NCBI GenBank assembly: GCA_964247055.1
Contig: OZ176052.1
Coordinates: 7,626,001 to 7,690,000 of the forward strand
DNA: 64,000 nucleotides
Direction of reading: 5' to 3'
Origin: Paragordius varius
Lineage: Eukaryota; Animalia; Nematomorpha
Numbering within the stretch: position 1 is the first letter of the stretch; each line of letters begins with the position of its first letter. Under the pieces are notes generated by a model. That model was not told the origin of the DNA, did not search any database, and saw only the letters and a program-made list of their open reading frames with translations. A program made the translations under genes and the position numbers. Positions 1-64,000 of this stretch are shown one piece after another.

Positions 1-425
1 CATTCATCTCCATCTAAACAAAGTTTGAGCTGTTTTCATCCATTAGTTTTAAAAATATAATAATTAAAAAAAATGCTCTCGCTTCGCGCGTTTGTCGCTC
101 TTTGTGTCCAATATTAATTGTCGTTGTAATACATATTAGTATACATTTTATAGAGTTTTTAATACTCTTTCGAATGATATATTACAAATGGGCATTACTT
201 GTATATTTTCAAAGAAAAACATTTTTTAGTAAAATTTTGATAAAGAGGGCGCATAATCAAAAAAATCAAATTATACAAAATTCTTCCAACGAGTTATAAT
301 TTTTATTTCAGATTTACTGTTAAAATGATATTAAATATCAAAAAATGCAAAAAACTCGAGTGGCAGAAAAATTTGTTGTCTAGTGCTATCCTTCATTGAC
401 TTTAATTAAATTTATAATTTACAAC

Positions 426-1937
426 CTGTAATTGAACGGCAGCCAAATAAATACAGGCACAAGCTATACTCGGTGGTTGAAAACGAACATAAACATTTGT
501 TTTGTAACTGTCATTTAGATAATTCCTACAAACGGAAAAAAATTGATGTCATTTAACAATTATATTATAAAATTGTTAAAAAATAAATATTACCAAGCGA
601 TTTGGACAAATTTTTGATTTTTTTCACACTCCAGCGTTTGTAAATAAATTATGAGTAATTTGTGCGGATGTTGTGAGTGAACAGCAAAACCTAGCTCTTT
701 CAAGATTCTGCGTTCGGCTTTTATTACTTGATTTTTGACATTAACGTAATACTGATCCAGTATCAAAGGAGATACTTTTCTAATTGGTAATTAAGAAAAT
801 TGATGGTTAAGTTTATAATGTTTTTACATTAAATCAGACTGATTCTAATGATAATCCTTATAATACCGGCTGTTTAACTATTTGTAGTCATATTTAAAAA
901 TAACTGGTCAAAAACATTTATGTTCATTAAATGATATAAAATATAAAGTATAAAATATTTTTAATTTTAAAAAATTGTAAAATATTTTGTAAAAATATCT
1001 ATTGGAATTCTTAACTGGCTGTGAACGTGATTAATGCATTTATGGTCAAATAGTTTATTATTTAAGAGTTTAAAACTAACGCCTTTAACTGAGATAGTTG
1101 GCTACCCTAAAGAGTGCGATTTCTATTTTGACTATGAAATGGTTAAATCATATGCATTTAATAACTTTTTCTAGGTTTTGGCAGAAAATTTTATAAGTGT
1201 AAATTGGCAAACATTACATTTTTCCCGTTAAATTTTTTTGGTAAAAGATGTCGCTCATATACAACAAAATAAAATGATATCCAAAGATCTATTTTTTCAT
1301 TTAAACTATTTCAAATCATATCAGTGGTTCGTTTTAACAAAATATTCGGAGGAACATATTTATATTCCCAAAATATTTTAAAAATATTTAACAAAAAACT
1401 AAAGTAATAAGCCAAAATCTATCTTTTTATAATATAATTAAATGTCAATTAATTTACTCCTTATTTTCCAATTGTCTTATATGATGAAATACATTGATCA
1501 CATCCCTTGGACGCCTTGGACTTTCATCAATTTTAGAGGCTAAAAATGTGGCTGCCATAGCAACAACCTACATAAAAATAATTAATAGATTTGAAATTAT
1601 GAAAATACGCAAAAAATGTACGTGTTCGAATTACCTCAAAATTGTATTTGACAAAGGATTTTATGAAAAAATATCTTTGATATAATAGTTGAGCAGTAGC
1701 GATTGAAACCTAAACATTATGCATGATAGTGTATACTTGTGGTAATCTCAATAGAACACCTGCTTCTTGAATCAATTCACATCCTCGTACTCGCAATTCA
1801 AAATCAATATCTTTGGTTAAATGATCCAATAACGAAGGTGGATTCAATACAAGATCAATAGGAATCAGAATGTTACTTAAACTAAATAGGGCCTGACAAC
1901 CTGAGTCATATGAATTTTTATTCCATGTGCAAAACAA
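426..1937 (-). CDS. CCNL: Cyclin L (partial; 3' exons not traced). Exons ~1937-1737, 1709-1635, 1567-1458, 779-594, 525-426
   Basis: Spliced translation ...[20 protein letters not shown]|[15 protein letters not shown]...[29 protein letters not shown]...[16 protein letters not shown]...HPHK...AW|NYLNDS... matches the cyclin L N-terminal cyclin box; all junctions are GT-AG and phase-compatible. Start codon unresolved. Confidence 0.93.
1710..1736 (-). other. 27-nt GT-AG intron in cyclin L
   Basis: GTATACACTATCATGCATAATGTTTAG ends in an in-frame TAG; removal gives LPQ|VSIATAQ, collinear with cyclin L LPQVAMATGQ. Confidence 0.88.
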
Positions 1938-1940
1938 TGA

Positions 1941-4900
1941 ATGAAACGGACGATCAAAACTTTTTGGGCACTTTTATTTTTTTCACTTCACATCTATTTT
2001 TTTGCCTCAGTTTTAAATATACATTTTCGGTCATCGCATATTCATGGTTTATCAGCGATTACTTCTAAAATTATCGAGCATCATCCATGTAACCGACTAA
2101 TATTCATAGTTTCGGATGGTCTGAGAGGTCGTACATTAATTGATATAAATGAGAAAAGCATCCCATTTTTACGGTATAGTTATATTTTATTGCTAGTAAT
2201 TTGTGCCAAAAAGGTCTTTGTAAAATTTCTAGCGCACATCTTCCTACAGAATCTCGGCCAGGACATGTAACACTTTTTTCTGGAGTTTACGAAGATTTAT
2301 CATCGCTTTTTACAGGTAACCTTTTTTCACAAATTAAGGGTGGAAAGATAATTTGGTGAACTATGATACCATTTTCAATCATAGTATTTACACATGGGGA
2401 TGGGGCAGTCCGGACATAATGAAAATCATTGAAAAAAGTAAATATTTATTACTTGAATAATCATAAAGGATACTCTGGATATATTATCTATACTTCGTGG
2501 TAGTCTAGACGATTTATTAAGTAAATGCCCTTGTGCTTAACTAATGATTTTACAGATCATTAGAAACTGGCCTTTACTGTTAGCGCATTTTCATGACCTA
2601 GCCAAGACGGTGGGGAGGTGGCAATAGGACTTTGTTGGCCTACTTCAATTATGATGTCCTATATTTTATTTATTGTGTAACATTATTGATATAACAATAG
2701 TTCATATTTAATTTTATTTTCCATATTTGGCATAACTATCTATTTGTTTTTTAGTTTTACAACCGCAAAGATTCGTATCAGGGCTAAGGTCAATATAATG
2801 GATGAGTTTTAAATATTTTCAAATGGCAAAAATACAAGAATTAGTAGGCTTAATTTTTTATTAACATTTTCGGTAATTTGTTATGAAATCTTTTTTTCAT
2901 AATATTTGTTATAAGGTGCATTAGCAAAAAAACGACACTTAAAATAATTAAAAAATTGTTTTACCGATATATTTGTCAACCACAATAAAACGATAAGATT
3001 AATATTTTACACAATTATGCCATAAATTTGGGTTGGAAATATCATTAGCTAAATCTGAAGCGCTATTCTATAATTTATTAATGTTTAAAATTATTTATCC
3101 ATTTTTTTGTTTTAGATAATTTGGATAAACTAAATATTGAGTTGAATGCTTATAACATTGGTTTTCAAGATTTTACGATGAAAAATCCAAGCGAATTAGA
3201 TCGATGGGTATTTTCGCGTGTCAAATCTTTCTTGGAGGCCTCTAATCAACAAAACAATTACTTAAATATATCCAAAATTATATTTTTCCTTCATTTGTTG
3301 GGAATGGATATGACAGGTCATATCCACAAACCCAATTCAAAGTATTTTATTTTATCTATTTATTTATTTATTTAGTGTAAAATTAAAATTATAATTAAAT
3401 TTTTGGTTTCCGGCTCTAATACATCTTTTTTGCTTTTCCATTAAAAAACGGTTAACAATAGTCAAATATATAAAAGTAAAATTATTTATCTCAATGTGCA
3501 AAATGACTATTATATTAAATATGGTGTTTTTAGTAGTAAACTTAAAACAAATAAATCAATTTATAATTTTTATGGATAATAATAATATCAATAAACTCCC
3601 TTATGTCGAGCCATCATAATTACATTAACTCAAACTTTTTTTACCTTTTAGAATATTCAATGAAACTCTACAAGCACTTGATGGTGGGATTAAATCGTTA
3701 GAGAAAACATTTAATAACTTTTACAAACATGATTCAAGACAAACATGTTATTTACTAACATCTGATCATGGAATGACTGATTGGGGTAGTCATGGTGCTG
3801 GTTCTTTAGATGAAACGATTGTACCGCTCTTTATTTGGGGTCCCTCACCCGACATTTTTCAAAGGAATCGTGACGGCCAAAATTGGATATCCAATTGGAA
3901 TTTGACATCTAATCAAGGTTTTTTTTATAAAAAAAATAAAAGTATGAAAGATATTTTGTGATTGTCGAAAGTTAAATATATATAAAAGGATTATTCGTTA
4001 TTTAATGTGTTTTGGATTGGATCTTGGTAACTTAATCCTATAATTTTATAATTTTTATCAATTTATTAACCTATTTATCTTACTATCCTTATAATTATAT
4101 GTTAAATTCAAATCATTTGACACATTTTTAAATAGATTACATTCGTTATAAGGTGGACTAAAAACATAATGATTCATTTTGCTGCAGAACATATTCACAC
4201 CTGTTACAAAAAATTACATCTATATTAATTCCTTTTTATTTAGATATAAATACATATTTAGTAGCATTTATGGTGTGAATTGACCAAGTGGCGTGACCAT
4301 TTATTTTTTTCGATCTATAAAATTATATTTTTTCATATAATAATCAGTATATTATGTATATTTTTTATTGCCCATAGAAGATATTATTGATCAGGCAGAT
4401 GTGGTTAATATAGCTTCGTGTCTTTTGGGAATACCTTTCCCCTCAAGTTCACTTGGAATTATTCCAAAAAACTTTTTTTCCTCAAAAGCAAATTTGTTGG
4501 AAAGGGAATGTCTAATAAGCAATATCTTAACGCTCAAAAATCATTTTAATAAAATCTTGGATAATTGTAAATTTTTATCCATCACTGGATCGAAAAACAT
4601 GTAAAATTTTTGTATTTCTTTTACAATATAACTTTTTTTAAATTAATTATACTGTGAATGGTTTTGAAACGATTTAGTAGGCATTTTTATTTATAATTAT
4701 ATAAGCTATTATTAAAACTGAAGCTGTTATCTAAACGCATCATAAAAAAATGGAACATTATTGATAGCGGACCAAACTGGAATTTACGAAAATAATTTTA
4801 TTTGGTTTTATATATTTTTATTAATCTAGTCTTTTAAAACAAATGTAGTGATATTCCATATGTTAATCCAAAAAAATCTAAATAAAATTATCCAACTTAT

Positions 4901-6627
4901 GATAACTCTTACAGTTATGATTAATTACGTTAGCAATATATTATTATGAAATAAATCTAGTGTTTATTATTTTTTAGGCCAAAAATCATTATTATAGTCA
5001 ATTGAAAATATTAGAAGATTAAGCTATTTTTGTTTTATATACTTTTTGAATAATCATTTTTACCCTATATAGACATAGTTATCAATTCGATTCCAGGCAT
5101 AACATTACTCAATTACATAATATTCAACAATATCTACGATCTCAAATTATTCAGTATCAAAACTTTGACGCTAAATTGTTTAAATTAGCTACTGGCGTGG
5201 CATATATGATATTTATTACAATTATAAGTTTTGTACCAAATCATCACTCACAAAAGATAACTTCTTTTAAAAATTTCATTTTCTTCCATACATGGTACTC
5301 GTTTATCATAACCATATTCCCTTTGATTATAACACTTTATTTGTGGTCACAAAGCGCCCCAACATTATATTATGTCTATCTGTTAATGCCTTTGGGCTTA
5401 GCTTTATTACTGCTTTTTTTGCTAGTAACTACTGAGTCCAACATTTTTCTTAAATACTCCGCATTCCGTGAGATTGTAAAGCGCAATACGATTGGAATAA
5501 TCTATCTTTTCCTTATGTTTACCATTATAATTGGATCTTTTTATGATCGCAAGGTAATGGTTTTCGGTTTAATTACAAAATTTATTTACACTTACCTTAC
5601 GACGGAACACTATTGTAAGTTATCCAACGCCTTAAAATTACAAAGTTTTAATATTTTTATGCTAACACCTTTTTATTTTATCAAGCTGCCCGGTCAATAT
5701 ACCATAATTCCTTTTTTTACTTGTATCGCTTGGTTGATTTGGTTGCTACACGGTGTAAATTTCCTAAAATATAAATTGGAAAAAGATAAAAAGCAAATAA
5801 TTGATAAGAGACTAGTTGTGAAAGCATTTGTTTTCATATTTAATATCTTATGTCTTATTATCTGTCGTTTGATGCCATCAATAAATTTTTTTAATTTTTA
5901 TCTTTCTCACATTTTTTCATGGACATTTCTCACTATTTTGACATTTTTATTCATTTTTTCAAAATTTAATAACAATTTGCAATCATCATTATCTAAATAT
6001 AATGTTCATCATCTCCATTATTATTTATATTTTATCAATGGAGAAGATATTTTATTTACCGTATTCAGTTTAACAACCGTATCATACGAATTTTTATTTT
6101 TACTCCTTTTCACCCATGTTATTAAGTGCTGGTGTAGTGCATCACACTACACTAATACAATCGGTGATTATGATGATAAGCAAAATGCTGCTACAAAATA
6201 TATAATTACAAGTATTATCCCTACCCTAGAATACATATATTTTATGTTTGCTAGCTTTTTTGGTACTGGTAATGTAGCAAATCTTAATTCATTCGATCCC
6301 AATTCTTGTACATGTTTCCTTAGTACCTTTAATCCCGTATTTATGGGTGCTTTTATTATTTTAAAGCTCATAATCCCTTTGATTATTACAACCATATCAT
6401 ACCAGCTTATTATGAATAATAAAACCGTGAAATTATCATTGTTTAAACAATGCAAACATGTCGCCATAATCTATGAATTGTTTTGCTTTCATTTCTTTTT
6501 GCATGTTAAAAATTATGGTAGTTGGCTGGATATTGGATTATCCCTAAGCCATTACATATTGTGTAGTATAATGATGCCTGTTACATTCATTTTATTATAT
6601 GTGGTAAATAAATTCCAAAATTTTTGA
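1941..6627 (+). CDS. PIGN: GPI ethanolamine phosphate transferase 1 (PIG-N/Mcd4), ~906 aa. Exons 1941-2173, 2197-2315, 2339-2437, 3116-3341, 3652-3917, 4378-4600, 5073-6627
   Basis: Motifs SDGLR, PTESRPGH, WGWGSPDI, LGMDMTGH, TSDHGMTDWGSHG, DQAD, FFGTGNVA..NSFDP and a multi-TM C-terminus. Joined exons total 2721 nt = 907 codons. Confidence 0.95.
2174..2196 (+). other. 23-nt GT-AG intron 1 of PIGN
   Basis: GTATAGTTATATTTTATTGCTAG; removal restores the frame into the PTESRPGH catalytic motif. Confidence 0.9.
2316..2338 (+). other. 23-nt GT-AG intron 2 of PIGN
   Basis: GTAACCTTTTTTCACAAATTAAG; removal restores FTGWKDN (homolog AKGWKEN). Confidence 0.9.
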
Positions 6628-6864
6628 CCAAGAAAATTTGTTAGCATTCGCAGTAAAATACTTATTTATATATTCATCAATAATATTTTTTCACCGGATA
6701 AGATATTTATTCATTTTACAATTTGAGCAGTCATGTATGACTTTTTTTACAATTAATTTCATGCAACAATAATAAACACTTAAGTTAATAGTTATATATT
6801 ACCTATGATTATAAAAATATTTATATTGAGTTTAGAAAGATGATTGAGATTGCAGTAATCAATG

Positions 6865-9191
6865 TTACATATTGATATCTTTGAGATTGCAAAGAGCTAA
6901 ACTCGTTTCCCATAAAGTTTGGGCAGTAATTGGATCCTTGGCATTTAATCCGGGTTCTTCAATTTTGCATTCACTAAGAAACATTAGAAATTTTGATTCA
7001 TTGGTTTTACGCGGCTTAAATATTTTGTTTAAACCAATTTTTTTTATTACAAATATGTCTTAGTACTGTTGATATGATAAATGATAGTGGTAAATAAATT
7101 TTAGCAGTTCGTTATTTAATAATCCCATACATGTTTTTGGGAAACACTATTGTTAGATAAAAATGTTTGTTCCGTAAAATATAGAGCTACCTGAAATATT
7201 TTCCAGAAACATTTTTATTGCTTTCATCCAAAACACAATAGAGTATTGTTTGAGCACCGTCCTTTGGAGTTTTCATGAAAAACCATAAAAAAGGCAAAAA
7301 ACACATGTAAAGAATTGTATTATTCCAGTATGGCATGTATTTGTGAGCAGATGTCAAGCATATTCCAGGATTGCAACAATTTACTCTGATATTTATACCA
7401 TCTGTAATAATAAATAGAATAATAATTATGTTGAAAATTGATTTTAAATCAAAAAAGGTGGTTCCCAAAGATTTTCTCCTTCAATATGGAAAACCAACAT
7501 CGATTAAATATATGTGAATATATGAACTTTAAGTTATTAAAGTATGGTCCTACTTTTTAGGTTATAATTGTTTAAGTTTGAGAATACCTTTTACAAATTT
7601 ACTAGTTTGTGGCTATTATGGGGCGCTCAAATCAACCAAAAAAATAAATAAATTATTAATTTAATAATATATATCATTTGCACGAGAGTGTACTTTAACA
7701 ATTCAAGTTGCTTAAACTTTTTTTGGTTTAAATTTCATTCTAACCGTGTATCATTGTTTTATATCATTTTTAACATATTTTCTTTATTTAACCTAAATTT
7801 TTAAATCAATATTAACCATTTATTATTCAGAAACCGTATATATTTGCTAAAAAAATATAATATTATTAAGATAACAGGCAATTAAAAGTTAAATAAGTTT
7901 CCTAAATTATTAATTACAATTTCACGTTTAAAACATTTCTAAGTTAATAATATTGTTGAATTAAAAAATTAATTTCAAACAAGTGGTTTTTGAATGTAAA
8001 ATTAATATTAAAAATGATGAATAAATAAATAATAAATAAACAAAATCAGGGTAAAAAATAAAAAAATGCAAAAATTATGAAATCCAAATTTAAAAATTTA
8101 AGGACCGAATTTTACTACTCGAAGTGCTTAGGCAAATGGTATAAAAAATATTAAATATCAATTATGGCCAAAAAAATTTAAATTTTCACAAAATTTGTTT
8201 TTATAAATTTATAAAATAATTCAAAAATAAATTTCTTGCTAATAATCTAAGTCACAATTTCAACAAAAAATTGATTATTGATATTTATTTGGTTATTTTT
8301 CTACTTGAGTTTTCACATTTGTTTTTATATTTATTTGGTATGATAATAAAGTTAGCATATAATTTAGTTTAAATATCGTAAATCGATACTTTCTTCGAGT
8401 TTTTGGGCCAACCTTTGTGTAAATAACATCACGGCTAATTTGCTAAAGGAATACGCTTTTCGGGCATCAAATTCATCTTTTTGGTCCTTTTTAGTTATGG
8501 TGCTGATTGTATTATCACTTTTCTGAGTTATGTAAGGAAAAAAATTAAAAGAAGCGATTCGATGAGCAATACAAGAGACATTGATAATTTGGCCATTGGC
8601 AACTTTTAACAAGGGGAGTATAGTTAAGGTGATATAAAAATGACCTGACTACTAATAATAATATTCATACTAAGATAATTGACTTGAAAATTATATTCTA
8701 AATTATCAGATGTGTAAACTGATGGATGCATCATAACCCCAGCATTGTTAATTAATAAATCAACTTTTTCCCATTCTAAAATAGATTAATATATAACCTT
8801 GTAAAACATCTATGCAAAACTCTTTTACCGATTCAAAATCATCTAAACAAAGTCGTTTGATTTTAACATTATTCGCATCAATATTGTAAGATTTTAGGAA
8901 TTTTAAAATATTTTGCTTGCCTTTATCAACTCGATTACATCCAATTATAATATTAGCACCTTTAATAAAAAAAATTTTACCTCTCTGAGCAAACTCCCTA
9001 ACCAATTCTAATCCGATACCTGATGAACCACCTGTTATAACTATATTTTTGACATATTTTTGAGAATTTTTAAACTGAGGTCCTCGGAAATATGTTCTAA
9101 TTTTAATTTATCCAAACCTAATGGCAAAAAAAATACTGATAAATATAATAATTTTCCAAGGTAAGTCTGATATATCGAAAGATGGAAGCAT
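6865..9191 (-). CDS. Retinol dehydrogenase 11/12-like short-chain dehydrogenase/reductase, ~343 aa. Exons 9191-9118, 9096-8981, 8959-8798, 8775-8671, 8644-8390, 7401-7191, 6973-6865
   Basis: N-terminal hydrophobic anchor, TGGSSGIG Rossmann motif, LLINNAGVM, catalytic YSFSK, NPGI and C-terminal AQTLWETS. Joined exons total 1032 nt = 344 codons. Confidence 0.92.
8645..8670 (-). other. 26-nt GT-AG intron 4 of the SDR
   Basis: GTATGAATATTATTATTAGTAGTCAG; removal restores FQVNYLSHFYIT. Confidence 0.88.
8776..8797 (-). other. 22-nt GT-AG intron 3 of the SDR
   Basis: GTTATATATTAATCTATTTTAG; removal restores the frame into EWEKVDLLINNAGVM. Confidence 0.88.
8960..8980 (-). other. 21-nt GT-AG intron 2 of the SDR (3n, no stop)
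   Basis: GTAAAATTTTTTTTATTAAAG; removal gives AQRGANIIIGC, collinear with the SDR ARRGARVILAC pattern. Confidence 0.8.
9097..9117 (-). other. 21-nt GT-AG intron 1 of the SDR
   Basis: GTTTGGATAAATTAAAATTAG; retention gives an in-frame TAA, removal gives FAIRTYFRGP. Confidence 0.85.
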
Positions 9192-9251
9192 CTGTTTTTA
9201 ACTATGACAAAAAAAAGCTGTCCAGGTATCTCCTTTTGTGTTAAAAAAATA

Positions 9252-9285
9252 CTAGCAGGCTCTGTCACGCTTTGCTTGGCATTAC
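9252..9285 (-). mobile_element. Helitron-like 3' terminus (family 2)
   Basis: Minus strand ends ...CAGAGCCTGCTAG|T after a GC-rich imperfect hairpin; similar to the copy at 13372. Confidence 0.45.
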
Positions 9286-9729
9286 CTTATATGATTCTTT
9301 AAATTTGCAATAAGAGAAAAAAAAGGAAAAAAAATTAGCGAAATCTGACCATATTTCTTTAAAAAGATTGTCTTTAACCATACTTTTACGGGGTGTTGCA
9401 TACGATCAAATATTTCTTTTACACAAAATTGGCCATATTAAAAATACGCCTTATTAATATTTAAACTTTCTGAATACGTTATAAGATCCTTCCTTTACAA
9501 AATATTGGTCAACGTTTTAGTGCGAGATTGTGCTCATGAGCTGTGATATAAAAAATTATTTATAATTAATAAAAGTATTAGAATAGGATACAAAATGTAG
9601 AACTCTTTTTATCAGTTTTTATTTGATGGCGCTACTTTTAGATAAAAAAACAGCAATAACTTTACTCTTAAAAAGTAAGATAGGTAACGTGTAACAAAAT
9701 TATATGCTATTATATATACAAAACTTCTT

Positions 9730-11870
9730 TAGATTTTATGGGTGGGGTGATAAAAAATTTTTTTTGACGCGAATATTTCAAGTCATGGCTTGCATTGATT
9801 TGATAAAAAATAACATTAGACGTCTTAGAAAACTTGATATAGAGGTGGTAAAAAATCACAAAGTAAAACTTGAAGATTTGGCTTGTGTGGTGTAGGGTAC
9901 ACTTGACAGATTTAATATGAATAAAATTTTCGTGGAAACTATTTGTGTACATAATTAAGGTTTTATATGTAAAATAACTCTGCTAATATTTAAGAACATT
10001 GCCTATTGCTAAATTTATCAATTCCGTGAATCCGCAAAAAAAATTTGTCACGAAAATATTTTAATATTAATGATTAAATATTAATAATATTTAAAATTTT
10101 CAAATCTTTGTTATATAGTAATAAACGCTAAAGGTTAGTTCACCATTAAAACATGTAGAGTTTATATATTATAAATTTCACATGTGTTGTTGATAATTAA
10201 TTAAAAATAATATGTTATATTGTATAAACATTTTTCCATTATATTTGCAAATGGATTCCTTACAGAATGTGGTGTGATATAATAGAGGGTGTTTTAACGG
10301 CGAATGGTTTCATCAATTAGTTAACGCGCTCAATAAATCTATAATACTAAATATACGTACCATTGAGTTTGTAAAATTTCAATAAATCCATATTATTTTG
10401 ATTGTCTATCTTTTTGTGCCTTATTTCATAAATTTTGGATTAAAAGAATAAATTCCGTAAAATTAGAATCGGTTGGCAAAAATGTTACATTCATAAGCAA
10501 AAGACTTGATATATATGTTTTTTAATCACCGATCTTTAAGTGTAGATTTGCTGGCTTATGTTAACTTGTTTAACATGCCGCGCTTGACTTACAGGTCAAG
10601 TGAGTGCAACATTTTTGTCGCACCCCGTATATATCCAAAAACTGTTTATAAAGAACCGGAGCGGATCTGTTAACATGAATATATTCAAATGTCACTAAAT
10701 AAAACAGTATCCCTAAAAATTATATCCTGATTATATATATATATATATATATATATCTAGTCATGTATGTTTAAAATTGTCAAACATACGTTTTTAATTG
10801 ATTTTACTTTGTTTTTGATTGTTTACAATAAATAGGCTATTATTATTTTAAGGGTTAAAAATGCGCATGTTGAAAGTTGACATATCAAACATCATAACAA
10901 TTAAAAAAAAGTAAAATCATTTAAAAACGTATGTTTGACAATTCTAAACTTAATTGACTGTATTATCTTGAAATATATATAGGGTGGGGTAATAAAAAAG
11001 TCGTACTTGACTTGTAAGTCAAGCGTGGCAAGTTAAGCAAGTTTACCTAAGCCATCACGTGTACACTTGAAGATCGGTGATAAAAAAACTTAGGTAAAGT
11101 CTTTTGGATATGAAGGTAACATTTTTTTCCACCCAATTATATTACGGAAATTTATTTGGATCATTTTCAACTATAATTTATAAAATAACGCACAACAAAA
11201 TTAACAGTCAACACAATACTATTGAAGATTTTAAACTTAATGGCACGTAGCTTATTTAATATTATAGATTTTCCAAATGAGCTGGGACTCTGATGAAACC
11301 ATTCGCTCTTAAAACACTCTCTTTTATACCTCACAACTCATTGTTAGAAGTCCATTTACAAATATGGGAAAATGTTAATATAAATATAACATATCATTTG
11401 TTTTGATTGAATATCAATATTACATATGAAATAAATTTATGATTAAATAAACTCTTTACATGAATAGTGTAAGCTTTCGCGTTTATTATATGATGTAAAA
11501 CGAAGATTTGAAAATAAGCAAGATAAATATTTAATTATTAATTTAAAGATATTTTCGTGATTCAATATTTATTTGCGGTTTTTCGGAATCGGTATATTTA
11601 GCATATTTTTATGTGCATTGTTTTTAAATATTAGCAGAGTTTTTATAAAAATTTATCCTCTTTTGTATCCACCCAATTTGAATAGGTTAATTAGTTAAAT
11701 ATTGTCAAATAAACAGTTAATTACATTAACAAAGGTTTTATTAGCATATAAAACCTAAATTATATGCAATAGTTTCCAAAATAATTTATATTTTGGAATC
11801 TGTCAAGTGTGCCATACACACATTTATTATTTAAGTTTTACTTGATCATATAATTTTTTATCACTTCCGA
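9730..11870. repeat. Diverged ~2.1-kb inverted duplication (arms ~9730-10632 and ~10978-11870) of a DNA-transposon-derived repeat; third partial copy ~12470-13140
   Basis: Matching inverted blocks, e.g. ATGCCGCGCTTGACTTACAGGTCAAGT / ACTTGACTTGTAAGTCAAGCGTGGCA and CTCTGCTAATATTT / AAATATTAGCAGAG; TA-CGGGGTG / TA-GGGTGGG termini. Confidence 0.7.
10758..10962. mobile_element. Palindromic MITE at the centre of the foldback
   Basis: TIR core TTGTCAAACATACGTTTTTAA / TTAAAAACGTATGTTTGACAA. Confidence 0.65.
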
Positions 11871-13371
11871 AAACTGCTTTATATAGGAAAATGGCAATAT
11901 TTGCGCACATTTTGTTATTGCATTTTTTTGATAAAAGCGAAATGCTTCATTCCAAAAAATTCACTAAAATATATCATGAACTACATATAAAAACAAGACA
12001 ATGTTTTTATAAAAAGGCGTCAAATTTTTGGACTCGTCTGAAATGGGCGAGTTCTTTTGAATAAAGGCGAAACCTACATTGCCAGATTACAATTTTTAAT
12101 ATTATGCTTTTTTTTCTTAATAATTAAATTTAAAGTAAATTTTTGAGGAAGCAAGTTTTATGATATTAAAAACATGGACGGTATATAAATCTAAGATATT
12201 ATATAAAAATTTTCCCATATAATTTGATGATGCTGAACTCTATCACCAAGTTAAAGGTTTGTTTCCCTTTTTCATTTTTTGTCCTAGTTTGCCTCTTTTA
12301 TATCCCAGAGCTTAATTTTGTAAATAAATTACACTTTTGAAAGTTAGATCATTTTCAGCCAGAATTTATGGAATAAGGTACAAAAAGATAAGCAATCAAT
12401 ACATGTGCATTTATTGAAGTTTTTCAAACTCTATAACACGTATTTTATTTAATATCAATGTTTTCATAAATATTGAGGGCTACTAAAAATTTCAAGTTGA
12501 TGAAACCATGCGACAGACTCATTATTTACCACACAAGTCATTTTCTTAGAAGTCCTGCAATTATATTGGGAAGATGTTTATGCAATATAACATATTATTA
12601 TTCTAAATTGATTATCACATTGCATTTGAAAAAAATTTATGATGAAATAAACTCATTACATGTGTGAACTTTAATTATTTTTAGATTTGAAAATTTACAC
12701 AAGATTGATATTCAATTATTTATTTTTCAGATATTTTCGAGAATCAAATTTTTTTGCGGGCTCGCAGAATTGATAAATTTGCATATTTTATATGCATTCT
12801 TTTAAACATTAGCAGAGTTTTTCTAAAAATATATCCCCTTTTGTATTCACCCCATTTGAACAGTTTAATTAGCCAAAAATCAAATAAACAGTTAATAGCA
12901 TTAACAAAGGTTTTAAATACGTATAAAACCGTAATTATATACATAAATTCCAAAATAATTTTATCTATATTTTTAAATCTGCCAAGTGTGCCTACACCAC
13001 ACTTTCAAATCTTTTAACTATTACTTGATCAAAAAATTTTTTATCACCTTCTTCAATTTTTCTAGCACTTAAGTCCTCTAATGTTTTTTATTATCACATG
13101 AAAGCAAGCCATGACTTGAAATTGCATGTCAAGTCAAACCACTTTAAATAAGGGCTAAACTTTTGTAGTTCCCGACCCCATTTATCATTGCGAGTTTCTT
13201 AACGACCCCAACAAATATAAAAGAAAAATAATAGTTTCTTCGAATAACACTTAGAAATATTGTTGATAATATTTATCAGGATTATTTCGGTTTAGAGATT
13301 GACAAAAATAATCTACATTTTTTATAAATTTTTATAACATTTTCTGATTCATAGTAGATGTATACGAGATA

Positions 13372-13405
13372 CTAGCTGGCCCTGTCACGCTTCGGTGTGG
13401 CGTAG
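13372..13405 (-). mobile_element. Helitron-like 3' terminus (family 2)
   Basis: CTAG|T end with hairpin GTCACGC-TTCG-GTGTGGC about 9 nt away. Confidence 0.55.
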
Positions 13406-13650
13406 TCTCCCGATAATTATTCTTGATAATTTGCAATTAATAGAGTTAATGGATATAAAAAATTATGATAAATGTATGCATAGTTCAGCTAAAATTATAT
13501 AAATTTATTATTATATTTTTACTACAAGTAATCTTTGTCAAACGTAAAAATACTTAAAGAGAAATACACAATAATATTTAAACCATTTAATAATATCTAT
13601 AAATTATTAAATTCACAGAAAAAAAATCCTAGTTCTCAATGTGTAATATA

Positions 13651-13821
13651 CAGTAGCGTGTGGAGTAAAAGATTGTTAGTGCAAAATAGAATAAAAAAAA
13701 TATTTTTTTTAAAAAAACAATCCTAGTTGTAAATACACATGTATAATGTCCCCTTGTTTTTTTAAAAAAACAATTTTTTATTCTATTTTAAACTAACAAT
13801 CTTTTACTCCATACGCTACTG
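13651..13821. mobile_element. Tc1/mariner-type MITE (171 bp, TA TSD) inserted in the GIY motif
   Basis: TIRs CAGTAGCGTGTGGAGTAAAAGATTGTTAG / CTAACAATCTTTTACTCCATACGCTACTG; excision restores VIY-KIKC. Confidence 0.9.
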
Positions 13822-14044
13822 TATAAAATTAAATGTCAAGACTGCGACAGTGTATACATAGGACAAACAAAAAGAGGACTAGATGTTAGGATAAAAGAAC
13901 ATAAAACGGCAGTTAGCAAGAATAAAACAAATGATTCTGCTTTGGCATATCCTGCCTTTAAATGCAAACATAAAATAAACTGGGATGCCGAAGTTTTGAT
14001 AGAGAGGAAAATAGAACAAAAAGAATATTGAAGGAAAGTTTTTA

Positions 14045-14218
14045 CAGTAGCGTATGGAGTATAACAATATTAGTCCATAATAGAATAAAAAAAATTTTTT
14101 TTTAAAAAACAATGGGATATTATACATATGTTGTATTTAAAACTAGGATTGTTTTTTTAAAAAAAAACATTTTTTTATTCTTTTATGGACTAATATTGTT
14201 TTACTCCAAACGCCACTG
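14045..14218. mobile_element. Second copy of the same MITE (174 bp, TA TSD), opposite orientation
   Basis: TIRs CAGTAGCGTATGGAGTA / TACTCCAAACGCCACTG; internal CCTAGTT block inverted relative to copy 1. Confidence 0.88.
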
Positions 14219-14376
14219 TATATTAACAAAGAAGGAAATATAATGAACAGAAAGAAGGAACAATATTAATAACATTACAAACTTTTTTCTTATTAACACA
14301 CATGTTTTTTTAGTTTCATATTTCATTTATTTTTAATTTATAATTTAAATTTTAGATTATATTTTAATTTTTTTTT

Positions 14377-14433
14377 AAGTTTGACAAAGATTACTTGTAG
14401 TAATCGAAATATCATAATAAATTTATATAATTT
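14377..14433 (+). ncRNA. Candidate minimal type-I hammerhead ribozyme in the Penelope pseudo-LTR
   Basis: UUGACAA(A) core variant, stem II GAUUAC-UUGUA-GUAAUC, GAAA, stem III AUAU/AUAU, AUA cleavage triplet, weak stem I. Confidence 0.45.
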
Positions 14434-14539
14434 TAGCTGAATTATGCATATATAATAATAGAATCACACTTCAGCGTAAACAATATCCAATGATATACAT
14501 ATTTAATAAAAAAATGTCTTTAATTATTCTTTTACGGGA

Positions 14540-15579
14540 TTTTGCATAGGCTGAAATATTGTTTACTTTAAATTGACTATAATTAATCTGTCCCTTATTA
14601 AAGTTAATATTCAACTATCATGGGATTTATTTTAAAATTTTCTTCTTATGAAATCATGGTTAAAAGTTTTAATTTTAAATTGTGTTCACACAGCTGGGAT
14701 CAAGGGATATCAAAAGCAAATCATTTGCGGTCTCTTTTTGAATGAAAGAATGATATCCCCAGAAATGTGTTTAACTGAACTCGTATGGCTTCTTAAGTTT
14801 TATGACGCCGAGTTAAGTTCTTTGCTTTTATAGGGCAAATATTTGGAATCATATTTGATACCATCGTCTCATGGGTTATTCGCAAAAAATACCTCAACAC
14901 TAAATAATCGTTATATGATGGCGTTTTAGGGCATAAAGGCTCCAAATTAACGGCTAATAAAAACCATACCTTAATTTTTATCTAGTTACGTGTAATATTT
15001 CAAGCTTTTAATGAGCTCATATGGCTTCATAAATTTTCTGTAAATTATTTCTAAAACAATGCAATTTCTATATAGTGGCGCAGTTTTAGTGACTATCTGT
15101 TTACCCAGCAAGCCAACATTAAAAAAACAGAAGACTAAATTTTTGGCTTTTAACAGAGAATAAAACGAAACCTCAGTGAATTTTAACGGTCTCATACTCT
15201 GGGCAAAAAATTATTTAGTTTTTTTGAAAAAAATGGCATTTTACGTGGGGAACGGGTAAAAAGAGAGCCTCAATTAAAAAAGTAAGCCGACTAGGTTCGG
15301 CGCAATCGAAAAAAAGTAAAAATAATCACATTTGAAATCGAATGGTATGACGTTTACCGGAAAATTGTCTCAAAGACACGATTTTTCTGGAATTCTGTTT
15401 TCAAAAAACCCGTTCTCTACACGGGGTGGGCCCGAACTGGGAGCCTAATTCAAAAAAGGGCGAAGCTATTGTCGGGGCATTCATTAATGATTATATTTTT
15501 TTGACATTTGGATTTAAATGGGTCTACCGGTTTTCTGGAAACAAATCACAAAGCCAGCTTTTTCTTATAAATATATAGA
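14540..15579 (-). mobile_element. Non-autonomous Helitron family 1, copy C (5' end intact, 3' end not seen; left boundary approximate)
   Basis: A|TCTATATAT start on the minus strand at 15579; internal sequence shared with the copies at 23151 and 33755. Confidence 0.75.
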
Positions 15580-15720
15580 TTATAATGATCGGAATAGAAA
15601 TGCTGGTATAAACAGTCTTTCCGAACCAGTAGATTTTATGATATATAATCTAAGATGATTGTTATTTTTCTATAACAATTTTGCAAGTTAAAAAACATTT
15701 TTTGTTAAATTGTATTTTTA

Positions 15721-15768
15721 CCACTCGCGACCCAAACGGGGTCGCGACCCATAGTTTAATAAGCCCTG
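15721..15768. mobile_element. DNA-transposon terminal fragment (GGGTCGCGACCC...CCCTG)
   Basis: Palindromic GGGTCGCGACCC subterminal motif ending in CCCTG, resembling hAT-type MITE ends. Confidence 0.4.
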
Positions 15769-16299
15769 CTTTAAATGATAATGAAATGTGAAATTTGTGT
15801 AAATTTTAAAAAAAATAATTTATTTTTAAAAATTTAAAAATATGCGAATATTTTAATCAATATAACAAATTTATTGAAATATTCAAATTCATCAAATGTG
15901 GTAGAAATTTTTATATTATCTTAAAGTGTTTTTATCCCATTTCCATCATGCATCTAAATCAGTGGTATTCAGGAAAAAATTAAAGGGTCCCAAAAAATAT
16001 ATAGGATCATGCACCCTATAATACAGATATGAATTTCAAAGTTGTTTGACTCATTTGTAGATATTTATATTCAAAATTAATAAATCAAATAATATTATTG
16101 CCAAAAAAATTTTTTTGGGAATGAAGCCGATGAGCGGCGGTTTGTGTCTTGATAAATAGTATTAAGATTAACAAACTCGAACATGATAAAAAAACTTAGC
16201 GTAGTATGCCTTTTCTCTATATTTATTTTTTTTTGGATTGATAATCTAGCACTTATTAAAATATTTTATCTCAAAATGGCATTTTTTATTTTATTATTA

Positions 16300-17040
16300 C
16301 ATTTTGTGGTAGTTTTCTATTCCAAAGCGATTTAAATTTTAATATCTTAAAATATATTTAAGGTATTAAGCCAAATTTGAAAATTTGTTTTCTTTAGCGT
16401 TTTAGGCGCATTATTTAATTACTAAAAATAAATGTAAAATCGAAAAAAAACCATCTCAAACTTTTTTGCCGTCATTTTTACATTTTTTTAACGCTTTATT
16501 ACCTTTTGGGGTAGTTTTATACCCCAGAGCGATGTCTAATTTGAATATCTTTGAGCCGAAATAAAAATATGCTTTCTGTAGTCTTCTTGCATTGAATTTT
16601 TTTTAAAAATGTCAAATTTAAAAAAAAATTCATCTCAAACGTTTAGGTCGCCATTTTTTTACTATATTGCCAAAACTGTAGTACAAAATTTAGCTCTGAA
16701 ATATAAAACTACCCCAAAGACAAAAACTAAAAAGTAACGAATTGTAAATCAATAATCTAACGGGCTAAATGTTTTTTATGCTTAAATAATGTAAATAATT
16801 AACTAAAAATCAGGTTACATTTTACCAGCAAAAACTTAATATATTTTAATTCTAATAAAAGTTCTTCCTTTCAATTATGTTTTGGAGATGTCCCAATTTT
16901 AGATTTTTTTACAAAAATGTAATGAGTTTATTGATCATACGTGAAGCAATGTTTGATATTTAAATTTAACTAATATAACTTTCAAAACTGTTAACAAATT
17001 AGAGCTCTGGGAAATAAAACTACCCCAAAAGGTGAACTAG
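16300..17040. repeat. Dispersed AT-rich repeat family (two tandem copies here; relatives near 28915-29070, 45520-45800, 63410-63600)
   Basis: Shared block GGGTAGTTTT..CCAGAGCGAT..AATATCTT..TTTAAG..TTTAGGCGCATT at all sites. Confidence 0.6.
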
Positions 17041-17356
17041 GACGAAAATGTCAAAAGGTAATGATGTGTTAATAGTTTCAAACCCATATCTAAAAATTGA
17101 ATTTATATAAAAAATTGGTTATGTTTTTTGAATGTAATACATATATTTTAATGATATTTTTTGGATTTAGCTTTTACCAGTTTATTTTTATCTAATAAAA
17201 TGTACGCTAATTTCGAGATTTAACGATATCGAGCAACCTAAAAGCATAAGAATTCTGTACGTTTATCTAACATAGTATAAATGTTTCATCTGGATGCCCG
17301 ATTTAGGAGGCATTCTTAACACATTTTCAAGCAAATACTACCAATAAGCTGTTTAA

Positions 17357-20300
17357 ATGGAACTTGTTGAAGGTATTCAAATATTTATAAAGGGGAAGAA
17401 GGTGAATTAAGTGAGCACGATTGTAAAACGAAAAATAATACAACTGATACAAAAAGCAGTGAAAGTGAAAAACAATCCGACGAAGGTGAATCTAACGACC
17501 CTTTTATTAATGCTAAAAATATGGTCGATGGGATTGGATCATTTTTGGCAGAATATAAGGATGATCTAGTTACATATATTTTTAATTTTAAGAAGGAACA
17601 TACGGCAAAATGTCAAAAAAATGTGGAGGTTCAAAAGAACGAAGTTTTTTAGCTAAATTTAACATATTATTTAGGTGTTATATAGTATGGAAAGAGAAAT
17701 GAAACCTAACAAAGGTTCTTTATAATTTATATTTTAATATACGCTATTATTTTATTTTTAATAAAAAACATTGTCTTATTTTTTTAATGAGTTTTTATAA
17801 CCAAATATTCTAAAAATGTCCAGATAATATTTAATTGTTTTAAGCCTTAAATCTCTTGATTTGTTGATAATATTTTTAAAAGTTTAAAGTTTTATTTTTC
17901 ATTTACAGGGACTGTAAGGGAACGTTTTAACAAAAACACGGTACATTGTGTCTCAAATTATTTCTAAGTTAATAATAAAAGCGTATTATCTCAATGTTAT
18001 GAAAATATAATGGAAACGGAACATAAGATAAAAAACAAAAAAAAACCGTTCTTCTTTTAATATCTCTTTTTACTTTTACCTAATTTATTAATTGTTTTAA
18101 AGCTTTTTTTCATTATTAGTATTTGATTTTTATGATTATTTTATTATCAAGATAATGGCGAACGAATACCTCGATCGTTTGGCGGAAGTACTAAGAACCC
18201 CCAAAACGTTACTCGCTTACAAAAATATTATGGAGATGTTGAGGAATTGTATGACCCCGAAGATTTAGACGATTATGATAGTGAATTGTTGGATAAGAAA
18301 AGCAATTTGAATGACCACATTGATGAAATCAATAAAAACGAGTTTTATTGTGAGGTATGTATATATTTTAACCCTTTATTATGCTGTTTAAAAGATAAAA
18401 TGAATTTTTTACATGCAAGTTGTTGCCGATAGAATCTATTTTATGTCTTTAAACAGGATATCATCTGTTTTTTATATCTTTTCGAAATAATAAATTTAAA
18501 TTGAAAGCTTTTACTGTCATTTAACATCCAGAGTTTTTAGTGTTATTGTTATCGTGAAGTTGAGTATATGTTTTTTTTAATATTTACCTATCATTTATGT
18601 GATGAACTTTAATGATATAATATTTTTGATTTTCTAAATTATTCTAATTAGGCTTAATGATTTCAAGTAATGTTATCAATGTCCTGGTTAAGTTTAACGA
18701 AACTCACTAAATCATTTTTTTTATAAATTACAATATATTAAATTTTTATATTGTTAATTTGTTTCTTTATGCAGATATGTGATATACGCATGAATGGAAA
18801 ACAAAGTTTTGATGCTCATATTCGTGGAAACAAACATTTTAAAGTAAGATTTAAAACACGGTTGGGCTTTTGATCTGTTAAATTTTTTATAACTAGTCTG
18901 ACTTGTTTATGCAGTTGTTTCAATAAATGTATTTGTAGATAAATTAAACTTATCAAAATTTACAAACCATTAAAGTTTTAAACAAATAATATATTTTTTA
19001 TAGATGATATAATTTCACATTTAAATACCATCTTATTTCATATCACATGATTAACATATGTCTATTTTCGACTAATTTTTTGGCGGCACAGTCACGGTAA
19101 TGATTTTTTCTGCATGTATGATCGACGCAATCTAATATCAACTCATTTTTCAATATATTATTTTTAACACATTTTTTAGAAGCTAAAGAAGATACAAGAA
19201 GGTATTTATTTTTTATTCTATTTGTCTTCTCTTATTAATTAATTCAAAAATATGTGTGTACCTAGCTTCTCAAGCTGCAAAGAAACAGGAGACCAAAGCT
19301 TATGTTGAACCAATTATCACGGAATCATCGGATTTGAAGCCAGTAGACGTTACGCTCTCCAAAATTGTGGAACCTCTTATTGGTATATTTAATAAATCGT
19401 TATAGTTTGACCTTAGGTTTAACCTAAATCAAAAGTAACAATTTATAGTTGATAACAACACTTGTTATACTATCAAATTTTTTTGGAAATTGTTTCTTAT
19501 CAACAAAAAATTGCTGCTGATGAATTATTGATTTAAAAAAAATCTAGTTTTTGAATCAAAAAATGGTCTTCGCAATAAAACATAGGTTATAAATGAAAAA
19601 GTGTTACTAAAATAAAATAAACATACTACTAGTCATATTTTTTTGCCTGAATTCTTCATTTTGAATACTTACATATAACGATTTTTTGCCCTTTATCAAA
19701 TGTAGTGAAAATAAATTAAAGGAAATCAACACTCTTCAATGATAATAAATATCTTCCATAATCATTATTATTAGCCAAAGCTAACAATGAAACAATAATA
19801 TTTTTTTGGAAGCAGTTGCGAATGTCGCAATTAAATATACGGAGTATACTTACTTGCGACACCAACAACTGTTTTCAAGAAAGGATCAAATTTTATAACA
19901 TTAATTGGTTTAAAACATTTTAGCAATTACACTATATTATAAAAATCCTTTAATATTTGTGACTATTTCTATTATTCGCACTCAAAATTTATATTCATGC
20001 CCTAGGTTTGCAATTTATCGTTGAATTAAAAAGCAAAGTTGATAATGAACCCAGATACTTATGTGAGCTATGTGACAAAAAAGCTGACATGCGTACTCTG
20101 GAATCGCATCTTATAAGCTACGTACACCGATGGAATTATATTGTAAAATAGTATTATTACTCCATTATCATACTTCCGCAAAAATTAATTATTAATTTGG
20201 GCATTTTATGTATTGGAATGTTGAAATTAATTTTTGCCAAATGATATTTGACATATTTCGCAAAGTGTGACAATCTCGCCGATGTAACAATATTTGATGA

Positions 20301-23300
20301 TCTAATGTAGAACATCGGTATAATTGTGCAAAAGTATAAAAATTATAACGACCTTGACATTATTAGGGCCGTTATCATTTTTCTATGAATTAACAAATAT
20401 ACCAATTTTCTGCTATGAAGCCCAAAATAATTATGAATTAGTCATTAATGTTTTATTTGTGCCATAAGCTAACAAGACACGGAATCGATATACAGTCAAT
20501 TTATTATTAGCCACTTCACATTATTTCTGGCCGATTGGCAATAGAGTAGCATATGGATTAAAAGTAACAATTGTAACTAAACAATTTTCCCATCTTACAA
20601 CATTAAATTTGTTTATTTATTATGGACAAAATTTGTTTTATATCATACGTTAGTGTGTTGCCAATTGGCCAACAATAAAGTGGGTATTGTATTTAAAAAA
20701 TAATAATAATAACTATTTATTACCTTGATTTTCGCTATTTCTTATAATGATCCCATGTGTAAAAAATAATGGTTCACCAATCGCTGTTGACCTTATTATT
20801 AAAAAAAATTATAAATTTTAAGACTATACAAAAAGAATTTTTTATATGTATAAATTGCTTTTTTATCCTTCCCATGAGTATATTTACCATTAGCATTTTT
20901 CGGTATTTTGTTAGAAATTAAATTATCCATACTTTGCTGATGAAATACGGGAATTTGGACCCAAAAAATCTGATCGTACACCGCATATGTCATACTATTC
21001 CGAACGTATTGAGTACGAAGAAAATAAGCCTCGTCAGGTATATAACACAAGCTTTTACAATAAATTTTTTATGATAAAGTTTTCTTTTTGTGAGCTTAGT
21101 TTTATCTAAATAATGATTATAGATTAAAAGGCAAATGATTGTGGATGCAAAACAAGTATTCACAGCGGATGATGCAATCCAACACGCCTCGTTTCATCAT
21201 GGTATAGGTATGATATATGTTACAATATCTTTTTACCTAACCTTTTTTAAGCACAATAAAAATTGTTTTATTAGTATATTATTAACTGGATATAAGTATG
21301 TAATATATTGGCATGCACGGCTTGTAAACTTTATATATTTTGTGTGATACTTATTTATATTCTTTAAAAATATTTTTATTAAATCTATTTTACATATTTA
21401 TATTTTTAGATATCCATGAGACATCAACGTCAAAAAGTTCCCAATTAGACCAAGTTCATGATTTTTTGCGCCACTTAAAAACCAAACCTATTGCACCACC
21501 AAGTATTTATAATATTAAATTAATGGCATTATTGTTGTAAACTATTTTTTAGATATATATATTTTTCATTGACCCTTTCTTTCAAAAATATTATTATCCG
21601 ATAATTACTATTATTGATTGCACAATATTTTTTTTTCAATATGTTTTTTTAATAATGATTGGTTATTGACCATAATACTTAGAAAATACATTCATTTATA
21701 TGGGTTCGCCATTAAATGACGGTACATCTGTTTTTTCCAATCTTTTCTTGATTTGTCTAATTCTAGATTTTAATTAAGCGATTCGTGGTCTTTTGTTATT
21801 GTGTTAAACCACGAGGTATGCGGTTGGCCGGATTTTGCTGGTGTTCAACCTATTAATTTTTCATAGTTTTAAGAATGTGGGTATCTTTCCGTCTTTAAAC
21901 ATGTCCAGCCCATTGTAACGGGAGATTTCTAATGACGTTTTTGATGGGGTTTAGATTAAGTATATGGTACGGGTTTATGGATTCGGTATAATTGAATTTA
22001 GATGGATTGTGTGCGAATAATATTGTTTTCAATAATTTGGATTCAGGGTTTATGAGTTGGGATTCATTTGTTTTTGACATTGGCCAGGGTTCGGATCCGT
22101 ATCTGATGACGGACGAATGGCTACTGTGTAAATGGCACACTTAGTTTATAATTTGTTATTTATTATTAATTTTAACGAATGATATTTTTTCCACATTTGT
22201 GATATGCGTGTTTTATTCCGCCACTGGCTGATATCATATCGCCCAAGTAGCTGAAAGTGCTTACTGTTTCAATACTAAAAGGGTTGTTCCCGAGCATTTG
22301 TAAAAATTATATTACTATTATTATTTAAACATCCCGAGCATTTGTAATTTTTATCGTAATAATTTGGAGTTTTGAGACTACTACATATGTGTACCCATAG
22401 AGAACATGAATTACAGCGTACGGAATTTGATTTAAATTCTTTTATTAGACATTAATTTAGTTTTGGAGAAATTGACCTTAAGTCCGTAACTTTGAAGGGT
22501 GTTATTCCACAAACGAATTTTCGCTATGAGATCGCTTTCGGATGTCGATGTTATTACAAGATCATCGGCGTAAAAAATTTGGTGTGGCATGCCGGTTGCG
22601 ATGTCATAAATTATTTCTTCCATAATGACATTGAAGAGGGTCGGTAACATGTGGTGGATTCTATTTTTTATTAAAAAACTTTTACTTAGTCCAAACGGAA
22701 TTTTAATTTGGGCTCTGGTATTTCGGTATAAGATCATTATTGAGGTTATCAACCATTCGTCAATGCCTTGACGCCTAAGAGCCCATGGTATAAGGTCTCT
22801 TGGATTGGCAGCAAAAGTTCGTTCCAATTCAAGAAAAGCGTAGTATAAAGGAGATTTTTTAATGTATGCGCTTTGAAGTTGTCTTAGCGTGAATATGGCT
22901 AATTCATTTGTGGAATGACACCCTACAAAGTTACGGACTTAAAGTCAATTTCTCCAAAACTAAGCTAATGTCTGATGATTACACCTCTAAAAACCCGTGC
23001 AACATATATAAAAAAGAAGTTAAATCAAATTCCATACGCCAAATTCTTGTTCTCTATGGGTACATAGTCTCAAAATTCTAAATGATTACGATAAAAATTA
23101 CAAATGTTCGGGTAAAACGTCAATTTATATCATTTTATTTATATAATATACTAGCGTAAATCTCGTGCTGCTACGCAGCCCGAGGAAGTCCTTCGGACTT
23201 CTGGGGGGGTTTCAAATGGATTTGAATGGGTCTACCGGTTTTCCGGTACCAGATCACAAAGTTACATGAGGAATCAGTTTTTAGCGGGTAGCTCCTTACC

Positions 23301-26300
23301 CAGCAGCTATCATCAAAGAAACGCCTGACTAAAATTTTTGCCTTTTAACAGGGAATAGGTGGAACCCATATTGAATATTTACTGTCTCATACTTAGGGCG
23401 AAAAATAGATTTAAAAAATTATTTTTGTGGACTTTGTTTTTTGAAAAAAAATGGCATTTTACGGGGGTAGCGGGTAAAAAGAGGGCCTAAATCAAAAAAG
23501 TGAGTCGACTATGTTCAGCGCGATCAAAAATAAGTAAACAAAAATCATATTTGAAATTGAATGGTCCAACACGTTCTCCAAAAAATTGACTTAACCCATT
23601 TTTCACACGGGATGGGCCCGAACTGGGGATCTAATTCCAAAAACGGGCGAAGCTATTGTTGGGACATTTATTTATGATTATATTTTTTCGATATTTGGAT
23701 TTGATTGCGTTCACCGGTTTTCCGGAAACAGATCACAAAGTTGCATGAGAAATCAGTTTTTAGCGGGTAGCTCCTAACCCAACAGCTATCATCCAAGAAA
23801 CGCTTGACTAAAATTTTTGCCTTTTAACAGGGAATACGTGGAATCTTTATTGCATTTTTACGGTCTCATACCTAGGGCGAAAAATCGATTTAAAAAAATA
23901 TTTTTGTGGACTTTGTTTTTTGAAAAAGGTGGCATTTTACGGGGGGAGCGGGTAAAAAGAGGGCCTAAATCAAAAAAGTGACTCGACTATGTTCGGCGCA
24001 ATCGAAAATAAGTAAACAAAAATTATATTTGAAATTGAATGGTCCAACATATTCTCAAAATTGTCTCAAAGACACGATTTTTGTGGACTTGTGTTTTCAA
24101 AAAAAACCCGTTTTTCACACGGGGTGGGCCCGTACTGGGGGCCTATTTCAAAAAAAAGGGCGAAGCTATTGTCGGGGCATTCATTAATGATTATATTTTT
24201 TCGATATTTGGATTTGAATGGGTCTACCGGTTTTCCTGTACCAGATCACAAAGCCAGCATTTTCCATTTTTATAAATATATAGATAAATTGATTTTATAA
24301 ATAATTTATTTATTTTGTTAGGTAAAAAATCAAGCACTAAACGAGCCCTTTCCCCACCCTCTTTAAAGGATAATATATCATATGCGGAATACAAGTAAGT
24401 ATTCTGTATTATTTCAAATTTTACAAATAAATCAATATAAATTTGGACAATTCATTTTATATATGAAATGTTTTTAAATAGCTTTTTTCATTGTTTTCTA
24501 CTGCAGGGAGTTTATGGAATTTCAGAAATTTAAGAAGCAAATGGATTTGCAACGTGGAGGATTTGGATCTGCCATTGATTTTCCAGATTACCTGGGGTCT
24601 GATGGTCAAAGGCTCGGTAATAAATTACGCTTTATAAAAAATAAGATGTGTATTTATAATAGTATTTTAAATTAACGGTATTGCCATGGTTATATTAGTA
24701 ATATCCAATAATTTTGCGTTTATTGAAAAATACGTATTGTGTATTATTGAATTTGCATACCTTTTATTAAATTTTAATTTATATATTTTACTTTACTTTG
24801 TAGCTACTCGTTTAACATATACAAGCCAATTGTATTTCAAATATATTTATTTTAAAAATTCTGAGCAGTTCTATTATTCACAACAAACAATTAATATTTT
24901 TGTTCACATTCACCGCACATATATATCTTATGAGTAATGCATTGCATTAAAAATCTTTTTTTATTGTTTGTTATCTGTTAACTGTCATATATATATATAT
25001 ATATATATATATGATTGCGCTATATTATTAAAAATAATTACATTGCATGTTTTTATAGGTAATAATACTTTTTTGAACAACCCTCATATGCCAATAATAC
25101 GCCAACCAAATCAACAAGTTTTAGGATACGGTAATAATGTAGGTGCCGTCGTTGGTCCATCAACCAAATATAATCCATTAGATACAGAGTGAGTAACTAA
25201 CTATACGTTGCTAGTTTTTTATTTAATATTGCCAAATAGCATTTATGGTAAAGAGCATTTTACCTGGCTAAAAGGATAAGAAAATCCGAAAATAATATTT
25301 ATATTTTATTATGAACCAAATAAGCCAATCTATCACAACATTTCTCTTTGCTTTAAAACAGTTTTAGTCACCAAAAATTTTTAAAGGGTCAAAAAAATAT
25401 TTTTCTTGTCTTAAGGGCTTAAATGCTCTTTAACACCTTTGCAGATATTTATATAGAAAATAAGTATTTCATGCTCATAAGTAAGCGCTTTTAGGGACGC
25501 AATTTGAGTATTACTCCTCTAAAAGCTATATGGTAACGACGCATAAAAAAAGACTAGCAAGTAGGGTTGTGCTGATCAAGTCATGACCAGGTCAGTGACT
25601 ATATATTTTTTGACCATAGTCATAAAAAAAACAGCTGTTTTTTGAAAAATTGCTGTAATTTTTTTTTGAAAGAGAGATAGTAAGATTTTATTGTTTTTAA
25701 ATATATTTTTAAAAAATATAAATTAAGTATTTTAATATGCTTATTTAACAATATAAAATTGTTGAACATGCATCCTTTTTAACATAAGCATTTTAGGCAT
25801 ATCCAAATATTTTGAAAAACAAAACAATCAAGCACTTTGCAAAATAAATTATTCCATATATATGAACCAATAAAATGAAAAAACATTTTATAATCGGATT
25901 TAATGAAAGAAAGTGTAAAACCAACTAGGTAAAATTTTATTTTAATTATCCAGTACTAAAAGCTATGTATTTGAAGATTCAGAAGGCCAACATGTGCCAA
26001 AATTTATTTGAACACAAAATCGATTAAATTTGATTGAAAATATTTGTAAATAATAAATATAAAATATGTACAATACATTTTAAAAACGCAAGTGTCGTTC
26101 GAACATTATTTTTACATTCCAATATCGCATGATATTTCCTTAGGTAAAAGTGGTCATGACCATGGTCTGACTCGGTCTGACCGGACTTTTTTGAAAAATC
26201 AGTCAAATGCACAACCCTACTAGCAAGCATATTTACTCACACTATAATATTAATATACCAATGTTAATAGATTAATGTCTGGTTCCCAGCATCATCATCA

Positions 26301-28591
26301 TCCACTTGATGGCAACATAAATAGTTCCATGTTACCGAATAATCAATCCGCCCCAGCTGGCTTTCAAAGTGGTGTTGTTGGTTTAACTAAACCTGTCTTA
26401 TATGATCCTTTTAGTCGCAATATTGCGCATGATCGTAATAATACAATGATGATACATAATAATTATCACCGTAATACAACTAGTAATCTCCAAAACAATT
26501 TTTATGATGAATACAATAATGGTGGTGGTGGTGGCATGATTCCAAGAATGCCGACCGCAGCAGCTACTAGTAAAACACAATATTTATTAACTATATGCTA
26601 GTTTTTATATAATGATATTTCCAGATAACATTTATGCCCAGCAAAAAGCTTTATTATCATCTAATAAGAAAAATAACACAATAAGATTCCCTTTGCTCTG
26701 TATGATGCTATCTCTGGGAATATTTAATAAAAAAACTAGCACAATACATTTTTGCTCACACTGTATTTTATCTATATTTATTTATAAAACATTATTTCTT
26801 TTTTGACACCAAAAAAAACAGATCCCTATGGAATAATGGGGAGTAGTGATTATGCATTGCAACAACAAAATTCGCAACATCACCCTTTATCTCGTCCCTC
26901 AAATAACTTGATGGGCCGTGTTCCACCTCGCATGATAAATAATATAAATAACCACATGGCTAATAACAGCAACCTTAATAACCAAAGTAATGTGATGAAT
27001 ATGGGAATAGTAGGTTCGAGGGGTATGGCAGCACCTTCCCGTGATTTGAGTTACATGCATACACCCCTACGACCCGAACAAAGAAAGCAAGTTGAAAATC
27101 GGTTTCGGGATATGATGACGAAAATTAGTCAAAGTTATTTGCAAGGTTTTTTGATACATTTTCTTAAATATTATATAACATACGAATTTTTGAGTGGATA
27201 TTATTTGGCAAAAACGAAAATGATATAAGTGTGTGCTTAAATTTTTAGGTCTTATTTTGTATTTTTTAAAGTTTTTACTATGTTTTAACAAATCAAAAAT
27301 GTTTTTACCTATTGATATGTAATCAAATGTTTTTATTGACATTCACGATATCTGTATCAATTCCGTACTTTGTTGATATAGGCTTTATTTCAAGATTTTT
27401 ATATTAAATGTCTGTTTTATTTAGATATATTTTTAAGGTGTACAAAATATTCATTTTTTATTTCCCCTTAAATAACATATCTTTCAAATTATTACCGAAT
27501 TAATGTTTAAATATAAATCTTGATTAAAATGTAACTTAATAAATATATATTATAAATAATTATTATATTATTCCAGCAAAATATTATATATCATTTACAG
27601 CTCAAAAACACCCTTAAACAATTAAAATTCACCCTAAAATAAATTGTGTGTTTTTGAATATTAAAAACCACCTATATTATATATTTAGTTCAAAAAAATA
27701 TAATTTCGTTTATTATTAAAATATTAATGAAAAAATAGAGTATGCCATAAAAAAATAATTTATATTATAATGATGATTAGCCCGAAAACACATAATTTGT
27801 TTTTAGGGTGAATTTGAATTGTTCAAGGGTGAATCTTAAATTGTGTATATACTGAAATTTCCAATTTTTTACCAACTTTATCCAATAAAACAGGTAGACC
27901 TGAAAGAGAAAAAGAACCGAGTGAGTTTATGCGTGCACATGGCTATCCTTCCGTTAATATGCAGCATCCTAATCCAATGTATAATCATTACTTTTTAATT
28001 TTATTGTTATACATCATTTGCACTTCAAGAGTATCCTTGAACACTTCACGTTGGTCCTTCCACTTTTTTATTTTGATTTAATTTTATCAATTAAACCATT
28101 TATCATTCATCTATTTTATCATTTTTAACCTATTTTCTTGATTAATTTAGTCAATATCAACGTTTAATCATTCAGAAACCGTCCATATAATTTCTTAGAA
28201 AAAAATATTAATAAGATTTTAACACATAATTGAAAAATATTAAGTATTCAGGGTTGTTGATTAATGATTTTTTAAAAACATTTATGTTATTTTATGAATT
28301 GACAAAAATTTGTTTGAAACAACAAAAAAGTAATTTTTGAATAAAAAATATTACTTTTGAATTAATTACATAATTAATAAAGAAAATTATAAAAAATAAT
28401 AAAAAATACATGCCTCCAAACTTAAAAAGTCTAAGGACGAACTTGAGTGCAAGGACGAACTTGAAGTGTACCATTAATTAAGGACACTCTCGAAGTGCAA
28501 ATGGTATATATATTTTTAATATTTTTGTTAATTTAGGATGCAACAGAAAATTGATCATTTCGTTACCGATCTTATGAAAAATTACTACTAA
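17357..28591 (+). CDS. Multi-exon zinc-finger protein (~719 aa): acidic N-terminus, U1/matrin-type C2H2 finger, second EPLIGL-C2H2-like finger, N/Q/G/M/H-rich tail. Exons 17357-17372, 17393-17568, 17593-17643, 17675-17714, 18152-18354, 18775-18843, 19180-19201, 19266-19382, 20006-20142, 21123-21207, 21410-21502, 24322-24394, 24507-24616, 25059-25188, 26271-26569, 26625-26699, 26822-27145, 27894-27978, 28537-28591
   Basis: Spliced FYCE|ICDIRMNGKQSFDAHIRGNKHFK and EPLIG|LQFIVE...YLCELC...HLISYVHRWNY. All junctions are GT-AG and phase-compatible (2160 nt = 720 codons). The first four exons have no homology support. Confidence 0.75.
17373..17674 (+). other. Three candidate tiny introns in the zinc-finger gene: 17373-17392 (20 nt), 17569-17592 (24 nt), 17644-17674 (31 nt)
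   Basis: AT-rich GT...AG segments. Retaining the first or third hits a stop; the second is 3n. There is no homology support for this part of the protein. Confidence 0.55.
21700..22140 (-). mobile_element. Degenerate RTE-clade LINE ORF C-terminal fragment
   Basis: VIRYGSEPWPMSKTNE...KLLKTI...LQWAGHV resembles the LINE post-RT consensus YGSETW...LRWAGHV; followed by stops. Confidence 0.75.
22330..23115 (-). mobile_element. RTE-clade reverse transcriptase fragment with an inverted duplication of its 3' part
   Basis: AIFTLRQLQ...AFLELERTF...LPTLFNVIME...FYADDLVI...GLKVNFSKTKLM. 22918-23113 is an inverted copy of 22330-22506. Confidence 0.88.
23151..24284 (-). mobile_element. Non-autonomous Helitron family 1, copy A (1134 bp, about 2.1 internal tandem units of ~480-510 bp)
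   Basis: 5' A|TCTATATAT at 24284; 3' hairpin GCTGCGTAGCAGC then CTAG|T at 23151; repeat-unit starts near 23218, 23696 and 24210. Confidence 0.88.
25562..26219. mobile_element. Non-autonomous hAT element (658 bp)
   Basis: 11-bp TIR TAGGGTTGTGC, perfect 8-bp TSD CTAGCAAG (25554-25561 and 26220-26227), subterminal TGACC/GGTCA repeats. Confidence 0.92.
27598..27848. mobile_element. Palindromic MITE
   Basis: Arms CACCCTTAAACAATTAAAATTCACCCTAAAA / TTTTAGGGTGAATTTGAATTGTTCAAGGGTG. Confidence 0.65.
28010..28508. mobile_element. MITE with subterminal AAGGACGAACTTGAAGTG repeats
   Basis: TIR CATTTGCACTTCAAGAGTATCCTT / AAGGACACTCTCGAAGTGCAAATG. Confidence 0.65.
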
Positions 28592-29488
28592 AGTTTTTGT
28601 TTGTTATTTCCCATTTGACTGCTATAATAGTTGTAAAATAAATTTACTATGACACCTGTATTATTATTTTAATTTCTGTTCATTCCTTAATAGTGTTTAG
28701 TATTCATATTCGTTTCATATAACAATGTTGTAAATAGTCGTGTAATTCATATAAGATAGCAATAACTCTTTGTATCGTTCAAAAGGGGGCGCATCCCTTT
28801 GTTAGATGATGATAAATTATTTTTTTTTAAATATTTTTGAGATTTTGAGCCATATTTAAATCTCGATATTTTTATAAAATTTTCATATTAAAATTTATTT
28901 TGTTTTAACAGTCCATTATAGTTTTACATTCCAGAGCGATTCGAAATTTAAATATTTTAAAAAGTATTTAAGGTTTTATCCGAATTTAAATGCTTTCTTT
29001 AACCTTTTAGGCGCATTATACAAAAGAATTTTTTTAAAAAACTGTAAAATTGAAATATCCTCATCTCAAACTTTCTTCCTTTTTTTCTATAATTTTGTTC
29101 AATCTCTAATGCAACAGGCAAATTAATGTGTATTATGGTTAGAAATTAGCTTTATCAGGCAAAATTTTACCACTTTAAATATTTTTATTTCAATATCCGC
29201 TGTTCATTTCATTTTGGAAAACCCTAGAACAAAACTATAAAAATTATAAACATTTTTATTAAATACGTGTAACAATATTTGATGATTAAATTTTAACTAA
29301 AAAACTTTCAATGCTGTAGTTTATTTACATAATTGATTTCTGAGATATATACCCTAATATTATAATTAGGACAAAAAGTTTTTAATTGAAACTAATTCGA
29401 ATATTAATTTACTAGTTATGCAATTTTTTATCACAATTACATAATGTGATTGGATAAAATTTATCGTCTGCCTTTTTTAAATTTTGAT

Positions 29489-30670
29489 ATGGCCGTAGCA
29501 TTAGCGACTAAATCAAAAACGAAAATTACTGAAAAGATATCTACTGCTTTTATTCAAAAAATATATGGTATTTCGGTTTCATCTATTCTGTATTTTCGAA
29601 ATATATTCCCGGAAGGTGCTTTTGACAAATGTCGGGATAAAGATCAAGAATATCGTGTGTTGATTGCTGATCAAAACAATCCAAACGCATTTTACGTCTA
29701 TAAGATGATGCAAGGATGTTATGATGCCATAAAAAAGAAGTATCTCAAGAAAGTTTTAATGGGTTTCTATGAAAAAGACGACATTGCTGAAAATTTTCTG
29801 GAGTACTATATATTTCAATTCTCATATGATGGTCAACAAATGAAGTTAAAGCTAAATGAACAGAAAAATATTTTAAATATACAAATGAACCAAAAGGTGT
29901 CCAAGGTTAATTTGTTAGATTCTTTACAATTATTAAATTCGGTTTTGCAAAAATTACCCCCCAATCTTTTTGTTTCCATGAGGTTGTTTTACGATGAAAA
30001 TACACCGTTTACTTATCAACCTCCAGGATTTATTGGAATACAAGAACCTGAAAACTTTGCCAGACTTTTTACATTCAATTTGGGACATGTTAAAACAAAA
30101 TACCATGAACTCTACTTAAAATTTTATTCCAAGGATGAATATATAAAGCAAATCGATATGCAAGATAATGTAAGCGGAACAACATCAACTACCTTTGTTG
30201 ATTATACTAGCGATGAACATTCTCCCAATCCCTCCAAATATTTGGATAAAATTACACAAATTCAAGAAATTAAATGTTTTTGTGCGATGACTGATTTCAT
30301 ATCAAATAATATGATACAATGTTTACGTTGTAAAAAACTTCAACATGCAGTATGCTATGGTCGATTGATAGTATATCAAAACATGGAACATTTTTGTGGG
30401 TGTAATGTTGCAGAATCTAATAAAACCTATAAGGATAAATTTTCTAGGCTTGCACTTTGGCGACGTGTCCTTGATTATTGCATGAAAAGGGAATATCTAG
30501 TTGTACACGATTACAAGGGCTTTTTCAAATTTACAAATCCTATGCAAGCTCATCAGCAAATAATAAAGTTGTTGAAAAATCAAGTTATTAGTAAATATCA
30601 AACTCGCAAGCAGTATATAATTAATGGGCCAAAGGCCAAACAATGTTTTGAAGAAACTTTAAAACATTAG
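29489..30670 (+). CDS. Meiotic HORMA-domain protein (Hop1/HORMAD-like) with PHD finger and probable winged helix; intronless, 393 aa
   Basis: HORMA features (ISVSSILYFRNIFPEGAF, GCYDAIKKKYLK, LEYYIFQFSY, LPPNLFVSMRLFYDENTPFTYQPPGF) followed by C-x-C...C-x2-C...H-x2-C...C PHD spacing. First ATG of the ORF is at 29489. Confidence 0.9.
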   Translation: MAVALATKSKTKITEKISTAFIQKIYGISVSSILYFRNIFPEGAFDKCRDKDQEYRVLIADQNNPNAFYVYKMMQGCYDAIKKKYLKKVLMGFYEKDDIAENFLEYYIFQFSYDGQQMKLKLNEQKNILNIQMNQKVSKVNLLDSLQLLNSVLQKLPPNLFVSMRLFYDENTPFTYQPPGFIGIQEPENFARLFTFNLGHVKTKYHELYLKFYSKDEYIKQIDMQDNVSGTTSTTFVDYTSDEHSPNPSKYLDKITQIQEIKCFCAMTDFISNNMIQCLRCKKLQHAVCYGRLIVYQNMEHFCGCNVAESNKTYKDKFSRLALWRRVLDYCMKREYLVVHDYKGFFKFTNPMQAHQQIIKLLKNQVISKYQTRKQYIINGPKAKQCFEETLKH

Positions 30671-30752
30671 CTTGTTATATTTGTCTATTAAAAATACGAA
30701 TAAATTATTTACCATTGTTTATCAACAATTTAGCTTATTTTTTATATACCGT

Positions 30753-33653
30753 ATGAATAAAACTAAAATATTTTTATTGCCTGATAAGAGCCCTTACCAT
30801 ATATTTTCACCGCATAGTTTTACTTCGAATCAACCTGTCGACAAATTAATACCAAAATTCACGCCTAAAACATTTTTAGACACAAATAATGATGCAACAA
30901 AATGTTTTAATACACCATGTAAGTCTTATCTCTTTAAAACAATATCCCCATATAACAATAGTTTTGATTCCAGAAATTATTCTGTATTTTCACCCAATAA
31001 TTATGATACATTAGAAAACAAATCAGTATCTTCAATTTTCTCTAATTTTAAAGGGAATTTCGGTAAACATATAACCTTTTGTAAGAAAGACCGCTCAAAA
31101 GAGTTTTTTGTCCGTAAAGAAGAAAACGATCCATTACAATTGTTATCCGAATTTAATGCTTTCAAAGCTCGCAATAATTCTAACATTGTTAAAACATTGG
31201 GGATAAAAATATTATTTAAACCGTTTTATAGTCATGATTCTAAGCAATCAAAAATTCCAAATTTTTTGGCAATGAACAGGAGTAAAAGGGTTAATTGGAC
31301 GAACGCTATATTATCTGCTAAAAATTTAGCTCAAAGTTTCATATACACAGAATATAGCGGCATTAATCTTGAAACTTTTCTTGTTTTATCTCCACAAAAA
31401 AGATCAAAATATTTTTGTCCATCGGAAAAAGTAAATATAAACAAAGTCATAGTTTCCCAACTTTGTGATGCCATTAAATTTTGCCATGCAAAAGGAATCA
31501 TACATTTGGATATAAAACCTGCAAATATTTTCCTCAAAAAATTAGTCGTAAAGTTAGGTATATACCCAAACACTAAAAAATTTTTTTATCGTAAGTTGAG
31601 ATAATTTGCCATTTTTAGAAATATTAATTGGTGATAAAACAACTAATATTAAAAATAACTTTATATGTTTCGTTTTCTGCGCTGGTAACTTTATATATAA
31701 TTTTTGTACCACCGTTGGGGCATTATCACATTTGTGACATTATAAAACAATTTTATTTTACTTATAATCGTAATAAGAAAAACAATAAGTTGTTGCAAAC
31801 TAAAATTAATGGCCATTGATTAAATAAAATGGATTTGTGGATTATAAACTAACATTTAATATGTTTTAAAAACAAACAGTTAAGATAATTCCGATACCTC
31901 ATTAGGAACCATAATATTTAACTTTTTAGATGTAAAATTTCTCATCTAACATTTTTTTAAGTGCTATTCTTGTAAAGTGAAAATTTATTTTTAAAGTACA
32001 TAAATAGAATAATTGAAAAAAATGGTCTATTTTTTAGGGATTATTGAAATTTTGGCCCTGATTTAACATTAAACTAGAAATTTTCAAATAAAAGTTTTAA
32101 ATATAGAACCATGTATTTTATCATTCGAAAGAGCGCGAAAGACTGATATTTCGAATGGTAGTTAGTCATTTAAATCAATCGATGTAAAATTTATTTGGGT
32201 TATATGGTCAAAATTTTCAAGCATAAAACAAGTCAAAGATTTTCACAGACACACTAATTTAGAATATAAATTAATATCATTATTAGGTTTTAATATAAAA
32301 TTTTAAAAAAAATTTTGGAAAAATCTTTGGTTTGCTTTTTGAATTTTTAATATTATAATTATTTTATCTAGTGGATGCAATGCATAGTTATAACTGTAAA
32401 TTTATTACATAATGGCTATAATAGATGAAGAATACCTTAAATTATATTTCAAATCTTTAAAATTTTGAAATTAAAGACCTTTTAAGAAAAGAATTAATAT
32501 TGATATGATGGTAATTTTTTAGCAAAAAGGTAAAAATTGCTGTTTTGAATGACATAAAAGCAATAAATAAGTGTTTTGATCAAAAAACTTTCTTGTGTTA
32601 TCTTTTTTAGACATTGATTGCCATCTACACAAAGTTTGAGATATTTTCAGCCATTCGCGGGTTGGTCGCTTCCTATGTCCAATAATAACTATTGATGTAA
32701 AACTATTATTATCCATTTTATAAAGTTTTACTCTTTCGAATGGTTTATTACAAATGGGCATTTGTTGTATATTTCCAAGTAAAACATTTTTTAGTAAAAT
32801 TTTGATAGGGAGAGCGCATAATCATAAAAAATCAAATGATATAAAATTCTTAGGTGGAATATGAGAGCACACCTTTTTTAAAAAAACCTCTATAACAATT
32901 TTGCATTTTTCTAAATATATCGATAATAGCTGGTTTAAAAAAAAACTTGCGAAAAATGTAATTAATCAGTTATTTAGTGCATATGTGCTAATTTTATATG
33001 GCGTTTCGATCGCAAATTTGTCTTAAAAAGCCATAATTAACTATATAAAATAAAATATAGAATTTTGAGTTTCTTTTTTCCTTTATTGGACTTAAATTGT
33101 ATCCAGACTTGCGAAGGCTTTAACACTCGCTTGCCCAGGGCTGACAGTGATGATGGAAAAATGCGTAGTTTCGGGGTTCGAACTCTGGCACGCAGTGTAG
33201 GAGGGATAATTCAGTTTACGATGTAGTACGGCCTCAAAATTTAATATGAATATAACCAATATACACTGTTATGTTTTTATTGTTTTACTTTCGTCTATAG
33301 GTGATTTTGGTTCGTCATTATCAATATCTGCATTAGAGGAGCCCAGAATATATACATCGGTAACGTGGCAATATGCTGCTCCAGAAATTTTAACAGGACC
33401 CTGTCTTCCAACCCTAGGTTGTGATATATATTCTTTGGCAATAACTATCTGGCAATTGGAAACGTGTAACCAACCCTACTTTGGTTTGCCAAAACATCCA
33501 ACAATTTACGCAATCATTAAAAAGGGTACGAGACCTGACTCGTCCAAAATTAACAACACAGCACTGGCATTGATCTTATGTGGGATGTGGAATCCTGAGG
33601 TTAATCAAAGGCCAAATATCGATCATCTCAAAATTGAATTGGACAATTTATAA
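30753..33653 (+). CDS. mos: Mos-like serine/threonine kinase, ~385 aa. Exons 30753-31557, 33301-33653
   Basis: HLDIKPAN catalytic loop, KLG|DFG across the intron, APE, DIYSLAITIWQL..PY...H..IYA....RP: these are Mos-family hallmarks. 1158 nt = 386 codons. Confidence 0.8.
33104..33233 (-). mobile_element. tRNA-derived SINE copy 1 (in the Mos intron)
   Basis: Minus strand starts GGCCG, has a B-box GTTCGAACCC and a conserved body TTTTCCATCATCACTGTCAGCCCTGG...GTGTTAAAGC. Confidence 0.7.
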
Positions 33654-33754
33654 CTTCTGATTTTTTTACTCATAATAATTTAATATTCTAAGCATATAAT
33701 GCTGTGTTTTATCGTATTAATAGTAAATAAATTTTTAAATATAATTATATTATA

Positions 33755-35190
33755 CTAGCGTAAATATCGTGCTGCTACGCAGCCCAAAAAAAGTCCTTCG
33801 GACTTCTGGGGGGGGGGGGGGGGGTTATTTGAAAAAATGGATCAATAAAATGATCCATATATGTGGATTATTTCGAAACACTTTTTAATAGCTATGATCT
33901 CATAGGATTTTCAAAACGGTGCATTCATACTATATATTGTTTACTGGTAAAGGCCCTAAATTGACGGCTAACGGAAAAAACCGCTATACTATAAATTTTA
34001 CCTTTTATAGTTAATATTTAAAGCCTTTATTGAACTCGTATGGTTTCTTAAGTTATTTGAAATTAGCTCCACAGCCACGCCATTTTTGTATACAATCTCA
34101 GTTTTAAACCGGTAGACCCCTACCCATAGGCCTATATGGAAAAGCGCTAAGTTAAATTTTCTGCCTTTATAGGGAAAATATTTGCAATCATCTATGAGAC
34201 CATCGTTTCATGGGTTATTCGAAAAAATATCTCAACACTAAATAATCGTTATATGATGGCGTATCTTTACGGCATAGGGGACAAATTAACGGTTAATAAA
34301 AAAGGCCCGATCTTAATTTTTACCTATTAACGGTTAATATTTCGAACTTTAAATGAGCTCACATGGCATAAGTTTTAAATTAAGTGGCACAGTTTTGGGC
34401 GGGTAGCTTCTTGCCCAGAGGCAGGTGTAAAAAAGCGTCGGGCAAAATTTTTGTCTTTATATGGGGAATATCTGGAATTATAATGTCCATATGTTCCTAT
34501 AAGTTTTTGGAAATATTGCTTCAAAACTAAAAAATTTCTCTATGGCGGCGTTCTGGAATCATGATTGATTCCATATGCTCTCATTAGTTTTGGAAAAAAT
34601 TTTCTCAAAACTAAAAAATCATTCTATGGTGGCGCATTTTTCAGGGCGGCACGCTATTTTGATACGACGGGGCAGTTTTTAGTGGGTATCTCCTTACCCA
34701 GCAGCTATCATCAAAGAAACGCCTGACTAAAATTTTTGCCTTTTAACAGGGAATACGTGGAATCCATATTGAATTTTTACGGTCTTATACCTAGGGCGAA
34801 AAATAGATTTAAAAAAATTATTTTTGTGGACTTTGTTTTTTGAAAAAAATGGCATTTTACGGGGGGAGCGGGTAAAAAGAGGGCCTAAATTAAAAAAGCG
34901 AACCGACCATGATCGGCATAATTGAAAATATGTAAAAAAATCATATCTGAAAGCGAATGATCCAACACGTTTTCCGAAAAATTGTCTCAAAGACACGATT
35001 TTTGTGGAATTCCCTTTTCAAAAAAAACCCTTTTTCACACGGAGTGGGCCCGAACTGGGGGCCTATTTCAAAAAAAGGGCGAAGCTATTGTCGGGGTAAT
35101 CATTAATGATTATATTTTTTCGAGTTTAAATTTGAATGGGTCTTCAGGTTTTCCGATAACAGATCACAACCACTTTCCATTTTATATAGA
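33755..35190 (-). mobile_element. Non-autonomous Helitron family 1, copy B (1436 bp)
   Basis: 5' A|TCTATAT at 35190; 3' GCTGCGTAGCAGC hairpin plus CTAG|T at 33755; poly-G run at ~33808-33824. Confidence 0.88.
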
Positions 35191-38100
35191 TTAAATCAAA
35201 TTGCCAGAAAAATATAAATTTTTGAATTCTTTATGCAATTAATTTCAAAAATTAATCAAGACTATTGTAAATTATAAATTAGAAGGTTAATTAATTGTAA
35301 AATAAATTTTATTTTTGTAATAAAGTAGAATTTATGGATTAATGTTTCAATTTTAAATTTAAGAAAAAATAAAAGGATAAACTTTTTTTGAATAAATTAA
35401 ATAATTTCCAATTATACTAACACGCAAAATAAAACCAGTTCAAAATTATTTAAATTACAAATTATTTTTATATAACTTTCTACAATTTCAAAATGCAGTC
35501 CAATTCAAAAAAGATTTCACGTGGAATATTAATCTTGCACGATATCATACGATAATTTAGAAAAAAGAATTAAACAATAATTTTGCATAAAACCATGTTT
35601 CTGAAAATCAATTTACAGTTTGTTGAAACCTTCTCATTATTTCAATTTAAAAAACTGATATCTCCTTTGTATAAGGGAAAATGAATTTTTCAAATATATT
35701 TCATTAGGATTTTCCAATTACGAAGTTTTAATTTCTTTCAATTTGCTTTAAAACGCCCGTACGGGGTGGATATGTGAGAGGAATGGCCATCTCGCATATG
35801 TCTCAAAAGCAAGGTTCATTATGATATTCTACCATATTCTTGAATATATGACATTTGACCAATGATTTTGTGAATTCTGAAAGCCCATCATCTATTTTAT
35901 GTAGATAGGTATTTCGTTGAGCACATGACCCTATTTGGTAAATAGGATTTCCAAACTTCTACCATAACTTTTAAAACAACAATTTAAACTTTATTGTAAA
36001 AAGCCTAATGATGAAACGACTTATGTTGTTAATTAATCTGCTTTGCTTTTATTATGATTTTAAACAGGTCCATCTGGCAAAAAAATACATAAACACTAAA
36101 AAATTATAATTCACCATTGGTTTGTACCAGAATACGAATTTTACAAAAAATGTACTTATATATTGACAAAAGTTTTTTCTAACAGTCTTGTAACTTTTAG
36201 GGTTTAAAATCAAGTCATTTCCATCTAAAACAAACAAATTTAAATCAGTTAATATTAAAACACTCAGCATTATAAGTTAATAAAGTTATTATTCATTAAT
36301 TTAGTTGACAGTTTATTAATAAAGCAAAAAGTTGACATGAATATTTATTCATTATTAAATTTTTTTTAAAAAATTACAATAATGAGCTATGCCATAGAAT
36401 GCATATTTTAAAATTTGGCCCAACACATTGATATTTTTGAAGATATTACCTATTTAACATAAACGAAAATAAAATGTTCTGACACAAAAAAACTATATTA
36501 GAATATTAATTTAGCAATTATAGATAATTATCATAAAAAAATATTCAAATTTACATTTGAATTATTTTAATGAGTTTAACTTTGGTATGGTTATTTATTA
36601 CTTATTTGGTATAATTCTGTTTATAATTATAAACCATATAATATACTTTATTACTTTCTGGAAAAAAATTTAAATAAAATTACCATATATTAAATAATTG
36701 ACCTTAAACTATAAAGTAGAATATTTTAATTGGATGCAATTAATCTTAACGCATATTTCACTGCTTTTTAATTTGTTTTTTGTGCTAAAATAATTTTCAT
36801 CCTAATTTATATTCAAAGATTAAAGTGTTACTAATATGACCGTTTTCTATATTAAAGATTGAAAGTTAGAACCAAAATGCCGAATTTAATCATATTTAAG
36901 TCTAACAAACAGCTTTAAAGCATTATAATCTTTCTTTAAGATTTTCAAAAATATGTTTTAGTTACAGTCAACCCTTTTTTGTGCAGACTTTTACGTGGGT
37001 TGGCCCTTTTTAACTCTTTGTGGGAAGAATCGATTTTGGTGACTTTATTTTATAATTAAGAGGTTAAACCGATTTTTTCGCATTTTTCCGTCTAAACAAT
37101 ATATTATATTTAAAGCTATTAAAAAATATAACTGCTGAAATCAATTACTAGTAGTTTAAAATTCATTTTCCTTATATGTTCATAAATGACTTTTTGTGAA
37201 TTATTTTGTGCGGTTCCTATTTATCAGAAAAAAGAGAGGTCTGATTGATATTTTAATGTAATATCGTGTATAAAACTGATGAAATGTGATTCCAAACCAT
37301 AAATTTGGATACATGTTATATTATTTCCACTATTTCACAAAAATAAGTGATTAGGTAATTATGGACTACAATAGCGACATAACGATTAAATAAATAAAAC
37401 GAAATGTTAATCATTAACAGTCATAACACTCAATTTTTTCGATCTCTTAATAAAAAACGACAATTTTTAAATTAAACATTTAATCTGGCATTTTTGTATA
37501 TATAAAAATAAAATCTTAACCCAAATTTATATTTTTAGTAATCCTAACCACTTAAATAATAACAAGTTTTATCAATAATTTCAAATCGCTTATTTTATTA
37601 TATTTTTTAAAATATATTTTATTAAAATTCTGTTAAAACATCATTTCTGAGTGCACAATAAATTTAACAATTTATTATTTATGCATGATTCTTTAGATAT
37701 TCTATATAAGATATTGTGTATATTAAATATATTCCCGTTCTTATTATTTAAAATTGGATATAATTTTTTTATAATTAATTATAAATTCTATGATTAATTG
37801 ATTTTTAATATTATTTAACATTTAATTAGTTTTTAATTATATTTAAACTTATTTGAACCAAATGATGAAGCAATAATAAAATGATTCATATATTTATTTA
37901 TACCAGCACGTATATTATAATTATAACTCTCAATAAATATGGAAAAAATTGTTAATATAAATAATCCACTATAATAATAATACATAAGTAAATGACTATT
38001 AGTTATGAGCGCCGTTTATACATTTACAGTATTAACATGTATAAAATATTTATGTACAACATAGACATCTTCATTCGCCATTCCAACACTTCTTTGAAGA

Positions 38101-38259
38101 AATTGATTTTTTCGTATATTCATCAATTAATAGTACCAATGTTTATTTCCCTTTCTTTAAAATGCACAAGTTGTGTTGTTTCAGATCAAATATTGTCGTA
38201 ATGATATTGTACCAATCTTTTCTATATTGTCATATAAGTATTTGTTTGTCAACCTTGTG

Positions 38260-41079
38260 CTAATAATTTAACGTTTTTGACTCCTTTCGTACAAAAATAC
38301 CTTTAACTTTCTCACAAAGGTGTTGAACTCGTTTTTTCAAGGCATGACACATCCTAGGATCCACAAATAAGGAAAGGTAAACACACATTGCATTGTTCCC
38401 ATACTTACTGAGGTAGGCTGCATGTTGAAACCACAATTCAAATTTGGATGCAAACGTATCTGTCCAGGGTTGATAGAGAAACATATACACTGTCATAGGT
38501 ATGGTACTTAGGGTAAAATAAACATTTATAGTGGTAAGGAGAATAGTGATTTGAAAGTCTCTCTGTTTAAGCATTCCAAATCTGCCATTAGCAGAAAGAT
38601 TGGTGGCACTTTGACTAGTTTTATCATAATAATTCGCGGACTGGACACCAAATGAGGAAGAAACGCGATTCGAACTAATATCATTCATTGCGCCTGTAAC
38701 AAAACACAAAAGATTGTTAGTCTAAGGTTAGTTTGTGGTTTCATCATCAATAATTGCTTTTTTTAGCTAGTATGTAAAAAACCATATTATATAAAATCAA
38801 TTGTTTTGTTTTAAGATCGTATAAAACCATTTATTATAACTCGCAATGATGTGATAATCTTAATTCAATTAATTTGTTGGCTTATAAGTGGCTTGAAATG
38901 GCTAACTATCACTTGCATCACCGTGGTTATAAAATTTGATATTATAAAAAGCAATTGCAATACTATTGTAATATCCATGGATAATACATGGGAAACACAT
39001 TCAAATAATCTAAAAGTATTAACATATTATAATCGACCCGAATATTTGTGGGTTATTTAGATACAGTTTTTTGTTGTTTTTAAATGACGAGTGAAGCGAA
39101 ACGGGTACCCATGTATTTTAAACTAAAGTTTCATGTGTAAAAGTAATCAACTTAATTAAGTAGAATCTTACTTATCACCGGGATGATGCAAAAATTATTT
39201 AGCCATATCTAATATAGAGTCCAACAAACATAATAAAATTTAATAAAATATGTATCTTACTTAGAAGGTGCTTAAGAAGGACTTGCATCATGCCCCCGTG
39301 CTCAAATCAAAAAGCGTCGGATTATTATAAATATAAATTGTTTTATTTTAACTTTATGGCATGAACAAAGAAATGTCAATGGTTATATGCAATGTTCGGG
39401 GAATGAATGTTTTTTAAAAATTTAGCACTTTTAACCCTATAGATAGAGGATATATGGTATTTTACTACTAATTTATAAATTAGTCTTTAATAACAAAATC
39501 GTTTAAACTTTCAAACAAAATTAAATTTGTTTTTGCAATTATCCATGATATGTATTAAAAAATTATATTTGATATATAAAGAAAGGGATTCCAATTTAGA
39601 GGTCTATATGATGTATTTTGGTGACATAAAATATAATTATTTTTTATACATACAGTAGACAATGTTTCATTTCAAATTATTACTTGAATTGCGCAAAAGG
39701 GGTGTTATATCGGGAGATTTAACGGATGCTTTGTTCCTTTTTCGGGTAACCTCTATAAGGTATTTAAATACAATGATATTACACAACGTTGAAATAACGT
39801 ATGGCATGAACGCTAAGCTAAAATTAGTCCAAATACGATAATCTGGGAACCATTGATGATTGTAATCCTGCATATTGTCATATACTAACCTGATGGGAAT
39901 ATTTAAAATGGTTGTTCCATTTTTTAAAAAGGCGATTGAATTATTATTGACAAAAGAGTTAATTTGGTGCGAAGAGGTGGATAGATTCATACATTTAAAA
40001 GTAGTCGGGAATATATCGCGTTTTTGTATAGTGCATCCAAAATCTTTTTTACCCAATACAAAATTCACTGAGGTCTCGTTAACTTTCAAATGATTTAATT
40101 TCATAAGGAAGTAAGGAGAGACGGGATATTTTAGTGATTCTAGATTACAAACTTTTATAGTGGGTTGGGGTGTTTCCACAAACCCAAAACCATACGGGGC
40201 GGTAAATGCCAGACTCAATCCAAAACTCATTAATATAACGCTTAAGATGAATCGATCTGTCATAACGTTTCGATATGTGTGTGGCGCTTTTATAGCAAAC
40301 ACACGATCCATGGCGGAAAACATGCGAAGCAAATAACTCATATGTGTAAATAGGTCCATAAGAGGAAATCCCACTTTTAAACTATACCATGTAAACGTTT
40401 TCGATTGTCTACATGTATAATAACATGCTTGAAATAAGTACGGTACACATAGGGAATTTAAGGATACCAAGCAATCAGATAATGCAAGCGCTTTTACATA
40501 CAAATAAAGGTCTGATTTATTCCGCCGCCCATGCCTGTTTTGCACGAGAGTTGCCCAATAACCTTTTATACAATTTAGAATATTTTTGTCATTACGTTTG
40601 TAACTTAAATTATCATTTCTAATCACAATTTTCGATTGAGTATGGTTTGATTTCTTATTCCGCACACCTAAATTTATCAGTCCAATCAAACATTTGCAGA
40701 CTTGATCTGAAATGAAGTGTTTGGTTGATTGCTTTCCTGGTTTAGTCGTTGGTATTATTATTCGAGATTGGGAAGTAGATGGTTTAGGTTTTGTACTAGA
40801 ATTTTGGTTATTTCCTGTATCATAAGTTGCTGACATATTGACGAATGATAAACTCCAAAAATAACAAAAATCACCAATAAGCCCAATAATTAACATTAAG
40901 GGCAACATAATTCCATAAGTTAAATCAATTGAATGATACAAATGTGCAGTTGAGGGTGGCGTTTTTAATATAGACAAACTTTTTTCGCTTGAAACACCGT
41001 TGTTTAAGACTGGATTAGGAAAAGAATCATTTATTAACCATAGACATTTATATTTTAGGCTATGTTCCCACCAACCCAT
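38260..41079 (-). CDS. Class A (rhodopsin-like) GPCR, probably FMRFamide/neuropeptide-receptor-like, ~609 aa. Exons 41079-39684, 38693-38260
   Basis: Seven hydrophobic segments; ALALSD (TM2), MDRV (DRY variant), NNAMCVYL (TM7). Phase-1 GT-AG junction; 1830 nt = 610 codons. Confidence 0.88.
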
Positions 41080-41869
41080 TTATTTCCCTTTGTTTTGTTA
41101 TCAATATTTATTCGAGAGTGGAAATATAGTTTATTCTGATAAATAATATTTTTTGAAAAATATTGGCCAAAATTTATAAATAATTAAACACTTTGTAATA
41201 AAAATATATATCTGCACCAAATAATATAGAGATAAAAGTAATAATTATTTATGCTAATAATATTAACCTATTCCACATTATTTATTTTATTTAGCATGAC
41301 TACACGAAATGCTGCTTACTAACAAAAATAAATTTAAATAAAATTAGGAGATAAAATATTCATATAATTAATATTCTTTGTGATAGAGAGTAAATCCCAT
41401 TTGCGGTAAAATAATTCTAAATTATTTTTATTAATTAAGATATGTTTGCGGATGCTTTCCACTATATATATATATATATATATTAAAAACTGGTCCATCA
41501 TCTAATGTTAAAGCCAATGTTTCTTATTTACGATTTTGCAAAAAATAGTACAAAACGAGAAGCGATCCCATTAAATAAGGGGAAAAAACATGTTTTTTCC
41601 GCTATAACTTTCTAGATCTTTATAATTTAATGATTCTGCATTATTTTTTTAAATGGTTATTGATTTTTTAATTCCAGGTAGGTACCATCTATAATTTAAC
41701 ATTCTTCTCTAATTTTTAATGATTGCAGTATGAGCGCAAAAAATATCTCTTGAAATAAGTAAGTGTTAATTTATTTTAATATAATGATTAATTAAAAGTA
41801 ATATACCTTAATTGAATTTAAATTAACACAGTGCACACAAAAAATATCATGACTTAATATATATATATA

Positions 41870-43085
41870 TACTGTATTCAAAAAAAATTTTAACGAAATA
41901 ATTTTTTTTCATGAGATAGCTTATGACCAGCGTAATCATTTGCCGCAAAAATTTTTATTTGTTTATGACCTAGTTTTTGAAATATTGAGAGAAAATCGAA
42001 ATCGGGGAAAACGTGAAAATTAAGTATAATACAAAAATAATGATAAAATTTGAAATATTATAGTTTATTATCATTTTAGGAGATATTTTCAATATCCTAA
42101 TAGCCTCAAATCATATATTTAGGGTTTCTATAAAATCACAGCTCAAAAATTGGCGTTTTTGTTTAAACACACTTAAAAGACAAAAGTTTTTTTACGAAAC
42201 TATATTAAAATAATTTTTTTTAATTATTTACCAGCTAAACTCACTATTAAAATCTTAACATTTATTTTTTATTCAGTAAAAAAACTTATATATTAAAATA
42301 AAACCAAAAAATATTTTTTTATTTTTACATTTTTTGTCATCTGGTTTAAGAGTGTATAAAAATTGTTACAGTTTTATTTTGGATTTCTTACATAAGTTGG
42401 GAATTATGAAGTATTTAATTTATACCAAATGGAACTTAAAAGTAGTGGAATATCAATCAACAATCCGCACAAATCCCAATAAAAATAATTTGTCCTTAAA
42501 CAGACTTGTTAAATGGATTTGTAAGGATTGTTGGTTGAAATTACACTATTTCTAATCCTATTTTGCATAAATTAACTTTACTCGCACTTATATAAAATTC
42601 CAAAATAAAACAGTATAAGTTTTTTATATACTTATAAACTAGATGCTAAAAAAATAAAAAAAAACAATATTTTTTGGTTTTATTTTGATATTAAATAAAA
42701 TGAATGTTGAGATTTTAATAGTGAGTTAAGCTAATAATTAAAAAAAATTTAATATAGTTTCATAAAAAACTTTTTGTCTTTTAAGTGTGTTAAAAAATAA
42801 GCGCCATCTTTTGAGCTGAGAAACTATATGATTTTAGACTATTTATATATTCAAATAATCTCCTAAAATGATAATAAACCATAATATCTCAAGTTTTATC
42901 ATTATTTTTTGAATTATCCCAGATTATCCCTAATTTTCACTTTTTGCCCGATTTCGATTTACTCTTAATATTTCAAAAATTAGGTCGTCAACAAATTAAA
43001 ATTTTTACGACAAATGAACTCGCTGGTCATAAGCTATCTTATAAAAGATTTTTTAAAAAAATTAACCCTCTTTTTTGCACACATG
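41870..43085. repeat. ~1.2-kb foldback element (arms ~41870-42400 and ~42590-43085)
   Basis: Inverted matches, e.g. GATAGCTTATGACCAGCG / CGCTGGTCATAAGCTATC and CACACTTAAAAGACAAAAG / CTTTTTGTCTTTTAAGTGTG. Confidence 0.8.
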
Positions 43086-44222
43086 TATATATTTTGAGGA
43101 TTTTATTGGGTGCTTTTTGCCTTAGGCTTTACGAGGTTATTAAATTAAATATTTACACTTTTTGCGATTGCCAATTCAAAAAATCGTAAAAACAATGCTA
43201 AATAATTTTCTTGGCGAAAGCTGGATGCTTCATTCCAAAAATGATCCAAACATATCATAAGGGATAATTAAAAAACGAATTATTTATATTAAATATGAAG
43301 AACCTATAAAGTCTCAAATTTTCGGAACGTTTAAAATAGGTCGATTTTCAAATTAAAGCAAAATGGATTGCAAAATTCATTTTTGTTACATCAAAAAAGT
43401 TATTTTTGAAAAATATATACTTGATTGTAAAAATTTTAACGAAATTTTATTAAAGCGAATGATATTATCAAGCATTTAGGAAACGGTGTAATGATATTAT
43501 AAACACACCTTTTTGATAAAAATTCGTTGAACGTTGATTTTTAATTTAAAATGTGTTTTGCTTAAAATTAAAGATTATATGCAAAATGTTTATATTTTAT
43601 ACGATCTATAACTATTTAATTAATAATCGATTTAATCAATAATCTCAGGTATTTTTATCATTCAATCTCGGTATTTTAGCGTTTATTTTAATCAAACAAG
43701 GCAATTTTAGAGGATGTAAATGAGAGAGACTTTAAATATATCTTTGCTTTTTAATAATAGTTTATTATATTGTAATGATTATTTTTTTATGCTTTCCTCA
43801 AAAATTTTTTTGGCATAAAATGCACTTTTGCGATTTCTCATCATGAAGCAATCAACTTAAAAGTGTAGATAACTAGCATAATGAAGCATTATGAGAATCC
43901 CTTTATATTTATCTTTTAGAATATATGTATACAAAATCAGCAGGATATATCTTGCGAATTATGTGCAATGTTAATGATAATAAAATAACAATAATCTCAT
44001 ATATGCTTATTACCATATTTTGGGGTAGTTGGCTAGAAATTAAGTAAAATTGTGTTTTTAAAAATGCGCACTAGCGCTCAAATTTTTAAATTAAAATTAT
44101 GTGATGTAGAAACTGTTAGCGGCATTGTGGAGAAATATTTAAAGAGTTCGATAGTTTCAGGCCTATATTTAATAAAAATTCGTGTCTTTTTGGCCTCATA
44201 GAAGAAATTGACTCCTTTTTTT

Positions 44223-44224
<2 letters not shown>

Positions 44225-44257
<33 letters not shown>
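44225..44257. repeat. (TA)n microsatellite (others at ~10732-10757, 24985-25012, 41462-41482)
   Basis: Direct inspection. Confidence 0.9.
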
Positions 44258-44260
<3 letters not shown>

Positions 44261-47200
44261 TTTCGAATATTAAATTCATTTTTGATGAGATGCGGGAATG
44301 TGCCATAAATTTAGGTAAATATAAGCAGTTTCCACAAAATAATCTAAAAAAATATATATTCTGATAAATAAATGCATCGGAATTCTCATGGTGCTATTGA
44401 TTTTGAGACTTTTATTGGTTGAAGAAAGTTATTTAGACTTCAGTAGTAATTGCTCGATAGCAATATAATGCTAAATTTGCGCAGATATTGTTAAGTATTC
44501 TTTTGATGAAAGTTATATACTTCATTCCAAAAATATATAACTAAAAACACATATAAAAAACAACCTAAGAAATTTTATAAATGTGAACGTCTGAAATTGT
44601 TAATTTTTGACATCAAAAAGTTTTTCGAAAAAATAATATTTGGCATGAAAATTTAATTTATAGCGACATTTTGGAGAAGTGAAATTTTGTTAATTTTTTC
44701 AAATATGAGCCGCGTAAAAGCGTAGGAAGGCGGTAAGGGTCGTCCTGTGCGGACAGTGACGGTATGGAGCAAGCCTGTCACACCCTTTTCTGGATACCTG
44801 GATAGTGGAAATGGTATAAAAAACTTTATTTTATAAAAAAATTTTATATATGAATCAATGATGTTGATCATTTAGAATTTAAATTTAAATGTTTGTTTCA
44901 ATGAATTTGTAAAAAGATGATATCTATACAATGATTTGGAAAACAACATATTTTAATTGAAACTCGGAGGTGATAGAAATGTTCAAAATCATCAAATTAT
45001 AAGGAAAAGATGTTTTTATAAATGCATTTTATGCCATTTCCATCATGCGTCAAAATAGCATGATGTATGTATGCTACAACAAACATTTGCTAAAAATTAT
45101 TTTTTTAAACAATATATGCATTTTTTCAAAGAAATGTTTTTTTGTTCCTTAATCTAGCATCATCTCGTTTCTCATGAAATCTCTGGTTTATTGTGAATAT
45201 CCCATTTGAGAGGGCATTTGTTTCGTGGACCATCTCTAAAAATTAAAGTTTTATAAAAATATTGTTATTGTTTTTTTTCAGTTTATCATATATTTTAATG
45301 ATTTTGAAGAAGCATTTAGCTTTTAACAAATGATTTTATTATCCATAGAGTAAACACCACAAAAGTGCAAGATTAATGCATCCTTCGTAATACCTAAAAC
45401 ATTTATCTATCAGTATATACATCTTCAAGACATTATTCATGCATCCCGATTTCTTGCGCAGATTATGGGAAATTTAATATCAGTGCTTTAAGACTCTTGA
45501 TTAATTGGAATAACACAATTTTTTGGGGTAGTTGTATATCCCATTGCCTCTAAAATTTTAATATCCTAAAAAGTATTTAAGATATTAGGTGGAATTTAAA
45601 AATATGCTTTCTTTAGTCTTTTATGAAAATTCTACAATTTTTAAATGTAAAACTATAATATCCCCATCTCAAACTTTTCAGCCGTCATTTTTTTATATAT
45701 TTTTTTCGCTAATAATTTAATAATGTATTAAACTTTAAGAAGAATTTAAGCTACATTCTACCAGCAAAAACTTGATTATAATTTTATAATAGCTCTTTGT
45801 TTCAATCGTGCTTTGGAGCTGTCTCAATTTTAGACTCTAGAAGTCACAAAACTGTAAAAATATAAGCTTTTTTATCTAATACATGAAAATAATGACTTTA
45901 TCTTAAATAATTTTAACCGTAGTTTATTTACGAAATTGAGATTTGGGATGTGAAAAATTATTACGGATTGTATGGAAATCTGAACTAAAAGGTTTTATTT
46001 AAATTAATTTTTTTTATAATAATTAGAAATTAGTCTAGATTTATTTGAAAAAGTTAACAGAGTGCAATCAGAACCACGCGATAGGTGTAATATTCAATTA
46101 ATTTTGTATATACTTATCTGTATGTGAATAAAATATATAACGTTATGTCATTTTAAATCAAATGTTTACATAACATTACACAAACTTTATAAAAAATAAT
46201 TAATAATTATATTAGACCAAATACATTTTTAATCATAGAACTGGTAATTTCCTATTTTTTCTATAATGAAAGGTAAAAATTTTGAGTCTCTTGGGAAATT
46301 TATCCAATATAACCAAAAAATACCGAATTTTACCGAAACCTTAAATTAATGTAATATTCCAGCATTAAGAATCAATCAAACAATAATTAGAAAACCATTT
46401 ATAGCAGTCAAAATTCGCATAAGTAAGTCTTAAATTAAACCATTTAAAAATAATCGAAATATAATATTAATTCTTAGGGATAAATTAATAGGCTCTGAAT
46501 GCTTTACGATCGCCAGTTTTTGTATAGAACAGAAACTGTTGTTGGTTTCAATCAATTTTTGCCAAAATACCGGTTTATTGTTTTCAAACGATTCTAATTT
46601 CGGCTTCCATGCAATTTTTAAGGATAATTTTGATACAATGTAGATAACAAATATATAAGCATATAAATATAAAATACAAAATGCCGCTTTTTAAAAATTA
46701 AAATTGAAATAAAATAGAAAAAAATTAAGGTTCATCCCTATGAGAAAATTTTAAACAATTATATTTTTAGAGTTTTTCGGAACTGCGGTTCATTAAAATG
46801 GTTCTGGTACCGTTTTGGAAATTTTTTAGTTTCAAAATAATAAAAAGAAAAATAGTTTTGGTTCCCAAAAAAAGTTCCAATTCCTGATAATATATGCATG
46901 AGAAAAAATAGAAAGTTAATTAGTATTTATGAGCGAAAACCTCAGAATGGATTAATTTCTGCGAAAGACTGCTTTCATACAGTTACACCGGTGTTAATAA
47001 TTTAAAGGTCGAAAATACCCTAACTATAGGCATATCTAATTTCATATCGCGAATTGAAATACTACCTAATATATTCATTTTAAGAGTTTGATCATTTTTC
47101 AGAAAATTTATTCAATGTATAATATTTTCACTTTACTTTAACGATCCCATCATTTTTTTTATAATTTTAACCCACATAGTTTTTGCCAATGAACATGTAT

Positions 47201-47430
47201 TTTCTTATATTATTTATTAGTGATAATCCTGTTAACGATACTGATGTGCCTAATTAAATATAAATTAGTTTTTCTAACACGGTAATTAGTCTATAAAAAT
47301 AATTTGTTTGAAACGGGCCATTTTTAATGAATAAACAATAATAATAATAATAACTTTGATGAGAATGCAGTTTTTACCACCATACTTTCTTTTGTTAAAT
47401 GTGAGTTAATATTATCTTTATCACCCCATA

Positions 47431-50400
47431 ATGCCAAAAACATTACCATATTGCCATTTACTCACCCTAAATATTATAGTTATGGCGTTTTCAGTATCAA
47501 TTAATAACAGTTTAGGCACTGACCCTATTGTCCCCCAAAAAACAGTTCGACGTTTCGCAAGTAGGTCAGAAACATTCCCAAAGGAATTTCTTTTTAAACG
47601 TGGAGACGTTATGTTTGGGGGTCTTTTCCAAGTCTACAATCCATCACCCAATTGGGCCAATTTATGTAGTAACATAATTAATATTGATTGGGTGGAAATC
47701 GTTTATTCGGCAGTGTATGCTTTGGAAACTATGGAATCGTATACTATGAAACCCTATAATTTAACAGTTGGTTATTTATTTCTGCCCACGTGTGGCACAG
47801 CTACTACAGCATTAGTAATTTCTTTTTTTATTTTTACATGTCAAGTTTAATTTTATATTTAAAATTTTTATTTTGAGTTAATCCATGTTACATTCAAGTT
47901 TGACCTTTTTGAAAATGACTGACAATAATGTCTACAAATTAATTTCAGGAGATTTAGAATTGATGTTATCCAATTTAAATGGGAATGACAAAATGCATTT
48001 ATTTTTCTAAAATAAAATTTATAAATATAATATGTATTTCCCAAAGATGATGTAAAATAATTAATACAGTTATATTAAATTAATTTGGGAATCAGAAATT
48101 TGGGAAAATAATAATTAATTAATGATGGGTTAATGAATAAATGGGTATAATACTATAAATATTCTCCATATGTGTGCAATATCTAAATTATTGAAGTTTT
48201 TTTCAATTACGGTAAAAGATAAAAGTTAAAGAGTTTTAACCCAATTGATTTTAATTTGACCTAAAAATCTGACGAATAGTAAAAATCGCCATATGGGCAT
48301 TACATTAAGTTTTAAATAGATTTTATATTTTTAAACGTCCGTTGAGTTCCCTTTATAATCAAATTAATGGCGTACGTTTATAGTGCAGGGTATGATCCCG
48401 GACAGGAATGTCCAACATACTTTTTTCGGTACGCAAAAATGCTCTAAAAAATGTTAAAAAAATAAAAATTAGATTTCAATCAAAAATTTACGATTATTTA
48501 GAAGATATATTATTCAAAATTGGGCTTAAAATAAATGAAAAAACCAAAAATTATAAAAGCAGCCGGGAAGATATTTGTGTCGAACACCCCTGTTCTGGGA
48601 TAAATGTTTCTTTTTAAAATAAACGGATAATTATTTTTTATATTTTCACAATCTCAACTCGGCACATCCCTATTATAAGAAAAAATTAACAGTTAGTCTC
48701 GTTTTCCTTTTTATATTGAAGGATAAAGACTTAAATTGTATCATGATTCGTGAAAGCTTTAACATGCGCCTGGCCAGGGCTGACAGTAATGATGGAAAAA
48801 TAGCTCAGTCGTAGGCTTCGAATCCGGCACTCTATACACACAGTGTATTAGTCCGGTAACCTACTTACAATACAATCAGGCCTTCTCAGTACATGTTAAA
48901 AATAATAAACTTACGCCCATAACCATGTGCTGATTTTACCTTAATTTTTTTCAAAACAATCATAAATTATAAACTAAGCCTAAGAGTGTCTTTATAAGAA
49001 ATAAAAAATCAAATTAGGCCAAACTAATTCTTGTTCTTAAAATTTAGGCAGGAAATGATTTGTTTGATTCTTATGTTATTATTAAACTACTCATTTAGAT
49101 TCAGAGCATCAATTTGGTCAACTTGGGAAAGCAACTAAATATCCGCTATACAGCTATCATAGGACCGTATTTGAGTAATGAAGTTGAAAAGGTTTCGCCA
49201 TTTCTTCGTTTCCATCATTTGGTACAAATAAGTCCAACTGCAAACTCGGAAACAATTTTTGCATCTAAAAGGTATCTAAATCGTTGATTAAACTAACAGT
49301 GTGTCCACTAAAACGATTTTATATATTCTGATAGGAAATTTTATCAGGATATCATGCTTTGTTTGCCATTACGAGTAATTAAGTTATTTATCTTTTCTGA
49401 TAACTGCTCCATCTCAAAAATGGCAAAATTTAGGGACAGACATTTTTATAAATATATTTTTTGGTGAAAGCTAAATCTTCATTCCAAATATATCACTAAA
49501 ATATAACATAAACTCTTAAAAAACAAAATAATATTTTATCATTGAATTTTTAAATGTGGCCTCCGAAACTGCTAGTTCTCTTAAAAAACGCAAAAATGCC
49601 GAGATTGCGGGAAAAAATTTAAATATATGCTAAATTTTGATTTCAGAGTTACTTCCGAAAAAAAGGATATTTTGCTTAAAATTAAATTTATAGCAAATTT
49701 GTTGAAGCGTACTTCATACCATATTGAGGCAGCACGTTGATAAGGTGTAAAAACGGTTTAAGCGATTATAAAAACACTTTTTTATTTATTTCAGTGATGC
49801 TGAACATTTCTATCTGGAATTTTTGTTAAAATATTCGTATGTGTTAAAATCTGTGTTAGATATAAATTGGTTTTCACAAAATTTCCCCAAATTGAAAGCA
49901 GATGAATCTTTAATTTCCTGAGGTGATAGAATTGTTCGGCATCATCAAATTATGTAGAAAGGTTTTAATAGATAGTATCTTAAAGTGTTTTTATACCGTT
50001 TTCATCATGCCTCAAAATTGTGAAGTATGCTTCAAAAAATTTTGCTTTAAATTAAATTTAATAGTTGTTTTTTCGGATAAAAATTTTTTTTAGTCAAAAA
50101 TCAGCATATAAATTTTTTATCGCGCAATCTCGGGATGTGTGAGTTTATTTTAATAAGCTAGCCTATTTTAGGAGCGAAAAAATTCAGATTTTCGAATTCC
50201 ACATCTAAAAATTAAAATAATATAAAAATATTGCTACGCTTTTTATATGTTGTAGTTGATGGTATATTTTAGTGATATTTTTTGAAATGAGTATTTGGCT
50301 TTCTCCAAAAAAAACTTAAACAAAATATCAAAATCGGCCATTCTCTGATATGGACTTAGCACCTATATGACTTTCTTAAATCATTCGTAGGGCTAAAACT

Positions 50401-52967
50401 AAAAGCACCATGATAATTCTACATTTTCCTATAAGAATATATATTACCAGGATTTTTCAACACTCCGATTTCGGACGCAGTTTAAATAAAGGTTATTTAA
50501 TTTTACGGTTTACATGCTAAATTACAAATATTTATTTAAAATTGAAGGCTTTTAAATACTGTACTAATTATTAAAAAACTGTAAAATTTTTGTTATAATT
50601 TACGCATAGTTATGATCACGTCTTTTCGTACCTCACTCCACAAGATGAGTTTATCAAAGCTTTATTAAGACTAATCGCCTATTTTGATTGGAATAGGATA
50701 GCTGTGCTGTATAATGATCGTCAATTTAATTTAAATTATAAATTATTCCTAAATGAAAATTTGCATTACAGCAAAGTTTGCCTAACATTTATAAAACTAA
50801 CACGAAAACCATCAAACCATCCTCTTTGGCAATCTCGACTCAACGCTATTATGAACGAAGATAAACCAACAGTTTTTATCTTGTTTCTTGATTACCAACA
50901 ATTCATTGATATGTTTACTTTTGTGAAAAATAATGGTTATAGAAAGAATATCATATTTTTGATTCCAGATATAAGAGATTACGAACGGGAATGGATGACC
51001 AGTGGTTTGCAAGATATTTTTCAAGGCTCAATCTACCTTTTTGTTAATTCGACACTAAATAAACACTTTTACAAATGGATGGAACAATCTAATTTTAAAC
51101 ATCCTTGGTTCACCTTTTGGAAGCAGGGTGAATTCACCAGAGTGTTTAGGCCTAAATACTATCATTTACACATTAGAAATTTCAATGAATTACAAATTGG
51201 ATATACCATAAATTCTATTCAAATTTTAATGAATGCCATAGTTACATACATAAGGCAGGATTGCGTCAATAAATTTGATCGTCTTGAAGTCTTAAGCTGT
51301 TTGAAGCTTCTAAATTTGGAGCAGTTATTGATTGATACCAAACCATATTTTTATAATTTTAAAACAATAAAAAAGGGCAATGCATCCAACTTTGTAAGCC
51401 ATAACATTGAACTTGGAAATTTCATAAGCATGACAAATCCATTGTCACAAACCGCAGAATACATTTTTCGAGACGTTGGATTTTATTCAGTGTATACGGA
51501 GAAAATTAGTGTCAATAAACCGTTTATATGGTATAATAACATAACTTACATAAATAAAAAATCGAGTCCGGATGCTAGATGTAGTTCGCCCTGCAAACCA
51601 TATCAATATCAAATACCGACAGAACTCAAATGTTGCTGGAAATGTGGAAACTGTCGGTTTGATGAATTACATGCTGTAACAAATATTTCTCACCCATGTA
51701 TAAAGTGTTCACCAGGTATGGCTTCTTCATACTTTATATTTAAGCAACCGTTTTCCGATCGCGCGGTGAAACCAAATCTATCATATTTACTTATAGAACC
51801 TAAATGTTTGCCCGTACCTAAAGTTTTTCTTCACACCATGTATCCGATAAAAACGTTGTTAACCAAAATTATGGTTGGTTTGGGTGTGCCGGGACTTACA
51901 TTGTTTACAATATATTACATAATTTATCACAACACTTGGATCTTTGCCATTGAGTTACAATACATCTTTATGGTTCAACTTTTGAGTTTGGGCATTGGAT
52001 ACATTGCTATAATATTGATATTGATGCCACCAAATAAATTTATTTGTAAAATAGCTCATTTTCTTTATCAAACGAGTTGGATGAATTTACTGATATCCGG
52101 TTGCCATCGATTACAATTCACATTGTACAAAGTACATCCGGTGAAACGTCAAAAACTTTCTACAATTCTCGATACACTTAAATATTCCTTTTTAGTGCAA
52201 ACCGGGATACAGGTATTTTTTATTTTTGAACAATAATTATATTTTTAAGATTATATAAAATTTTACAAATTATTGGACGTTTGAAAAGTCGATTTAGGAT
52301 TATATAATTTAAGAAATATATATATTTATTTAACATTTATAAAAAATGCTAGTTAATCAACACAATAAAGCAATATGTAATATTTAAACTTAATAACTAA
52401 AAACCCTGCCTTTTAGAGTCATCGTTAATTTACCAATTTTTAATTATATGCATTTTGTTTTGGCTAGGATTTATTGCAGATACATTCTAAGATTCTGTCA
52501 ATTTTGAAAGGATTTGAACAAATAAAATTTAAAATATTTAGATTCTGCTCACCTTAGTTTTCGTTGTTTATGGGACAGACTTCTATTCCAAAATAAGTGG
52601 TCACCAGTATCCTCCAGATCATACTACATTTGTTACAATGGAAGAAATTTGTTTGCCTTTTGCCTATGAATATTCCTATTATGCTATTCAAATGACATTG
52701 CAATTATTTTACGTTGTAATCTACATGTACCTGGGCTGCAAACTTTGGAATTATCGGATAGCTTTTAGAGACATTAATATTTTATTGATCACAATGATTC
52801 TAATTCTTATTTTATATGCATGTTCCTTAGTGCTATATCTTACATTCGATATAATCCCCAACGTTATATTCTTTGTACTAATATATAGTTTCATCCTTAA
52901 CGTTAAATTATTTTGTTATATGTATTCCAAAATTCTATCTTTAGCCTTCACACTGGTAAATGCTTAA
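47431..52967 (+). CDS. Class C GPCR (mGluR/CaSR/T1R-like architecture, orphan), ~861 aa. Exons 47431-47814, 49099-49271, 50610-52212, 52542-52967
   Basis: Signal peptide, GDVMFGGLFQV, IIGPYLS...QISPTANS Venus-flytrap motifs, nine-cysteine domain (C...C...CCWKCGNC...CIKC...C), then 7TM. 2586 nt = 862 codons. Confidence 0.9.
48745..48882 (-). mobile_element. tRNA-derived SINE copy 2 (class C GPCR intron 1)
   Basis: Same body as copy 1 (GCTTTAACA...CCAGGGCTGACAG..ATGATGGAAAAA on the + strand). Confidence 0.7.
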
Positions 52968-53528
52968 AATCATCGCACTACATATATATAATAAATGTTA
53001 ATTTACAATAATCAATGATTTTCTTTTTCCTAATTTAATTAGCTAGATGTCTGAATTCTAGCAAAACATGAAACCCTTAAAAACGCAAAAAATAAAAAAG
53101 GACTATATAAAACAGCGGGCTTATTCATAAAACTCATATTGCTGTAGTTACGCGACTATTTCTTTGCAAACCGGTTGTATAGAAGGATTATCATTACGAT
53201 TTTAACTAAATAAATGTGTACATCCGTTAACAAACATTTATTTAACAATATATCATAAAATAATATTATTATAACATATGTACGCATAACAATCGTTTGT
53301 GGTTCCATTTACAGTTTCACAATATGGTTGAATGTAAAAAGATATCATGATAAATGCTTAATAATATTTTTTGTGGTAAAAATCATTTTTATACACATTC
53401 AAATTGACTATTGATTGTAAGTTGGCAATTATATAATACTTTATTTAGGCAGACTTTGCCCAATGTAGTTTATGTAGCATTATACTTTTGATATACATGA
53501 CTAATGAATTTGCTAAATTATTGCAATT

Positions 53529-53781
53529 AAGAGGCGTAGCTAAATTTGGGCTGATCACCTGCCATAGTTAAAGGCACCCCGGAATTTGAATTTTTTTATT
53601 TTTATATTAAAGAATAGGTATTTAAAAGTTATTATTTTAAATAATAAATAAAAAAATCACCCATTTACGAGTGGTCATGACAAGGGTTTGAATTTGGTTA
53701 TTTTTTTAATGCAAGGAGATAGGGAGGGGGCGCCATATCGGATTCATGCACCGGGCGCCAGAAATGCAAGCTACGCCTCTG
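53529..53781. mobile_element. hAT-type MITE (253 bp)
   Basis: TIR (A/C)AGAGGCGTAGCT; near-perfect 8-bp TSD TTGCAATT / TTGCAAAT. Confidence 0.85.
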
Positions 53782-53959
53782 TTGCAAATTACCTTTATGC
53801 TATAAAAATTTTAAATATATTTATAAACAGTAAATTTAAATAACGATTTTAAAAATTAACATAATAAAAATAATAGATATTATTTTTTTTATTTTTTTTT
53901 CATACAAGGATGTAATTTTAATAAGAGTTATAAATTTGGAGCAAGAAAGGGTGTTGAGA

Positions 53960-56900
53960 CTATTCCTTTTGCATACGAAATTTCATACAGTTGTGCCCCA
54001 ATAAATTGACAACGTACAAACATCCATCCGGACCAAAACACATATCAGCAGGTTTACTGAGTGAAACCAAACTCCCACTCTTAGTTGTACGAATTGGGCA
54101 TAAGTATCGTCCATGCTGGTCGAAAACCTATGATATATTTAATAATATACAGTTTAGAGTCTCCTTTTGTCTTTTTATATTAAAGGGTAAGGATTTAAAT
54201 ATCAGGACTCGCAAAAGCTTTAACACTCGCGTGTTCAGGGCCAGCACTGATGGAAAAACATAGTTGTGGGGTTGGAATTCTAGCATCATGCACTATAGTG
54301 TACAAGTCCGGCGCCCAACCTACTATATCATCACGCCTTAAAACGTATTAAATATAAATGTCATATTAAAAACCTCTTTTTTAATAGGCTTTTACAGTTC
54401 TTTTTCTCTTTTTTAATAAAGAGTAAAAATAAACATAAAAACTCCATTACTTGCCCTGGATTGACAATGATCTGGAAAAAATGCAGTGTCGGCACCACCC
54501 ATTAGAAATACACACTGATAGTGTGTTAAAGTTTGATGCCCTATCTATGTCATCATTTGTTAATAATGAGTTTAAATTATTTACATATATTCTATCACTC
54601 TTCGAATCCGCAATGGCCATATTGCCATCCAAGTCTACAGCAATCCCTGACGGCTCTATCAAATCCACTGGTTGATTGAGCCCTCCAAATATCGTGAGTG
54701 GTCTTCCATCAAAATTAACTCGGTATACCAAATGTTTTCCTATTTTATTAATTTGAAATATCGCAAAAATCACTTTAGTAAAAAAAACTTTAGATGTGTA
54801 ATGTTACTGACATACGATGTCAACACAAAGTTTTGGTTTACCTAAATCCGTAATAGCAATCCAATCATCATGCACATCGAGAAAACGACATTTAGAGCCC
54901 TGTCTCCAATTGTCGCAAATCGGGTAAAGAGGACTTTGCCTAACCAAAGTTCCCGTCTCCGTATCATAAAATTGTAGTGTGGGTGTAGGATTCGTATAAC
55001 AGCATGTAACTATCCAACCTTGTTTAGTTATGCTCAATCCTTAAAGGAGAAAAAAATCATTATATTTAAATCTTACCGTCATACCGATTGCTCGTAAATT
55101 TAGTCATTTTTAATTTATAAAAAATATTTTTACCATAAGGTCTGTTGACAAATCCCTCCCCAAAAGCACGTAAAAATTTTCCTTTCGGTGTGTAAATCTG
55201 CAACTGAAAATCATCCTTAATACAAATGTTGCCATTGTTAAGCACAACAGCTGCAGATGGTCGGGTAAATTTTCGTTCTTTTGGGGATGTGCCTATAACC
55301 ACCTAGTAATATTAAATAGGTAATTTTTTAATTAAATATTAATAAAAGTCTTAACAATCTATTCTGTATTTTATTCTTTTTTTAGGGGCCAATGCTTATA
55401 AATAAATTATAAAAATGAGATAATCTAAAATACTATACTTCTTGCTCACCATTCTCATCAAAGATTTTGATTTTATCATTACCGCTATCACATATGATAA
55501 TGTTATTGGTAAAGGGACAAACAGTAACTCCAATCGGGAAATTGAAGCTGCTCAAAATCCCTTTACCCCATTTCCCAATACACAGTGATAGGTCAGCTTC
55601 AATACCTGTGGTTTATTTAAAAAATATAGAGTAAAAAGCACAAAATTTGCTCCAAAAGTCTTTTAATTAGTCAACAGAGAAAAACGAAAATGAAAAACAA
55701 GAAAAGGTGTAAAAAATCTAATAGGCTGGATATTTTTCTTAATCCATAATTTTCTTAAAGCATAGAATGTTTCTTTCATTTTATAGTGTGCAGGGGAAAT
55801 AGTTATTTTCAATTGAAATAAATAAGGTGTAGTAGAAAATGGATTTTTTACTATTTTTGAAAATTTATTAACTAGATTTTAACACCAAAGACCTATCATT
55901 AGAGAACAATGTAATTTAAAATGCAGAAAACTTTTTTTATTCTTTAGTTAAATTTTGTGCAACTCAGAGACACCATCAAATTATATAAAAATTGTAATAA
56001 TTTTAAAACATTTACATATAAACTGACCTGATCCTCGTAGAATATTAGAATGCACATAATCTCGTAGTTTTATATCAAGCAAGGGTCGTTTACAGGCTGT
56101 CTCAATTTCTTCTCCATTAGTTTGTCCAAAAATTTCGGATATCTCTAATCGTCTCCCAGTTTCTATATTTCCTAACCCATGAATAAAACTTTAGTAAAAT
56201 TTTGATGTAATAATGCCAAAATTCTTTATTAAAAAATGTTATAAGTTATTTTTACAATGCTTGTTAAACTGAATAATAACCTTAGATGAGGTGCAATTTT
56301 CGAAAAAAAGGTCCAATGAATGCAAAATTGCTGTTGTTGAATAATTTTTTTGAAAGAAAAAAAATGTTGTTATTGAACGAAATAAGGAATATTCACTTCG
56401 CTTGTAATTATTAAAAATTGTTTTAAAACTTATTTTCACCTAAAAAGATTTTTTTTATTAACTAATGCAATTTATAATAATATTGCTTGTATAAAAAATA
56501 TTTTGGAACTTATATGTCATACATTATGATAAATTAGATACCCAACAAAACGTCATCCACTATAGGTTTAACTCCATTAGTTCCTTGTAAACCAAATAAC
56601 TTGTTGCGAATCGAGGTTTTATTTATTTTTTGATGCACATTGATATCCCATAATGGATACCCTGGAAGGTTATCAATATTATTGAACATAACCAAAATTT
56701 ATTTCTTAATTATAAATACAATAAGTTAATTTTACTTAAGATAGTTTTATCCAGATACTGATGATAAATGTTTAGATAAAATAATATTGTATTGTATAAT
56801 TTATTTTTTGCAACATTTATCAAACAAATCTACTTTTATTATATCCATTCATTAACGGTGGCTCAGACATGGCTGAACTTGTACGGCTGCTACTTTTTCC

Positions 56901-59900
56901 CAATAGGTGTTTCTCATACTCTAAATTTGTATAATATTTTTCATATCAATAATGCGGCAAATTTTGGACCAACTTTGTTCATATAAGATATTATTTTTTT
57001 AATAAAGTAATTCATGAACCTTAGCGAAAAAAACAAAAAACTAACACGCGACAAACATTTGATTATCAGTATTTTGACTAAGGCTATAAAAATCAGATTA
57101 ATGGCAAAATTAATAGGCGATAAATTAAGGTAAAAACTACTATTTCCAATCAATTTTTCCGAAGCACATCTTCTTTGTTTGTTAAAGGATATGGTATTGT
57201 GATCCATAAAAGTGTCATAAAAAGCTGATGGATCATTATTTACAAATTTTGAAAGTTGCACAGGGGAGAGTTTAGATGGTAGAGATCTGCGATTCGTTCG
57301 CCCATTTCCTGATCCATTTCGCAGATTGTGGATGGATGACACATCGGACATGTTATAAGCCAAGGCTGGTACTAAGTCTCCACAATCTCTACGATACGCA
57401 TTATTAACGTTTTCCAAGTATGTGGGATCTTTCAATATCTTTAGATGGGCATTAATGGAATCTACCTAGAGAAATGTTTATAATAAATGGATTATCAATG
57501 ATCGGTGTCAACACATTTTAAAACTAAGTAATATAATATTCGTGATTTATAACCATGGAACATCAATCAAAAATAAATTCTAACAAAATTTTGGGATTTA
57601 TACCTTGATAAAAATCCGATCATAAGTATATTTTTTACCTTTAACACATCACCCAACATATCTTTTTGGGAAGTGAGTGAAGCGGGAATGTCCGAAATAT
57701 TCGCATAATAGGCACAAGCCACCATATACTCTCTTGTATATTTGATCCGTTGGGCTACTTGACTGTTTGAAGAGTTTCCACTTTTAATATCGCCTCCAAT
57801 CTTGATGCCATCAAAGTTATCAGGTAGGGTAGAAAATGGTTTTTGAAATGCATACCTTAAACACATATACTTTCATTTAATCGTTTTGACTTAAAGATGT
57901 ATTTTATAACCCAAATCAATAGTTGAGATAATAGTTATGAAAAGGTAAAGAATTTAAAAAATAACCCATTTATCTTGTTTTGCTTTATATGTTGATGGTA
58001 TCCATTGTTTGGGTGTTGTAAATGTTTGTAATATTTCCCGTTGCCTAAAACATATAAGATATTGAAACGTTCCTTTTATCCCTTTTAAAACCATTCTACT
58101 CAAAGAAAAACCAATAATTCGTCTATATAGATTTATTTGGTTCTAAGCATAGTTTAATCGATATTAGTATCTACTTTTAGAGAGATATTTCAACTTATAA
58201 AATAAAAACCTCCTCCGCTATTTATGTGATAATTGCCAGCAAATCCATTGCTGTTAGGGTGCTGATGTTGGTTACCATTGTATTTATTGAATTTGTTTGA
58301 AGGTATATTATCGTTCGCCTTAATCAAACATCCATTGATTGAATCCGCCGACAACAAAGGACCATAAAATTGATGATTTGAGGATGGGTTCATAACACCT
58401 TTGTGATTGTTACCATTAAAATTTGATGAATAGTTACTGCTGTGAGAGGAACTTTGCATACTTTTGTTTAAACAATGCGAAAGTTCGTCCATGAAAGCCA
58501 GGTTATTTGCATTTCGTCCACCAATAAAACTGTCGTCATTCCAATTGAGTATATTAGCACCATTATTTATGTGATAATCCGATACTGAATGCATATTCAA
58601 CTATAACAAAATATATATAGATTAGATGTGTGAACCCTACCGTATATATATTAATGCTATATGTAAAAAAGCTAAGCCGTACCGCCCCTTTTCTTACAAT
58701 AAAAGCTGTTTTAATAAAAAATCAAAAAGAATATAAATCTTAGTATGTATATATTCACCGAGACCATAATAGGTATTATGTGTGAAATTCTTCATCCATT
58801 TATTTGAGAACACTTTAAACTAATCTTACATATTTTTTCAAACTATCTATTATTTAAATTCAATTTTGTTAAAGAAACATAACTCTACATGGTATGAGAG
58901 TTGTACCTTGCTGTTGTTACGACTATGTCTGCTGCCTCCATTGTTATTATTATAATTGTTTGTGAAACCAGGAGCAGCATCGCCGTATTTATTTATGTAA
59001 GTATTGGATCCATACAGACAGGATGGAAAACAGTTTCCACCATTTTGGTGGTATGAGGGATGGTTTATGAGACCGCCACGTCCATACTTGGAATAAGATT
59101 TTTGCATGGGTGTTGCAAATATAATTACGGGACTCCCAATAATAGATTGTCCATAAAGTTTGATTGAAACAACGTAATACCCTAAATATATGATGTAAGA
59201 AAGCATGTAGAATTTTAATCTGTCTCTCCGAAAGCTAAATTTGCCAAACGCCGGTTTATTCTTGGCACAAAATCTTAAAAGCTTTAGCATTTTAATGAAG
59301 TCGCAAGTGCTTTAAGTTTTTGATAAATATAAAATAACATAAATAATTTTCTCATATACCTTGAAAGTCTATAAAAATAATATCAAACAGTAAAGCATTC
59401 TAACTAAGTTAATTTTGGTATTTAGATATTTAAATTTTTATCTGGATATATATAAAATTAAACAAAAATTACTCCAAAATAACTTACACCAACAAATAAC
59501 AATTGTATGCTTAAATTGTATTTCTCATGGAGCGAACTTACAAATGTTAACAGTATCATATACCCAAAAGTAGCCTTGTGTTTATTTTCATTTTATAAGT
59601 AACACAAAGCGCTTTTTACCCAATTTATGTGGCATAAATTGCAGGAGGTAATGTCCATCCACCAATTGTTTCAAACTGTACATTACAATTTTTTGTTCTT
59701 GGTCCTCGACCAGGCATTCCAGGTAATCACGGAGATACATACAATCTTGTTTACTGATAAATTCGACGCTACAAACACAATCAACATCCGTAAGTACATG
59801 TTGCTGTTGTTGTTCACAACCATTGGGCCGTAGTATAAACAAGTCTTCTGGCATCGTTATGAGTTGTCGAATATATCCAATATTTTCTTTTCGAAACAAT

Positions 59901-61295
59901 TTCTCAAATTGATCTGAGCGCACAAAATCAATGACATCAACGGGATTAAACTGTTCACTTGATTTGAATGATAACTCAAGCACGGCTCTATGAATATTTT
60001 CCACGTTATCGACCATGCTATCATTCTATATAGAGCGAAAATAAAGTTTCATTTGACAATATTATAATCTTAATCACATTTTAAGGAAATAATGTCCAAA
60101 TTTTCGTTGTTTATTAATAGGATGAGAAACTTACAAAAGTTGCATTACAATAAATTGTAAACATATTTTGATCTAAAATCAAAATTTTTGTGCCTAATAT
60201 TATTGCACATAGGATTAACCCCCAACATGGAATAACTCCACAAATACTTTTTATTTTACTTTCCAAAATAATATTTGCCCTCATAAAATACTAAATTGAA
60301 AAACTATCATTTTTAGATTCAAACTTCGGTTAATTTTCCATCCATCCATTTCTTCAAATATTCTCGCTTTTCGCCAACAGCCACGTTTGTCAATTCGAGT
60401 TTACATAATAGAGATTTTAGAAATTCGCTCTTACTTTTGATGATGACATCCAGCTCTTGGTTAAATTGTTGTTTAAGCTGTATAATCCTATAATCACAAT
60501 ATGATAATATTTTTAAAAAAATGTATCCAGTGAAGGGTCCAGCCAACCAGCAACGGCTTACCGTATTAGAAAGTTTATAATGTATAAATTATAACGATCA
60601 TATATTCTTATATATTTAATAAAGTTATTAACAAAATGAGATATCAACTATTTTTTGTCAGGCACTGTAATAGAATTGTTTAATGTGGGAAAAATACTAT
60701 TAAAATGCAAAATCTATATTTTGAAATATATGCTATTTACATTCAATAAAATGGTTATTCCTTAGGCAAATTTAAATTTGAACAGGTTTTAGCGGTTCTT
60801 ATCCTTTAAGATAATTTTTTATCCATTATTATTGATTCCGACATGGTACGCAAAGTCAAAAAATTATATTTTTGGAAAGGTAATTAGTTTAATATCTTTA
60901 ACCATTTTATTTATCACTTTACACAGTGAGATCGCAATCAAACCTTTAAAAAAATAAATGATTGTGCTATAATTGATTTCCAACGGCAACTCGAATATCT
61001 TTATGTCAAATTCGACGAATAAAATTTTTGGACCATATCATATTTTCTATATATTTTTAAATTTTCATTGAGAAAATCAAAATAAAATAAAATATAATGC
61101 TACCAACCTATCAAAGGTGTCATCAATAGCCTTTTGAGACATAATTTTTTTATTTTCAAGCATTAACAAACATTCACGAAGTTTAATTTGCTTCTCCTCA
61201 TTTTCCTTGTAACATTTCTCAATTAAGTCCAATGAAGAAGTTAATGTCCCTTGTAAATCACTATTCATTGCAACGTTGTCCATATTATTGATAGT
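53960..61295 (-). CDS. TRIM-NHL-type protein (coiled coil - filamin repeat - Asn-rich insert - NHL repeats); 5' partial, 1014 aa visible. Exons 61295-61108, 60487-60325, 60025-59620, 59181-58907, 58600-58210, 58044-57966, 57855-57639, 57465-57141, 56171-56028, 55605-55439, 55302-55134, 55039-54842, 54739-54585, 54127-53960
   Basis: Coiled-coil exons; filamin-type end (DGHYLLQFMPHKLG|YYVVSIKLYGQSIIGSP); NHL repeats (FNFPIGVTV...DSGNDKIKIFD, RPSAAVV, EPSGIAVDLDGNMAIADS, KPADMCFGPDG). 3045 nt in frame. No RING/B-box exon found in the window. Confidence 0.88.
54203..54337 (-). mobile_element. tRNA-derived SINE copy 3 (last TRIM-NHL intron)
   Basis: AAGCTTTAACACTCGC...CAGGGCCAGCACTGATGGAAAAA shared with copies 1 and 2. 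Confidence 0.65.
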
Positions 61296-62369
61296 CTTTA
61301 GGATTTATTATATGAGTATTAAAACTCGGATAAAAATTTCAGATATTTTGCTTTCTTTATATTAAAAATATAATTATAATATATTTAATGATTATAAATG
61401 ATGGGATTGTCCTTGTAACCGATATAATATAATATAAAATATATAATTTTATGTTTTAGAATGGGTTTCTAAAAAGCTACAACAAAAGTTTACTGCAGAC
61501 CACAACAGTTTTAGAATATCCATTTTTAGGTTTTTTAATTATATTATAATTTTTTTTCTGGATATAATTATAAAAATACATATTTCACTAGAAAATAAAT
61601 ACTATTTAGGCTTTTAGTATTTTTCACAAGAAATTTTTTAGCGAAAATTGGGAAATTTCATAGATGTAGTCTGTGGACAATTAAATAAAATTTTTAACTG
61701 TTCGTTCATTACCAAGGTAGATATAATCGAGGTTCAAATTTGTAATAAAATATTAATAATAGGTTTTTGACTAAATAGATGCCAAACATTAAATTATATA
61801 AAAGGCTTTTATTTTTTAAATTTAGATATCACTCAACTCCACTGTATAAAAACCCCTGACTTTGACATTAATGATTACTGACATTTTTCTGTCTGACTAA
61901 ATATAATAAAAAATTTTAAACACCCTAAAAATGGTAATGAAGCGTTTAAAGTTTAATTTTTGAATTTGACAATACTATATTTTAAACCATGTTAAAAAAT
62001 TAAATATTCTTAAATCGAACATAGAATTAAGCAGTTCATGGACCTTAAAAATCACGATTGATTGAACATAATCATGGAATCGAGTTGAAATTAAAATTTA
62101 AGAGAGCATAGGTATCCTAACTCCTTTTACCTAACAAACATTTTTATCAAATAAATAGATCTAAAAAATATTTATGACTTAGATACATCAAAATACCTCA
62201 AAAAACGGTTTATATGTTTTTTTAAACAAAAATGTTCATTTTAGTGTTTTAAAAAAAATTAGTATAGATTATAAATAAATCTAAGGAGAGAATGTTTTGT
62301 ATATAATTCAAGCCTAGATGCGTAAAAACTATTTTTTAACAATTCTTTACGAAAAGTTAAGATATACAG

Positions 62370-62790
62370 TAAAGAGCATCTTATACAGTCATGTATCCTT
62401 TTTTTAAAAAATTTATTTTTTTCGTTAAATGAGTATAACTATTTATTAAAGAATGGAAAAAACAAGAGCTCTATGGTATTTACTAATATCATATTCATCA
62501 AAAAAAGTTTGGGGGAAAGACTTCGAAAATCTTATATGGTAAATTCCGTACTCTTTTAACATTAGTTTTAAGATGAAGGGTTAGTTGTTAGTATATTTTC
62601 ATTATACTTAAATACATATTTTACCATATACATATTTTTGACGCCTTTCTCCCATATTTCTTTTAATTTTTTGATGAAGATGATATTGAATACCATAGAG
62701 CTCTTGTTTTTTCCATTCTTTAACAAATATTTATACCCATTTAACGAAAAAAAAATAAATTTTTGATAAAATAGGGGTACATGACTGTAA
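62370..62790. repeat. Foldback/MITE (may extend to ~62150-62950)
   Basis: 33-bp perfect inverted match AAAGAATGGAAAAAACAAGAGCTCTATGGTATT / AATACCATAGAGCTCTTGTTTTTTCCATTCTTT. Confidence 0.75.
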
Positions 62791-63011
62791 GTCATATCTG
62801 TATTTAAATGGCTCAAAGGGTAATTTAATTTACATGTGTGTTTGCCATGTATGAGATTTTTTTTATTAGTTTGGTAAAACGTTTAATTAAAAAAATTTAT
62901 TTATGAAAAATCTAATACATGTCTATAGACATCTAAAAAACCCCTCTTAGCTAATTAAAAACTGAAGCCAATAATATTTTTATTTAGTGCTGAATTCATA
63001 TATAGGTAAAA

Positions 63012-63288
63012 CAGGGGTGTCCAACACGGATGGCTTCACGAACCGTGTGATCGAAAAATCCGACGGGCCGCAGCAAAATATAAAGGAATTTCCAAATATT
63101 TTATTAGAACATGAGACTATAAAATTACTATTTTATCATTTTTTGCTAGTTCATTGCCGAAATTCGGAAACACTTATTCAGAAAATTTGTTTAAGAAAAT
63201 CACTTTTACTTAAATTTTGTAAAATTTTATATTAAATTTCTCGTGGGCTGCAAAAATATTTTGGGGGGCAGCGTGTTGGACACTCCTG
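63012..63288. mobile_element. hAT (Charlie-like) MITE (277 bp)
   Basis: TIR CAGGGGTGTCCAACACG / CGTGTTGGACACTCCTG; TSD degenerate. Confidence 0.78.
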
Positions 63289-64000
63289 GTATAAAACTTC
63301 CGTGTTTCAAAAAATTGATTATCACTTTCCATTTCTGCGACTTTTTATTTTCTAAATTAACATGTCTGCTAACTCATTTCATCAGTAAAATTTATTAACC
63401 CTTCATTATTTTTGGGTAGTTTTGTTTCCTAGAGCAATTGTTAAATTAAATATTTTAAAAAGCATTTAAGATATTGAGACAAATTTAAAAATATACATAC
63501 CTTAGTCTTTTAGGCACATAAATAAGCTTTAGAAAGATATCCAGCTACATTTTAACAGCAAATTTTTGATGTTATTGGTTTTAAAATCTGGTAGTTGTTT
63601 TGATTTATAAGCTATATATTCTATGCGAAAGATCAATCTTTGATTTCTAAATTTTAAGCCAAAATTTTCATAACATTAGTTTATTTACAAAGAGTTCTCT
63701 ACTACCCTATAATGTAATCAAATATAAAAAAATGAAAAGTTAATAAAGTTCTAAATATAGATATCAATAAAAATTTATTTCATTTGCCCTATCTTTGCAT
63801 ATATAAACGAAAAGATTAAAATATATTTTTTAAGTGCGAAGGGTAATATGTTTTGCAAAAATTAATATGTAGGTTACTTCTCTTAACATGATTTTATATT
63901 GTTATTTTTTAGAGTAACACCCTCTTGATAAAAAAGGCTTTTTTATTTAACATTTAACTATTGATGGCTTAATTTCATTTAGGTCAATGCATAGTTTCTT

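Follow-up and report, generated by a model that had tools for sequence, protein, structure and literature searches.

The 64,000-nt stretch of DNA analysed here (the window; about 27% GC) contains three genes whose introns could be anchored by homology. These are the 5′ part of a cyclin L gene (426–1937, minus strand), the gene for PIGN, GPI ethanolamine-phosphate transferase 1 (1941–6627, plus strand), and a retinol-dehydrogenase-like SDR gene (6865–9191, minus strand). The cyclin L fragment comprises exons 1737–1937, 1635–1709, 1458–1567, 594–779 and 426–525, separated by introns of 27, 67 (1568–1634), 678 and 68 nt (526–593), and its first exon has no in-frame ATG. PIGN has seven exons and introns of 23, 23, 678, 310, 460 and 472 nt, all GT–AG, while the seven SDR exons are separated by introns of 21, 21, 22, 26, 988 and 217 nt. 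As far as they were examined, genes for a class C GPCR, Mos, HORMAD and a rhodopsin-type GPCR have either long introns or no introns. Rfam and tRNA scans found no snRNA or tRNA in the window, which also holds no splicing factor gene.

The closest database proteins for two unrelated genes, HORMAD and SDR, both belong to the nematomorph Gordionus sp. m RMFG-2023, at 43–45% identity. For HORMAD this was the best of two matches (45% identity, E 4e-74), and for SDR exon 5 it was the best of five among 1.8 billion representatives (CAK9302221.1); the class C GPCR exon gave no match in the database search. At 26.9% GC and 64% repeats (genome preprint), the Gordionus genome agrees with the window in GC content and in repeat load. 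The window carries no rRNA or mitochondrial marker, so the assignment to Nematomorpha is a probable one, drawn mainly from these two proteins. A dicyemid or myxozoan source was considered and rejected, given the Gordionus matches and the presence of GPCR and meiotic genes.

Seven segments of the anchored genes, here termed micro-introns, are 21–27 nt long. That of cyclin L (1710–1736, minus strand; 27 nt, GTATAC..TTTAG, phase 0) would place a TAG stop at codon 9 if retained. The two in PIGN, each of 23 nt on the plus strand, lie at 2174–2196 (phase 2) and 2316–2338 (phase 1, AAG end), and either would shift the frame. Four lie in SDR on the minus strand: SDR1 at 9097–9117 (21 nt, phase 2), which if retained brings in a TAA stop at codon 4; SDR2 at 8960–8980 (21 nt, 10% GC, AAG end, phase 1), the sole one of the seven that stays in frame without a stop, adding seven residues; SDR3 at 8776–8797 (22 nt, phase 1); and SDR4 at 8645–8670 (26 nt, phase 1), in which two internal AGs precede the CAG end. 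Retention of SDR3 or SDR4 shifts the frame. The original prediction, made by reading the sequence, had proposed all seven at these coordinates, and all have exact GT...AG ends; its count of six that disrupt the protein if kept (a stop in cyclin L and SDR1, a frameshift in the two PIGN segments, SDR3 and SDR4) was likewise correct. Their description as very AT-rich is borne out by a GC content of 10–30%. The 3′ ends are AAG in two of the seven, TAG in four and CAG in one.

Introns of the three genes fall into size classes of 21–27 nt (n = 7), 67–68 nt (n = 2) and 217–988 nt (n = 7), so that the micro class makes up 7 of 16 and the other nine span 67–988 nt. The proposed bimodality of sizes stands for these 16 introns as an empty interval between 27 and 67 nt, the next sizes among them being 67 and 68 nt. 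Within each gene the micro-introns precede all other introns, being the first one in cyclin L, the first two in PIGN and the first four in SDR; those of PIGN and SDR all lie roughly 550 nt or less from the ATG. Micro-introns and repeat-bearing long introns do occur together, as had been claimed: SDR intron 5 (988 nt) contains a high-copy repeat at 7611–7992.

Exact excision of the micro-introns restores conserved protein in all three genes. The five cyclin L exons correspond to residues 52–101, 102–126, 127–162, 166–224 and 226–258 of the cyclin L1 chain 9vuh_B, abutting at residues 101/102 of human cyclin L1 with no gap across the 27-nt intron; PDB chains of cyclin L1 and L2 are contiguous with the fragment, residue by residue, across this and three longer introns. 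Excision in PIGN yields 906 amino acids, from the ATG at 1941 to the stop at 6627, with a Pfam PigN match in the last exon (E 7e-34). PIGN exon 2 gave no relevant structure when compared with the PDB, and the PIGN junctions were compared with orthologue proteins in place of structures. Junction 1 (PFLR|N..) is colinear with orthologues including P0011, P0016 and P0029 and is closely followed by a one- or two-residue indel, and junction 2 (..FTG|WKDN..) is gapless against ..GWKENP.. in orthologues.

The SDR reading frame after excision runs from 9191 to 6865 (343 amino acids). SDR1 falls ahead of the stretch that aligns with homologues and is placed by continuity of the frame from the ATG; the exon that follows it matches adh_short profile positions 1–22, with the TGxxxGxG motif. 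At SDR2 (..QRG|ANIIIGC..) the relatives P0006 and P0007 have no insertion, and the junctions at SDR3 (before ..KVDLLINNAG..) and SDR4 (..NYLS|HFY..) are gapless against P0003 (Gordionus) and P0007. Profile positions 75–108 begin right after SDR3, and the Pfam adh_short positions 1–22, 75–108 and 122–168 follow exon order; these single-exon matches were sub-threshold and were used for order alone. Single-exon Pfam scans gave no match for PIGN and cyclin L exons. The motifs that excision was expected to recover (PTESRPGH, GWKDN, LINNAG and LPQV) are all present in the joined products, with continuous frames in PIGN and SDR and a fragment in cyclin L.

These reconstructions leave little room for decaying pseudogenes in which random short AT-rich insertions break the frame by chance. 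Such decay would produce disruptive segments like six of the seven and could leave cyclin L exon 1 without its ATG, but it would not give all seven segments precise GT and AG termini within a size range as narrow as 21–27 nt. Outside the segments, the frames run unbroken through 906 and 343 codons and keep their catalytic motifs, these genes also have canonical longer introns, the segments recur free of indels in a second individual (below), and PIGN and cyclin L are single-copy housekeeping genes. We consider pseudogenes very improbable.

How much the form of an intron can prove by itself was assessed across the window. With G at about 13.7% and A or T at 36.3%, both GT and AG are expected in a random segment with p of about 0.0025; by our own arithmetic, seven of seven would arise by chance at about 1e-14, with a few registers allowed for each. 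Joining open reading frames across GT(N16–32)AG throughout the window gave 292 matches, while seven pairs of control dinucleotides gave 268–402. Log-odds of codon usage, with a training set of about 2,700 codons, reached at most 0.9 bit per codon and ranked the known introns 12th to 569th of 744. Micro-introns are not callable from sequence statistics in this window, and since frame joining does not exceed chance in such AT-rich DNA, support for the seven comes from homology together with their exact GT–AG ends. A perfect 20-nt GT–AG unit at 7191–7210 lies within the conserved VSGKYF coding sequence, so intron form alone proves nothing. GT–AG links between exons of an NHL-repeat gene gave many equally open alternatives, and its introns of about 94–102 nt were therefore left out of the counts.

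Three further candidates had been proposed in a U1/matrin-type zinc-finger gene on the plus strand. Segments of the stated sizes, 20, 24 and 31 nt, are present, but none of the three is anchored by homology and ORF logic is what recommends them. The 20-nt GT–AG candidate (17373–17392) is required if translation starts at the ATG at 17357 and dispensable with a later ATG. The 24-nt GT–AG segment (17569–17592) is in frame and stop-free, and may be intron or coding sequence. The 31-nt GT–AG candidate (17644–17674) contains an in-frame TAG, and its removal sets the phase for joining, via a 437-nt intron (17715–18151), to the exon running on into the zinc finger. Excising the 20- and 31-nt candidates gives a single open reading frame from ATG 17357 into that exon.

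Splice signals in the seven anchored micro-introns are sparse. The 5′ sites read GTA in five and GTT in two, with no conservation past +3 in this small sample, and the same small sample shows reduced motifs (roughly GTa ... AG) of the Dicyema/Myxobolidae type. Every micro-intron has A residues 7–12 nt before the AG, in segments that are about 35% A anyway, and no branch-point or other internal consensus is demonstrable among the seven. The pyrimidine fraction at −14 to −3 is 0.63 in the seven micro-introns and 0.79 in seven longer ones. Assignment to the U12 type was considered and rejected, as the extended 5′ consensus (A/G)TATCCTT with a TCCTTAAC-like branch site was found in none of the seven. 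The suggestion that splice-site recognition is modified in this lineage is speculation; the GTA/GTT 5′ sites are equally weak in the long introns.

The GT–AG ends also bear on ways round the spliceosome, namely IRE1/tRNA-ligase-type splicing, ribosomal frameshifting or translational bypass. They are a spliceosomal signature, needless for IRE1 or recoding, and are present in seven of seven. The lengths do come near the 26-nt XBP1 intron, and the lack of a visible branch-point or polypyrimidine consensus would suit such a route; on the other hand, seven such cases spread over three housekeeping genes with no relation to one another are a poor fit to a stress- or gene-specific mechanism, and we give this reading very little credence.

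Presence of the segments in genomic DNA was examined using short-word contigs from three runs (X2, X4 and X5) and two samples, which among the micro-introns covered the four of SDR. All three runs proved to be DNA; RNA-labelled runs under the same species label, X6 among them, yielded no contig that matched the locus. An X2 contig over 8082–9198 has no differences in 1,117 nt. An X4 contig from another individual, covering 8251–9300 and spanning the four SDR micro-introns, has 13 substitutions and no gaps in 1,050 nt; the same individual has many 1–3-nt indels in the long PIGN introns. Contigs of all three runs span the four SDR micro-introns at even depth, and no joint skips any of them. The original prediction had called for a check against assembly artefacts, and the SDR segments have the same length in independent DNA contigs, one set of them from a second individual. 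This unchanged length means that the SDR segments are neither assembly errors nor absent from DNA. AT-rich, low-complexity DNA is error-prone in long reads, which might have led to false insertions or to the collapse of longer introns; for the SDR segments this reading is largely refuted by the agreement of three runs and two samples, and for the set as a whole we rate it lower still than the readings above. Equally slight is the chance that the segments are removed from DNA instead of RNA, like the internal eliminated sequences (IES) of ciliates: their size range resembles that of short IES in Paramecium, and programmed DNA elimination occurs in some nematodes, but the ends are GT–AG and not TA, and in the DNA contigs of three runs the segments stand at full, uniform depth and the joined form is absent. 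Against a deletion confined to the soma these runs weigh less heavily.

We therefore favour, with a probability of roughly 0.85 judged from the sequence evidence, the reading that the 21–27-nt segments are genuine U2-type GT–AG spliceosomal introns of cyclin L, PIGN and RDH-like SDR pre-mRNAs in what is most likely a nematomorph. We infer their removal from RNA, as well as the branch site and the cause of the 5′ placement. The micro-introns would make up a class of narrow size range near the promoter, in genes whose downstream introns, of 67–68 nt or 0.2–1 kb, can carry repeats. Their removal would follow the intron-definition mode put forward for dicyemids, myxobolid myxozoans and ciliates, which needs few signals; here these would be GTA or GTT at the 5′ site, a branch adenosine roughly 7–12 nt upstream of the terminal AG, and a polypyrimidine tract reduced to little or nothing. 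As retention of six of the seven stops or frameshifts the protein, unspliced transcripts would be non-productive. The 5′ position may reflect cap-proximal help to U1/U2 recruitment, or transposon insertions may have been excluded near promoters while other introns grew.

In a 2026 paper, the animals credited with introns below 30 bp are myxobolid Myxozoa and Dicyema alone; the paper ties such introns to parasitism and genome reduction and predicts further cases (PMC13644364). The list of known cases accompanying the original prediction had ciliates and dicyemids but omitted the myxobolids Henneguya salminicola, Thelohanellus kitauei and Myxobolus spp., whose median intron is 22–27 bp (PMC13644364). 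Its premise of a typical animal is also doubtful, the nearest relatives here being Nematomorpha; the members of this phylum are parasitoids, in line with the link to parasites put forward in PMC13644364.

Dicyema japonicum shares with the present genes GT–AG introns below 30 nt, a ~GTa 5′ signal, a bare 3′ AG, an unclear polypyrimidine tract and a parasitic lifestyle (PMC13644364). In Dicyema, a spiralian mesozoan and not an ecdysozoan, the short class comprises most introns in the genome (PMC13644364), whereas here it is 7 of 16 anchored introns at gene 5′ ends, in genes shared with 0.2–1 kb introns and in a repeat-rich genome. Dominance of the short class as defined for Dicyema and Myxobolidae, a median below 30 bp, is not seen in the three anchored genes. 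The size range of the myxobolids is that found here (21–27 nt), and they too combine AT-richness of the genome (H. salminicola, 29% GC) with reduced motifs and with short introns that adjoin other short introns in multi-intron genes; they differ in being cnidarians, in that the short class sets the median, and in having Iso-Seq support where ours is from sequence (PMC13644364). Restriction of their short introns to 5′ ends is not reported in the available part of that paper (PMC13644364).

Ciliates, including Stentor coeruleus (15–16 nt; cited in PMC13644364), likewise have narrow length ranges near the physical minimum, and retention of their tiny introns mostly gives a premature stop, making mis-splicing non-productive. 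They are unicellular, however, with essentially all introns tiny and no long class in the same genes. Trichomonas vaginalis combines a 23-nt spliceosomal intron with a large repeat-rich genome but is a protist whose active introns number only about 63 (PMC12316389); they are identified by extended conserved motifs, of which none is visible here. Ordinary animal minimal introns are about 50–90 nt (PMC13644364); the 67–68-nt cyclin L introns fit this range, and the 21–27-nt class lies well under it, the anchored introns leaving the interval from 27 to 67 nt empty.

The literature searched, which excluded the Current Biology paper on Acutogordius/Nectonema, contains no description of introns below 30 nt in Nematomorpha, and the word ‘intron’ is absent from the Gordionus genome preprint and from a preprint comparing nematomorphs with mermithid nematodes. 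At slightly better than even odds, on present sequence evidence, Nematomorpha would be the third independent animal origin of introns below 30 nt and the first in Ecdysozoa, with a discrete promoter-proximal class beside transposon-laden kilobase introns. A sharp 21–27-nt class would add a bilaterian, ecdysozoan lineage to those known. Published genome sizes for other nematomorphs are roughly 200–290 Mb; extreme intron shortening would then need no genome compaction. The same genes hold introns of 217–988 nt, one with a high-copy repeat, and so would separate intron miniaturisation from compaction. One spliceosome would serve two very different intron geometries in a single transcript, and the size contrast within genes would be an internal control for asking what sets minimum length and whether cap proximity aids signal-poor introns.

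Common gene finders and RNA-seq aligners assume a minimum intron length of about 20–40 nt, so such introns would yield truncated or split gene models. The Gordionus SDR model begins just past the position of SDR2 and lacks the NAD(P)-binding motif. If published nematomorph gene sets are systematically 5′-truncated in this way, part of the ‘rampant loss of universal metazoan genes’ could be an annotation effect, and claims about gene content in this little-studied phylum would be affected.

The cyclin L, PIGN and retinol-dehydrogenase-like (SDR) genes of the window each carry very short GT...AG segments in their 5′ parts. Cyclin L (minus strand) was modelled with exons at 1737–1937, 1635–1709, 1458–1567, 594–779 and 426–525, separated by introns of 27 (1710–1736), 67, 678 and 68 nt. 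PIGN (plus strand; exons 1941–2173, 2197–2315, 2339–2437, 3116–3341, 3652–3917, 4378–4600 and 5073–6627) formed a single open reading frame (ORF) of 906 aa across introns of 23 (2174–2196), 23 (2316–2338), 678, 310, 460 and 472 nt, its final exon carrying the PigN domain (Pfam, E 7e-34). SDR (minus strand; exons 9118–9191, 8981–9096, 8798–8959, 8671–8775, 8390–8644, 7191–7401 and 6865–6973) had introns of 21 (9097–9117), 21 (8960–8980), 22 (8776–8797), 26 (8645–8670), 988 and 217 nt and encoded a 343-aa protein with TGGSSGIG, NNAG and YxxxK motifs. In the region 1737–2050, the first exon of cyclin L offered no in-frame ATG and adjoined the start of PIGN on the opposite strand (start codon at 1941). 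A GT-AG intron of 52 nt (1971–2022) or 16 nt (1971–1986) could link a minus-strand ATG at 2034 with the cyclin L frame, an option that would put a cyclin L mini-exon antisense within PIGN exon 1.

The seven segments named in the original prediction lay at exactly the coordinates it gave, with perfect GT...AG ends and lengths of 27, 23, 23, 21, 21, 22 and 26 nt. Its count of six disruptive on retention was also right: the cyclin L segment and the first SDR segment each introduced an in-frame stop and four others shifted the frame, the exception being the second SDR segment, which added seven residues with the frame kept.

We queried the cyclin L exons one at a time against solved structures, and they matched residues 52–101, 102–126, 127–162, 166–224 and 226–258 of human cyclin L1 (9vuh_B), with neither gap nor overlap at the 27-nt intron or the three longer ones; the missing residues correspond to split codons. 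The spliced PIGN N-terminus, aligned with seven orthologues (lungfish and Diptera sequences included), was continuous over PFLR/N and FTG/WKDN (slashes mark junctions; orthologues GWKENP), the sole indel being of 1–2 residues after the first junction. Spliced SDR was colinear at junctions 2–4 with two relatives (P0006 and P0007) and at junctions 3–4 with its orthologue from Gordionus (P0003), and single SDR exons matched adh_short profile positions 1–22, 75–108 and 122–168 in order, the intervening 53-aa exon fitting a 52-position gap in the profile. SDR junction 1 falls in the unconserved N-terminal membrane anchor and was placed by ORF continuity. The fourth SDR micro-intron ends in three near-adjacent AGs (TTAG TAG TCAG), of which only the third yields the frame of the homologues; either of the others, as an alternative 3′ site, would shift the frame.

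Open-frame joining over GT(N)AG of 18–34 nt was no commoner than for seven control dinucleotide pairs, and a codon-usage score had no power to pick out introns in this genome; ORF logic by itself is insufficient to call micro-introns. A perfect 20-nt GT...AG unit also lies within the conserved VSGKYF coding sequence of SDR (7191–7210, minus strand), a caution that form alone identifies no micro-intron; this unit could be a cryptic splice site. At the seven sites where homology requires removal of a short segment, GT and AG stood exactly at the ends that restore both frame and alignment. By base composition we calculate a probability of ~0.0025 per site, or ~1e-14 for all seven with a few registers allowed, and the combination of homology-demanded removal with exact GT/AG ends exceeds chance.

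Three further candidates lie in a zinc-finger gene, at 17373–17392 (20 nt), 17569–17592 (24 nt) and 17644–17674 (31 nt). Removal of the 20- and 31-nt units gave one ORF from an ATG at 17357; beyond a 437-nt intron this ORF carries on in phase into an exon leading to a U1/matrin-type zinc finger. The 24-nt unit was stop-free and in frame whether removed or kept. These candidates, which lack a homology anchor, are plausible introns.

The original prediction had named assembly artefacts as something to be excluded. We compared contigs of four public sequencing runs with 3600–9300, a span that holds the SDR sites and not those of cyclin L or PIGN. Three runs (X2, X4 and X5) covered exons, introns and intergenic DNA evenly and are therefore DNA. 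The fourth, labelled as RNA (X6), gave no contig matching this span, and the locus was absent from the RNA-labelled runs under the same species label. Parts of the three loci also occurred in public DNA runs from four other organisms. An X2 contig was identical to the window over 8082–9198, an X4 contig (from sample S3, a second individual under the same species label) differed over 8251–9300 by 13 substitutions and no gaps, and no contig from the public runs over 3600–9300 skipped a micro-intron. The four SDR micro-introns, thus reproduced in independent DNA contigs across the compared span, are real genomic DNA, stable in length; excision of the micro-introns from RNA is what we infer from sequence. 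Over 3900–5400, sample S3 (X4 and X5) was ~2–3% different from the window in both introns and exons of PIGN, 1–3-nt indels being frequent in the long introns, and X2 had stretches of half depth, which suggest heterozygosity of the reference individual. The 988-nt SDR intron contains a high-copy repeat (7611–7992) with a summed contig depth of 2000–3000, compared with ~340 in its flanks, and with numerous loose ends and alternative joints in the three DNA runs.

The 16 homology-anchored introns fell into sizes of 21–27 nt (seven), 67–68 nt (two) and 217–988 nt (seven), with none between 27 and 67 nt. Micro-introns led in every gene, occupying intron position 1 in cyclin L, positions 1–2 in PIGN and positions 1–4 in SDR, and all those of PIGN and SDR were within ~550 nt of the ATG. 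None was seen in the examined parts of the HORMAD, Mos, rhodopsin-type GPCR and class C GPCR genes, which have long first exons. The 5′ sites were as weak in micro-introns as in longer introns (GTA or GTT, with no conservation past +3), and the pyrimidine fraction of the last 12 nt before AG was 0.63 in micro-introns versus 0.79 in longer introns (n = 7 each). A branch-point motif was not definable from seven sequences.

GC content was ~27% in nearly all 2-kb bins of the window, the sole raised bin (36%) containing a reverse-transcriptase fragment (RVT_1, E 7e-12; 22432–22827, minus strand), and the window held no tRNA or Rfam matches. In the region 29450–33653, an intronless HORMAD gene encodes 406 aa with a HORMA domain and a PHD-like C-terminus (Atlas search). 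A Mos-like kinase gene follows within ~80 nt on the same strand; the pair is very compact, in a window otherwise rich in repeats. For a class C GPCR gene with kilobase-sized introns (47431–52236; ANF_receptor and NCD3G, Pfam), a word-indexed protein search found no relative; the gene appears highly divergent.

The HORMAD ORF had two database relatives only, the better from Gordionus sp. m RMFG-2023, also a nematomorph (45% identity, with long near-identical blocks), and SDR exon 5 had five among 1.8 billion representatives, the best being P0003 (CAK9302221.1). The Gordionus genome, as described in a preprint (26.9% GC, 64% repeats), resembles the window. On these grounds the genome under study is probably that of a nematomorph from a genus or family other than Gordionus; the protein collections returned no self-hits, so its genes are not annotated there. 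At 228 aa, the P0003 model starts at adh_short profile position 37 of 195, immediately past the position of micro-intron 2 in the window SDR, and lacks both the nucleotide-binding motif and an equivalent of exon 6. As a lead from a single case, this truncation is what annotation software that enforces a lower limit on intron length would yield; the one case suggests that the sites of micro-introns are where published gene models of nematomorphs are cut short.

Introns of <30 bp had been thought absent from animals until, among 51 genomes, they were reported in myxobolid myxozoans (median 22–27 bp) and Dicyema japonicum only (PMC13644364, Mol Biol Evol, September 2026). In that study the motifs were reduced to GTa...AG, the branch site might consist of weak A residues, U2 and U2AF were canonical, and more lineages were predicted; its main text makes no mention of Nematomorpha. 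The literature searched, which did not extend to the Acutogordius/Nectonema paper, contained no account of short introns from hairworms, and the word ‘intron’ is absent from both the preprint on the Gordionus genome and a comparative one covering nematomorphs and mermithid nematodes. The kind of intron is therefore already known, while the lineage appears to be new. The original observation of micro-introns was borne out; its interpretation is supported in part. Whereas in the published cases of myxobolids and Dicyema such introns are not a minority class, here they are one, located in the 5′ parts of genes that also hold long introns; clustering of short introns with one another is, however, seen in myxobolids too. 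Taken together, the micro-introns most likely represent a genuine class of spliceosomal introns in a nematomorph genome.
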